From Torpedo marmorata (Eukaryota): a DNA stretch of 64,000 nt. The position numbers were made by a program, and so were the translations under genes. The stretch lies in assembly GCA_977017645.1 (NCBI GenBank), contig OZ360223.1, positions 29,760,001 through 29,824,000 of the forward strand. The letters run 5' to 3'. The notes under the pieces were generated by a model that did no database searches, was not told the origin of the DNA, and saw only the letters and a program-made list of their open reading frames with translations. The first letter of the stretch is position 1; the number at the start of each line of letters is the position of its first letter. Below are positions 1 through 64,000 of the stretch, one piece after another.

Positions 1-586
1 ACGAAGACATGTTCGGGGCGTCGGGAAGCTCGGATGGACAGGCGGCCCAGGCAAGGATCCGCGGTCAGGGCGTCGGGAGCTCCGGTCAGCGGGCGGCCCA
101 GGCAAGGATCCGCGGTCGGGGGGGCGTCGGGAGCTCTGGTGGGTGGGCGGCCCAGGCAAGGATCCGCGGTTGGGGCGTCGGGAGCTCCGGTGGGCGGGCG
201 GCCCAGGCAAGGAGCCGCGGTCGTCGGGAGCTCCGGTGGGCGGGCGGCCGAGGCGTCGGGAGCTCGCATGGGTGGGCGGTCAGGGCATCTGGAGCTCCGA
301 TGAGCGGGTGGCTGGTGCGTCGGGAGTTCAGATGGGCAGGCAGTCGGGGCGTCAGGAGCTCGGATGGGTGAGTTGTTTCATAAGGATGGGTTTCCCTTGA
401 ATTAGCTAGGACCAGAATCCAAGTAAATACAACTAGAGCTGGAAACAAGGTTTTAAACTGAAAATAATGGTGGTGGTAGTGGGGGTGGTAGCAGATATGC
501 GCGGCAGGATGAATCCGACTTACGACCAATCCGAGTTACGACCACTCCTTCGGTCCCAATTACGGTCGTAAGTCAAGGACTACCTG
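1..586. mobile_element. Right end of a Tigger/pogo-like non-autonomous DNA transposon
   Basis: Terminus ...ggtcgtaagtcaaggactacctg followed by TA (reverse complement CAGGTAGTCCTTGACTTACGACC, Tigger-type TIR) with subterminal ttacgacc repeats; left end lies outside the window. Confidence 0.6.
15..368 (+). repeat. GC-rich minisatellite, about 50-bp unit decaying into about 29-bp subunits
   Basis: Unit gggcgtcgggagctccggtgggcgggcggcccaggcaaggatccgcggt repeated about 4 times, then degenerate copies. Confidence 0.85.
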
Positions 587-1034
587 TATACCAATTCTAT
601 TTTAATGGGTCAGAGGCTAATGGGCTTCAATTAAAAGCCAAGCCAAATTATCCCTTTTCAATTTTGCATACTTTACATTCTCCAAACAGAAAAAAAAGAA
701 ACAATTAAAGTTTAAGCAGCAGGATTGTTTTTCTGGTTGAAACTGGCTTGATGTGCAACATTTTGTTATTATGACCAGTTCATTACCAGATAAGGAAGTA
801 GTTATTTAATTTTGTTGACTGAACATTAGGGTAAAGTTCAAATGCTGCAAAGACCCATTCAAATAATTCAAAAATTTAAGACAATCCAAATACATGAAGA
901 TTTCTAGGGCAATTAATTACAAGAGTTAACTGATATAGAACAATCCCAGAATTTATCAGCAGTTGTGAAATCCCAACAGCCAAGTGCCATAAGGGGCTGG
1001 TACTGATGCAGTCATGTTACGTTGCTATTGTTAC

Positions 1035-1238
1035 CTGCTCTGCTACAATCCACGGAGAAGCAGTTCTTCCGGCCAACGTTAGCAGCGGTGAGACCCGAAC
1101 CACTCGATACCACCTTGCTGCTATCAGATGAAAATTTGGGAAGAGCGCTGTAGGAGCTGACAGTTGTCGATTTAGTCACAGACTCTACCATAATCTGAGA
1201 GCTTTCATGTGGACCGCCACCACTAACTAGCCGAGGAC
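1035..1238 (-). CDS. FLNB: FLNB exon 45 equivalent (204 nt, hinge 2 and start of Ig24)
   Basis: tctag|GTCCT...GCAG|gtaaca; [26 protein letters not shown]...FSVDCSRA. Confidence 0.94.
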
Positions 1239-4200
1239 CTAGACAAGAAAGTTTTAAAAAAATAGGACATTTAGTCAACAAATATCTTTTGATCCCAATT
1301 AGAAATGTAAATGAACACTCAAATTAACTTCACTACTCCATTGTTTCAATACCAATTGAAGCTGAATATACAGCTGTCAATGAAGAACCACTGAACCCAG
1401 AATTGCTCAAAGGATCAGAATTAAGGTACACATATTTGGGGACTGACATTTGAAACCAAGGACGGCTTAATTGTCAGTCAGCAAAGGAAAACTGGGCTTA
1501 GAGCAAATTACGATTTGGGGAATAAAGTTGAGGAAAGGGGGGCAAATGGCGAGGCATAGACATCTAGGAGGAATGCGGGTTCAACAGCAAGTTTAGAGTC
1601 AAGTAGTGTTATAGCTCTAGGGAAACAATGGCAACAGAAGCTCATCTTAGCCTCAGGCAGTTGCAAAGAAGGGGGGGGGGTGGCGCGAGATAACTAATTC
1701 ATGGTGGCATTTTGATCAGACAAGCTGTGACAAGTTTGCCAAGTGCATTTCACTTCCATTATCTATATTTGGCAAGTAAAACAAGGGTTAGGCTCGTTAT
1801 TAAAAAGTGCTTCATTGCTGATCCAAGTGCGTCATTAATCAATTTTACAAAAGATGCATTTGCAGAGAATTAGACTGATATTTCAATTTCAAAGCACTTT
1901 ATTTCAAAGCCAATAAAATAAATTTGCAAGTGCAGTCACTGTAGCTTTGCAAGAGCCATCACTTTAGGCACAGGCTTCTACAAGAAATATGATCATGACT
2001 AAACTTGGAGATATAAATATTGACTTGGACACCAGAGATAATTCCCATCATCTTCAAGATAGCACTCTGGGATCTCAATCTGGACGATCCAAAAGAGATC
2101 ACACATGAAAACATGATCACACAGAAGGGCCCTTCTCAGAGCTTGTGATGCTGCCTTCAGGACAGGGTGTAGGATGGCACTAAGTTCAGCCAGGGCTGAA
2201 CTCTCCGGTGCAATCCGGAAGGCAAAGCGAGGGTAAGCACAGAAGATTCACAGACAGCTGTGCGACACAAGGCAGCGGGACCAGACAACATACCTGGTCG
2301 GATACTGAAAGACTGCGCAGACCAATTGGTGGAGGTCTTCACGAACATCTTCAACACCTCACTGCAGCAGTCCATCATTCCCGCAGGGTTCAAGACAGCC
2401 ACCATCATGGCAACAATAACAGGCTTCAATGACTACCGCCCTGTGGCATTGACCTCCACCATTATGAAATGCTTCGAGCGTTTGGTGATGGAACGCATCA
2501 AAGCACACCTTCCAGGGACACTGGATCCATTTCAATTTGCCTATAGAAGAAACCGTTCCACAGACGATGCTATAGCCTTGTCGCTTCACTCTGTCCTGGC
2601 CCACCTGGAGAACGACGCCTCATATGCTAGGCTGTTGTGTAAATTATGTGAAACAATCTCTTTCTAAGTGGTCTCCACTGGCTCTATCATTGATAGGTCG
2701 TATCAATGCTATTAAGATGATAATCTTACCTAAATGTTTGTATTTATTTCAAGCAGTTCCAGTTTTTATTCCAAAATCTTTTTTTGATAGTATTGATTCT
2801 AGAATATCCTCTTATATTTGGAATAAGAAGAATGCTAGATTAAGTAAATTTCATCTACAGAAACTAAAAAAAAGATGGTGGTATTGGGCAGTTAATATTC
2901 ATTATATTATTTTTTGGATTTACTATTACGATAAATCCGAACGCCCCTTGTGGGTAGAATTGGAATTGAACTCTGTGCAGATACTCGGTTGCTTCCTTAT
3001 TGGGAGCGGTTCTTCCCTTTGTATTTTCTAAGGTTAGTAGACATACTCTTAATCCAATACTTAAACGCACATTACGGATTTGGTTTCATTTTCGGAGGTT
3101 TTTTGATCTTAAAAAGTTTGTTCTATCCAGTACTATTTCTCTTAATTATTTTTTAACCATCTATAATTGATCAAGCCTTTACCATTTGGAAAACTAAAGG
3201 ACTTGTTTCTTTTTCAGCTTTGTTTATAGATGGTAATTTGATGTCTTTTGAATACCTATCAAATAAATACAACATACCAAAATCACTTCTTTTTTTTTTT
3301 AAGATTTCTCCAAATTAGAAATTTTTTGAATACTATATTGCCTAATTTTCCAACATCCTATCAATCGGGTTTGATTGATACTTTCTTTCATTTGAACCCT
3401 ACTCATAAGGGTTTAATAGATAATATTTATAATAAGTTATTGAGATCGCAATCTAATTTTAATGATAAAATTAAAAAAGCTTGGGAGGTAGAACTTCAGT
3501 TGCATCTCTCAGAGGAAATATGGGAGAAGATTTTTGGCTTGGTTAATACCTCTTCAATATGTGCCCGACACTCTTTAATCCAGTTTAAAGTGGTTCATCG
3601 AGCTCATCTGTCGAAAGACAGGTTGGCTTGTATTTTTCCTAACGTTAATCCTATCTGTGATAGATGTAAACTGGAGGTGGCTTCTTTATCTCATATGTTC
3701 TGGTCGTGCTCTATGTTGGAAAGATATTGGAGGGATATATTTAAGTCCTTATCAACTATACTAGATGTTAGTTTACAACCTAACCCATTGACTGCTCTTT
3801 TTGGAATAATAGTTTTAGATGTGGGACAAATTCCCACTTCTACACAGAGGTTTGTAGCTTTCTCTACCTTATTAGCTAGAAGAGCCATTTTGTTTAAATG
3901 GAAAGATCCTAACCCACCTATTTTAATTCAATGGCTCTCTCACATTATGTCATGTTTGAGTTTAGAGAAAATAAGGAGTCATACATTTGATGCATTTGTT
4001 AAATTTGAGGAGACTTGGAGACCATTTTTAAATTACTTTCGCATGATTTAACTATTCTGGACAATTGTTATATTTATTTTTTCCTTCTCTTTTTACTACG
4101 GTGTACATCAGCTGACGGACTTTATTTACCAATAAACTTTCAAGATAGACTGCCCAGTTTTTTTTGTTCTGTTTTATTTAGATTACGTGGGGTTTTGTAG

Positions 4201-7200
4201 GGAAAAAAAAAAATTCTTCTCTTTTTGCTTTTTGTTTTTTTCTTCTTCATCTCTTTGAAAAATTCGGTTTGAGGAGATGAGAAACTATTAGAATATATTG
4301 GTTAATTATGATATAAGGCAGATTATTATTGTACTGATTTTTTTTTTAATGTATGTATTCTTATTGTCCTCATATTTTGATCACTTATTAAAATATGTTA
4401 GTGAGAAAGGGAGAAGAGGAGATCGGAGAAAATTATATATAAATGATCTATATTTGTTGTACCGAAGATATATCTCTATAGTTACTTACTGTTAAATTGT
4501 ACTCATTCTGTGCAACAGTGCCTTTTTAATTTTAATTTCTGTATTGTAATTTTTACAAAATCAATAAAAAGATTGAAAAGGAAAGAAAAATCTTGTGAAA
4601 TGGTGCGAGAGTAACAACCTGAGTCTCAACATGGACAAGACAAAGGAGATTATCATGGACTTCAGGGAGGACCAGGAACGACCACCCTCCACTACACATC
4701 CACAACTCTGTAGTAGAGAGTGTGGAGAGCACCAAGTTCCTTGGAGTTCACTTAAATAGTGACCTATGGTGGACACTCAACATCTCCTCACTTGTCAGGA
4801 AGGTGCAATAGCGACTGCACTTCCTGAGAAGACTGAAGCGGGCAAGGCTACAGGCCACCATTATGTCAACCTTCTATAGGAGTTCTATCGAGAGTGTCCT
4901 GGCCGGCTACATCACAGTTATGGTACGGTTGCTGCAGAGAAATGGATCGGAGGTCAATCCACAGGACCATAAGAGTGGCAAAGAGCATCACTGGAGTCTC
5001 CCTCCCTCTCATCGACGTGATCTACCAGGATCGTTGTCTGAAGAGGGCGCGCAAAATCATTGAGGACCCTGTCCACCCTGTACACAGTATCTTTCAGCTG
5101 CTCACGTCGGGGAAGAGATACAGGAGTATCAGAGCCAGCACCACCAGGCTGAGAAACAGCTTCTTCCCACGGGCAGTGAGAATGCTGAACGACCAAAGGA
5201 ACTGCTCACACTAACCATCCGAGACTCTTATTTGTACAAAACAATATTTTTTTTTTATATATCTAATACTTGTCCTGCATATGTTTTATTTTTGTGTGTT
5301 ATGTCTGGTTGTGTGTCTGCATGTTTTTGCACCGAGGACCGGAGAACTATTTGAGCGCCCGTGATTCAGCGCCTCTGATTCATCGGGTTGTACTTGTACA
5401 ATCAGATGACAAAAATTTGACTTGAAAAATCCAACATTTTCTCATTATTGCAATATAGCATCAACTGAACTGGTAACTTTTGGCCCAGATCTTTTCACTA
5501 AGTTACAGTTGATAATTTAAAAAACGACATCAAAATCCAATCATCAATTTGGGTATGAGAAAGGCCGAGAAAGGAGTGGGAAGCAGTAAACTGAAACTCT
5601 GTAAGGGGGAGGGGAGAAAGACACCAGGTTTTTTTTTTTAAATCCAACATCAGTCATGAAACAAATCTTAAGATAAAACAACGGACCCAATAGATTTACT
5701 ATGCAGTCCACCAGCAAACCTTAAGTTTTCTACAGTTGACTAATTGAAGCCATGCTGAAATAGCTCAGATGTACAACAAACATTTTCACCCTCAATTCCT
5801 CAAGAAACCAACATTTTTGTAAATAAACCATTTAGAATTTGCAACATCTTACCCCACCATAATATCTGCCAAGGAAATACCCAACAGAACATCACATCAC
5901 AGGAACAGGCCTTGTAACCCACAATGTCTGTGCAGACAATTGTGCCTATTTAAACTGCAGATCTGCCTGTATACTGTCCATATCCCTCCCATTCCCTGTT
6001 TGCTCATGTGCCTACCTGAATGCCTCATCTCCTTCCACCATCACCCCTGACAGCACATTGCAGGCACCTACCACTGTGTAAAATAAACCTGCCTTGTAAA
6101 TCTCACTTAAACTTTCCTTCTTACCTTAAAGCTATGCTCCCGTACATATTTGACTTTTAGTACTTGTGCCTCTTCATGTAATATACTTCTCTTAGGCCAA
6201 CTCTCAGCCTCCAACACTCCAGAATCCAAGTTTGTCTCACTTCCCCATATTGCTAATCCAGTGACATCTTGATGAACCTCCTCTGCACCTTCTCTAAAGC
6301 CACCATATCCTTTCTGTAGTGCAGTGACTAGAACTGCACACAGTATTGCAAGTGTAGCCGAAGCAACTTTTTTAAATGAAGCTGCAACGTGACTTTCATA
6401 CTGAACACCTCATCTGATGAAGACAGACACGTCATATGCCTCATCTATTTTTGTTATCACTTTCAGGTAGCTAAGGACATGCACCCCAAACTCCTTCTGT
6501 ACATCAATACTCCCGAGGGTCCTGCCATTCACTGTATACTTTTCCCTTACAATCGACCTCTCAACCTACAATACCTCACATTTATTCAGATTAAACTCCA
6601 TCTGCCATTTCTCTACCAACATTTCCAATTAATCTACATCCTACTGAATCCTTTGACAAGCTTGCTCGCTTTTCACAACTACAGAATATTGTGTTGTCTG
6701 GAAAACTTACTAATCAGCCCACCCACATTTTCATCCAAATCATTTAAATACAGAGATAAAGGTAAATATTACAGGCATTGTAAGAGAGGGAATGGAAAAT
6801 AAAGTATCATTATATGCAGATGACCTGCTGCTGTTTGTTTCAGATCCGAAAAATTCTGTTCCAGTGATTTTACAATTACTGGATAGATTTGTAAGTTTAT
6901 CGGGATATAAATTGAATTTAGTTAAAAGCGAATTAATGGTGATAAAATCACCTCATGTACTACCATTTAAGTTCCTTTTAAGGTAGTTAAAAATATTTAA
7001 CATATCTTGGGGTTAACATTACAGTGAAATTTGATCATCTATATAAAGAGAATTTTCTTCCTCTATTGAATAAAGTTAAAAATTTATCTAAAGGGTGGTC
7101 TCTGTTAATGATGTCATTAATTGGTCGTATAAACATTATAAAAATGAATATTTTACCTAAATGTTTGTATGTATTCCAAGTACTTCCAGTATTTCTCCCT

Positions 7201-10200
7201 AAAGTATTTTTTGATCAAATAGACTCTTTAATTTCATCTTTTATTTGGAATGGTAAAAGACCAAGAGTAAGAAAGGAAGTACGACAAAATGACAAACCAC
7301 AGGGTGGTTTTGCTTTACCTAATTTCAGGAATTATAATTGGGCTGCTAACATTAGATTTATTAATATTTGGATACATTTTAAGAATTATCAAGAAAGATT
7401 TAAATGGATGAAATCAGAAATGAAGGTTATAGGTAAACATTCGCTAGTATCTAGATTAGGAATGCCTTCACCCTTTAAATATTCCAAAGTTTCTAATAAC
7501 AAGATAGTTAAACAAATGTTAAAAATATGGTTCCAATTCAGAAAAGCAAATAATTTCCTTAATTTCTTGCTTGATAGTACAATAAATTTCAAATTTTTTA
7601 CCCCAGCTAGTGGGGATAGAGGGTTCCAGATTTGGCAAGATCACGGTGTATGTTCATTTAAAGACTTGTTTAGATTCTAATTTTATTACTTTTGAACAGA
7701 TGGTTAATAAGTATAACTTATCTAGAAACAATTATTTTAGATAATTTCAAGTTAGGAATTTTATAAACTCCTTGAGATTGGAGTTTCCTTTAGATTTAAA
7801 GTTAGTAATCATGGAAAAGGTTTTTACTATCACTCCTGATATACCAAAACCATTGTCAGTATTTTATAACCTTTTAAAAGAAAATGTGATACAGCATGTG
7901 GATAAAATAAAGGAGGCTTGGGAAAGAGATTTTTTGGAAGTTTTTTCACCTTCAGTGTGGTCCAATATTTTGGACCGTATCCATACCTCTTCATTATGTG
8001 CAAGACATAATTTAATTCAATTCAAAGTAGTTCACAGAGCTCATTACTCGAAATCTTTACTGGCTAAATTTTCATCAAATATATTATATATGTGTGATAT
8101 ATGTAATGTTAATGAAGGTACATTATTTCACATGTTTTGGTTGTGCCCTAAGTTAGTTAGATTTTGGAACAAAATATTTTGCACTCTCTGGTTTTAGCTA
8201 CTCAATTAGATCCAAATCCATTTATATACAGCAATATTTGGTATAAATGATCCTAGTAATCATGATCTTACTAATAATCAAAAACATGTGATTGCTTTTT
8301 CTTCTCTGGTTGCAAGGCGACAGATCTTGCTAAAATGGAAGGATGGTAATCCTCCTATATATGAAGATTGGTTATCAAGTTTAATGTCGTATTTAACATT
8401 AGAAAAAATTAGATGTTCAAATATTAAATTAAATCTAAAATTTACTAATATTTGGGGTTCCTTTATCGACTATTATCAGAGGTTATGATTCCTCATGATT
8501 TGAAGTTATATTATCTCTACAGGTCAGTGCAATTCTGGGGTGGGGGTAGGTGGTAGGCTAGTTTAGATTGCTTTAGCTTTTATAAAAAAATGTATTACGA
8601 TGAAATTACTATGGTTTTTTTTGTGGCTTGGTTCTTTTTATACCTATTGGTATTATAATACTAAATTGTAAAGAAAAAAATTGATATATATTTGTAATGT
8701 ATACTCTGTTTTAGATGGATAAATGGAACATGTGATAATGCTTTTCTTTGCTTTTTCTCTGTAAATGTACCGGTATATAGTGAATGAACTGTTATATCCA
8801 TGATTTTATGGAATTAATAAAGAGATTTAAAAAAGAAAGAAGAGATAAAGGTGCCAGCATTTACCCTTGCAGAAAACCACTGGTCACAATAACCAGTCAG
8901 AATGATATCCCCTTTCCCACTACACCAAGGCCAAGCCAATCCAATCTACCAAATTGCCATGATCCCATGTGCCTTAATCTTCCGATCAGCCCACCATGAT
9001 AGACCTCGTCAAAAAAATTTAAAGTTCCCATATATAACATCCACTGCCTCAAATGTCAATCAAGTTTATAACGACACGATTTGCCCCACACACCATGCTG
9101 ATTCTCCCTGATGTGCTTCTGCTTTTCAAATAGATCCCATCTCCACAAATCTTCTCCAATAATTTCCCAACCATTAACACAGCCTGTAGTTTCCTGGTTT
9201 GTTCCTATTGCCCTTAAAACAGGAACATTGGCTATTCTCCAATCCTTTGAGACCTAGCCTGTTGCTAAAGGATCTCTGTCAAGGGGCCAGCAATCTCTTG
9301 CCCCTCTCAATAATGTAGGATGGATTCCATCAGGTCCCGGAGACTTATCCACCTCAAGTCTGAGAGGATACACTTAATGTTCTTCATATCAACAGGCCCT
9401 AGAATATCAGAATTGCCCTTCTAGATCTCACTATCCTCTATGTCCTCCTTGGTGAATACCAACACAAAATACTAGTTCCGTACCTCACCCACTTCCTCCA
9501 TCTCCAGGCACAGATTCCTCCCTTTGTCCTCGAGTGGTCCTGCCCTCTCCCTGGTTACTACTTGCAACTTAAAAATTCTCTAGCTAGTTTTAGATTAGTT
9601 GCACCTAATATTCTTAGACCCACAAAAGTTGCACCTAAAGTCACTCAAATCAGGCTATTTTGAATTTGAAACTGCCAAATTTTAGGTGTTCATTATACAC
9701 AAGGCTCAAAATGAAAATAAAAGCAATCAAATGTTCCACCATTAAAAGCAATGGTTATTTATTTTCTACCAAATGGCTTTCAGAAAGCCATCTAAACAAT
9801 TAAATTCATGTTCCATCTAATATTGAGAAAAAATATCTGCAGCACATCTTGATAATATCATGTATTTAAATTGAAGTCTTGGTGTCACTAGTACTGTAAA
9901 CTATGATCCAAATAAGATCAGTAGAACACTACTTTCAGTCATGGCCACAGCACTAAGAGTTACAAGCATTTGTTGAAAGAGTGCAGAGGTCCCTCCAGGC
10001 ACTTAATTCAACTGAATAATAAATTATATTAACCAGAGTTTGACTGCTCATAAATTCTAAAACACTTCTCTTAAAAAGGACTTTTAAATGAAGTCCACAT
10101 TAGGAACTTGAAATCAAAGTCCTTTCTTTCAAAGTTTTAACATTTGCTGAGACAAAAACTGGTAATAGTACAATTGCATAAAAGTCAAGCTGACATGCAT

Positions 10201-13200
10201 CACTGGCTGCACGTCTAATGTGGAATGCTTGGTGTCACGCTGGTAACGCAAACAGTCTTGCGTCCCGATCAAGTTACCTGTTACTTTTGCCTTGAAAGGA
10301 CTACCCGCAATGTGGTAGGGTCCACCATATTTAATTCCGATTTGGTAGTCCCCTGGTGCCATTGGTGTGTACAAGACTTTGTACCCTTCAGGGCAGTCTT
10401 GGCAGTCCATCTTCACCTTAGACGGCCCATCAATTGCAACAGTAAGCGAGCCTGGGCTAGCATTAGCAGTTTTTACAACAAATTCAGACTGGACACCTGT
10501 GATCAAAGAATGTGATATGTGTTATACATTAAGTACCTTGTATCCAAGAGCCAGTCTCCTCTCAGCAGCACAACCAAATACCATTCAAAATACATCAATA
10601 ATCAACACCTACATTTTAAATCTCAGTTATTGTAAAATTATTAATTAGTGGTTTAGAAAAACTAGCATTGATCATTTGCTTTGTTTTACAGTTTTGCATC
10701 ATCAATTAATTTTTGCCTTCCCTGATGTCCTGAAGCACATGCCTACTTGAATAATCTGTGGTAATGCAATTGCAACAGGAAAAGCCTCATCTGGGTCTCC
10801 ACCTACTCACCTTCCCAAGAGGGATACTCGAGCATAAATTTCCCGTTTTAACAATCTAAACAGTGTGGGCAATTTAAGCCAGTCACTCTAACTTAACAGC
10901 AAACAAATCATAACATGTACAAAAGGCATTGAAAACAAATTTATTCTCTTGAAGTTTTGTCAAAAGACCTTGCGCACCAGCTTCAAGCTACTTTGTACTA
11001 ACCATTTGCGAATTATAAATTACAACAGTTTTGAAATCTAGTTAAATATTTGTTTTACCATTCAAGTGTATGGCATTAGATTTCTAAATAAGATTCAAAA
11101 ATAGCTTTAAAGATAGGAAGCCATTCAAAAGTCTCAGCCATATTTGCTGACACTCATAAAAATAGCCCTAGAAATTCACAAAGTGGCTTTGTATTGCTGT
11201 AAAGCTCTCATGTACACTGCCATCTCCATACTCATAAGTTTGTTTATTCCAACAAGAATAAACAAACGTACAATGGTTCTTGATTGAGCTGAACCAGCCA
11301 TTAGATAGGAAGCTGAACTAAGTTTAGTCATTGGAACAGCAATCTGTTTTCAAGAGATAAGTCAGAGGGTCAGGGAAAAGATGACTACAATATGCAAAAT
11401 ACATTAATCTTCAAGCCAGCTGTTTTAGAGAAAAAAAATCAAGGTAACCTTCTGTAAACAGCTCGCATTCACACTTGAATAGTTCCCAACATTCCCAGTT
11501 TAGCATTGAAATTTACAAATAACAATTTGTCACCACCCACGGTGGAAGAACCCATGAAATAGAGAAACACGAAGTTAATGGTTAAAATTTAGATTTTTCT
11601 TCCAGTTTTAGCTAATATCCAATCCTTAATCAACATTTCAAATAGAGCTCGATGCAAATCAAGTATTACTGCATGATGGGTGTGATGCACGAAAATCCAG
11701 TTGCTGTGATTGTAGTTTAAAAAAAAAATGCTGGAGGAACTCAGCAGGTCACGCAGTGTCCATAGGAGGTAAAGATATACAATCAACGTTTTGGGCCTGA
11801 GACAGAAAGGTTGGTTTATATACTTTTATATCGCTCCACAGCAGATGCAATATCGCTGGCTCTCCACTCAGCTCTGGATCACCTCGAAAACAGCAATTCA
11901 TACATACGGCTGCTCTTCATCGACTACAGCTTGGCCTTCAATACCATTAAACCCTCAGTGCTGGTCAAGAAGCTACAAACTCTCGGCCTCTGTACCCCCC
12001 TCTGCAACTGGATTCTTGACTTTCTCATCGGAAGACCACAGTCAGTACGAATTGGAAACAACGTCTCCTCCTCACTGATTATCAACACAGGTGCACCCCA
12101 AGGATGCGTGCTTAGTCCACTGCTCCACTCGTTATACACCCATGACTGTGTGGCCAGGCACAATTCCACTGCCATCTACAAGTCTGCCGATGACACCACA
12201 GTTGTCGGCAGAATCACAAACGGCAATGAGGAAGCATACAGGAGGGAGATAGATCAGCTCGTTGAATGGTGTAACGACAACAACCTTGCGCTCAACATCA
12301 GTAAAACCAAGGAGATGATTGTGGACTTCAGGAGGAAGTCAGGGGAACACGATCCAGTCCTCATCAAGGGTCAAGAACTTCAAATTCCTGGGTGTCAACA
12401 TCTCCGAGGATCTATCCTGGAGCCTCCACGTTGATGCAATCACAAAGAAAGCTTGCCAGCGGCTATGTGAGGTGTCTGAGGAGATTCGGTATGTCACCGA
12501 AGACTCTCGTAAACTTCTACAGGTGTACCGTGGAGAGCATTCTGGCTGGTTGCATCTCTGCCTGGTATGGAGGCGCCAACTCTCAGGACAAGAGTAAACT
12601 CCAGAGTGTTGCTAACTTGACCTGTGACATCACAGGCACCAGACTTCACTCCATCGAGGACATCTACATGAGGCAGTGTCTTAAAAAAGCAGCCTCTATC
12701 CTCAAAGACCCCCACCACCCAGGCCATGCCCTCTTCACTCTGCTACCATCGGGAAAAAGGTACAGGAGCCTAAAGACGAGCACTCAACGGCACAAGGACA
12801 GCTTCTTCCCCGCTGCCATCAGATTCCTGAATAATCAATGAACCAAAGACACTGCCTTACTTTTCGTGCACTATTATTTATATTTTTTTATGTAATATCG
12901 TAAGATGGTTATTATATGAATTCTTGCACTATGATGCTGCCGCAGAACACCGAATTTCATGACTTGTTTGTGACAATAAATTCTGATTATACGTCCAATG
13001 GACGCTGCATGACACGCTGAGTTCTTCCAGTATTTTTGTGTTTGTACGATTACTACACGACTATAACTTTGATTGTAATTTGGATACACTGAAAATGCTA
13101 TGATATAAATGCATCATTACATGACAGTTCTTTACTGCAAGACCACAAGGAGGTAATTTCATGCAAGGCATAAAACCAAAAGGTTAAAAGAAATATAGAT

Positions 13201-16200
13201 TTTTAAACTCACTGAAAGTGGTAGTACAGATTGGTATGGCCATAATGCAAAGTAATGAAGCTTAGTTACCAAAGCAGAAGTACAGGGAATTTTATTTTAT
13301 GATACCTTATTTAGATTGGAAACTGAAGTTTGATCTACATACATCACAAGTATTAACTAATGAAAATGCAAGCATGAATCAAAGTTCAGGTTAAACTTTC
13401 ATTTGCTCAAAGAACAGGGTCTCATTAAGATTAATATAATGTAGCCTGATCATTTAAATGTTGAGAAAATACATTAATGTGGAAAAGTCATTGTTGCAAC
13501 ATGACCACCAATGGGGAAGATTTAAAACAACAAAAAATGTAAAATTTACTGTCAGCTTGAGTAGTCAAAAAAGTTAACCCTGTATGAAGGGGAGGCTCTC
13601 TGCATACTTGAGAATGAAGGGAAGTATTTATATCCAGGAAGGACAGACTCTGTAAAAGATTGGAGCCATTGAACTCGGAATCTAGGCGCCAGAGAACAAT
13701 TAACTCAATAACCTTGGTCGGTCCTGTGGATCTGATATAATTGTATGAAATTCCAATGGAGACCCCAAAAAGCAAACTCTACATTTTAATAAAAACACAG
13801 GATGAAGTAACCTTGAAAATTCTACCCAAGTTATGCCATTTACAAGTTACTTTTGAAATTACAGGGATAACGCAAAACAAAACTAAGGCGAGGTGGATAA
13901 GCGCATGGTGAAGTACTGAGACAAAAAATACAAGCACACTTTGCATCCTTTCCAGAATAACTCAAGTACCTGTACTGGTGAAGTGTAGAAAACATGGCTA
14001 GTTCTCAAGAAGCAAATTCCCACGTAGCAATCTGATAAACATCAGCTATTTCATTTGAGATACAACTACTGGCCTAGACAGGGTAACTCCTCTACTGGTC
14101 TTTGCAATTGCAGTGCATGCATGTCCACTTGGGAGAGCAGACAGACATCTTAAAGCAATCATAGCTCTATCATCCTTTAAGTAGATACCAAAACTAAAGG
14201 TGACAATTCTATTGAAACTCAGAGCAAATATATCAATTTGAAAGACTAATGAACTTGTCTAGCAATAGTGACATTTTGAATTAGAAACCACAAATCAGGT
14301 GATTGATAGAATTTTAACTTGCCCAAAACTACCAGAAAACACCATGCTGAAAGAGGACATTATTTTGAAGGACAAACGTGCAATTTAAAACTTAGCCATA
14401 ATCAATGGGGCTCTGGCTGGACAAAGAACTGCTCCTGTAAAGATCTGAAAATGTGGATACGCAGCACCAAGAATAGCAACTGCCAACATCGCAGGTATAT
14501 TTCTTCTCTAAGAAGCATAACTAAGCAACCCATATATGGTTCTTTCCCAGAGTCAAGAAGCTTTCCTGTTTGGGAGACTGAAGCTAGTTATGTGAAATCA
14601 AGGCATGAATAGAGAATAAGTGGCAATAGTGAGAGGTGACTGGCAGGGAGGCAAGGATAATCAAAGCTCACATTGCAAAAGAAAATCTTGGATCAGCATC
14701 CTGCCATTTCCCCAATGAGTCAGTCTTATTTCTTCGAGGGAAGAATACTGATACTGTTGGTACTTAATTTATGGGGAACTAGGAGGCAGCAGGTCTCCCT
14801 CCAGGTATAAATACAGTTTGGGTTAAAAGGAAGAAAGGGCTTCTTTTAAAAAGAGGAAAAAAAAAGCTTAGAATAACATGGTTCAACACAGAACAAGCTT
14901 GCAGTTTCTGAAGCTGCATGGATGTTGCTGTCAGAAGTAAAAAGATGGAATTCAGTGGAAAATCAACTTGATATTTGCTTAGTGGATTATTCTAATAAAT
15001 TACTGTATGAAGCACGGGAACAATGCTCCAAGCATTCAATTGAGTTATATCTTACATAAAAATATAATTTGATCACATCCTGATCACTGGTCTCAAGTTC
15101 AGCAAAAATTGATAGCGGAAAATTTATTAATATGAAAGCTTCATCACACAGGGAATACTGGAGTTTCAGTTGCAAACTTCCCCAAACCAATTTATTAAAA
15201 TACATTTTTAAAGCACCATTCTATTACAACATTTTGAAAATTGGTTATGTCGGAAGTGTGACAAGTGACAAGCAAGAATGCTCATGGACATTGCAATCTG
15301 CCAGAAAGGTTTGGTCAAGGAATAGGTATCCCAATGCAGTGAAGCATATCAGCTCCTGTCTGAGTGGTGACATGGATCCGTTCCAGTTCGCCTATCGCGG
15401 CAACAGGTCTACGGCAGATGCCATCTCACTGGCTCTACACAAAGCCCTGGAACACTTGGACAGCAAAGATGCATACATCAGGATGCTCTTTATCGACTAC
15501 AGTTCGGCATTTAACACCATCATCCCCTCAAAACTGATCAGCAAACTCCAAGACCTGGGAGTTAACACCCACAGTGTAATTAGATCATGGATTTCCTCAC
15601 CTCCAGACCACAATCAGTGAAGATTGGTAAGAACTTCTCCTCCACAATCTCCATCAGCACTGGAGCACCACAGGGCTGGGTTCTTAGCCCCCTGCTCTAC
15701 TCACTTTACACCTACGACTGTGTAGCTCGGTATGACAATAACACCATCTACAAATTTGCCGACAATACCACGGTAGTAGGTTGTATAAAGGAAGGGGATG
15801 AGTCAGCATACAGGATGGAGATTGAAAACTTGGCTGAATGGTGTACCAACAACAACCTTGCACTCAATGTCACCAAAACTAAGGAGCTGATTGTTGACTT
15901 CAGGAAAGGAAAACCAGAGGTATACAATCCAGTGATCATTGGGGGATCAGAGGTGGAGAGGGTGAGCAAATTTAGGTTCTTGGGAGTCACTATCTCGGAG
16001 GATCTTTCCTGGACCTAACACACCAATGGCATTGTGAAGAAAGCACGTCAGCGCCTCTACTTCCTCAGGAGTTTGCGGAGGTTTGGTATGACATCAGAAA
16101 CCCTGGCAAATTTCTACAGATGTGTGGTGGAAAGTGTGCTGACCGGCTGCATCATGGTCTGGTATACGAACACCAATACCCCTGAGCGTAAAGCCCTCCA

Positions 16201-19200
16201 AAAGGTAGTGGACACAGCCCAGGACATTACTGGCAAAACCCTCCCCACTATTGAGTTCAACTACAGGGAACGATGCCGTCGGAGGGCAGCAGCAATCATC
16301 AAAGACCCACACCACCCAGCACACGCTCTGTTCTCGCTGCTGCCATCAGGGAAGAGGTATAGGTGCCACAAGACTCGCACCACCAGGTTTAGGAACAGTT
16401 GCTACCCCTCTACCATCAGAATCCTCAACGACAAAGTCAAATCAGAGACTCATTTAAGGACTCTTACACTTTATTGATTTTTCTTTGCTCTCTCTGTTTT
16501 GCAGTTTCATTCCTTACCTGTTTGCAGTTCTTTTGATTGTTTACATGTTTACGCTGTGTACAGTTTACTTTTTTCACTACCAATTAGTTGTAATTCTGCC
16601 GCGCCCGCAGGAAAAAGAATCTCAGGTTTGCATGTGACGTCATATATGTACTCTTGACAATAAATCTGAAATCTGCTCTCAAAGACAGAGCCATGTGATC
16701 CTTTCAGCCTGAGGAGGCATATGGAGCTGGAGTTTCACATGGCAGTGAAGCATCCTGTTCAATTAGCCCTAAGACACTGGATTGAAAGTTAAACCCTCCA
16801 CTTTACTTGTTGGAAGCATTTCTAGAGTAAAAGTCTAGACAGATGCACCCAACAATAGATTACATGGCTGATTGCACATGCTCATTCAAGTACTTTCCTC
16901 TATTGGACCCCATCTAATTGTTATGCAACAGGCACCCATGTCCAGTTTTGTTAGAAGTATCCTCCATTGAGATGCACAAATGCTCCTGTTGATCAGCAGT
17001 AGTTTAGTCAGGATTTTGTAAAAATGGCCCCAAAATTCCCATAGATGCACCCCGATATTGTGCTGCCATTAGATTCATCCACTCTTATCCAACTACAAAG
17101 AAAAACACAATTTTATAGCTGGAACACTGGCATTTCAAAATAGCAAGGATACAATAAATCAAAAGCTATTGAGACATTTCACCACATGTACCAGTTTCTT
17201 ACCAGTGGTTCCTTTTTCAAGACCTGATCCATAAGCTGAAACCAGACCTGGGTCTCCTGTCTGCCCAGGTTCACCAACTCGAACCTTGAATGGACTGCCC
17301 GTGATGTGTTTGCCATTGAATTTGACATCAATAGAATGAACACCATTCTCATGAGGGAGAAATCGAATAGCATACTTGTCTGTAACAAACACCATTAAGA
17401 ACTGAACTTTTAAACCATGAATTTAGCAACGTGACCAGCATTTATACTCTAGTGGCCAACACTATACGAGATCTCTTCACTTGCACCATAAAATCTATAT
17501 TTCATGAAACCGCATGCAACAAGTACAGGGCTCTACCATTCTAGACTTACAACTAAAACAAAGTCAGAAAATCAGGCTAAACTATTCAATACTGTAGCTA
17601 AAACATACCTCCAGTACACGAGAGAGCTGTCTTAGCCTGAACAGTAATTGAGAACCACAAGTTTTATGCATGCACGCCTTATTCAGCCTCTTTCTCCCCC
17701 ACCCCCCACCAGCCCAACTAGATTTACCACATGGGGTGGGTGCAGTACAAGAGGAACAAAAGTACAACTGAAGCAATAATGGAGAGCCATTCACAAATGC
17801 TTACCTGGCTCTATCTGTGATACATGGGTATCTTCCACTGCCCCAGAAGGACTATGAACTTTGGCATCAATCAAACCCTTGGCACCATTCAGTCGCACAG
17901 CAAAAGACACAGGCTGATTAACTTTTAAACCTGACTCCTGGAGATTGAATAGCAAACACTTCATTGCATTTTGAACACTAAAGCACTCATGTAGAACAAC
18001 ACAGTGTTGTCTAATTGGACTACCTACTTCACTTCTTACCCACTTGGCTGTTTGCCAGGTACTTCATAGCAATGGATGACAGAACCAATTTAACCCCACA
18101 GGTTTGAGTACACCTAGTGCAACCAAACTGCCCACAGTGAAATGGGGCTTCTTAAAATCTTGTTTTAGTTTCCTTCCAGAAATAAATTCCTTGATACAAC
18201 AAAGAAAATCATTGTTGACAGCTTTTGAACAGATGAACGTCCTAGAGATAATCAAGAAGGAGTTTAAAGTTATAAACTAGATGACAAAAATGTTACAGGG
18301 AGCCATGCAATGGTGAATTAACGAGCAGTGCTGTTTGCAATTTGTGCAGAGTGTAGATATTATGGTAATAGAATTGGTGGTGAAACATCTCAACTTAATT
18401 ATGAGAATCAATGCCACTAATCCAACTGTTTTAGATTTTAACCCACTTCAAAATTTGAAGACAAAACAACCAGACTGCAAAGGAAGTTCCATGATCAAAA
18501 GCAGGTGGCAATTCCACTTAAAACAATTTCACCAAGACCAACATAAAATTTAAATGTTTTGATTTTAAAAATATCTTGCACAATTAAGAAACAAATTTGC
18601 TGTCTAGCCGAATAAAGGATCATTTTCTTAAAGTTTAACTTGGGCTATGTGAATGAAGCTCACAATTAAACAAATCAAGATTTGACTTCCATTTCAGCAG
18701 GTAGCCCTCTGTGGTGACAAAGAGAACTTGCTGTAAAGAAGAGGTTTTTTTTGGACAGAACTTGGCACCTCGAGTTCCTAACTCTGAATAGCTGATACTG
18801 TCTGCAGCCAAAAATCTATCGTGATCAATTAGCTTAGGTTGTGGAATTAATTTTAATGGAGCAAAAATAGGAAGTAGTTTGCAAATTTCAGTCCCATGTT
18901 GACTTTAGAAAGTACTGTGGCACAAAAGCTTATGGCTCACAAAGCACTGATGAGTTTAGACTTGAGAAAGCAATTTCACTGATCCATGCCAAATGGACCC
19001 AGCAGTGAGCAAAGCTGCACAAGTTCTCATTCACAATGAAACACTGCATGCAAAGAGAATTTTGATTGTATTTCAGTTCAAGACTATGCGATTTCCTAAA
19101 GTTTGCAAATTGGTTTGAAGAAAATGGCTCAGATTTTGCAGAATGAACCACAGAGACAGTCTGCGCCAAGTACATCCAACATAACTGTCAGCGTTCCCAA

Positions 19201-22200
19201 TCGTCAGGCAGGGAAATACGTCACAAACTTCTCTTCACTGGAACTTCATTAAAATATTTCTTTTTTTTTTGTTTAAAAAGAGAAAAAAGTTGGGGTACCT
19301 GCCTAAATGCTGGGCTTTCCCTTTCAAGTGCATTACACAAACTCAGCAGGGCACGCAGCATCTGCAGGAAGTAAATGTTAACCAACATTTGGGCCTGGGC
19401 CCCTGCCCTTTCAAGCGAGTGATTAGGACCTGTGCTTCTATTTTAACGATTACTGCCAACCATTTTGAAAACTCAAGTGTGAAGTTTTGTTTACCCCAAA
19501 TTATAAATTTAAAATGGAGATTCTTCAATTTGACTGGCAGAAGATGCAAAGTTGATTCCCCTCCTCACAGCTTCCCTACTGGAAACAAAGCACTAAAAGG
19601 TGGCTCTAATAACTTCCATTCATGACATAAAAGCCCAGTCTCTGGGCTTTGATTCATTGTGGATGCTGTCCTTTCAATTACTGGCTACAAAACCTAAGCA
19701 TTTCCATATTTCAATAGAGTAAAATTGATCTTGTAACCAACATTAAATGCCGGGTTTGAGATCAAATCGTAATAAATGATTTCACATTACCTGTTAACAT
19801 TTGTTGCTGCTAAACGGTTGAAGAGAATTCCCTAGTTTGGCACTCAATTTGGAATACCTATCTTTAATTTTATTTTGTTTGAAGTGGTGCATCTAAAACC
19901 CAGAAGCAGAATAGCAAATTCAATCTTAGCACCCAGTATCAACTACAGAACAATCAACTTTGGTAAACTCTCCATTCTCTTCAACCTTTAGCTTTTTATT
20001 GACATGCATTTTGCAGATATGCTGTTAAAAACCTTTAAATGAGACACAAGAAAAACATCCTAAAATGTTAAGTGGCAGACAGTGAACCCCTTCTTACACA
20101 TGCATCAAAAAGGTCACATCAACACAAAGTCTTCCTTTCATTTCAGCCAGAATTCTAAAGGTCAGATCAAATTCAAAGCTGGAATGTGGTGTAACATCAA
20201 GAAGAAAAATCTCCCATGAAGCAAGGATCAAAGTAATCTGCTGTCCAGGTTTGAGAACTTATTGCCAAGAGCAAAACCATCATGTAGATGATCACATATT
20301 AATGATCTCAGAAGCGAATGTAATTATGCAATTTCATATTTAAAAGTAGAAATTTGTAGTTTTATTCCCCAATGCAGCTTCCAAAATGACTTGGTTACAT
20401 TTTAACTCAAATCATTACTTCCTTTAAATCTTTCCTATGGAACAAATTTAATTTCGGCATCTTGCATGGATGGAATCTTCAAAAAAATGCCAAGATCAAA
20501 TTAGATTACCCAGCCACAAAACAGGAGTGTGTATAATCTTTTTTTTTTTTTTTTTTTTAAACCCTGTCCCAGCATCCCTACAATGAGACCCTCTCTCCTC
20601 ACACTGTTCTTTCACTGCCCAGGAACTTCTGGAGAAAACCTACAATTACCATTACCACTCTAAAAGCACAACTTTTGGAAGGGATACAATAGAATTATTG
20701 AAATTTGCACTGCAAAACAAGCGTTAACTTACGTTGAAACCTCAAAGGGCATCTCTCAATAATATCCTGGTTGGAGTTTTGTTCTGTATTCAAACAAGTT
20801 ATTCAAGCAATTCCTTGCATTCATATGCCTCCATATTCTCCATTCCATTTCACATTTAAAGCATCTCAAACCCAACATCTAATTATACCAATCCTATGTG
20901 ACCTCTGCATGTGCAGCAGGGGGCCCACAGCCAGGAAGCAGATATTTTCTTATGTCTCACCTGAAGACTAGTAACAGTAAGTCTGCTTGCATCTTCTGAA
21001 GAAGCAGCGATGGGGACAATAAAAGGGCTGTCAGGGATGTACTCATCGTTGAACTTTATGGACACTTCATAATCACCTGTAACAAAAACAGACACTGATC
21101 AACTTCCATAAAATATAGAAATTATGCTGTATTAAAATCTGAGATGTACATCAAATCTTAATGGCATTAACCGAATATCAACACATTCACTTTGGAATTG
21201 TACCTCAATAACGAGAAACAAGCTCTTCATATACATGTATTTATAAATATCCAGTTTAAGATTTTATTGGACAATTTAACTGCATTAGTCATTTGTTTCA
21301 CTTGTTAAAAAAATTGCAAATTGTGATCCTCCTTGAAGCATAGAAAACAGAATTTTAAAATGCAGGTCTCATCACAAGTACTTATATACCATTTGTAACA
21401 ATACACATCTTCATCATAGTATCAATCCAAATTCAACAGCCAAACAGAGATTAGAAACTAAGACAAGTCTGATTCAATGAAGGTTATTTCTTTGTGGATG
21501 GGGAAGATTGTTATGAAAGTGGAGAGTTTGGTGAATTACAGTGTTTAATCCTTTAGCAACAAACAGATAGCTAATGAGGTGATCTAGGATGACCAGCACA
21601 GAGAAGTGTATTGGGAGAATACAGACATTGAGAATTGTAAAGTTCAATAGATAAGGAAAGAAGGCCATGGAGGGATTTAGAAACGGCAATATTGATGAAT
21701 AAACAGTAACTGGTCCAAATTAAAACAACTTTACTGCAGAACAGGAGACAAAAGACAACCACATTCCAAAACATGAAGGATGGTTTCCATAAGTGAGCAG
21801 ATACATGAACCAAACAGAAAACACTGGTAAAACTCAGGTCAGACATAGTGGAAAGAGTAAAGCAATGATTCAGGTTCAGTACACTATCAGAACTACTAGC
21901 CTTGTTCTACCAGATACCTTCTGCCCCTCGTAGAGGAGGAAAAGAGTCTGCTGCTCCCACATTGGCCTCAGAACATGGTCAGAAGTCATCCTCAATTAAG
22001 GGGTTGTCCAAGGGTGGTACAGTTAGCACAACCCTGTTACAGCACCAGCGAGCCAGGATCGTATCTGGAGTTTGTATGTTCTCCCCATGACCTGTGCAAG
22101 TTTGCTCCAGGTGCTCCAGTTCCCTCCCACCTCTTTTTATTACGGTGTACATCAGCTGACAGACTTTATTTACCAATAAACATTCAAGATAGACTGCCCA

Positions 22201-25200
22201 GTTGGTTTTTTTTTTGTTCTGTTTTATTTATATTAGGTGGGGTTTTGTAGGAAAAAAAAATTTTCTTCTCTTTTTGCTTTTTGTTTTTTTCTTTTTTCTT
22301 CATCTCTGAAAAATTCGGTTTGAGGAGATGAGAAACTATTAGAATATATTGGTTAATTATGATATAAGGCAGATTATTATTGTACAGATTTTTTTAATGT
22401 ATATGTATTCTTATTGTCCTCATATTTTGATCACTTATTAAAATATGTTAGTGAGAAAGGGAGAAGAGGAGATTGGAGAAAATTATATATAAATGATCTA
22501 TATTTGTTGTACCGAAGATATATCTCTATTGTTACTCACTGTTAAATTGTACTCATTCTGTGCAACATTGCCTTTTTAATTTCTGTATTGTAATTTTTAC
22601 AAAATCAATAAAAAGATTGAAAAAGAAAGAGAAACAAACTGGTCAGGTAGAGGAAGATGAGATGCAAGGTGGAGTGGGTGATTCGAAGACAAAGGCTCCA
22701 GTGCTGGAATCTCACAGGTAGAAATAGAGAGAATGGTAGTGCAAAGAGATGGAACCAGAGGAAACAAATCTGGATTACAAGTAAACGTCCACAGATTTAC
22801 ACAGCACTCACCGGGCTCCTGTGCAACGTACGACACACCGCAGGATCCATCTTTCCGGTCTTCAAACGAAATCTCCGCCCTGCTGGGTCCTTCCACAGCT
22901 ATGGAAAGGCCACCTGCACCAGCTTCACGCGTCCAAATACTGAATTCAGCTACAGGCAAGTATAACAATACTCAAAACCTTTTAGCATTTCTTGCATACT
23001 GTCCAAGCTATTTTTTTTTAAAAATTCATCCCAGTTCTTGGTTAAAAGTAGTGAAATCATTTGGCCCAACCCAAACAACAGTGTACAGTAAAACTCCAGG
23101 TATCCGACACCTATGGGGATTGTAGATGCCGGATAAGTGGTTTCCGGTTGCTTGAGACTGTATGTTGCGTGGATTGACGAATTGGCCGCTGGGGGGGGGG
23201 GCGCCAATTTTAAAGTTTCATATTTATTGCCGCGATTTTTTTTGCCGGTGCTCGAATTCCGGATAATGGGGATTTTACTGTATCTTGGTGTTCTCCTGGA
23301 AAAAGTAGAAATTCAGGTCTACAGAGGTCTTACAAACCTCCTGACTGACCAAGCAACATCAAATTCTATTATTTCAGTAAATGGGCCAAGCCCATTTCAA
23401 ATTCCAGACATCTGAAATCCTGCCGCCTGTGTCAGAAGGCTATAGAATTCTGCGTGGAAGAGATCCTAAGCCTTGAGACACAAATCCCAGAATACCATGA
23501 CAGTCTAAGCAAACATCTTGCTGCATGGCGAGCAAGTATTCTAAATCAAATGGGCTCAATGGGTTCCAGTTGACGAACATTGCATTAATCCGAGTCCTGG
23601 CCAAGGTTGAGCAATCCCAGACCCTCTTGGCACTTTGCCACTATCTGACAGGATAGGGGAACCATTTGACTTTCCTTTCAATGTCCTCTGTTAGAATTGC
23701 AGTCAGTTACCAACAATAGCATAAGTGAACGTCCCCAGGTTTTTGGACAGGCACCGACTGCCAGAATTAACACGTACCTAAACAAAGATCTGGACCCACT
23801 GCAATTCACCTATCGTCACAATCGCTCCACAGCAGATGCAATATCGCTGGCTCTCCACTCAGCTCTGGATCACCTCGAAAACAGCAATTCATACATACAG
23901 CTGCTCTTCATTAACTGCAGCTCGGCCTTCAATACCATTATTCCGTCAGTGCTGGTCAAGAAGCTACAAACTCTAGGCCTCTGTACCCCACTCTGCAACT
24001 GGATCCTTGACTTTCTCATCGGAAGACCACAGTCAGTATGAATTGGAAACAACGTCTCCTCCTCACTGATTATCAACACAGGCGCACCCCAAGGATGCGT
24101 GCTTAGCCCACTGCTCCACTCGTTATACACCCATGACTGTGTGGCCAGGCACAATTCCACTGCCATCTACAAGTTTGCCAATGACACCACAGTTGTCGGC
24201 AGAATCACAAACGGCAATGAGGAAGCGTACAGAAGGGAGATAGATCAGCTCGTTGAATGGTGTAATGACAAAAACCTTGCGCTCAACGTCAGCAAAACCA
24301 AGGAGATTATTGTGGACTTCAGGAGGAAGTCAGGGGAACACGACCCAGTCCTCATCGAGGGCTCAGTAGTGGAGAGGGTCAAGAACTTCAAATTCCTTGG
24401 TGTCAACATCTCCGAGGTTCTGTCCTGGAGCCTCCACGTTGATGTAATCACAAAGAAGGCTCGCCAGCGGCTATACTTTGTGAGGTGTCTGAGGAGATTC
24501 GGTATGTCATCGAAGACTCTCGAAAACTTCTACAGGTGTACCGTGGAGAGCATTCTGGCTGGTTGCATCACTGCCTGGTGTATTGTCTCAGGACAAGAAT
24601 AAACTCCAGAGGGTTGTTAACTCGGCCTGTGACATCAGAGGCACCAGACTTCACTCCATCGAAGACATCTACACAAGATGGTGTCTTAAAAAAGCAGCCT
24701 CTGTCCTCAAAGACCCCCAACCACCCAGGCCATGCCCTCTTCACTCTGCTACCATCGTAAAAAAAGATACAGGAGCCTAAAGTCGAGCACTCAACGGCAC
24801 AAGGACAGCTTCTTCCCCGCTGCCATTAGATTCCTGAATAATCAATGAACCAAAGACACTGCCTTACTTTTCGTGCACTATTATTTATATATTTTTTTTA
24901 AAAATAGTAATGTTGTAAGATGGTAATAATATGAATGTTTGCACTATGATGCTGCCGCAAAACACCGAATTTCATGACTTGTTCATGACAATAAATTCTG
25001 ATTCTGTATACAAAGCACAGGTGTTTGTACCTGGGTGCTTTGGTAAGTAACTGAACAGGTTTACCTTCCTATAAATTCAAGATTATGTATGCACAAGACT
25101 ATAGCTCCTGAACTGTTGACATTGTGCTGGATAACACAGCAAATGAACCCAAAATGGGCAAAGGAAAAATCAATTTGGAATCTCTCAGCTAAGCAGGCCA

Positions 25201-28200
25201 TTTGAAGAAAAAGCACAAGAAAGTCAAGCTAGTGCCACAAACAAAAGGAAAAACTTAGCAATGATCACCAACCAAATTTTGTGCACTGATTGTTAACGCA
25301 CCCTTTACATGTTCAAATGCTGTTCCACGTAGAAGCCACTTACCATGCCATTTGGATGCTCTTTGTAACAAGATTTAGACAACAGTCCGCAAGACAGGTA
25401 ACAGACTTGAATAACTAATGATCAAAGGTGACGTTAGCAACTTACCTGGGACTCCGACTACCCCTTGTTCAAGCCCTGGACCACCAGCTCGCACTTTTAG
25501 AGCTCCTCCTTCACCAAGTGGTCCCACTGTGAATTGGAAAGGACTGCCAGGGACATGTTGGTTTTGATACTTTACGGAGACTGTGTGCACACCCATCTCA
25601 TGGGGCACAAATCTGACACAGTAGGTGTGGTTGTCACTTTCAGTAATCTCTGCTTCGATAATCTTTCCAGAGGGACTCATCACTTGAGCAGACATGTCAT
25701 GGACATCAATTTCTATAGAGGAACAACATGCATTAAGTGGAACCAAAATATATCACATTTGTTGCCAAAATAAATGGAGCCTCATGAAGTGCTGTGAAGG
25801 AAGCATATTTGCCTTAAACCCATGCGGAATTTAGATTTCACAGTACATTAAACAGCTTGGGTGCCTCTGGCATCAGAATACCATGACCATGAGAGTCTGA
25901 GCCAACCTCTTGCTGCAGGGAGAGCAAGTGTTCCAAATCAAATGGGCTTATCCAGGGTTCCAGTTGACAAAATGACATTAATCTGAGTGCTTGCCAAGGT
26001 TGAGCAAACGTCAAGCTTTATTATTGCTAATACAAAACCACACGGTTCATGAAGAGATTCCAAAGGACAAATTAAATTAGTTATCTTCAAATTATTTCTT
26101 GTCATATACAGGAGATGGCAACATTAAATTTTAGACTAAAAGCAAACGTGCATTTATTTGGACTCTTGCCAAATTATGAGCACAAGACGAAAGCCCACAT
26201 CTGTGTCCATCAGAGATTACTCCCTGGGATATTTCTCCCACCCAAATTCTTGAACAGAGGCCAAGATGTGACCAGATTACCCATGACTAGAGGGATTTTC
26301 CAAGTCATGGAATGATCACATCCTCCCGGTGAAGATGCCAAATTTCTTTCATTCTTCTATGTGCTAAAACAAGGGGAAAAGAAAATGTCTGTGCACCATT
26401 GCAATCACATGCATGCATGACCACAATTGAGAAGTTATTACAATTACTCTAAGATTTCTACCATCCCAATCTTCACACTTCAATATGAAAAATGTCAGCA
26501 ATGTGCAGCAGGAAGCGTTCACCACTTCCACGATCACTTTCCTTCTTTTGACCACTGATCTCTGCATCTCAGGGCTACAACGATAACTGCCTGAAGAGTT
26601 GCCTTGGAATCAAGTAAGCATTAAGATTGCCATTCGCCCAATGGCAGCCCAGGTCAAAACACTCGTCAACGTTTGGGCAACGGCATGTTTGAAAAGTCTC
26701 TCAGAACCTTCTGCCACTATTGGTGCAGTGCCTTTGGGTTCCCTCCTTGGTTGTATCAAGCCCCTTTTTGAAGGCAGGAAGATAGGTTAGGGCTAAAATC
26801 AAGGCAGAAGTTAGGAGTCAAACTCCCATCTAACAAATTCTGTCATACCACAAAACAAAATCTCTGACTTGGGAAACCAAAGTTTTAAATTGAGATCCAA
26901 ACCTCAAATTCACAGTGTGACAAGATTCAAAAATCCTCAAAGATCAGGGGTGGTGATGTGGAGAGGATGTTGCCTCTTGTAGGAGAATCCAGAACTAGGA
27001 GTCACTTTTTTTTTAATAAAAAGGGTCACCCATTTAAGTTTGAGGTGAAATGTCTTCAGAGGGTCAGCTTTGAAACACCCAGAGAGGGGTAATGAAAGCA
27101 GAGACTGAATGCTCAGGCAGAGGTAGGTAGATTGTTGATGAGCAACAGGGATGGTGGTGAAAGTTGACTACAAGCATAGGAATGTGAAGGTAAAGGTTAC
27201 TCACACTCTTCCTATTTGACAGGAACACCTCAAGGGGCCAAGTGACTGATGATTCCTGCTAATTTATACTTGGTTCCTAATTCAGGTTGAGCAAACAAAG
27301 GGTGCTGTTTAAATCAGATAATGCCAAGGAGGAAATTACATCCATGGACAAAAAAGTTTTGTGCTCTAATCTATTGACACCCCTTTTCTAGTTTTAGAAA
27401 CTTTAGTCAATTATACTCTTTATTAATCATCACAACAAACTAAGGCTGGATTTAGTCAGGCAATCTGACTTGATCAAACCTTTAGTGATAACAAGCAGTT
27501 TTAATCACTGATAAAACCCTTAGAAATCAAGATGAAAACCATTACAGCAGATAGTTTATTTTGATGACCATCAATTCTACAGCATTTTGTATCATCGCAT
27601 CTTTATGAGAGATTGTCCAATTATTCCTCAGCCTCAAATAGAGTTCGTCACTTGATCAAAAGTTGTGGTAGGAGCCATGTTTACTACACACCCAAAACTA
27701 CTCCCAGAATTGATACTTGGGGCAAAACAGAGCAATGTTAGTAGAGGGCCAAAGTTAAGCACCATCTGCATTTGCAGTTCACCTACCACTTCTTTAAAGT
27801 GCTGAGCAGAAAAAAAGTGTAGCACAACACCATGACCTTGCATTTGGGAGACTAAACGTGCTTAGGAAACATGCAAGGAAAGGAAATTCTCACTCATGCA
27901 ACAACCAATGATAGGAGCATGCTAGGTGATTTAAAATGAGCACGTTTTGCCGACCTCAGAATCCATATGCCCAGTGCTGAAACGCACCCTCCGACCTCAG
28001 TGGCCTTGCACTGAATGGGTCATGTTCCTCCTGGCCAAAGCGGCCAGGCAGGGAGGAAAAAGGTAGACTTTGAACACTAGCTGGGTCCTTGGGTTTTTCG
28101 AACTGAATCTGGCGAAGGTCCATACTTTCAGCACACAAGAAAGTGCAAGTTGTCTGAAAATCAGAGTGCATGTGACAGAGGTGCTCCCGAGCCACCATTA

Positions 28201-31200
28201 GTTGGAATCAAGTCACTGAGAGGAATTGGAAAGGAAAGACAGGAAACAAGTTTTGTTTAGAAGAGTGTTAGAAACAGAAAAGCACTTCAGTTTTCTATAT
28301 TTTCATACATTTACTTTTAACGTCTACGTCTCAATCAGAATGCATCTGGTCTAATCTAGACGATTTGATTTTGAGTGAGATAACAATTCAACTGATTATC
28401 CCAGAATAGCCTAAATAGCGTTGCTGCTGAAAGTTAATTTCCTCTGCCCACATGAATGAGGGGAATGCAGCAATTTGCACATCAAGATTGTAAACATCGC
28501 AGGGCAGTGTAACATGAATGCAAAGGTCATTATGAATGCAATTTAATAATACTCAAAATTAAATAACCAAAATAGGTTAAACTTGAATAATGGCAACTTT
28601 TAGATTATTTCTATTTGTTTGCCAATAATCTCCCCCTTATGAAACTCTTCAATTTGGTTTCTTTAGGAACGTGAAACAATCAATTTTCTGTTGATGCAAT
28701 CTACAACAAGGAAAGTTCAACGGATTCATGCTTCATGTCTAGTTCAGATAATTGATGTCAACACTAACATTAGTCATTACATTAATGTTACGGCTTTACA
28801 AGTTTCAACATCTTTAAAAACATCAGGTCTCGTCTCAAAGTAAAAACTCGAGTGCCATTTAAATCAGTAGAAATGAAAAAAGGCTGGAAAGAATTCTGAA
28901 CCAGAAATGCTATCACAGCACATTCCTCAAAACTGTAAACATGAACTAATTCTTCACATTTGTGCCCTTTAGAAAGATTTCAATGCATTGCATTCACAAG
29001 TAAATGCGACATATCTGATTAATTCATTTAAACGGGCTGGATTGAATTATTAGAAGTAGCGTTGGAGGATTAGAAATTTTTTCCAGCTTTACTCTAAAGG
29101 TATTCTTTGTACAAAGATTTAAAGAGATTGGATGCTATTTTCCCAGTTACACGACATTGATTGCTCAGCTGCCATTTAAAATGCCACACCACCACCCAAA
29201 TTCCATCAAGGCTGCTTGGTTATACAGTAAATGCTCTGCTAACCCAGCTACACAAACTCTGGGGCCAAAATAGTTTCACTGACAAAGCAGATTCCAAATA
29301 ATTCTTCCAATCTTACCGGGAATCTTCAAATTCAAATCACAGATGCTTCCAATCATTGTCTCAGAGGCAGCCCGTCGTCTGCAGGTAATGCTCTCTTTTA
29401 CCCTGCCTTCACCCGTTACTTTCACTGTGAATGGACTCCCTGCAAAGAAAACCAGTTTCTCCTTTACATTCAACTCCAACTTCATTCCTGCACATGAACA
29501 GCACTGCAAGCTTTTAAAACTCCCTCAACTTCTGCAAATTGCAGGGACACGAACAAAATATACAAACTTGATCTTACTGCCTGGGGTACTATAAAATAGC
29601 AATGATATACAAATGAGTTATGAATGCAATAATTCATACATTTTAAACCTGTAGGTCTTGTGGATAAATAACAATCTCAAGCAAATTATCTTAATTTGAA
29701 GCAAATTAACTTTGTAGTTCTCATTGTCATACCTGGAACATGCTGGTCAGCAAATTTGATGTAAATAATGTAAGTGCCAGGCTCAGTTGGACAGTACAAA
29801 ACTTTGCAGGTCCTTTCTTCTGTCTCTTCTGTGTTAATATCCACCTTACTTGGGCCTTCAATGGATAATGCAAGCCCACCATAACCTGGAAACCAAAGTA
29901 ATGGATACATTTCAAAATGTTTTGGTTTTGAATATTCAAAATATCACCAAGATTCTCTAAAGGCAATAACAGTGTAATACGAGATCGTTTTGAAAGGAGG
30001 CAACTCCATAGTACCTATCCTAGCTACATTTTGTATCTGCACAAGATTTTAAAAAGAACTCTGAAGTTTAAAAATGGACTTTACATTCAATTACAACAGT
30101 GTACAAGCACTTCCCAACCCGAGACAAACCGTTCCAAGCAGTGAGAAATCAAAACGCATAATGTAATATGTCACAGGCCTTTTCCTGTAATGCACGCTTC
30201 TTGGATTATAAAATATTGGGAAGCCAGAATCTTTTTTTGACCGTTTCCAAATCTTACCTGCATCTCTTGTGTCCACAATGAAGTCAGACATTTCAAATGT
30301 TCGTCCTGCCTTCAACCCTTCTCCAGAGACCCGAACCCTGCTGGCATCTCCAATTTCTGACTGCCCAACCATAATGGTAATTGGACTATTTGCCACATGT
30401 CTACCATTTTTCTTTATGCTGACAAGGTGTTTACCAACTTCCCGTGGGACGAAGGAGATACCTATAGTCAAAAATATTGTTAACATAACAATTATTGTCC
30501 ATCCCCACCTGTCCCAAGCAGTTGGTGGCTCATGATATTAATTTAATTTTAATTTTTTTAAATTAAAAATTAAAATTTAGAACAGGCCCTTCCGGCCAAT
30601 GAGCCCGTGCCGTCCAATTACACCCAATAGATCTACAACCCCCATACGTTTTGAAGGGTGGAAACCGGAGCACCCGGAGGAAACCCATGCAGACACGAGG
30701 AGAACATACTAACTCCTTACAGACAGCGCTGGATTCGAACATGGGTCGCTGGCACTTTTGCGCTCACTGCTACGTTAACTGTGCCGCCCAGATACGTACC
30801 AATCTGTATCTCCTTTAAACCAACAGACCCTACTAATAAGTGTAATTCAAGTCTGAACTATGCTCCCATCTCCTCCTTTAAAACCACTGCAAAATTCACT
30901 TGGCTTTCCTCGCTTAGTTGTTTGCATCTTGGTCCATTCCCGGCTCTCTCCACCATCCCCAATAATGCTTCAACCAATAACACCTGGCGATTGAAACATT
31001 TGAATACACATGCTATGAAATTCATCCGTGTCACAGAAGGACATTGTACTTATACCCCCCAGACTTCTGAAGCTTGCTAAGATCACTAAATAGTGCATTC
31101 AACACCACGAATTGTGCATGAATTTCCAGGCATCTCAGTTTTAAATTTCAACAAGAGTGCTCAGTTTGAAAATAATGGAATATGTTACAGAGACAAACTG

Positions 31201-34200
31201 GACTTTTAAACCAAGCATTCTTTGAGAAAAGATGCTACTTTCATGCAGGCCAGGCAACATCTGTCAAATTGCTTTTTAACATTTCAGGTTGATTGCACAA
31301 AAAAAGGTTACCCTACTCCTATTAACATTTCCTGGCCCTTTTCCACTCATTATTGCTCAAATTTCCTTGTGTCAGCCAACTTTGAGCAGGTTCAGTATGA
31401 AGGCACAACTGATTGTACTTCATGCTTGCACTGCTTAGTCAAACTGCTGCTTCACAGCTCCATTGACCAGAGTTTAAACTTGCCCATGGTACCAAGACAA
31501 ACCTGCACATGACCTCTGAGTACTTACAACATTTAAAAAATATATATTTTCTAGCCTCTTCAGCTTGTTTTGCAGTCCCCAAAAGTGTTCAGTTGCTCTG
31601 GTGGCAGTGTTGAAGCAATGAAGTTAACTTGATGGCTCTAGATACTCACCAATGTGGTTGTTTGGTAGTCTCTTCAGCAGGCATGGCTCATCTTGGCCAC
31701 ATGGGGATTTAATGTTGGCGGTTAGCAGACTGAGATTACTTTCATTGATGTCCAACGAGATGTCAGCAGCTGAGCCAACCTTGACCTGGGACTTGCACCT
31801 GGTATCATCTGAAAAAGAAACAAGACAATCTTCAATCCATTCTGTTTTGGATGTACACTTTGCTTGAAAATTACAGCCATGTAATTTAGGAGCTTCAGAT
31901 TTATTGGATGCCCCAGTTCACAATATGCTTGCTCATTTACATCCACACACAAATATTATCCACATTTAAAATACCACCAGAATAAAACATTACTGTGATT
32001 TGTTAGGTGGAATATCTAACTTCTCAATGATATCCTGCCGCTCTGCATATTGCAATATTCGTGTGAACTTGATCCAAGCTTCAACCTAGTTGCAATTTTT
32101 TTTATAAAAAGATTATTCAAAGTAACAAGCCACCAACCAAATACAAACCTGGACTTCAGATCTATTCCTTAAAATGTAACCTTGGACATGCAAGGACAAG
32201 CAGAAATTTTGGACACTCAATTCTCAAGCTGTTCTTGAGCCCAATTGATCTCCCATACAAAAATATTATTTCCCTGTCAATATCTTCAAGTGGAGGCATG
32301 CAGAGTTACGTTCATGTATACCATTAGAAAAAATTACTTATAATTTACGAAATAAATATCATTCTTTTTTGAAAATTTGGGGCCCATATATGAGGATTAT
32401 GGGTTTAACACTGTAAATTCTCTAGATATCAGATCCGCTGGCGAAAATAACCTCTAAGGTATATTAGTTTTTAAGTTTATTGACTCCTCATTCTATTTTT
32501 CTATCTTTCCTTTTTCTTTTTCTTTTTCTTCTTTTTATTATTTTACTTTAAATTTAGAATAGGGGGATATTGGGGCTAGGGATGGGAGGGAGAAAATGTA
32601 AATCACATGTATTTTTTAAAGAAATATATGCAAAATTATTTTATGTAATCTGTGATTTAAAAATTTAAATAAAATATTTAAAAAAATATATATATCTTCA
32701 AGTGGAGAACAGTAGATCTTTAAAATAACCTTTATATTCAAGCAAAATGATTCTAGCTACTAAGAGAATTCTGAAAACTAGATGTTACAACTTGGAGGTT
32801 TCAGCAACAAAACAGTTAATCATAGCTGCTCAAGTTCTTAGAGGGGATAAGACAAGAGGAGAAACCAAATAATCTTATTGCAGCTGCAGAATCAAGAGCG
32901 TCAAGTTTCCCCAACAATTAAAATGCTGGAATGAGTTCTGGTCAACTTTTATGCAACACAACACTGAATTTCTATTAAGTGGACAAAATGCAAAAAACAT
33001 TACATTTGCCTCAACTGGAATATTTCAGCCTACTTGCAATTACTTTGCACACCTTGTTTCCATTACCTGTAATTTTGGCAGTGAAAGGACTTCCAGGGAT
33101 ATGTTTTTCATTATATTTGACAAGGATACTGTAGTCCCCTGGCAGGACTGGGAGGTACGATACTGTACATGTACCATCCTTGTTATCTATACAGCTAATT
33201 TCTGCCTTAGAAGGACCTTCAATGGCCAAGTCCAGACCACCTACATGGGAAAATAAAAAAGTACACTGAAGCAAACTATTTAGCATTTTTAATAGAAATT
33301 AGCACTGATCAACAACTCCAGTTAACTAACCAGCATTTACTCGAACATAGCCAGCTGGCATTTCCCACAAACATATGAATCACATTGCTGCCGATTTTAC
33401 TATTTTCAAACTGGTACCAATCTGAAATTAGTCCTGCGAGCCAAATTTCCTTCAGAATATTGTTTAACAGCAAGATGTGAAATTTTCATTCATAGTTGGA
33501 CTGTCTCATGCCTTTGCAAACACTGCAGTGTTTTACCATTCCCTGCAGGTTCAGTATGCAGGCACAACTGATTGTACTTCATGCTTGCACTGGTTAGTCA
33601 AACTGCTGCTTCACAGCTCCATTGACCAGAGTTTAAACTTGCCCATGGTACCAAGTCGAGCCTGCACATACAGGCAGTCCCCGGGTTAAAAACGTCCGAT
33701 TTACGAACAACTCGTACTTACGAACCGAAAAGCCGGCTGAAAGTAGAATGCAGTCAACTTCCGGTTCGAGCATGGTTGAGTCAGCATCACAAGAGAGTAT
33801 GCTGTACAATACTCTTTTTGACCCGCAGTTTTAAATTTGCAACGTTAAAGTTTTATTGTTGTTGCTATTTAAACTACCTCATAATACTTTGCAAGACTAG
33901 TTTAAAATATTTGAAATATAGGCACTGAGCTGTGGAATAGAGAGAGTTAAGTGGCTGTGTTGAAAGTTATTGCTGTCCCCGCTGTGATCGGGCTCCCTGC
34001 ACTATCCCGCAGCACGCTGCCTTACACTGATGGGAATCTGGGTTTTTTCCGTCTCTGCTCTGATGCGGCAGACCAGCGAGTTTCGAAACCACTGAACAAC
34101 GCCAGTTTAATGGAGGAGAACCCCTGAGTTAGGATTAGGGGCAGACCAGCGAGTTTCCAAACCACTGACCAACGCATTAGGGTTAGGGGTAAACTACATT

Positions 34201-37200
34201 AGACAAATATTTTCTTAAATAAACGATGTTTACTTATTGCCAATAAAGATCTATTGTCAATAAAGATCCGTTTTATATATCCCTTTTATACCATTGGAAC
34301 GTATTACGTTAAAGTGCATTGTAATAATGCTTTGAACAGTGCAGTTTTCCATAGCACTGAACTTGCTTGGAACGCGTTAACCGTGTTGTACTCTTATTTC
34401 GTCTGCTTTACAAGTGACTCGTGAACCAACAGTTTGGTGACTCTTTACTGCCTCCTTGGGTTAAAGGCAGCAAGAAATGAACAGATGCTTCTTTGCAGCT
34501 GATTCCACCTCCAAGTTTCACGTGGCAAAAATCAAACCCTGACTCTCCAGCAGCAGAATCAAACCCTGACTCTCCAGCACCAGGTCCATCCTCTCCAACA
34601 GTAGCCATCTCTCCATCATCTTCTACATTATCCAATTATGTACTGTATTATTATGTTTAAGATGTTGTAGTGTATTTCGAAGTGTTCTTTTAAGTGTTTT
34701 ACATGTATAGAAAGGTAAAATATATACTATATACTAAGATAAACATTTGACTAACTGACGCTAAATATGTACTTGTTCCGACTTAAATACAAGTTCGAGT
34801 TAAAGACAGACCTGGGTAATGGAACTCGTTTTTAACCCGGGGACTCGTATGACCTCATGCTTTTCCTGAAGATGGCCGCTGTAGCGGCAGCGCTGCCGCT
34901 GGTGCGGACCCGCGGGGAGCGTGGGAGCGGAGATACAGCGCTCCCGTGGGGTCCAGCCGCCCAATCGACTGCCGTCGATTCCGCACGGGCTTTGAACAGC
35001 CCGTTAAAGGAGCCGACGGTGGTTTTATTTAAGATCCCGCGACCGCGGGGTCTGCGCCCAAGATGGCAGCGCCTATTAACCGGCAGCAGCCACGAGGGGC
35101 TGCAGACTCCGGGGAAGCGGAGGACTGGAGCAGGGCACCAGTGGACGGGAAGATCACCCCCGTCTGAGAAGGAGAAGCGGAGGAGACGACCCACGGGACG
35201 GTGACCAGGGCGGCGGACCAGTGAGGGGCTCTGAGGCTGAAGGACCAGTGCATGCGGCGGGCTGCTGGCGACTCGAGGCGAGGAACCCGCGGAGGCTGTG
35301 GGCTGCTGGAGACTGCTGTCGGGGGACTCACGACGGGCTGCGGACTGCTGGAGGTTGGCTCGAACTGGCTGGAGGAGTACCAGGTATCGGAACCGGGATG
35401 TGAGGGGGTGCCGAGGGCGACCTGACCGTGTTGGAGGTTGGATCTGGAGCTCGGGATGCCGATCGTTTGGACTGGACTCTGTGTGGCTGCGGAAGCGCTG
35501 GAGGCGAATCTATGGACACTTGGTGACTCTGGGGGGACTCTCTTTTGCTTCTCTTTCTCTGACTGTAAGGAATGTTAGAGGCGCCTAGGCAGTTTCTGCC
35601 GATGGCGAATCTGTCTGCCTTGGAGCAGGCAAAAAGAAATTTCGTGGTATATGACACTGTCGTATTGCTGTGACAATAAATTGAATCTTGATCTTGAAAT
35701 GAGCCAGATTCCTCCACATCCCAAAAATTAGGCATTTTGGTCGATTAATTGGCCGTTTAGCTTGTAGATGAGTGGTAAAACTTGGGTAGTGTGCGGAAGG
35801 AGATGAAGTTGAAGGGAATGCATGGAGACACTGGCATCACTAGGGGGGTGTGGACTGCACCGGGTGACACCATCAGAGCGGGTGACAAAAATGAAGCACG
35901 TGGTTTCGTCTGCACGCGCTACAAGGTCAGCGCCTCCGCCACTCCACCGCCCCCCCCCTCGTTCCGGTCAGCGCCGCCCCCACCCCCCCCCCGGTGAGCG
36001 CCGCCACTCCTGGGGGGGGGGGGGGGTGACACCATGAGTTACCGCACCGGGTGGAGAATGAAGGGCTAGGGTGGAATTGGTGGTGCAAGCAAGTGTTCAG
36101 TAGCATAGACTATGGGCCAAGTTTCAGTGCAAGGCATTTTGATTCAGTTTGACAAACATTATACAGATCACCCCAATGACACACTTCAGAGCAAATGGTT
36201 TCATTTTGACAGAGATTCTCACCCTCTCCAGCATCTTCAGTTACAATTGTGAAAGTGGCCAGCTTGTTGGCAACACCATAGACAAGACCTGGGCCGTAGG
36301 CCGACACATGTCCACTGCCTCCATAGTTGACGAAGAACTGAAGTGGACTCTCTGAAAGTAAACAGGTACAACGTTCAGACATATTTGTCAATTTCATCAC
36401 ATTGAATCACTGGCAATAAAGACACTACAATATAACAAAGATCAAGCATCGGCAGTGGAGCTCAAGCCCAGTTAAATGCTGTGCACTTGTTTATTTAGCC
36501 ACAATGACAAAGGTAATGCTGTTGAATCCAAAGTCAAACAATGACCAGAAACACATTTCACAGCCGTAAGAGGTAGTCAGAAGCTACTCAGAAGTACTGT
36601 GGCATGCGACTCACACAGCTCCAAATGTTTCACTGATTTACCAAGCCCAACCTGAAGATGGAAATCATCCCTCCAGCCCAGCTCAAACATCCAGCTCAAC
36701 AAAGTCCATATGGTTGATTAAATACTCATCACCTTCACCACCCCACTGAAGCTGCAATAGGCCTGAAGCAGGGTCGGCGCCAGAACAAGTCTTAGCGGGG
36801 GGCATTAGTGTAACCGCAGGGGGCACAATCTGACCTTCGAAAACTCGCTCAGCGGGTTGGGGGGGGGGGTGCTGCCCTGCGCGTGCCTGTGAGCTCCCTT
36901 CCAGCGTCGGCATCTGGTCTTGGAGCATGCGCCCTGGTCTCCTTCAGGAGCTCTCGGGCGTCCGCAGGGTCCCAGCGCAGTCCAAGGTGTATGCTTCATG
37001 GAGCGAGTCCGAGGGTTTCTATGACCCCCATTATCGTTGTGTGGTAGACTGCGATAAGCAGTCCCAGAAGCAAGACTTTCTTCTTTCTCTACACTGCAAT
37101 TCAATTCAAGTTCAGTTCATTATCATCTGTCTGTACACATACAACCAGACGAAACAGTGTTTCTCCAGACCACGGTGTGCACACACACACGTATACACAC

Positions 37201-40200
37201 ACACATACACAATACACAGCACACAATAATCACACATATACAAAAAATATATAAAGTAAAAATACAGAGCTACCAGCTGCCTACCTGCCTACCATGGACC
37301 TCCTCCTTGCGCTTCCCCGACAGGCGGCAGGTAGGAAGGCAGCGCAGGGGAACAGCTTCCATCAGCACGGAGACCGGTTCGACGGGCCCTCGGCACCGCA
37401 GGGTGGATGCGACGCCGTGGCCGCTGCGCGGACCCTTCCCGCCCCGTGCTCCTCACCCATGGCCCCCGGGATTTCTCCTGCTTTATATCGTCAACCTTTC
37501 CATGATGCATTGCGGGCGACAGGCATGCGCGTTTCCCTGGCGCTGGCATTGGCAGAGCGGTTCCAGCTGCGTGGGGGATTATGGGTAACGAAGACGGCCA
37601 TTGATCCCGCTGTGACGCTAGAGACGCTAGGCTGCGGGTCACAATACCTCATTTGGGGGGGCAATGGCCGTGAATGCCCCCCCTTGGCGCCGACCCTGGC
37701 ATGAAGACTAACGTTTCCCTAATGATCCAGTGGTTCTCAACCAGTGGGCCAGTGTGTTTCCAAGTGGGTCTTTAAAAATATTAAATAAAATACTTTAAAT
37801 TAGATAAAGATGTGTTTCTTACAGAGCTGCCTTTGACTTGAAAATATTGCTCAGTCATTGCCGCCAGTGGGCCATGGCATGTTAGGCCAGAAGCCAGGTG
37901 GGCTTTAGACCGAAAAAGGTTGAGAACCACTGCCCTAATCTATGACCTGCATCACTTAGAAGGACTAGGGGAGGGTGTGATGATACATAGGAACACCAAG
38001 TATCATCCCATCCAGACTTGAAACTTATTGCTTTATCTGGGTCAAAATACTGAAACAGCAGCACGATAATAGCAGCTTCAACACTCGACGAGATGTGCAT
38101 TGAGGTGCAAAAGTGAAATTCATGGCAACCGCAGCCAATCTGAATCTGACATCTTATTTTGTTACCTAATCCAAGGCAAAACAGTCTAGACCCGTCAGGC
38201 TCTGCTTGACACTTGACCTTTGACTCCACCCACAGGCCCAGGCACACCTTACCAGCAATGCTCACCTCAAGACTTCTGTCATTTCATTCTGCTGAGCCTC
38301 AATTGACTGGCAAGGTGCAAATGCAGTATTTTAGCTTCAATTTATAATGACCAAGTTCATGACTGCTTTTACTTGGAGTGTACAAGATACAATAGTGTGC
38401 CTACGATACCACTAAAAACAGGGTACGCAGAATGTTTTACACTATAAAACGGTCTTAAAGACGGATTAGACAATTAACTAGCTTTTATATTCAGACACAA
38501 AAGCCAATTAGTGCTAAATTGAATTAAGATAAAATAGCTCAACATCATTTGTAGATGAAACATTGTGGCTCCCTCCACCGAAAGCAATTCTATTACATAG
38601 GCCTCAAAACAAAAACGTACCTGGAATGTGATTTCCATTGTACTTTATGTGCATCTCATGCAGACCCACTTCAGTTGGGGAATATTTGACTGTTACTGTA
38701 CCATCATGATTATCAATTATTTCTGGTTTAGCCGTTTTGTTTGAAGGCATGTGAACTTCACCTAATTATACAGAAGTAGCCAGAGATTATAGTTGAAAAA
38801 AAGATCAAGTTTAAAAAAGTAATTTTAAAATGCTATTTAGTCCAAAGTTCATATTTAAAATCACCCAGTTTCATAATTCTGAATTCAAGGATAATCATTC
38901 ATTAAAAGATCACCATCCTGAATTTGCTCACCAGTCTGAGCTGTCTTTAACAAACATCCAAAATGTTCCTTTTACAGCTGTTCATTTGATAAAATTTAGA
39001 AATATGACTTTTCTGGATTGATTTCAGGTTTTTGCCCTGAATGGCAAGGAATGGATCCTCCTTTTCAATGCTATTGAACATTGAAATACATTTGACTGCA
39101 ATACCTAAAAGACAAGCTTACTTCTGCACTTTCAAAGCAAAACAAATGGCCTTGCAATTTGCCACAAGAGCAAATCCATTAAAGCAGCTTCCAAAATAAT
39201 GAAATTGTCCAGAAAATTATAAACAAAACTTAAATTTGGAGATCCATTTACCATCGAGTTAAGTTTTTATTGCCCTCATTATAGGAAAGAGCAGAATGGG
39301 AAAGTTTGGTTTTCACACCAGCTTTGGAAAATACAGCACTGTTGGTCCAGTAATTGGCAGCAGGAATCTAGTTGTGACATTAGAAACCTTACTGTTCAAA
39401 CAATTAGAGAAGCTGGTCCTCCACAGTTCAGTTCTCCAAATTGGTATTGAATTTGAGAGTTAAGACTTCAAGATCAGAAACATGCACCCAACATAAAACA
39501 GAGAAGCGTGGTTAACCAAACTCTGATCCTGTGCCAATCATTGATCCTTCAGAAGTGGTCAAGAGGTTGGGTCTCAATTTTTAAACCAGGTATTTAAACA
39601 TTAATCTTGCAAAAATTATGGAAGCACTCAGATCAGACAGCATCTGCTCAGCTGCAGCATTAACCCAAAACATCAATGCATTAAAATATAATGGGTGGCA
39701 TGGTTGGTGTAGCGGTCAGCGCAACGCCTTTATAGCGCCAGAAACTTGGACCGGAAATCGAATCCCGCGCTGCCTGTAAGGAGTTTTTACATTCTCCCTG
39801 TGTCTGCGTGGGTTTTCCCCGGGGGCTCAGGTTCCCTCCTCCGTTTGAAACGCACAGGAGTCATAGGTCAATTGGGTGGAATTGGGCGGCACGGGCTCGT
39901 GGGCCGAAAGGGTCTGTTACCGTGCTCTATGTCTAAATTTAAATATAAAATTTTAAATTACCTGTTTCTTCAAAGTCCATCTGTACTTGTAGCACTTCAG
40001 TTTCAAATTAAAAAAAAAAAATTTAGACCTACAGCATGGTAACAGGCCATTTACAGTTCTATTTCAATTTAGTATGGCAACAGAAAGCCCTTAGGAGAAA
40101 AACAGTGAGACTGGAAATACAACTCAATTTTTCTTTCATAATGGCTATATGGGAGAGTGTTGGAGGCCATATGACTTAATCCAGATGATTAGAATGTTTG

Positions 40201-43200
40201 TACTTCACGGCTGATAAAGTTGTCTCAGAATGGTTACATTATAAGCAACCAACACTTGACCATACCAGCTCACTGCCAAACCAACTTGCTCATTCCATAT
40301 TTTCAGACTAAAGATTTAAATTCAAGGCAGAAAGCCCATATTTAGTTTGTAAAGTAAATTTTACCTGTAATCTCCCCAGTTCTGAGAGCAAAGGGAATGA
40401 CAATATCAAAGGGTCTCAAGCCCAAGCGATCCATTTCATCAGAGGGCACAAAGGCTCCCTCATGAACCTTGATAACGAAGAATTCAAAAGGTATTTTAAC
40501 AATCAATGCCTCAGTGTTATGGCTAACATGCTACATCGACTGCATTTTTGCAAAATGCTACGTTTCAGTTCAGAAAGTCAATTAAAAAAAAGTGCGATTT
40601 TCAGTTTGCAAAATTCCTCATCAATTCCTTATAACCAAATGGACAAACTGGAAATTGAAACTTTCAACAACATTTAATTGTATGGTTGCTAAATTCAAAC
40701 TCTCATTGTCAATAAATAAAAGTCAAACTACTGCAATCTTTACAGATAAGGGCCGAGACATCAACATTTAAACAAGCTCTGCTGCCAACTCTAGACTCAG
40801 ATGATAATGTGCTGAATCAGTAACGCAAGCATTTGTAAACTGGATGTTTAAACAAATTGGTTCATTCCTAGAAGTCAACGTCATGAGGATGGGGGAAAAG
40901 AGATCATTTAGCAGACAAAGCGAACAAAATTCCATTTTAAATTTTTTTTATTTTTTATTTTTTAAAGATGTTAAAATTTGTGTTATATGGTGAATTTTAC
41001 CCACAATTTCAGTTCTGAGGGCAAAGGAAATAAAAAAAAATTAATAACCAGAACACGTGAACTTCTCCAGCCAGGTCGCATGCTATCTGACCTCCTGACA
41101 ATCTCCAGAAAGTCCCCATTTCAGTTAGTTGTTGCAAGTATCTGTGGCCAAATCTTTCCAGTAGCAGTTTGAACTACAGTCAAACCTGAAGCAACAAAAG
41201 CCCATAAATGGCCTCAATATTAGTACACCTGAGCAGGTGTGCTCACTGCTGTACAAACTCTGCTTCAATGGGACTGAAGTCAGCTGTAATAAGAGTTTTC
41301 TCAATGTTAATTACCAGCTATTATAAAAAAAACATCTGATTTATGTACAAAACCAGGGAGGGTGGAAAGAGGAAGAGACAGCTAGAAGAGAAAGTGCTCA
41401 AGATGCCAGTCCATCTAGGAAAGGTTCCTGTTGACTTGTGCCTGGAAAGAACAAAGCAACAAAGGTGATCAGAATGGAAACTAGTTTACACATTTGTGCC
41501 CATTTTGAAGATTTTGTTAAACTGCATTGCAAAATCTGGATGATGTTAAAAACCAATACAGCTTTACTTTTTCCAAAATGTTCAATTTACAGACAGCTGC
41601 TCTCATGAGATTTACTCTAATGTGACTCGTAACCTCTCTCTTTCCCAGCTTCATGACTTTGGTTAAAATATTCATTCATCAATTTTAAATCTATGCTTAA
41701 TATATCAATTCTAAGAAACTAGGCATATGATAACTAAATTTTCGAGACTGTTCGCTTTTCAATACATTCATGGTAGAATCGCTATCTCAATAATTTACCC
41801 CTTATGCCATTTGACATCTTTACTAGAAATCCAATCTACCTCAAGTATATGGAGTGATTTTAGCTCCACTGCCTTGTGACGGGAAATTTCAGAGATTCAC
41901 TGAGCAAAGAAATGCATTTCTCACATCTTTGTTCTTGGCCCTTCTGATGGAAAATGTTGTACCTGGATCCAACCTGTCAAGCCCTGTCATAATTTTGTAG
42001 TTTGACAAGATCTCCACTCATTCTTCTGAAACTTCGTGAAATCAAGACTAATTAACCAAATTTCTTGCAACAGTTCTGGCGTCCCAAGAACAAGTCTTAT
42101 GAATCTTCATTGTACTTTAAGTACTTTTTTTTTTAATATATAAAGTGAAAAAAGGTACAGCTTTAATGGATTAGGCACAAGTCCTGAACTCCATCTAGAA
42201 ATAATACTTCACTTCCAAACAAAGTTGCACTCCAAATAGCCTCTTAGAAAGATACTAGTACATAGGATAAACTTGAAACAATTTACTGCAGAGCTATGCA
42301 CAGGACAAGATTCTGTAATATTCATTTTAATTGCAGTAATCTGCTGCAGGGATAGGTGAATTAAGTAGACAGACGACAAGAACTTGAAGCAGTGATTAAA
42401 AGGCCAGCAGTACCAGCGGATCAGATGAGCTGGCCTCGTGTATGCAAGATCTGCATTGCAGAGAGGGCACCACCTACTAGTTCCTTCAAAGTCTTGCAGT
42501 ACTTGCCCCACCCTTAAATTGTCTTAAATTCCGCCCACATCAGTTTAACATACTTTTATGTCTACACTGCAAGGAATTTTTTTCCTAATGTATAGTCTGG
42601 AAATATTCACTACTTCAGGGCATTGTAGACCATCAGTAAACTTTCATCCCATACTTCAATCCACGAGGAACAAATGCAAGATTCTATTTCATGGCTCTGC
42701 TTTTCCCATGTATTTCTCCTCTTTATTTACATTATCCACTTGCTTTTCATCGCTCCTCCTCCCCATTTTTGCTCAACCGTTACATCTGGGATTTCAGCAA
42801 TAAACATTATTGTGAACATTTCCAGCAGTTGCTTTTATAACAAAAGTGTGCACATTTTCATGTGAAATAATTGGAATAGGCAAATAGAGCAGCTTCTGAA
42901 CCATAGTTTAAAATTTATCATTTAATAAATACTTAATGTATGGGTCCATTTTGGTACTTAACCAAATGTTCCCTGGACTGTAAAGTTTGTTTACTTGACA
43001 TATACACCAGTTGTGGATAGTGAGGAAGCTTGTCAAAGGATACAGCAGTTGGAAATTTGGGTGGAGAAAATGCAGGTCGTTTAATCCATTCAAGTGATAT
43101 TTTGCTTTTTGGGAGGTCAAATTCAAGAGGAAAGCATACAATAAATGGTTGGACCTCGAGCATTGATTCACAGAGGGATCTTGAGGTTCAAGACTATAGG

Positions 43201-46200
43201 TCTCTGAAAGTGAATAGGGTGCGTAAAGGCATACAGCAGCCTGCCTTCATTGATCAAGCCAGAGTACAAAAGATAGCGACCAATGCTACAGCTGAATAAG
43301 ACTTTGACAAGACCATATTTGGAGTATTGCGTGCACCTGTGGTTGCTACACCTTAGGCAGAATGTGGAAAAGGTGCAGGAGAGGTTTACAGGATGTTGCC
43401 TGGATTAGAGAGCATCAGCAATCAAGTGGGGCTGGACAAACGGTTTCCTCTGGAGCGTTGGGGGCTTAGGGACAACCTGATGGAAGTACATAAAATCAGC
43501 AGGCATAGAGAGGGCAGGAGGTCAGAGTACTTTGCCCCAGATGGAAATGTCAAATAAAGGGCATATGGTTAAGGAGAGAAGGAGGAAAGTTTAGAGAGGT
43601 AGGTGCCTGGAAAGCATTGCCAGGGGATGTGGTAGTAGCAGCAAATAATGGCAATGTATAAGAGGCATTTAGATAGACATGAACAGGCAAGGAATAGAAG
43701 GACGATGTGCACACATATGGGATTAATTCAGTTTGGCTTCATGGTCAGCACAGACGTGGTGGACCAAAGATCCTGTTCGTGTGTTGTACCATGTCCATTA
43801 CTTGATATAGTTAGTTTGTACCATTATATGCAGCTGTCAGATGGCTCAAATTCATTTTATTACTTTTATACCAATTTAGTAAAGCAACACAAGACAATAA
43901 AATGCTGTAAACTCAAATCAGACGATACCTGTGAAAAGAGAAACTATTCAGGTCAATGACTTCATAGAACTGAAGAGGGATTTCAACTTGAAAAGTTAAT
44001 TGTTTCTGCTTTCCACAGATATAGCACAAATTGAACACTAATTTTGGTTCAGATTATTTCAGATTTCCAGCATCTGCTATTTTGTTTCTCAGCCATTTAT
44101 AATTATTTCCCTAGCATCAAGATGTCCTAATTCAATGCTTCATCTACTATTGATTTAAAATAGGGCCCCAGTCAGCTTTTATTTCTAATCAAAGATTTTA
44201 GTACTAAAAACTATAATGTTCACAAAAATCCCATGACAGACAGAGACATCTGATGTGCTCAGGAACCACTGGTTTGGCACTATTTCATCTGCTAAATTGC
44301 AAGTGATCATGTGGATCACTCATTGCCGGTAGGTTTAATTTGTTGAATGCTACATTTCGGAAATATTCAGCATTTAGGAGCACTATCGAGTTATTCAATT
44401 CATGCAAGTTTGAGAATTCACACCAACCAAATCCATTATTTCAACAGACACTCTGGAAGAGCTGCAAAGAAGGAAAATGCTATTTGAAATACAGTCCCCA
44501 CAACTCAGTACTTTTAAAGTAGGCCAAAATATATGATTAATACAAAAAAATTATGCTGCCAATCACATGAAGTGTTCAGTGCACTGCTACAAGTTTGCAC
44601 CTTAGAGTTCAGTTTCTTTGTGCACCAATAACTTGTGGGGGGTATCAGTTGTATGATTTGCTACGTACCATATTGTATGGTTCCATATTTAATCTGACCA
44701 ATGTATGACAGGAAAATAGTCTTGTTCCCCGTAAAGGAGTAGGGACTGTACTTGCAAACAAAGGTATTTTATGTAGCCAACTTTAAAGTTCCTGTTAAAT
44801 AAGCTGCAAAACAGTTCACCTGCTTCAAATTGAGCTCTTATCGTCCATCAACTAATGAAAATAAAAGTCACAATAACAAGCTGGATAGAAAGGGAAGAAA
44901 TCAAGCAGTCCAGGTGGCAGATCCCAGCAAGCTGTGAACACTAGATATGGAAGGAGAGAGGAACAGAAAGTTTAATATATTAAAATCTGTACCCAGGGTT
45001 GGAAGCCAGGGGGGTAAGCATTTAGAGATTGCTGTTGCTGCTGTGGCACTACTGGAACTTCATCTGTGGCCTGATGGATGGCAAATAGCAAGTTAGTTTT
45101 GTAACACATGTAAACATCCAACCCAACTCTTTCACCTGCAAGCTAAAACAAATCACATTTTCCCCCCACAAATATGCAAAAATGTTTTGCCTGGCTATGC
45201 AAAAGTGGTTAACATGCCCAAATTTAATGGTATGCATCATTTTTGGATCATGATACTTTACAAATTGTTTTATAGTCATATAAAATGAGCATTCAACTCT
45301 TTACCAATGCCATGGAAGACCCAGTATGCATACATGCTTAAAAACCTACAGACTATCATCTTCAGACTTTTGAGTCTTGCTGGCAAATTCTATTCCTGTT
45401 ACAAATTGTTCATTGTAGCAGCAAACTCTGTTCAAGATTTCTAAAATATTAGCTTTAAACCATCATTTAAAAAACACATTCATCAACTATGAGAAATGTC
45501 AACTTGCTATTTAATCCTCTATTAGTTCATCTCAATTCAACTATCTTCAAAATGGTAAGCACCACAAAACGCTTTGTATTTTGATGTTCGATCTACCAAA
45601 CTGATCTTCATCATGAAGGCCAATGAGAATACAATTCAGACATGTGACAAGGTTAAGAGGAAACCAAAATCCCAAATCAGGGGAAGAAAAGCCAACTGCC
45701 CCAATGGTCAGCAAAAATCTCAGAGGCAAAATGCAGCTCTTTATCTGTTTTAAAAACAGGGTAATTAGGAAGGCATGTTGAGAAAACACCACTAAATTTT
45801 CCTCTATTCCCGGCATGTATGCAATGTTAAAACAAAAGTGGAGATTTACAAAAAGAGTCAGCTGTTCATGGAGATGAATTCACCCAAATTTAACAAAATC
45901 ACATGTCCAATAGACATTAAAGGAATCTTAAAAACTGCAAAGTCTGGGATAGTGCACTTCAAGTTTAATACAATTTGCAAAATGATTTGTCTTGCTTATT
46001 CCAAAATAAAGGCATTTCTAATTCACAATTAGCAAGAGTATGCAGTATTTTTACAAGGACAGTTAAGGAATGTTTTGTTTACAAGACATTCAATTTTTTT
46101 TCTACCAAGATTCTTCAATATTGAACCAAATATCTGGGTCAAATCCAGGTTAGTGATAAATACCTCAATTTGGATGATTATGGAACTATTTTTGAGAGAA

Positions 46201-49200
46201 AGCCAAAACACAAAGGAGGCTTCGGTCAGTAAAAAGTAACAAAAGGATTCAGTTAAGGATGTTAAAATATATTCTATGCATTTGGGTGTGCATTTTATTC
46301 AAGTATACAAATATTCTATGCATTTGGGTGTGCATTTTGACTTTACAAATTTGTTGGTTCTTGAGTTGCAATATTTTATGTGGCCACAATGTAATTAAGA
46401 AACTTGCACACCGACCTGCTCCATTAAAGAGTTTGAAAGGGATCACCCTGATATAATGACAGATTTAAATACATCCTAAATGTTATGCAGGTTTCATTAC
46501 AAATAATCCACCTCCCAATTTAAAAGGCACCAAACTTAGCAAGGCTTACCACGACATGGAATGGACTGTTGGCAACATCTACTCCTCCAAAGCGCACATA
46601 AACAATGTATGTTCCAGCTTCAGGTGCTGTATAGTAGATATTGTAGGTTCCATCATCATTTTCAATAACATCTGCTTCCACTTCTGTACCATCAGGGGCA
46701 CAGATTGTGCACGTGACTTTGCCTTTTCCTGCAGCCTTCGCATCTACCTTCATTCCCAGTTCTTCTCCCAACTGAACAGTTGGTCCAAGACCAGAACCTT
46801 GAAAAACAATTTACAAGTTGCAGCGCTTCATGAATTATAAAATGCTCAGTTGAAAGCTGTACTCCATTTGAAATTTCTGTGCATGTTACCCAACTACAAG
46901 TTTAAATTCTAGTCTTGCGCCCTTGGGACCCAACAGGTGCCAGACTACAGAAAATCTGGATGACAAATTGCCCTGATCACCTTCCTCTGAGCAGAAGTGT
47001 TCCAGGTTATAACCACTCCCCATGTCACGCAAGAGTTCAGAGAACTCCAGGTTTGCAGGTTAGCCAACACCCAGTCTTCTGGCATGGCTGTCAATCCAGT
47101 TATCCAAAAGGTAATCTTGAATTGCTTTAGTGACTGGATGAATGTTCAATCAACCCAAAAATAATTCCCACCTTTCTGACATCTTTTCTCATGTGCCATT
47201 GTTGCAATAGCCATCCAAGACTTCAAAACACAACTGGTAGTCATGCTCACCAACATAGTAAAGATTTTTAAAGAATTAAGCTATCTCTTTTAGGAAGCCT
47301 CATGGACATAAGCAACAGATTACCTAAATTCCAAATTCAATTTGTAAAAGTTGCTGTCCGTAGCAAAAAAAATGCATTGCAGTTACTTGGAAGTCCGACT
47401 CCCTCCTTCTCATCACTCGATGGTCTACGGAAATGTACAGCTGTATCCCCGTGGAAAAAATTACATATAGTCTTAGAAATAAATATGATAACTTTGTTAA
47501 AGTGTGGCAACCGTACTTGGAGCACATTGGTGCTCAGTTGTAATCAAACCCCTGAGGTAGGGTATACTGTAAGGTATAATTATCTTAAGGGTGTGTCATC
47601 CCCAAATACTTGGACAAAAATTGTAAGCACTGACGGTATGTTTAGTTTTCTTTTCTTTTTGTCTTGTTTTTATTCTTTTTTCTGGGTGGGGAAGGGAGCG
47701 TTAAGGGGTGTAATGTATTCTGTACTTGACATATTTGAAATTTGTGTATATTTCGTGATTGCTTATTAATGTTTTGTGAAAATTTCTGAAAATGAAAAAT
47801 AAATTTATTTAAAAAAAATAAAAAATCTTTTCTATCCCAGTTCTGACAAAAGGGTCTTAGATCTGAACTGTTACTTTTCAATTTCCACACCTGCTGCCTG
47901 AGTCACTGAGTTTTCAGCCATTTGTTTTTATCCCAAACATTCCCCAATCTCCCATCTACACCATCCCATTGCCAGACTTGCAGAACGCGGACTACTCATG
48001 ATAGTCCAAACCAACTCTGGACAGTTAAATTCAGGGCATCAGGTCTGATCCAACAAAAAAATCAAGTCTTTGGTAAGTTGAGTTGATTGCCAAAATCTAA
48101 CATTTAATGGATGAGAATTGAGAGTATGTTGGAACCCAGATATTAATTAACAAAAGGAATGAAGCTCCAATACTATTTTAACGCCAAAGACAAAACAATA
48201 TACTTGACTGGAACCTTATCTTAAGCAAAAACAGCCCTTCCATTGGGTCCCGTGTTCATCATCTGCATATTGTGTTGCAGCACCTCCCCATGTCTACTTG
48301 AACAGTGTTGTCCAAATCTGCTATCTTTACAATCGCAGAGGTTACCAAATGATGAGGCCATTTCAAGTTTGACTTCAGAGTAGATATCTTAGCTTGCAAA
48401 TGTATCACTGATCCCTCATGATTAGGTCAGTATCATGAAGCTTCCCCAACACTGTAGATACTACTGCATGTATTTCTGTGGTTTAGGCAGTTCACCAACA
48501 TCACAAGTATTAGTAAAAACACAGAGAAATGCTGGAGGAACTCAGCTGGTCTCACTGCGTCCATAGAAGGTAAAGATATATTACCGACGATTCGGGTCTG
48601 AGCCCCTCTTCAAGAAATAAGCAAAGAACAAGAAGGTGCCAGAATAAAGACTGAGTGGGGGAGGAGTCCAGACCAACAAAAGGTGTTAATTGGATATGAT
48701 AAGAGGAGAGGTGTGAATTGATTTTGGCTCTGTGAAAGGAGACAGGGGGAAAAGGAAGGAGAGAGATGAACAGAGCTGAGGGGAAAGGTGACAGAGGGAA
48801 GAAGGGGGGGGGGTTTAAACAAAAGCCAGAGAAGTCTATGTTAATGCCTTCCAGTTGGAGGGTGCCCAGATGGATGATGAGGTGCTGCTCCTCCAATTTG
48901 CAGGTGGTCTCAGTCTGGCAGTGCACCAAATGCCCCAAGTTTATCAAAACTCCATTCAACATTTATTCCATAATTGCTGGAATTGAGGAAAATCATCTTG
49001 TTTTACTCCAATGTCGACATTCCACAAGGAAGAAAATTCTTCTAGTTAACAATGGCATGAAGTAAACATTTCCTTTATAATGCAGGTACACAATCCAGCT
49101 CTTCATCTATTTATTGCAGCATTAAAATACAATTGCATTCCCTTAAACGGTACAAGGCAATTGTCAGACTGTTTAGATGAAAATCATTTTCTCATCAAAC

Positions 49201-52200
49201 TTACAAGTGAATCTCATCCACAAGTCCTTCACTTACCTGACATTGTACATTTACTGGCATCACCAACTGCTGCAGCACGGATTCGATAAGGAGATGCTGG
49301 GATCTCATCACCGCCATATTTGATCACGATGGTGTAACGTCCTGTTTTATCTGGTATATAAGAAACCCTGTAGGTGCCATCATTATTGTTGTGGATATTG
49401 GCCTTCTTTGGCTTTCCTTCGTGATCCTGTGAATAAGAACATAACATGAACAGAAGTTGGCCATCCGGCCTGTCGAGCCTGCTCCGCCATTCAATGAGAT
49501 CATGGCTGATCTGATGATAGGCTCATCTCCACCTACCTGCCTTTTCCCCATGTCCCTTAATTCCCCTACTATGTAAAAATCTATCCAACCTCGTCTTAAA
49601 TGTTTATTGAGGTAGCCTCCACTGCTTCAATGGGTAGTGAATTCCATAGATTCACCACCCTCTGGAAAAAACAGTTCCTCCTCATCTCCGTCCTAAAACT
49701 ACTACCCCGAATCTTGAGGCTATATTCCCTAGTCCTAGTTTCCCCCACCAATGGAAACAACTTACCTACATTTTTATATGACAATATAAATGACAATATA
49801 TTATATTGTATGACAATATAAATTACAATACTCCAAAAAGTTAATATTCTCCAAAGACAAAATAGTTAATACTTCAAATCATCATAGCTGGCCATTCCTG
49901 TTGTCTCAGTGTGAATTATTTTCATGTCTGATTTACCATGTTAAAACTCCTTTGCAGAATTCACAGATAAGAAGAATTATATACAGCATGTGACAAATTT
50001 AAATACATTTTCAAGTCCCAAAAAAAAGTCACGTTCTTTAGCTAGAGTAGCAAATGCTACTCAGAAGGTCATTCCTGGGGAGAGCAACCTTATCATTAGA
50101 TTGGATTGGAATTTTCTCACCCCCCACAGGAAAGAAAAGGCTCATGACAAGGAAATAAGAAATTAAGTTGACACTGCTTGGGCTTAATGAGAGATACTTC
50201 AAGATTACAGCATTTCATGGGGTAGCATTACACTGGACAACAAAGATTTTGCTTCCTGAACACTTTTGGGTGTATTTTATGGATTTTGCGCTGCTGATCA
50301 CGAATATCACCTTAAAATTTTCGTATCACTTACCACTTTTTAAAGATAGAACCTATTTTTGTGATTTCCTGTCATATTTTAAGTCTACTTCAAGCACACA
50401 AAACCATGAAGTGCAACATGTCATTGAAAATTCATTTTCTGCATTCGCACTTGGACTTCTTCCCTGCTGATCTTGGTGCAGTCAGTGGCGAACATGGTGA
50501 AAGGTTTCACCAGGACATTGCAACCATGGAAAAGCAGTATCAGGGCAACTGGAATCCATCAATGCTGGCCGACTATTGTTGGACACTGACACGAGAGGCA
50601 TCAGATGCTGAGTACAAACGAAAATCAGCAGCAAAACATTTTTAGGTCAGTTGAACTAACGCAATGTGTCAGCATCATTATGCGATTAAACATGCCAAAT
50701 TCAATAAAGGTTAATTTAATGTTTCTCCAACTTCCTACGTGATACAGGAAATCTGAAATTATCTTTGTGTTCAGCTTGAAGTTGTCTATCATAATCCCCA
50801 TTTTTTTTTTTTCAGGAAGCAAACCTTTATATAAAAAAAGTTGTCCAGTGTAATCAGACACTTTGCCATTTGATCAATTTTTTTTATTTTTTTTAAATAA
50901 ATCTTCAGTATTAAATTACTTCGCCACCCAGCTGCTGGTTTTAAACAATCCCAGCAGCACCATCACTGACCTCATTATTCTCTGCAAATAATCTTCAAAA
51001 TCTCTTGTTTTTGGTGACTGCTTGCCCATCAAGGCAACAACTTGCTTGTGCTCAGACTGAACTTTCTGCTCAAAAGGCTCAGACTGCAGCTTCACTTAGT
51101 TGATGGAGGTAACCCGTCTAGTTCATCTCAACAAAAACAAGGGCTCAATACAGTCTATTTCTTTCAGAGGGCAGGTCAAACCCTCTCCAGTAAAATATTA
51201 GATTTCCCACATTTAAGATTCTGACACAGAATCTACAATATCAACAAGCTCGATGTCAAACACACTATTACAAGCGTGTTTATCCACATTTCATTTGGCA
51301 AGGAGCCACCCAGGATTTTAAACTGAATTTTGTCAGTACAAACCACACACTTTACTGTAAGTGGAAGCAATTCAAACGTACAGTTACATGCACTGAAAGG
51401 AGACCTTCTCCAGCATCTTTGGCATCAATGGTAAATTCCACAGGGAGACTAGCTTGTACACCAGCTGAATTGAGGCCTGGCCCACTGGCCCTCACTTTAC
51501 TGGCATCATGAGTTGGCAGAACCTTGACTCTAAAAGGACTTTAAAAAAAAAAACAAAAAAAAAACTAATTAATTGATTTGGCAGGCATAAGAACATTAAC
51601 TAAAAATAAACTTCCAAGATCCATGAATGGATGAGGTACATACACTCAAGAGAAAAATCTATACAAAGTATTTAGATATTAAATCAATTTCATACAGATA
51701 TAAAAAATACAAGGATACAATTTTGTTGATATTTCGCTCGAAATATCTATTCTCTACCCAAATTTTGAAATATTGCTCCAATTTAATGAATCTGGAAGGC
51801 AATTCAACCAACATCAAATGCATCAATTGTAAACAAGTCAGTGATTGGACAAAGCACAAGCTTGTATTTGCATGTCTTTGACTGAGAATGAGACTAATAG
51901 GATTTTATGTTGAAAATCTGTCCGTGCCCACAAAACTAAAAAGATGGCATCGGAGAAAATGAATAGTTGCAATTCAAAGGGGGGGGGGGGGAAGAAAGAG
52001 GGAGAGGAAGCAAGCCAAAGATACTAAAGATAAATGGGAAAAAAAATCACTCAACTCTGTGGTCCATTTCAACACTAATGCATTCTAATTCTTTTGTCTT
52101 TAAATATTTAATTTCTAAACCGAATGACAACACACACTACAATGTCAACTCAGGGCTAAAAGGTTTTAAGGTTACCTGTGAGTAATATCATCACCACCAT

Positions 52201-55200
52201 ACTGGACAGAAACCGAATATGGTCCTTCGAGTGAGGGTGTGTAGCTGACGGTGTGAGTGCCATCACCATTGTCAATTATCTCTACAGGCTCAACTATGCC
52301 TGAAGATGGGGAAAAAGATGAAATCAAACTCATGGATTACACAAACCCAAAAATTAAAAAGAGCCCTAATTAATTAATGCAGTGTTCAAATATTAGTCTA
52401 TTCCAATGCATTGTTCCATCAGTTCCTAGTGGTGCAAATAAGCAAAAATCTGAAGCAATTGCAAGTGAGAAATATTGTTAGCTTTAAAAAAGCTTAATAC
52501 AAACCCAAGAAAATGGTTACAGGACAAGACATTTGGGGTCCAGTAGATTCAGTATCCTAAACCAGGTATTTAACCTCTTACTAAATTTTTGAATTAATCA
52601 TCGAACACTTTATGTAAATATTAGCGGCTGCTACAAACTATAGCAACGCTGAAACTGGTGACGTACCTCGTAAGACTATTCCAATTACAAATTTAGTCTC
52701 ATTCCTACCAATCCAAAGGTAATGCTAAATAAAAAAAGATCTTTTAACCCATCCAAGTCATTTAGTTGCATTAATTTATTCGACATATACTACCAACATC
52801 CAGGTCTGGCAACTATCTGCAGAAGATTCAAGTACTAGCAAAAACTGATCTACTCATGTAAATGAATTGATTTGGAGCAACTTCACGTTAACACAAATTT
52901 AACGCTTTGAAACACATTTAAGCAAACCGAGAAACTAAACTTTCAATGAACAAAAGATTTGAAAATGTTATGTCACAAATATGACACTAATGGAAGCTGA
53001 AGAATCTGCTTAGTGTTTCAAATTACTTCAAGAGCACACCCAGAATTAATTCTTCCACTGGGCCATGTGAAATGTCAAAAATTGCAACATGCACATGAGT
53101 TTCTTAGTGGCTGCAGAGTGGCTTAGGTTTTGGAACAATTAAAAACAAGTCTGGAGGGGCTACCAAAGAAATGGATTCTTTATATTTAAAAGTCAAGCTT
53201 ATTAAAACCAGGACAGGTGAGTGTGACAACACGGAAACCATTTGAAGCATTAGGTCTAGCAAATTCTACTTGGTTCTTAGTACAAAAGCAGACAAGACCA
53301 GTGCAATGGCCACCCACCACCTTTCGTGCCTTGCTGACATTATTAAGCACATATTCAAACCTGGCTCACTGACATCGCCCTTGTTCTCTCCTTTAAAGAC
53401 GTCCGCAATCAGTTTCATTGGTCTGCGCCATGGTTGAGGATGTGCCTCACAAACTAGAATAGAAAACCTTTTACTTGAAGCAAATGCGCGTTTTGACAAT
53501 GGAAAGTGGCAAGTGATTCTCTCGACAAACTAGCACACAGTGATTCAAATGTTACAATTTAGACAAATACGCTTCCCTCTCCAGTGGGTACATTCATCAT
53601 CTACAGGCTTGCTTCTACAACAATCTGCTGGTCAATCAAAACATTAAGCTAAACACTCCCAATGATATGATCTTACCTTTAGGTCCCAACACGGTTACTT
53701 TAAGTGGAGCCTTTCCAGCCTTGCTGCAATCTACAGTGAAATGTTGTGGGACTTTGGCTCGTACGCCTGAACTCAGTCCAGGTCCATTGCACTGCACCTT
53801 GCTGGGGTTCACAACATCCTTTACTGGTACCTTGAATGGACTACCTACAGAAGATTGGATATGTTAGTGTTTGGAACTTGTAAAATGGCTTTGGGAATGG
53901 GGTGCAATTTATAGTATAAAAAATGGAGTTCATTAAAGTTTAATGGGAACGTGATGAGCTGAACACCTTCTATGCCCGCTTTGAGAAGAACAAAACAGTG
54001 CCTACTAGAATCCCTGAAAAGGCTGAGGACCCTGTGATATCTGTCTCTGAGGGCGACGTCAGAACATCATTCAAGAGGGTGAACCCTTGCAAGGCGTCAG
54101 GCCCTGACGGCGTACCTAGCAGGGTATTTAAAATCTGCGCCAACCAACTAGCCGGAGTGTTCACGGACATTTTCAACCTCTCATTGCGGCAGTCAGAGGT
54201 TCCCACCTGCTTCAAAAGGGCATCCATCATCCCGGTGCCCAAGAAAAGTAGTGTGAGCTGCCTCAACGACTACCGCCCAGTAGCACTAACTTCTACTGTG
54301 ATGAAATGCTTTGAGGCTGGTCATGGCCAGAATTAACACATACCTAAGCAAAGATCTGGACCCACTGCAATTCGCGTATCGCCACAATCGCTCCACAGCA
54401 GATGCAATATCGCTGGCTCTCCACTCAGCTCTGGATCACCTCGAAAACAGTCATTCATACATACGGCTGCTCTTCATCGACTATAGCTCGGCCTTCAATA
54501 CCATTATTCCCTCATTGCTGGTCAAGAAACTACAAACTCTAGGCCTCTGTACCCCCCTCTGCAACTGGATCCTTGACTTTCTCATCGGAAGACCACAGTC
54601 AGTACGAATTGGAAACAACGTCTCCTCCTCACTGATTATCAACACAGGCGCACCCCAAGGATGCGTGCTTAGTCCACTGCTCTACTTGTTATACACCCAT
54701 GACTGTGTGGCCAGGCACAATTCCAATGCCATCTACAAGTTTGCCGATGACACCACAGTTGTCGGCAGAATCACAAACGGCAATGAGGAAGCGTACAGGA
54801 GGGAGATAGATCAGCTCGTTGAATGGTGTAATGGCAACAACCTTGAGCTCAATGTCAGCAAAACCAAGGAGATGATTGTGGACTTCAGGAGGAAGTCAGG
54901 GGAACACGACCCAGTCCTCATCGAGGGCTCAGTTGTGGAGAGGGTCAAGAACTTCAAATTCCTGGGTGTCAACATCTTCAAGGATCTGTCCTGGAGCATC
55001 CACGTTGATGCAATCACAAAGAAGGCTCATCAGCGGCTATACTTTGTGAGGTGTCTGCGGAGATTCGGTATGTCACCAAAGACTCTCGTAAACTTCTACA
55101 GGTGTACCGTGGAGAGCATTCTGGCTGGTTGCATCACTGCCTGGTATGGAGGCGCCAACTCCCAGGACAAGAGTAAACTCAAGAGGGTTGTTAACTCGGC

Positions 55201-58200
55201 CTGTGACATCACAGGCACCAAACTTCACTCCATCGAGGACATCTACATGAGACGGTGTCTTAAAAAAGCAGCCTCTATCCTCAAAGACCCCCACCACCCA
55301 GGCCATGCCCTCTTCACTCTGCTTCCATCGGGAAAAAGGTACAGGAGCCTAAAGACGATCACTCAACGGCACAAGGACAGCTTCTTCCCCGCTGCCATCA
55401 GATTCCTGAATAATCAATGAACCAAAGACACTACCTTACTTTTCGTGCACTATTGTTTATAATCTTTTATAGTAATGTCGTTAGATGGTTATAATATGAA
55501 TGTTAATTGCACTGTGATGCTGCCGCAAAACACCGAATTTCATGACTTGTTCATGACAATAAAATTCTGATTCTGATATTTGACACTGGATGAGTATTTT
55601 AAAATGCACTACAAAATGATCAAGTCACATTGCACTCTGCATCACATTTAAAAATAATGCTCAACACAAGCCTTCAAAGTTTTCAGTCATGAATCCAATT
55701 GAAGTAGTTTAAAAGTCAGAATGGTGATTGGAAAGTTAAAAAAAATAGATATTGCATCTTGATGTAAATCAATCCCATGCCTCCAAAATGTATCTGCTGT
55801 CTGCACGACATGCAGCAAGAGAATACTTAATTTGTGCATGCTTATATTTAAGCATCTCCATTTGGAACAAAGTAGAAGCACTCAAATTTCTAAAAGGATA
55901 GCAACAGCAGTGGAGCAGCTTGAGAACTAATTACTCAGAAAATTCTTAATTATTGGAAGTGACTTAATTCCTAACAATTTGCCATAACCAAAACAGAAAA
56001 AAATGTAAAGTAGATTAAAAGATGTTACCAGGAATGTGATGTCCTCCATAGGTAATATTCAAATCATAATTGCCAGGAGTGTAAGGGATGTATTCAACAC
56101 TGCAGCTGCCATCCTTGTTATCCTTGCAAGACATCTTTGCTTCTGAAGGTCCTTCAACAGTTATCCCAAGGCCACCAATACCTGCCCCTCTAGATAACAA
56201 AATTTTCCAGTTACTATCTGATGTTACAATATCAATTCTTAGGAATCTTCTGCTTGGATTAAAATAGAATTAAATAATATAGGAGAAGATTTTAAAGAAG
56301 AAATTATTTATAAATGGGATTCTAAATTAATATCAATAAAAAAGAAAAATTCACCAATTATTAAACATTTGTTAGAAATATGGGGTAAGACGGATAAAGA
56401 AATAGGTGGAAAAGGATTGATTTCTTCAAATACGCCATTATATCAAAATGGACTTATACCATTTACTGTTAATAATCAGTTACTTAAAATTTGGTTTCAA
56501 AAAGGTATTAAGATTAGTGATTGTTTTGAAGCTGGAAAATTTATTACGTTTCAAAGAATGAAAGATAAATTTAATATATTAGATAATACATGTTTAGCTT
56601 ATTATCAAGTTAAAGCTTTTTTGACTGAGAAATTAGGTTATGCTTTGATTTTACCGAGACAAAATGAGTTAGAATTATTAGTTACTAATGGAGATGTCAA
56701 TAAATTCATTTCTCAAATGTATAAATTGTTTCAGAGGAAAATGCCTAAAATAGGATTGCATAAATCAAGATTAAAATGGGAATTAGATTTAAATGTAAAT
56801 ATAGATGAAAATCATTGGAAAGATTTATGTAAGTTAAGTATGACGAAGATTATCAATGTTAGATATAGACTAGTACAATATAATTTTTTTCATCAATTAT
56901 ACTTAACACCTAAAAAACTAAAGAAATGTAATCCGACATTATCAGGCTTATGTTTTAGATGTAATAGAGAGGAAGGTTCTTTTGTTCATTCTACATGGTT
57001 TTGTCCAAAAATTCAAGATTTTTGGCTGAAAGTTAAAAAAATTTTAGATAAAGTATTTAAGATTACGTTTCCAATGGATCCTATGTTATTTTTATTTGGA
57101 GATATTAAAAAATTTAGTATTAAGAAGAAATTAAATATGTATCAAGTAGAATTTTTGCGAATTGCTTTAGCTGTTTCAAAAAAATGCATTGCTATTACTT
57201 GGAAATCTGATTTAGATTTAGGATTAGAAAGATGGCATGCAGAACTTCGTTCGTGTATAACACTTGAAAAAATTACTTATAATTTACGTAATAAATATCT
57301 TTTTTTTTTGAAAATTTGGAGCCCATATATGAGAGCCGTGGGTTTAAGGATTTGAAGATCTCTGGATATCGAATCTGCTGGCATATTTGACCTCCATAAT
57401 AGAATTAGTTTAGAAGGTATTCCCCTTATTCTATTCTTTTCTTTCTTTCTTTTTTCTATTTTACTTTAATTTTTTTAAATTTTTTATTAGATTAGTGGGG
57501 ATGGGGGGGGGGGTTGGGGAGGGGAGGGAGGGTGGGGGGGTGAAAATGTATCACATGTATTTTGATAATTTTATATCTTATCTCATGTATTTTGTGATTT
57601 AAAATTTTAAATAAAATAATTTTTTAAAAAATATCAATTCTTAGTTATAGCAATCTAAACACATTTATTTGTATTCTGAAATGGCAAAGTGAATTATAAT
57701 TTATTGACAAAAGCACATTTTCAATGTTGTCCCATCATTCAATGAAGAATTTCTCTGGCAATTAACAGATAAACTGTGTGTACTCTTTAGTTCCAAAATA
57801 ATGCAATTGCTAAATGACTCCTTATCCTTGCAGGATAACAAAGATTAATTGAAGATGTCAAAAGTTCTAACTAGCTTCAGCTACACCTAGCTCCTCAGTC
57901 AAAATGCAGATTTGAATTGAATAAACAAATAAGAGTCGAGTTGGAAAAAAGAGCCATATACATTACAGTAAAAACACAAATGCTGGAGAAGCTCAGCAGG
58001 TCAAACAGTGTCCTTTATGTAGCAACGATAGAAATACATAACCGACATTTCGGGCAATGAGGGGGAGGAGAGATGGCTGGGTGGGTGTAAAAACTGGAAG
58101 GACAGGGAAGGGGGGGGGGAGGGGAAGGAAAAGGCAAGCAGGTTTAGTGGAAAGCAGAAAAGTCAATGTTAATGCCATCTGGCTGGAGAGTGCCCAGATG

Positions 58201-61200
58201 GAAAATAAGGTGTTGTTCCTCCAATTTGTGGGTGGTCTGGGTGGGATAGTACATAAGGCCATGGACAGACATGAGTGTGGGAGTGTGACTCGGAATTGAA
58301 ATGATTGGCTACTGGGAGGTCGCTGTTGTTGCAACTTGTATGTGCCCAGTTGGTTGTATGTGTGTGTGTACTATGTTCCCATGCGATTTTCCCACGATCG
58401 CCATTAAACTGTGCGCGTTGCTTATTGCCATCCCAACATTTCCCACGATCGCTATTAAATTGTGCGCGTCGTTCCATCGCCGCTACTATTTTCCCACGGC
58501 TGCTGTAAATTGTGTGTGTTTGTTGCCTCTGCCGCCATTCCCCCATGTTTTGCCTTCTGTAAATAAAATCCTTTACGACCAAAGCTGTGTGTCTAGAGTC
58601 CTTGCCTTTGAGACCTACCAAACCGGTTTCCTCACTATTGTAACAACAGGCCTTCACTTGTACATCCAGGGAACTTATTTACTGCATCCGGTGCTCCCTT
58701 TGTGGCTTTCTCTACATGGAGAGACCGGTCGTAGATTGGGAGATCACTTCGCTGAGCACCTCCGCCCGCAACAACAGCAACCTCCCAGTAGCCAATCATT
58801 TCAATTCCGAGTCACACTCCCACACTCACATGTCTGTCCATGGCCTTATGTACTATCCCACCCAGAACACCTTATTTTCCATCTGGACACTCTCCAGCCA
58901 GATGGCATTAACATTGACTTTTCTGCTTTCCACTAAACCTGCTCGCCTTTTCCTTCCCCTCCCCCCTTCCCTGCCCTTCCAGTTTTTCCACCCACCCAGC
59001 CATCCCTCCTCCCCCTCATTGCTGCTGTCCCCTCCCTCTCTCCACCTATCATCTCCTGCCTTTGCCACCCCCCTCACTCTTTTGTTCGGACGCCTGCCGG
59101 CATTTTCTCATACTTTGATGAAGGGCTCAAGCCCGAAACGTCGGTTATGTATTTCTACCTTTGCTACATAAAAGACACTGTTTGACCTGCTGTGCTTCTC
59201 CAGCATTTGTGTTTTTTTACTTCAACCACATTGAACTTAACAGATTTTCGTGATATACTTCATATACATTACAGAAGGGAATCAAGTTTTGTTTTGAAGC
59301 AATGCTATCAAATTTACATTCTGAATAAATGGTAAACTTGCTTCAGAGTCCAATCAAAGACCAGTTGAGAAATACAAGGTTACCTTGTTATTACAGAGAA
59401 TTTATTAGCCTTATTGGTCAAGCCTTCCTGAAGTCCAGGTCCAGTTGCAGAGACGCGCGAGGGGTCACATCCCTCTGTGACTCCAACCTTGAATGGGCTA
59501 TTAGCAATTGGTGCATCATCATATATTACATCAACAGAATGTATCCCTGTACAAAAAAAGCATTTCACAAACAGCAATAAAAAAGTGCTCAGCGTAGTTT
59601 ACTTGTTTCTGCATTTAACACTGAAATAGGACATTCAACCTAGTGAACGGTGGAGTAACCTCGGTGCTATCATGGCAAGTCCTCTACCTCAATACCATGT
59701 TCCTGCTCTCTGCTTCAAGCCTTTGATGCAATGTGCCTAGAAATCTTAAGTAACTTTCAACATGGCCTCTACTGCCTCTGGTTCCAGATTCACCACCCTC
59801 TGATGAAATGTTTCATCTCACGTCTGTCTTTTCCCAAATCCTGAGACTATGACTCCCCGTTCTTGACACCTATCAGAGGCAAAAATCCTCCCTGGACCAA
59901 ATTTATTAGTTCATCAGGATTACAGCCTCAAAAAGATGTCTATTTTCTAAACTCTAGTGCGTAAAGGACAAGACTACCTCAACTCATCATATCAGTTGTC
60001 ATAGCCTGTTGAACTTTCACTGCACTCCCTCTGTGAGATTATTGCCTTTTATGGGTAAAGATGCCAAAACTGCACAATATTCCAGGCATGGTCCAAGGTA
60101 CTGTATAATTGTCGTACAAACTGCATATTGCTAAACTCAAAACCTTCAACAAAGAGCAACATACCTTTAATTGCTTGCTACACGTGTATGCATGAGTCTT
60201 TGGCATGATGCAAAATTGAAATGTCAACAATTTCCTACCTGCAGTAACAGGACTTGCTTATCTTGTGGCTATTTCAAAATGGTGTACTTCTGCACTGGGC
60301 TAATGAAAAGCTAGCAGAATAAATTGGTCACCTGTCAAGCTGGAAACTACCCACAAGTTGAATATGTCCTCTTAATATAATGGTGATTTAAAATTGTAGT
60401 ATGTATTTCAAGAATATTTACATAAAGTAATTCAATCATTAAATGAAACTCATTAACAAGAACAAAAATGTTATGAGGAGTGACACTATAGGAACAGCAA
60501 GGATTGAGGACAAATCATTCATGCTTTCAACATTAACTCCTGGGCAATTTTCCACCATACCCTTTTCGTACGGAGTGTATTCCACTGCATAAGTCCCATT
60601 CCCATTATCCTTAATTAGACAATCAGTGCGAGCTCCTGAAGGATTTGTGATGTTTGTTTTGATGTGGTTCCCGCCAACCTTGGTCAATGAACTTGCATCA
60701 ACTGTAAAGTCTGTTGTGGCATCACAGAAAACTCCTACAAAAATAAAGCAAACCAATAATGCAATTGCACATAATAGCAAGTTGCAACTCAGGAAATTTC
60801 AACATTTTCAGTTTTCATCAAGTTTGACAATCTTGAATGAGCAATATTGATTACTTGGAAACCACCTAGCTTTCCTCGACCACCCTTTTCCAGAAAGCAA
60901 TGTGTACTCAATCCAACAATCCCCAGAATTCAAGATGATCAGTAGGGTGGGGGGGGGGGGGGGGGAGAGACCAATGCGCAGGACAATACATTAGAAAGGC
61001 TGCTTCACCAATGGAGAATTACCAGGATATTACAGGAACTGCTCCAAAAGTCACAAGAAACTCCATCCTCCCATTGGGAAGAAAATTCACAAAAGGAGAT
61101 CACGCACCACTTGATTCAAGAATAGTTTCATAGCTATCGGATTCCTGAACAAACATCAAATTTATAATAATGTTGTCCATGTTCCATTCCAACCAATGCC

Positions 61201-63465
61201 TAACTCTGCACTCTCTACTGTGTCTTATTGTGAACTTGTGCATGGGTGGATTTGCTGGATAGCAAAAATGAACCTTTTCCCTGTACCGAGGTAAACGACA
61301 ACTTGAACAGATAAACCCATACCAGAGGTCATGTTCAATCCTTGCACAGAAACAAAAATGGCCAAATGAAAAATCAGTTGCTCATTTCCCAAAATCTGAT
61401 CAAGTAACAACTTCAGCACAGGTGGAGCTACAAATTTTCCCCAATATGCTCATGCTGGAACTTTACCAATTCAAACCTTTAAACATTTTTTCAATTTAGA
61501 GATTCAGCACGGTAACTAGCCCTTCCAGCCTGCGCTGCCCAAATAAACCCATGACCAACCTATGAACCCAATAGCCCTTTGGAACGTGGGAGAAAAAACA
61601 AAGCACCACGAGGAAACCCATGCGGATACGGACAGACCACGTAAACTCCTTACAGACAGCTGCGGATTCAAACCCGGGTCACTGGTACTATAATAGCATT
61701 GCTCTAACTGCACTGCCCTATTTGAATCTTATTTTTTAAAGCAGCTAAATTTGTTAATAAGGAAAGCAAAGATCGATTCACAATTAAAACATCCGTTGGG
61801 TATTGCCTTTCACAATGCACATGCAGAAAATAGCCAACTGTTCAAAATCTCTGGGCATACCAACTACAATTTTTGCTCAACTCCACAAGGAGCATCAACA
61901 CAAAGTGCAGCAAGTTGGAGACAACTCCTTCAACCGCAAGTTAGTCTTTTTAATTCTGGAACTGCACACCTTTGCGAGAAGCTTATCAGGAATGGTCTCC
62001 TTGGAATGTTCTCTTCATTAAGACTTCACCAAGCCACCTGCAATTAAAACACTTGCAGCTTTCTTGATCCTTCACTGACCAGAAGTCTTCCCTCAGATAT
62101 TTTGCTCTTTTAAGCCAATTTTTGTCCAGTCCTTTCAGAATTCCACCAACATAATATTGTTATTATATTAATACCTGACATCTTCCAAATAGCAAAATTG
62201 GATGGCTACATTTCCTATACTGTCCACAAGATGCCTTTTTGAACTGGAGGCAAAAGTTATTATGTGCAACTTTTCCAACTGCTGTCAACCAAATGTTTAT
62301 CTCAACAACATTCAAGGTATTCAATATCACATTGAGTATTGCAATCTCCTATTAGTGGTTACACAGTCAAAATTGCTTTTCCACAACCGAATTTGAAGCT
62401 CTTATTCAGATATTTACATGCTCAAATGCCATATAAATATCTCAATAATCAATCTGCAGATACTGAAAAATCAAACTAACATGCTGGAAATATCTGCAGG
62501 TCAGACAGCACGAGGGACGCGAGAGTAGCTTCATCAGAACAATCTTTGACGAATGGTTAACGCTCCCTAGCCAAGCATTTCAAATCAATTACATCACAGT
62601 ATTTTGATGGGGAAGGCAAGGGGTTTGTAGGGTTACCCTGTCTCTGTTGACCATGTTTCAAGGTTACTTACAAATATGCTCTCATTACAAAAGAAACACA
62701 TCAAAAGAGACTTCACTGTTTGACAACTCTTCCTGGACAGAGCAGCATCCATTAAAATGGAGCTCAAGTAAACACCATTGCTTTGGGTGGTGCGATGGGG
62801 AGGGGAGAAATGTTACATAGGTAGAGTAAAAATACGGCAAGATCCAACAATAATTAATACCCATTACCTCTCTTCTCAACTCCAGGTCCATATACCTTAA
62901 CGCCACTGGTGTCAACTGCTGGGTCGACATGCAGACGTGCTGGGAAGTTCGGCACAGCTTTCCCGCCATATTTCAATGCAATTGTATGTGGGCCATGTTG
63001 AACAGGAATGCAGCTCACTGTATGAGTGCCATCACCATTGTCCTGAATATGGGTTTCAGCCTGAACCCCTGTATCTGATACCAGTTCCATGGTCAATTCT
63101 CCAGGACCCGCTTTTGTGCAGTCAACATTGACTAGCCCTGCTTCCCCGACTTTGCCACGTTCCAAACCAGGACCAGAAGCTGTAACTTTGGAGGGGTCAA
63201 AGGGCAATTTTATGTCCACCTTGAATGGAGAACCTGGAATGTGAACATCTTCAAACAAAATATTGACAAGATACTCTCCAGCTTCATTTGGCAAGTAAGA
63301 CACTGAACACGTTCTATCCCCGTTATCCGAGCACTCAATCTTGGCTTCACATGGGCCTTCCACAGTGAGACCCAAACCACCAGTACCAGCCCCTTTGGTG
63401 TTAATGGTGAATTCAGCAGATTTGCCCACAAGACCACCTACAAGGCCTGGCCCATGTGCTCTCAC
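1035..63465 (-). CDS. FLNB: Filamin-B, partial multi-exon gene (25 canonical coding exons, Ig repeats 9-24; 5' exons and last exon outside the window)
   Basis: Spliced exons give a continuous filamin rod ORF of 4501 nt with GT-AG boundaries and matching phases. FLNB-type peptides: [40 protein letters not shown], and hinge ending PPGFQPW. Exon sizes 598,174,163,161,168,124,157,190,248,78,103,141,129,174,159,204,153,123,267,138,116,133,177,219,204 match recalled human FLNB exons 21-45, except the hinge exon (78 vs 72 nt). Confidence 0.93.
2245..2634 (+). mobile_element. Rex1/Babar-like LINE fragment, 5' part (RT N-terminal region)
   Basis: [14 protein letters not shown]...[20 protein letters not shown]...[17 protein letters not shown]...YARLL. 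Confidence 0.85.
2635..4590 (+). mobile_element. 5'-truncated L1/Tx1-like LINE (ORF2 C-terminus plus 3'UTR)
   Basis: [26 protein letters not shown], CxxC...HMFWSC zinc knuckle; AT-rich 3'UTR ending aataaa plus A-rich tail. Confidence 0.88.
4591..5425 (+). mobile_element. Rex1/Babar-like LINE fragment, 3' part
   Basis: [45 protein letters not shown], then 3' tail ending gacttga. Confidence 0.85.
5886..9560 (-). mobile_element. Old degraded CR1-like LINE, interrupted by the L1 at 6764-8840
   Basis: Reverse-complement CR1-type 3' end (agaacatcac...acaggaacaggcc...cccacaatgtctgtgc); degraded RT-like sequence continues after 8852. Confidence 0.6.
6764..8840 (+). mobile_element. 5'-truncated L1/Tx1-like LINE with 12-bp TSD
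   Basis: [11 protein letters not shown] motif, [16 protein letters not shown], CxxC..HMFWLC; TSD agagataaaggt at 6752-6763 and 8841-8852. Confidence 0.9.
10278..10496 (-). CDS. FLNB: FLNB exon 44 equivalent (219 nt, Ig23)
   Basis: cacag|GTGTC...ACAG|gtaact; [32 protein letters not shown]...GSPFKAKVT. Confidence 0.95.
11719..13048. mobile_element. Penelope-derived inverted termini (11719-11800 and 12994-13048) enclosing a Rex1 copy
   Basis: aaatgctggaggaactcagcaggtcacgcagtgtccatagg on the left and its reverse complement ...tggacgctgcatgacacgctgagttcttccagtatttt on the right. Confidence 0.6.
11828..12988 (+). mobile_element. Rex1/Babar-like LINE, 5'-truncated and frameshifted
   Basis: [35 protein letters not shown]; tail tgacaataaattctgatt. 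Confidence 0.9.
15339..16675 (+). mobile_element. Rex1/Babar-like LINE, second subfamily, 5'-truncated
   Basis: [44 protein letters not shown]; tail tgacaataaatctgaaatctg. Confidence 0.9.
17203..17379 (-). CDS. FLNB: FLNB exon 43 equivalent (177 nt, Ig22/23)
   Basis: tacag|ACAAG...ACTG|gtaaga; [40 protein letters not shown]...GLEKGTT. Confidence 0.95.
17805..17937 (-). CDS. FLNB: FLNB exon 42 equivalent (133 nt, Ig22)
   Basis: tccag|GAGTCA...CCAG|gtaagc; [44 protein letters not shown]. Confidence 0.95.
20961..21076 (-). CDS. FLNB: FLNB exon 41 equivalent (116 nt, Ig21/22; ends in the Q/R editing-site codon)
   Basis: tacag|GTGAT...AGTCTTCAG|gtgaga; [39 protein letters not shown]. Confidence 0.95.
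22010..22127 (+). mobile_element. tRNA-derived SINE, 5' part, truncated by L1 3'UTR
   Basis: gggtggtacagttagcacaacc...ggagtttgtatgttctcccc...; similar to the SINE at 39693. Confidence 0.55.
22128..22634 (+). mobile_element. L1-like 3'UTR-only insertion
   Basis: Near-identical to 4086-4590, including the aatcaataaaaagattgaaaa tail. Confidence 0.85.
22812..22949 (-). CDS. FLNB: FLNB exon 40 equivalent (138 nt, Ig21)
   Basis: tgtag|CTGAA...CCCG|gtgagt; [46 protein letters not shown]. Confidence 0.96.
23086..23280. mobile_element. Tc1/mariner-type MITE
   Basis: TA|cagtaaaactccaggtatcc ... ggataatggggattttactg|TA; imperfect TIRs and TA TSD. Confidence 0.7.
23488..23614. repeat. ~130-bp intronic element, copy 1 (diverged direct repeat of 25874-26007)
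   Basis: Shared blocks cagaataccatgac, tcttgctgca, gagcaagt, aaatcaaatgggct, gggttccagttgac, gccaaggttgagcaa. Confidence 0.85.
23760..25006 (+). mobile_element. Rex1/Babar-like LINE, 5'-truncated
   Basis: Same subfamily as the copies at 11828 and 53953; RT motifs; tail aataaattctgattctg. Confidence 0.9.
25446..25712 (-). CDS. FLNB: FLNB exon 39 equivalent (267 nt, Ig20/21)
   Basis: tatag|AAATT...CCAG|gtaagt; [23 protein letters not shown]...[34 protein letters not shown]. Confidence 0.95.
25874..26007. repeat. ~130-bp intronic element, copy 2
   Basis: Collinear with 23488-23614. Confidence 0.85.
26948..27260 (+). mobile_element. Degraded CR1 3' fragment
   Basis: gatgtggagaggatgttgcctcttgtaggagaatccagaactagg..., resembling the CR1 ORF2 end and 3'UTR. 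Confidence 0.5.
27870..27922 (-). promoter_or_regulatory. RBFOX-type intronic splicing enhancer cluster (TGCATG x2 plus GCATG) downstream of the cryptic exon
   Basis: Plus-strand catgca at 27870-27875 and 27895-27900, and gcatgc at 27917-27922; about 66-118 nt after the donor at 27987. Confidence 0.55.
27988..28215 (-). other. Cryptic 228-nt cassette exon resembling the filamin-C Ig20 insertion exon, with in-frame TGA at codon 3 (candidate poison or vestigial exon)
   Basis: Long pyrimidine tract then ctcag|TGACT...TCGGAGG|gtgcgt; phase 1/1; translates [12 protein letters not shown]...[25 protein letters not shown], versus recalled FLNC GNWFQMVSAQERL...[26 protein letters not shown]. Confidence 0.72.
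29317..29439 (-). CDS. FLNB: FLNB exon 38 equivalent (123 nt, Ig19/20; the exon skipped in mammalian var-1 isoforms)
   Basis: tgcag|GGAGT...CCCG|gtaaga; [41 protein letters not shown]. Confidence 0.95.
29733..29885 (-). CDS. FLNB: FLNB exon 37 equivalent (153 nt, Ig19)
   Basis: tccag|GTTAT...CCAG|gtatga; [37 protein letters not shown]...ADQHVP. Confidence 0.95.
30258..30461 (-). CDS. FLNB: FLNB exon 36 equivalent (204 nt, Ig18/19)
   Basis: tatag|GTATC...GCAG|gtaaga; [27 protein letters not shown]...[11 protein letters not shown]. Confidence 0.95.
30545..30789 (-). mobile_element. tRNA-derived SINE
   Basis: Reverse complement of the SINE at 39693; B-box-like ggattcgaac and AT-rich tail. Confidence 0.75.
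31386..31515. repeat. ~125-bp intronic element, copy 1 (direct repeat of 33545-33670)
   Basis: Near-identical to 33545-33670, with about 5 differences. Confidence 0.9.
31650..31808 (-). CDS. FLNB: FLNB exon 35 equivalent (159 nt, Ig18)
   Basis: ttcag|ATGAT...ATTG|gtgagt; [53 protein letters not shown]. Confidence 0.95.
32296..32691 (+). mobile_element. Short L1-like 3' end with 16-bp TSD
   Basis: Similar to 57234-57629; TSD atatcttcaagtggag at 32280-32295 and 32692-32707. Confidence 0.88.
33067..33240 (-). CDS. FLNB: FLNB exon 34 equivalent (174 nt, Ig17)
   Basis: tgtag|GTGGT...ACAG|gtaatg; [37 protein letters not shown]...FTAKIT. Confidence 0.95.
33545..33670. repeat. ~125-bp intronic element, copy 2
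   Basis: Near-identical to 31386-31510; its final tgacct continues after the Tigger insertion at about 34850. Confidence 0.9.
33671..34847. mobile_element. Tigger/pogo-like non-autonomous DNA transposon
   Basis: TA|caggcagtccccgggttaaaaacg ... cgtttttaacccggggactcg|TA terminal inverted repeats. Confidence 0.8.
34865..35697 (+). mobile_element. GC/CpG-rich non-autonomous retroelement with Rex1-like 3' tail
   Basis: CpG-rich body with no recognisable protein; ends gtgacaataaattgaatcttgatcttg, like the Rex1 tails in this window. Confidence 0.55.
35829..36053. mobile_element. Truncated GC-rich MITE-like element
   Basis: cactggcatcactagggggg start with repeated gcaccgggtg/ggtgacaccat motifs; right terminus not seen. 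Confidence 0.4.
36223..36351 (-). CDS. FLNB: FLNB exon 33 equivalent (129 nt, Ig16/17)
   Basis: ttcag|AGAGT...GAGG|gtgaga; [43 protein letters not shown]. Confidence 0.95.
36769..37698. mobile_element. hAT-type non-autonomous transposon (composite)
   Basis: TIR cagggtcggcgcca / tggcgccgaccctg; 8-bp TSD gcctgaag (36761-36768) and gcatgaag (37699-37706), one mismatch. Confidence 0.75.
37098..37590 (-). mobile_element. Non-autonomous retroelement with Rex1-type tail, nested in the hAT element
   Basis: 37098-37180 is the reverse complement of a tail like 5330-5425; followed by a (CA)n-rich tract and a GC-rich body; far boundary approximate. Confidence 0.5.
37728..37932. mobile_element. hAT/Charlie-type MITE
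   Basis: Perfect 15-bp TIR cagtggttctcaacc / ggttgagaaccactg; flanks ccctaat(gat)c and ccctaatc. Confidence 0.8.
38621..38761 (-). CDS. FLNB: FLNB exon 32 equivalent (141 nt, Ig16)
   Basis: attag|GTGAA...CCAG|gtacgt; [47 protein letters not shown]. Confidence 0.95.
39693..39960 (+). mobile_element. tRNA-derived SINE
   Basis: gggtggcatggttggtgtagcgg (A-box-like), tcgaatccc (B-box-like), CR1-like 3' part and taaatt-repeat tail. Confidence 0.75.
40365..40467 (-). CDS. FLNB: FLNB exon 31 equivalent (103 nt, hinge 1/Ig16)
   Basis: atcaag|GTTCAT...ACAG|gtaaaa; [34 protein letters not shown]. Confidence 0.92.
42905..43790 (+). mobile_element. Degraded CR1-like LINE 3' portion
   Basis: QRDLEVQ..SLKV remnant, ggagtattgcgtgca, ggatgttgcctggattagag, CR1-type 3'UTR. 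Confidence 0.6.
44993..45070 (-). CDS. FLNB: FLNB hinge-1 cassette exon (exon 30 equivalent, 78 nt, phase 0/0)
   Basis: catcag|GCCACAGAT...CCCTGG|gtacag; [26 protein letters not shown], similar to recalled human ATDGEVTAVEEAPVNACPPGFRPW; not in ORF track. Confidence 0.9.
46550..46797 (-). CDS. FLNB: FLNB exon 29 equivalent (248 nt, Ig15)
   Basis: tcaag|GTTCT...GTCGTG|gtaagc; [30 protein letters not shown]...[16 protein letters not shown]. Confidence 0.95.
47580..47825 (+). mobile_element. Possible short L1-like 3'UTR fragment
   Basis: T-rich then G-rich UTR-like tract ending aataaa plus A-run; no TSD found. Confidence 0.35.
48513..48927 (-). mobile_element. Penelope-like element fragment (GIY-YIG C-terminus plus terminal repeat)
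   Basis: [32 protein letters not shown]; terminus aaatgctggaggaactcagc shared with 11719 and 57968. Confidence 0.75.
49237..49426 (-). CDS. FLNB: FLNB exon 28 equivalent (190 nt, Ig14)
   Basis: cacag|GATCAC...GTCAG|gtaagt; [31 protein letters not shown]...GDASKCTMS. Confidence 0.95.
49433..49770 (-). mobile_element. CR1 LINE 3' end abutting the exon 28 acceptor
   Basis: [12 protein letters not shown]...[13 protein letters not shown] (CR1 ORF2 C-terminus), 3'UTR and atgttctt-type tail. Confidence 0.85.
50231..50850 (+). mobile_element. Chapaev3-like (CMC superfamily) DNA transposon, internally deleted
   Basis: TIR cactggacaac / gttgtccagtg with TWA flanks (tta / taa); transposase C-terminus [34 protein letters not shown]...MLADYCWTL. 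Confidence 0.75.
51382..51538 (-). CDS. FLNB: FLNB exon 27 equivalent (157 nt, Ig13/14)
   Basis: (t)n-aaag|TCCT...TAACT|gtacgt; [53 protein letters not shown]. Confidence 0.93.
52176..52299 (-). CDS. FLNB: FLNB exon 26 equivalent (124 nt, Ig13)
   Basis: cttcag|GCATA...CACAG|gtaacc; [41 protein letters not shown]. Confidence 0.95.
53677..53844 (-). CDS. FLNB: FLNB exon 25 equivalent (168 nt, Ig12/13)
   Basis: ctgtag|GTAGT...TAAAG|gtaaga; [56 protein letters not shown] (translated by hand, absent from ORF track). Confidence 0.95.
53953..55576 (+). mobile_element. Rex1/Babar-like LINE, 5'-truncated, nearly intact RT (one frameshift near 54316)
   Basis: ORFs 53998-54336 and 54311-55420 with [37 protein letters not shown]; tail ttctgattctga. 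Confidence 0.93.
56029..56189 (-). CDS. FLNB: FLNB exon 24 equivalent (161 nt, Ig12)
   Basis: tctag|AGGGG...CCTG|gtaaca; [33 protein letters not shown]...HHIP. Confidence 0.95.
56243..57629 (+). mobile_element. 5'-truncated L1/Tx1-like LINE with 15-bp TSD
   Basis: 328-aa ORF2 C-terminus with CFRC...HSTWFCP; TSD aatatcaattcttag at 56228-56242 and 57630-57644. Confidence 0.9.
57968..59220. mobile_element. Penelope-like element in palindromic arrangement
   Basis: [16 protein letters not shown] and [13 protein letters not shown] (GIY-YIG C-terminus); 57968-58332 is an inverted copy of parts of 58767-59220. Confidence 0.82.
58324..58648 (+). mobile_element. Solo-LTR-like segment between the Penelope arms
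   Basis: TG...CA ends with 10/11 inverted repeat tgttgttgcaa / ttgtaacaaca; AATAAA at about 58562; internal ~51-bp tandem repeats tttcccacgatcgc; no TSD. Confidence 0.5.
59384..59546 (-). CDS. FLNB: FLNB exon 23 equivalent (163 nt, Ig11/12)
   Basis: acag|GGATA...ACAAG|gtaacc; [32 protein letters not shown]...FSVITR. Confidence 0.95.
60561..60734 (-). CDS. FLNB: FLNB exon 22 equivalent (174 nt, Ig11)
   Basis: ttgtag|GAGTT...AAAGG|gtatgg; [26 protein letters not shown]...YTPYEK. Confidence 0.95.
61485..61718 (-). mobile_element. tRNA-derived SINE
   Basis: Same family as 30545 and 39693 (aaactccttacagacagc, ggattcaaacc). Confidence 0.72.
62868..63465 (-). CDS. FLNB: FLNB exon (human exon 21 equivalent, 598 nt; Ig9-10, start of Ig11)
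   Basis: tgcag|GTGAGAGCA...GAGAG|gtaatg; [30 protein letters not shown]...[11 protein letters not shown]. Confidence 0.95.
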
Positions 63466-63808
63466 CTGCAAAGAAGATGAGAAATCATTCATTGGCAACC
63501 GGTTAAGCCTGGAACAATTCCAAATAAAATCCAAATGAAAACATTAGCTCCAGCCTTAGAATGGCTTAATTAGCACAAACCAAGAATTAAAACAGCATTC
63601 AAAAGATATAGGAAATATTACATAACAGAGGCTTTTGGAAAGTCTCACTTGTAACCCTATGGGTCAAGATAATGTTTAAATTGGCTTCCATTCTTCTGTA
63701 GTGAATAAGATTTAAAAACTGCCTCAAATTAATTCCTTTGGCACCAGAAATAGAATATACCTCATGGGTATTGACCAACAACAGTAAAACGGTAAAGCAG
63801 CGCAGCTG

Positions 63809-64000
63809 GAGTATTGGTCACCTAACTACAGGAAAGATATTAATAAGATAGAAAGAGTGAAGAGAAGATTTACTAGGATGTTGCCCGGACTTCAGGAACT
63901 GAGTTACAAGGAAAGGTTAAACACTTAATTGTTAAGAATAAATTGGATAGATACATGGATGGGAGAGGTCTGGAGGGTTATGGAATGGGTGCAGGTCAGT
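63809..64000 (+). mobile_element. CR1 LINE 3' fragment, internally deleted, running off the window
   Basis: ctggagtatt...tggtcacctaactacaggaaagat...agatttactaggatgttgcccggac...gatagatacatggatggga. Confidence 0.65.

Follow-up and report, generated by a model that had tools for sequence, protein, structure and literature searches.

Filamin C (FLNC) carries an insertion of 82 amino acids in its Ig20 domain (R20), as given in passages of PMC7216277 and PMC6530996. According to the passages of PMC7216277 that deal with it, FLNA and FLNB lack this insert, which is invoked as the reason for FLNC being the only filamin at the Z-disc, and cardiomyopathy variants cluster there. A window of 64,000 nucleotides from Torpedo marmorata raises the question of whether a filamin B gene (FLNB) nevertheless holds the same exon and, if so, why its third codon is a stop. 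The reading we prefer, with a probability of about one in two, is that the segment is the FLNB copy of the FLNC Ig20 insert exon, a rarely included heart or muscle cassette that would predate the filamin split and was probably broken here only recently by a Trp-to-stop change. The features concerned are:

29317..29439, minus strand: FLNB exon of 123 nt (41 amino acids spanning the Ig19/Ig20 boundary), matching human exon 40 as described in part of PMC2199218
28267..28271, minus strand: CTAAC, branch-point-like and of putative use, inside a 67-nt AG-free zone
28216..28250, minus strand: pyrimidine tract and CAG acceptor (CAG at 28218-28216)
27988..28215, minus strand: candidate segment, 228 nt, phase 1/1, exon-like; orthologue of the FLNB Ig20 inserts and paralogue of the FLNC Ig20 insert exon
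28208..28210, minus strand: TGA, codon 3, at a position where the other FLNB and FLNC inserts all have Trp
27982..27987, minus strand: donor GTGCGT (exon end GAGG, followed by gtgcgt)
27870..27922, minus strand: RBFOX-type motif cluster downstream of the donor (GCATG at +66; TGCATG at +88 and +113)
27737..27742, minus strand: QKI-type ACTAAC at +246, one copy, weak
25446..25712, minus strand: next constitutive FLNB exon (remaining Ig20 and start of Ig21), starting at 25712

The original prediction described the segment correctly: it is bounded by AG and GT, has phase 1/1, contains TGA at 28210-28208 as its sole stop and translates letter for letter as claimed. Both flanking exons are compatible with this phase, the upstream one (29439-29317) ending in CCC G followed by gtaaga, and a DNA search of the same genome found the segment to be single-copy. 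The claim that the host is FLNB and not FLNC is also borne out by the phylogenetic tree (alignment of 9 of the 24 exons), in which the host gene falls inside FLNB (100/99) as sister to FLNB of the electric ray Narcine (100/99; 94% over 570 columns). Two other genes of the same genome, C100 and C57, group in FLNA and FLNC, respectively, and the FLNC gene, which sits elsewhere, has an intact insert exon. Frog and teleost sequences considered as a fourth paralogue were dropped, as they fall in FLNB in the tree.

Of 293 fetched proteins, 16 have a segment starting with V-T-W-F-Q at the same FLNB junction. The carriers are predicted FLNB models of chimaera (Callorhinchus, 5), coelacanth (Latimeria, 1), lungfish (Protopterus, 1) and four lizard genera (Podarcis muralis, 5; P. 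raffonei, 1; Lacerta, 1; Varanus, 1; Anolis carolinensis, 1). Gene models with the insert include UniRef A0A4W3JIK0 and H3B014 as well as XP_043934725.1, XP_062825912.1, XP_053233897.1, XP_032996890.1 and XP_044307318.1; five XP models are among or accompany the carriers (P0276, P0351, P0352, P0354 and P0355), and six of the 16 models are RefSeq-type or so accompanied. RefSeq-type XP isoforms are usually supported by RNA reads. The exon is thus not a survival in this lineage only, as had been proposed, but is shared with chimaera, coelacanth, lungfish and lizards, latent in public annotation as unnamed isoforms of automatic gene models. In the literature searched, which covered few of the subscription journals, we found no paper recognising such models as carrying an FLNC-type insert and no description of an FLNC-type insert exon in FLNB.

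The models differ in quality. Anolis is the sole XP model that splices the insert in frame, and four end inside or right behind it. The five chimaera models are inconsistent at the 3' junction, and in the P. muralis UniRef models the second half seems patched; their S-S-F-P-F end is probably patched intron and was rejected as a match. Because the P. muralis UniRef and the XP lacertid models diverge after residue 31, the XP models were used for identities. Insertions at the same junction in duck, tortoise and Xenopus FLNB are without W-F-Q, resemble donor or acceptor read-through and were set aside.

A profile of three FLNB inserts (window excluded) matches 28213-27989 in one frame over 79 profile positions (i-E = 8.9e-16), and no other stretch in the window's six frames does better than i-E = 4.9. 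The window is 48% identical to the chimaera insert, in one frame, and its identities with the FLNB inserts (35/73, 32/71, 25/73, 18/67 and 21/60) were each matched by 0 of 1000 shuffles; the flanking exons in the same comparison range from 103/126 to 95/128. Together with the shared junction, these values refute the notion that the intron DNA resembles the FLNC insert by chance. That notion drew on the local score of the ray segment against its own FLNC insert, which 59 of 5000 shuffles reached and several other window frames exceeded, on the profile of 9 FLNC inserts, for which no match was reported in the window, and on a search of 1.84 billion representatives, where the two matches, both bacterial-type repeat proteins, are attributable to chance. 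When the insert alone was compared with proteins of 129-2000 amino acids, a range outside which full-length filamins fall, 0 of 17 candidates scored; the ESM Atlas search returned no usable match, and the single match of a metagenome scan (17 residues, GC-rich) was dismissed as chance.

Homology to the FLNC Ig20 insert exon, the core of the original prediction, is upheld by the same junction and phase and is established via the FLNB orthologues, the direct comparison being weak alone (end-to-end score equalled by 0 of 5000 shuffles). In profile-profile comparison by HHalign the FLNB and FLNC inserts match with 96% (E = 4.4e-9), and the chimaera FLNB insert against the chimaera FLNC insert gives 0 of 3000 shuffles. 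The ray's own FLNC insert exon has 240 nt, the same phase 1/1 and a similar donor. In both paralogues the insert follows L-K-I-P on its own phase 1/1 exon of similar length, starts with W-F-Q and has E-x-L and a P-F...G...E...F end. However, the first 55 residues of the FLNC inserts are near-invariant from ray to camel, whereas the FLNB inserts are far more variable (26-48% shared between classes), with 2-5 Cys and without the conserved Arg/Thr/Ser-rich core and its kinase sites; R-x-R-x-x-S/T is found in 0 of 6 FLNB inserts, and R-x-x-S/T is absent in the ray. The ray FLNB copy, unlike the FLNC insert, bears a stop, and with TGA at codon 3 it lacks the open frame that a functional insert in a full-length filamin has. 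A functional FLNC-type insert is further characterised by Z-disc targeting and by binding of myotilin and Xin.

FLNA and FLNB are sisters in the tree (95/98), and with the topology (A,B),C the insert exon is therefore older than all three filamins. This agrees with its predicted origin before the FLNB/FLNC duplication. FLNA seems to have lost the exon, and no relic was detected in the FLNA intron of this genome (best profile match i-E = 0.45).

The stop falls on the conserved Trp, as had been noted. All five other FLNB lineages in the alignment (from chimaera, coelacanth, lungfish and lizards) have this Trp, so the stop itself is not shared with them. Behind the stop, 73 codons continue in the reading frame of chimaera and coelacanth, and the frame is open over 76-82 codons in six lineages. 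In neutral DNA at d of about 0.4 (from 45-48% identity), 4-12 frameshifts would be expected and the chance of none is 1e-2 to 4e-6, with the indel rate taken from abridged difference lists for two relatives (42 indel and 244 substitution places); the 95% bound for divergence since release of constraint is 0.10-0.27 per site. Since rays and chimaeras separated, the frame has stayed open, hence the TGA is young, which speaks against a poison exon of long standing. In 4 of 5 comparisons the replacements are as radical as neutral drift would make them (the exception is coelacanth, 26/1365), indicating that protein-level selection is weak and that constraint on the RNA could account for some of the conservation.

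Classic poison exons have highly conserved DNA, an old stop and a frame that is not needed. The ray segment resembles poison cassette exons in its intact splice sites, tissue-type motifs and a stop far 5' of the next junction (220 nt before the exon's own 3' junction, with at least 7 exons following in the window, and thus more than 50-55 nt before the last junction), but differs in that the frame is old and the stop young. Of the two fates originally offered, recent inactivation is favoured by the 73 codons in frame, and use as a selected poison exon is the less likely of the two. In the ray itself, the stop probably marks a commonplace loss of recent date.

The TGA is one base from the conserved codon and the rest of the exon is intact, so that the exon might be sound in the species, the TGA being an assembly error, a polymorphic allele or a recoded codon (A-to-I editing to UGG, or readthrough). 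Filamin messages are editing targets at another site. We consider this quite improbable, because the best duplex (-34.4 kcal/mol) is no stronger than those of 11 of 30 control segments, the stop lies outside the 25 longest of 55 inverted repeats, and a G 5' of the edited A is a disfavoured context. Moreover, a separate in-exon stop in the Varanus model indicates that such losses occur. Two relatives (about 98% and 95% alike) both cover the stop, and position 28208 is not among the 40 listed of their 244 places of difference, so that they may have either TGA or TGG there; at the exon end they diverge (7 in 180) as much as in the surrounding intron.

Whether the exon is still spliced bears on a further alternative, that of a silent relic whose splice signals survive because its loss is recent. 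A young stop leaves intact signals to be expected with or without splicing. The exon is present in 0 of the 15 listed of 21 ray models in the cluster and in 0 of 5 shark models, yet a stop at codon 3 alone would exclude such a form from protein annotations. Among the contigs of four sequencing runs there were no splice joints, the run presumed to be RNA touching 3 of 30 bins, with the exon outside these. The acceptor is low in one of two measures: by a small PWM it beats only 1 of 23 constitutive acceptors, whereas its pyrimidine content at -30 to -4 (24/27 vs 12-23) is the richest among the gene's acceptors, and its AG-free zone is long (67 nt vs 16-69 nt in the same 23). The donor ranks 4th of 204 GT sites in the intron and above 4 of 24 constitutive donors, and the chimaera and lungfish models reading through the donor have the same G-A residues as the ray donor. 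The number of GCATG/TGCATG motifs, which we take to be RBFOX sites, within 250 nt is matched by 0 of 24 constitutive exons, and at least three GCATG occur in 17 of 6385 overlapping 150-nt windows. No excess over the background of 0.9 per kb is seen for AATAAA (+428 and +564), which was discarded as a signal. With the tract, the AG-free zone and the motif cluster against it, a silent relic seems rather unlikely to us.

The ray segment lies in the same intron of the same gene as human exon 40B/C, which is heart-specific, bears a stop and follows the 123-bp exon 40 (van der Flier 2002, PMC2199218). This closest known case was overlooked in the original prediction. In the sections of that paper on these variants, filamin-B var-1 skips exon 40 (123 bp), the predicted products of var-2 and var-3 are without repeats 21-24 and the dimerisation domain, the role of exon 40B/C is called elusive, and the FLNC insert is noted as adjoining the var-1 region and is not linked to the exon. 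No other paper in the literature searched has var-2 or var-3 by name. The human and ray exons agree in gene, intron, premature stop and predicted loss of repeats 21-24 and the dimerisation domain, but the human one has 147 or 70 nt against 228 nt, and heart specificity, observed for the human exon, is presumed for the ray segment. An orca model ends after a mini-exon at the same FLNB junction. Used as a stand-in for human 40B/C, this cetacean mini-exon shows a marginal match to the end of the ray exon, with a score equalled at 108 of 3537 intron positions and in 581 of 20,000 shuffles (p about 0.03-0.08, weaker without the forced Gly); the profile test gave 357/2000 and the comparison with lungfish 30/3000. 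To judge from these sequence comparisons, an exon of the ray type may be the source of the human heart-only truncating exon, an orthology that is marginally supported.

Recurrent truncation suggests another alternative: a selected off-switch in which inclusion in heart ends the protein or triggers NMD, so that the ray TGA, the lizard and lungfish ends and human 40B/C would represent one conserved switch removing dimerising FLNB. It would account for the ray TGA, the Varanus stop, the lungfish and two lacertid models that end past the donor, the orca mini-exon and human var-2/var-3, and the near-neutral replacements and the RBFOX-type cluster fit it as well. The open frame in six lineages is unnecessary for a poison exon, though, the Anolis model is in frame and the cetacean match is marginal, and we therefore regard the off-switch as unlikely.

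From the observed position, phase, splice signals, FLNB homology, unbroken frame and assembled stop, we infer for the preferred reading, that of an ancient cassette recently broken, the following history. The ancestral filamin would have had the insert exon, which FLNC kept under strong constraint as a Z-disc module and FLNA lost. FLNB would have kept it as a minor form in which the frame mattered more than the residues, with the downstream RBFOX-type sites switching it on in heart or muscle, until the Trp-to-stop change presumably broke it in the ray lineage. If most of the product is the form that skips the exon, a nonsense mutation would be cheap, and independent stops are seen in the ray and in the monitor lizard model. 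Inclusion would now lead to degradation of the message, as predicted from the usual NMD geometry, or to FLNB cut before the dimerisation domain; any escaping protein would end in Ig20 without Ig21-24, as in human var-2/var-3. A broader version is possible but doubtful: the ancestral 'FLNC-unique' exon would survive in jawed-vertebrate FLNB as a heart/muscle switch repeatedly turned truncating or NMD-inducing, with human 40B/C as its shortened descendant, and would remove dimerising FLNB from striated muscle.

On the sequence evidence, the exon is likely to be ancient and rarely used in FLNB. Its orthologues in five vertebrate lineages turn an insert regarded as missing from FLNB into a history of loss and decay, and the natural FLNB variants reveal the ancient residues (T/N-W-F-Q and E-x-L) of an insert without known structure. 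With them, the heart-only FLNB variants, termed elusive in their role in 2002 in the part of PMC2199218 devoted to them, become open to a direct test.

Three filamin genes were found in the genome of Torpedo marmorata. The window's gene had been assigned to FLNB in the original prediction, and a tree from an alignment with 23 rows and 570 columns, the insert excluded, groups it inside FLNB (100/99) as sister to a Narcine protein; a placement in FLNC was checked in the same tree, and the host falls in FLNB instead. The genes on contigs C100 and C57 fall in FLNA and FLNC, respectively, and FLNA and FLNB are sisters (95/98), a shape also given by another tree. Two loci outside these three genes, L026 (G000:C51:11395182-11395415) and L027 (G000:C1:65245371-65245619), show single filamin-type Ig matches with long open frames and are probably TRIM-type proteins.

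The segment and its surroundings in the window are as follows:

29439-29317 (-), upstream exon, 123 nt, 41 aa, ending in phase 1
52-56 nt upstream of the segment (-), CTAAC
directly 5' of 28215 (-), segment acceptor, CAG
28215-27988 (-), insert-exon-like segment, 228 nt, between the flanking exons
28210-28208 (-), TGA, sole stop of the segment frame
3' end of 28215-27988 (-), segment donor, GAGG/GTGCGT
25712 (-), start of the next constitutive exon

The translation with its single TGA was reproduced as originally written. The acceptor has the pyrimidine-richest tract of the gene in the window (24/27, against 12-23 in 23 other acceptors) and an AG-free zone of 67 nt, and its score is low under a small PWM trained on the gene's own sites in the window, partly because the segment begins with T. 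The donor scores modestly, above 4 of the 24 constitutive donors and fourth among the 204 GT sites of the intron. A short high-copy repeat within this intron (26955-27010) is matched by many contigs of all four sequencing runs, and fragments in the introns (2200-2664, 6991-7677 and 53944-54333, among others) are presumably LINE reverse transcriptase frames.

The FLNC insert is described in PMC7216277 as 82 aa long, unique, missing in FLNA and FLNB, and a determinant for the Z-disc and myotilin, and in PMC6530996 as possibly disordered. The FLNC gene on C57 has an intact insert exon (donor G/GTGTGC) at the same place and phase as the segment, with 240 nt against 228 nt; in the intron of the genome's own FLNA no relic was detected (best profile i-E 0.45). 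The likeness to this FLNC insert of the same genome holds end-to-end, where 0/5000 shuffles attained the score, but not locally (59/5000 shuffles were as good and other frames scored higher), nor did an FLNC-insert profile detect the segment in the window. The proof of homology comes from FLNB orthologues. Among 293 proteins, of which all but two (an FLNC and an unrelated protein) were labelled or clustered as FLNB, an insert beginning V-T-W-F-Q occurs at this Ig20 junction in 16: chimaera (five, UniRef), coelacanth (one), lungfish (one XP), Podarcis muralis (five, UniRef), and P. raffonei, Lacerta, Varanus and Anolis carolinensis (one XP each). In one frame, the segment is identical over its whole length at 35/73 positions to chimaera, 32/71 to coelacanth and 25/73 to lungfish, and at 18/67 to Anolis and 21/60 to the lacertid (0/1000 shuffles in each of the five), and a profile of three FLNB inserts matches the window at 28213-27989 (i-E 8.9e-16). 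FLNB inserts in turn match FLNC inserts (HHalign 96%, E 4.4e-9), and the chimaera FLNB insert alone matches the FLNC insert of the ray's genome (0/3000 shuffles). That the likeness arose by chance is thus extremely improbable, and the segment is a homologue of the FLNC insert class, though not a functional member. Combined with the filamin tree, this homology implies that the exon must predate the split of FLNC from FLNA/FLNB, barring later copying between paralogues. The proposed age thus stands, while survival in this lineage's FLNB alone does not, the exon being present also in gene models of chimaera, coelacanth, lungfish and lizards.

Not all gene models treat the insert alike. It is spliced in frame in Anolis X1 (77 aa), and also in the chimaera and coelacanth UniRef models, with unstable 3' junctions, whereas lungfish and two lacertid XP models read through the donor and terminate no more than three residues later. 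Like the ray's read-through, the lungfish tail closes with E-G-A-F. The Varanus model stops inside the insert exon. The insert was seen in none of the 15 ray models listed (of 21), in none of five shark models, and in no amphibian, bird, turtle, crocodile or mammal model among the matches listed, up to 15 per cluster.

Five other FLNB lineages share invariant T, W, F, Q, E and L residues and a further invariant F, and the ray segment retains all but W, where the stop falls, as had been noticed originally. An assembly error, an allele or recoding at this TGA seems improbable, and no duplex able to direct its editing stands out in folding checks or among the 25 longest of 55 inverted repeats. 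Separately, exon 22949-22812 (-) ends in a CAG Gln codon at the position of the filamin Q/R editing site. The strongest duplex partner for this exon lies ~750 nt downstream, at about 22060-21990 (-), and with -38.8 kcal/mol comes close to the strongest controls without exceeding them.

FLNB inserts are 26-48% identical between classes, with flanking exons 74-82% identical to those of the ray, and their reading frame is retained despite this divergence; FLNC inserts are almost fixed. Under neutral drift, 45-48% identity corresponds to ~0.4 substitutions per site. Taking indels to occur at 0.17 per substitution (42 versus 244 places; cautious alternative 0.07), with lengths not a multiple of three in 12/12 indels shown, 4-12 frameshifts are expected and the probability of zero is 1e-2 to 4e-6; the counts are approximate, and the orthologues are predictions picked for an open frame. 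At the same rates, the time since frame release is bounded at 0.10-0.27 per site, and with the frame kept the TGA appears young compared with the ray-chimaera split. Replacements are not more conservative than neutral in 4/5 comparisons, which counts against a strong protein role. A retained frame with near-neutral replacements is a known pattern of minor-form alternative exons; a fully silent relic we consider unlikely.

Three RBFOX-type motifs (GCATG, TGCATG, TGCATG) lie within 120 nt downstream of the segment donor, a number reached within 250 nt by 0/24 constitutive exons and by 17 of 6385 overlapping 150-nt windows, the segment's own cluster included. RBFOX sites downstream of an exon usually favour inclusion in heart, muscle and brain. 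The intron downstream of 56029 holds the gene's next-richest motif set: a pair of GCATG, one of them part of a TGCATG, plus six YGCY, no more than 250 nt from a constitutive exon.

The segment behaves as a putative regulated cassette, now truncating. We give roughly even odds (about 0.5) to an ancient minor FLNB cassette of heart and muscle, still spliced at a low level, which would have been broken recently in the ray lineage by the stop and tolerated because the gene's main product skips the exon. If included, the exon would place the stop 220 nt ahead of the next junction, so that NMD is predicted, or may yield a protein terminating in Ig20. A selected off-switch is rather doubtful, though slightly less so than the silent relic. 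Unlike that of a classic poison exon, the stop is not conserved: chimaera, coelacanth, lungfish and lizards have Trp in its place. Of the two fates first proposed, recent inactivation is favoured by the kept frame and young stop, and the classic poison exon is not. The underlying observation is real, and more strongly supported than by the evidence then at hand.

In human FLNB, exon 40 (123 bp) is followed by a heart-specific exon 40B/C of 147 bp, which yields the truncated forms var-2 and var-3; their role is called elusive in PMC2199218. The cetacean FLNB models dolphin X5 (P0342) and orca X5 (P0401) carry a different piece at the same Ig20 junction, 15 residues in frame or 22 residues terminal, with a donor context like the ray's (p only about 0.03-0.08); it is a candidate counterpart of exon 40B/C. 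Narcine FLNB X1 (P0253, 2590 aa) is 41 aa shorter than P0256 (2631 aa), without the anchor of the 123-nt exon (window 29439-29317), which suggests that var-1-type skipping of this exon occurs in a ray too. In the auto-inhibitory segment of that exon, 11 residues of the Ig20 strand-A region, T-R-R-R-R-A-A-S/T-E-A-T in related rays and sharks, show several changes private to the window's gene. In the literature searched, no report was found of an FLNC-type exon in FLNB or of a link between the FLNC insert and human exon 40B/C. The main interest lies less in the ray's stop than in an FLNB exon hidden across jawed vertebrates, which may be connected with the heart variants in human.

Follow-up and report, generated by a model that had tools for sequence, protein, structure and literature searches.

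The window, a 64-kb stretch of DNA, carries the 3' two-thirds of a filamin gene on its minus strand. In a tree of 22 rows, the window grouped with named FLNB proteins and was split from FLNA and FLNC at 99/97, and its five upstream exons were identical to Pristis FLNB at 257 of 271 residues and to Narcine FLNB at 256 of 271. By these comparisons the gene is FLNB, the identity assigned to it in the initial annotation. The source genome holds three copies of the 41-residue upstream exon, corresponding to three paralogs; one of them (C57) has a near-mammalian FLNC insert, and another (C100) is FLNA-like and showed no insert. In human FLNB, the counterpart of the upstream 123-nt exon is exon 40 (the var-1 exon), also of 123 bp (PMC2199218; here and below, papers are cited for the parts of their text that were available). 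The intron that follows this exon in the window is 3604 nt long and hosts a 228-nt exon. This exon is separated by 1101 nt from the 123-nt exon and by 2275 nt from the one that follows, and its reading starts V-T-stop-F-Q-L-M. The features of the region are collected in Table 1.

Table 1. Features of the FLNB intron studied and its flanking exons, in window positions; distances with a plus sign are counted from the donor of the 228-nt exon.
Feature	Position	Strand	Basis or remark
Upstream 123-nt FLNB exon, end of Ig19 and start of Ig20, phase-1 donor	29317..29439	-	Transcript joints at 29317 and 29438
228-nt (76-codon) exon, alternative by comparison, phase 1-1, polypyrimidine tract and AG acceptor, G/GTGCGT donor	27988..28215	-	Orthologs, splice signals
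TGA at codon 3 of the exon	28208..28210	-	220 nt upstream of donor
Donor and first intron codons	27957..27987	-	First intron base 27987; read-through gives 10 residues, then a stop
GCATG, RBFOX pentamer	27922-27918	-	+66
TGCATG, RBFOX hexamer	27900-27895	-	+88
TGCATG, RBFOX hexamer	27875-27870	-	+113
GCACG, which we take to be a secondary RBFOX motif	27857..27861	-	+127
ACTAAC, QKI motif (ACUAAC in PMC6103745)	27737..27742	-	+246
Two AATAAA (+428, +564) and one ATTAAA (+483), possible intronic poly(A) signals	27419..27560	-	Not above the level of AT-rich intron
Downstream constitutive exon, rest of Ig20	25446..25712	-	Spliced directly to 29317 in RNA-type contig

Several other features of the gene were noted. 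An alternative 31-codon FLNB exon (53454-53362, minus strand) separates the ray isoforms X1 from X4/X6; ACTAAY occurs just upstream of the exon preceding it, with no GCATG within 250 nt. The ortholog of the hinge-1 exon (~45080-44990, minus strand) is alternative in ray isoforms, and GCATG and ACTAAY lie upstream of its matched part, as would be expected if RBFOX and QKI drove its skipping. Several introns (2200-8500, 12000-12840, 15580-16470, 23870-25000 and 34800-35570) are filled with repeats, among them LINE-derived reverse-transcriptase fragments, and the repeat copy at 23.5-25.1 kb had very deep contig cover in run X1.

Splicing of the region was seen in a 4241-nt contig from one run, which we guess to be of RNA. 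The contig mapped over 16800-32400 with few differences, and in it the neighbouring exons were spliced, with 29317 joined to 25712 and the 228-nt exon skipped. Skipping of the exon occurs, and the contig shows only that; contigs drop rare forms. No transcript with the 228-nt exon was seen among the contigs of this single RNA-type run, which has no cover over the exon bin and counts only because its contig joins across it.

We compared the exon with filamin records of other animals. Of some 450 filamin records retrieved that include the junction, most skip the exon, and 25 FLNB records from 16 fish species continued after the same junction with V[TS]WF. The carriers are catshark, Callorhinchus, coelacanth, lungfish, two sturgeons, paddlefish, gar, bowfin, two mormyrids, brook trout, two catfishes, a cichlid and a perch-like fish, and the catshark exon is identical to the window exon at 51 of 76 residues. 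Because 25 records carry the exon and most skip it, the exon is probably alternative. Judged by these orthologs, the 228-nt stretch is a real, old and probably alternative exon of FLNB, so that an exon first described as cryptic proves to be a conserved one. Among the records listed, it was carried by 0 of 22 batoid FLNB records, 1 of 23 shark records and 0 of 26 tetrapod FLNB records.

The frame of these orthologs was then considered. Sixteen of the 25 records continue in frame and nine end shortly after the exon. Twelve are RefSeq isoform models with the exon. Three of these (Brienomyrus X1 and X2, Siniperca X3) continue in frame by splicing, and in the other nine the reading runs past the donor. 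The remaining 13 come from UniProt or submitter predictions, and several of them have odd junctions that look as if projected by homology. The included forms are known only as database models of other species. In all nine models that end after the exon, the donor is in frame as E/D-G-A/V-F/L/C, at exon lengths of 51, 61, 76, 79 or 98 codons. The keeping of the frame at the donor despite such varied lengths points to selection for in-frame inclusion; it is what an in-frame cassette would show, and it would be unexpected if the exon were purely terminal or a poison exon. The read-through sequence of the window matched the tail of the catshark model at 8 of 10 residues and stopped at the same place, and therefore the first 30 intron nt are conserved between the shark and the Torpedo lineage. 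Intron conservation is usual beside regulated exons. At a guess, W-A-C in the catshark tail could encode another GCATG at about +18.

Some further observations were made on the records. Sturgeon FLNB models (P0160, P0294, P0297, P0303 and P0045) have a 36-residue duplication of the exon start after the insert position, which suggests tandem acceptor choices. Many bird records named FLNA (P0009, P0011-P0019 and others) are FLNC-like at the junction with the insert skipped, and two records named FLNC (P0387 and P0307) are insert-bearing FLNB; the automatic names track the insert and mislead. A search for homologs of the exon peptide among proteins of 129-2000 aa gave no match, and full-length filamins fall outside this range. 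A HMMER search of 50% representatives gave two matches, both rejected on inspection as repeat proteins unrelated to filamin. In the ESM Atlas, the sturgeon insert gave only generic filamin or sub-threshold matches and the invertebrate exon described below gave no usable match. This fish exon and its homology to the FLNC insert were undescribed in the literature searched, a search that most subscription papers lay outside, and the available parts of PMC13751310, PMC11216089, PMC8670310 and PMC13217883 held nothing on the 228-nt exon.

The 228-nt exon was next to be compared with the insert exon in Ig20 of FLNC. A single exon in phase 1-1 between the 123-nt exon and the rest of Ig20 is the arrangement of an FLNC-type insert. 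The two exons share intron position and phase, and their starts align codon for codon (G-N-W-F-Q in FLNC, V-T-stop/W-F-Q in FLNB). They are similar in size (240-243 nt for FLNC) and in the weakness of their donors (G/GTGTGC in FLNC). The global protein score of the window exon against the FLNC insert of the source genome was 28.5, narrowly above the maximum of 27.5 in 2000 shuffles (mean -15.4, sd 8.5), and no other part of the window gave a better local match to that insert; a DNA-level alignment of the two exons was not above shuffles. By position, phase and protein score, the 228-nt exon is paralogous to the FLNC Ig20 insert exon, and the homology proposed in the initial annotation holds on these grounds. 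The FLNC insert, which targets the Z-disc, is nearly the same in the source genome and in mammals. The FLNB exon, by contrast, has a fast-diverging middle and, in the window, no open frame for a Z-disc-targeting, myotilin-binding insert, with a stop at codon 3. The insert has been called unique to FLNC and sufficient for Z-disc targeting (PMC2192634, van der Ven 2000; PMC7216277, 2020 review); it is described as one 243-bp differentially spliced exon (PMC2192634; PMC7216277) and as muscle-specific (PMC2192634). No remnant of the exon was found in the FLNA intron, where the best local scores were at most 39 and lay in repeat-derived sequence, and no PDB chain matched the FLNC insert.

The position of the TGA is occupied by Trp in all 25 orthologous records and also in FLNC. 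The stop is therefore not conserved across the species compared, and stop-bearing copies cannot appear in protein collections. Nonsense-mediated decay (NMD) is expected where an in-frame premature stop lies more than 50-55 nt upstream of a downstream exon junction. The distance of 220 nt from the TGA to the donor is that of a poison (AS-NMD) exon, and therefore inclusion would yield a decay target; this placement agrees with the earlier claim that inclusion with the TGA would switch off the FLNB message. With Callorhinchus as outgroup, private changes in the exon numbered 14 in the window and 2 in catshark (73 sites), against 14 and 16 in the five upstream exons (270 sites; Fisher p = 0.010). 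With Latimeria as outgroup, the ratios were 8:3 in the exon and 19:15 in the upstream exons, which was not significant (p = 0.48). The region is single-copy in the source genome, and the TGA rests on one assembly copy. We lean towards the view that the stop would be real and not recent, with relaxed protein constraint.

Downstream of the exon, the three RBFOX motifs span 53 nt of the transcribed (minus) strand, and their reported distances of +66, +88 and +113 were reproduced exactly. No GCATG was present in the 400 nt upstream of the 228-nt exon. The minus strand of the whole window contains 28 TGCATG and 65 GCATG, and nowhere else in the window, on either strand, do three or more GCATG fall within 60 nt. 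Dinucleotide shuffling of the stretch after the exon (20,000 trials) produced at least two TGCATG plus at least three GCATG in 0.19% of cases for the first 150 nt and in 0.43% for the first 250 nt. Only the 228-nt exon, among 25 exons scored, had at least two TGCATG in the first 250 nt downstream, and 0 of 26 other FLNB exon matches had as many within that distance. An RBFOX-activated cassette exon is expected to have multiple (U)GCAUG copies close by in the downstream intron, in excess of chance, as is seen here. Pentamer clusters are not unique in the window, because an ordinary-looking coding exon (56200-56021, minus strand) also has three GCATG, one of them TGCATG, at +180, +208 and +241 (55775-55845); no alternative exon is known there. 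Simple arithmetic gave a chance of about 5-11% for such a cluster somewhere among about 27 exons, and therefore the RBFOX case rests on the independent identification of the exon. The predicted fold of the motif region was no better than that of shuffles (z = +1.2), and the pairing of the +66 and +113 motifs in it was given no weight. The source genome has three Fox-1_C loci.

GCATG was absent after the FLNC insert exon of the source genome (137-nt intron), unlike after the FLNB exon, and it was likewise absent after the FLNC insert exon of a teleost contig and after the invertebrate filamin exon. So far, the motif cluster appears to be specific to FLNB; no FLNB intron was found among the 10 loci inspected of 17 from a metagenome scan. 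Elsewhere in the host intron, a TGCATG at 25731 (minus strand) lies in the polypyrimidine region 18-19 nt before the acceptor of the next exon, and a GCATG lies at 25825, about -112. RBFOX at 25731/25825 could hinder that acceptor, favouring use of the upstream exon or retention.

An insert-like exon was also found in an invertebrate filamin. The metagenome contig L024 (with the same match in L025 and L026) contains a filamin gene with many introns. In a tree with long branches and with two further rows oddly placed near FLNC, this filamin lies apart from the vertebrate FLNA, FLNB and FLNC rows, together with two other unnamed non-vertebrate rows (100/99). In the same intron and phase, at L024:5243-5486, AG is followed by D-N-W-K and a Ser/Thr-rich stretch. 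The score of this exon against the FLNC insert was 56; 2000 shuffles reached at most 50, and nine other loci at most 42. The exon possibly ends at a GC donor, and the repeats between about Ig22 and the last one seem to be missing from the L024 gene. The L024 exon suggests that the insert exon likely predates the vertebrate filamin paralogs. Together, the paralogous exon in fish FLNB and the similar exon in an invertebrate indicate that filamin was probably first targeted to muscle through alternative splicing, before A, B and C diverged. The initial annotation had supposed that the ancestral gene made a muscle isoform by splicing, a role later fixed in FLNC. The first part fits the invertebrate exon and the in-frame inserts of the other-fish models, and the second is too strong, since differential splicing is described for the human FLNC exon itself (PMC2192634) and the exon is skipped in several FLNC database models.

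These results led us to an explanation that we consider about evenly balanced between right and wrong. The 228-nt stretch would be an old alternative exon of FLNB, paralogous to the FLNC insert, in which Trp became a stop, and the downstream UGCAUG cluster would let RBFOX promote its inclusion in heart or skeletal muscle, leading to NMD. In this mechanism, the weak donor GTGCGT would normally be ignored, and RBFOX, perhaps with QKI, bound at +66 to +127 would aid its use. The product would be an in-frame FLNC-like insert in most fishes. In the Torpedo lineage the same switch would have turned into an off-switch, giving either decay or a protein that ends two residues into the exon and would lose most of Ig20 through Ig24, the dimerisation domain included. 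In its favour we counted the rarity of the motifs, the enhancement of inclusion by downstream (U)GCAUG copies (PMC2777236), the three Fox-1_C loci, the orthologs, the upkeep of the frame, the proximal intron conserved with catshark, the Callorhinchus rate test, the human heart exon discussed below and the muscle-specific FLNC insert. Against it we counted the skipping contig, the Latimeria test, the nine of 12 RefSeq models that end after the exon, the FLNC paralogs and the invertebrate gene without GCATG, and the TGA known from a single assembly copy.

The relative-rate signal, where present, would fit a decaying relic equally well. On that rather unlikely reading, an ancestral RBFOX-regulated in-frame cassette became useless after the stop and is now almost never included, and its motifs and donor are leftovers. 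The excess of amino-acid change in the window's lineage, the blank among the 22 listed batoid records and the skipping in the only RNA-type contig agree with it, and the 0 of 26 listed tetrapod records and the lack of an FLNA-intron remnant indicate that the exon is dispensable in other lineages. However, the acceptor, the donor, the first 30 intron nt and the frame (228 nt, with one stop but without a frameshift) have all been preserved. Protein databases would lack an exon with a stop whether it is used or not, so the batoid blank says little. The nine RefSeq models, from seven species, that end 3-15 residues after the donor point instead to a terminal-exon or retention switch, in which the acceptor would be used, the weak donor read through and the transcript ended at a poly(A) site within the intron. 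The product would be a stable filamin-B truncated at its C terminus, and the UGCAUG copies would then lie in a 3' UTR or tune the donor against cleavage. The match of the catshark tail to the window read-through up to the same stop position, the AATAAA at +428 and +564, and the binding of 3' UTRs by RBFOX1 (PMC6103745) are consistent with it. We consider this improbable: a purely terminal exon would not need its frame kept at the donor through length changes, Brienomyrus and Siniperca have RefSeq models spliced in frame, read-through models can arise from partly spliced RNA, and four AATAAA in a 2275-nt AT-rich intron are unremarkable.

The stop itself may also be questioned. The TGA is a single base from TGG and the sole break in the frame, Trp is invariant at this position in 25 of 25 orthologous records, and the site was without read cover in the one run, all of which would suit a sequencing error or a rare allele, with the exon still making an in-frame muscle isoform of FLNB with an FLNC-like insert. 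The extra divergence of the exon specific to this lineage with one outgroup, and its presence in 0 of 22 listed batoid isoforms, argue against such an error or allele, to which we give only a small chance. That the motif cluster arose by chance and is unrelated to the exon seems very improbable. The three GCATG downstream of exon 56200-56021, the roughly 27 exons open to a chance cluster and the paralogous exons without one would all allow it, but the cluster is expected in only 0.2-0.4% of local shuffles and lies beside the sole exon independently shown to be alternative and to have a muscle-linked paralog.

Overall, the initial observation was confirmed and its interpretation is partly supported. 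The initial annotation made no mention of the many orthologous models that run past the donor and stop shortly afterwards, or of the published heart-specific truncating exon in this intron of human FLNB (PMC2199218). A wider account, which we offer as possible but doubtful, would start from a pre-vertebrate optional exon of a single filamin gene. After duplication, FLNC would have kept the protein insert, FLNA would have lost it, and FLNB would have kept the RBFOX-driven switch while the peptide drifted; this switch would then have become a muscle off-switch that clears FLNB where FLNC works, in the ray-like lineage and, perhaps by a parallel route, in the human heart with exon 40B/C. If this is true, the change of a coding, tissue-specific exon into a poison exon could be traced, and the poison exon would enforce the partitioning of paralogs. 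The insert is called FLNC-only in PMC2192634 and PMC7216277; fish FLNB has a paralogous exon and an invertebrate filamin a similar one. If the favoured explanation is right and the exon is still included by RBFOX, one splice site would present a natural series of in-frame insert, read-through truncation and poison exon. RBFOX-controlled inclusion, if true, would also suggest an origin and a purpose for the heart-specific truncated variants of human FLNB, whose role bears on how far FLNB can substitute for FLNC in muscle.

The proposed regulation can be compared with known systems, and in type both an RBFOX enhancer and a poison exon in a filamin gene are already known. Downstream (U)GCAUG copies enhance inclusion, and fibronectin EIIIB, NMHC-B N30 and c-src N1 resemble the window exon in having several (U)GCAUG in the proximal downstream intron, none upstream, and a non-consensus donor (PMC2777236). 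Those RBFOX-activated cassettes give a longer protein, whereas the product here would be decay. Poison exons of Flna and Flnb are repressed by PTBP1 in neural progenitors (review PMC12652946); there, too, filamin dose is set by a regulated stop-bearing exon, through PTBP1 repression as against the RBFOX activation proposed here. FLNB exon 30 (hinge 1) is regulated by RBFOX1 and QKI (PMC6103745) and by RBPMS (PMC6613909), so RBFOX and QKI act on FLNB splicing there as proposed for the window exon. Exon 30 is a different, in-frame exon, whose ortholog ends near 44990, and RBFOX1 promotes its skipping.

Human FLNB exon 40B/C (var-2 and var-3; GenBank AF353666) offers a further comparison. It measures 147 or 70 bp and adds a tail of 24-28 residues, against 228 bp and a stop at codon 3 in the window exon, and the two are likened by position and description (PMC2199218, van der Flier 2002). 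The available part of that paper reports no regulator and no link to the FLNC insert, and it leaves open the role of the heart-specific 147-bp exon that truncates the protein from the corresponding intron. Because a heart-specific truncating human exon is known, the novelty of the window exon is lowered. Both exons are alternative and lie in the same gene and the same intron, after the 123-bp exon 40, and inclusion of the human exon, detected in heart, cuts off the last four repeats and with them the dimerisation domain (PMC2199218).
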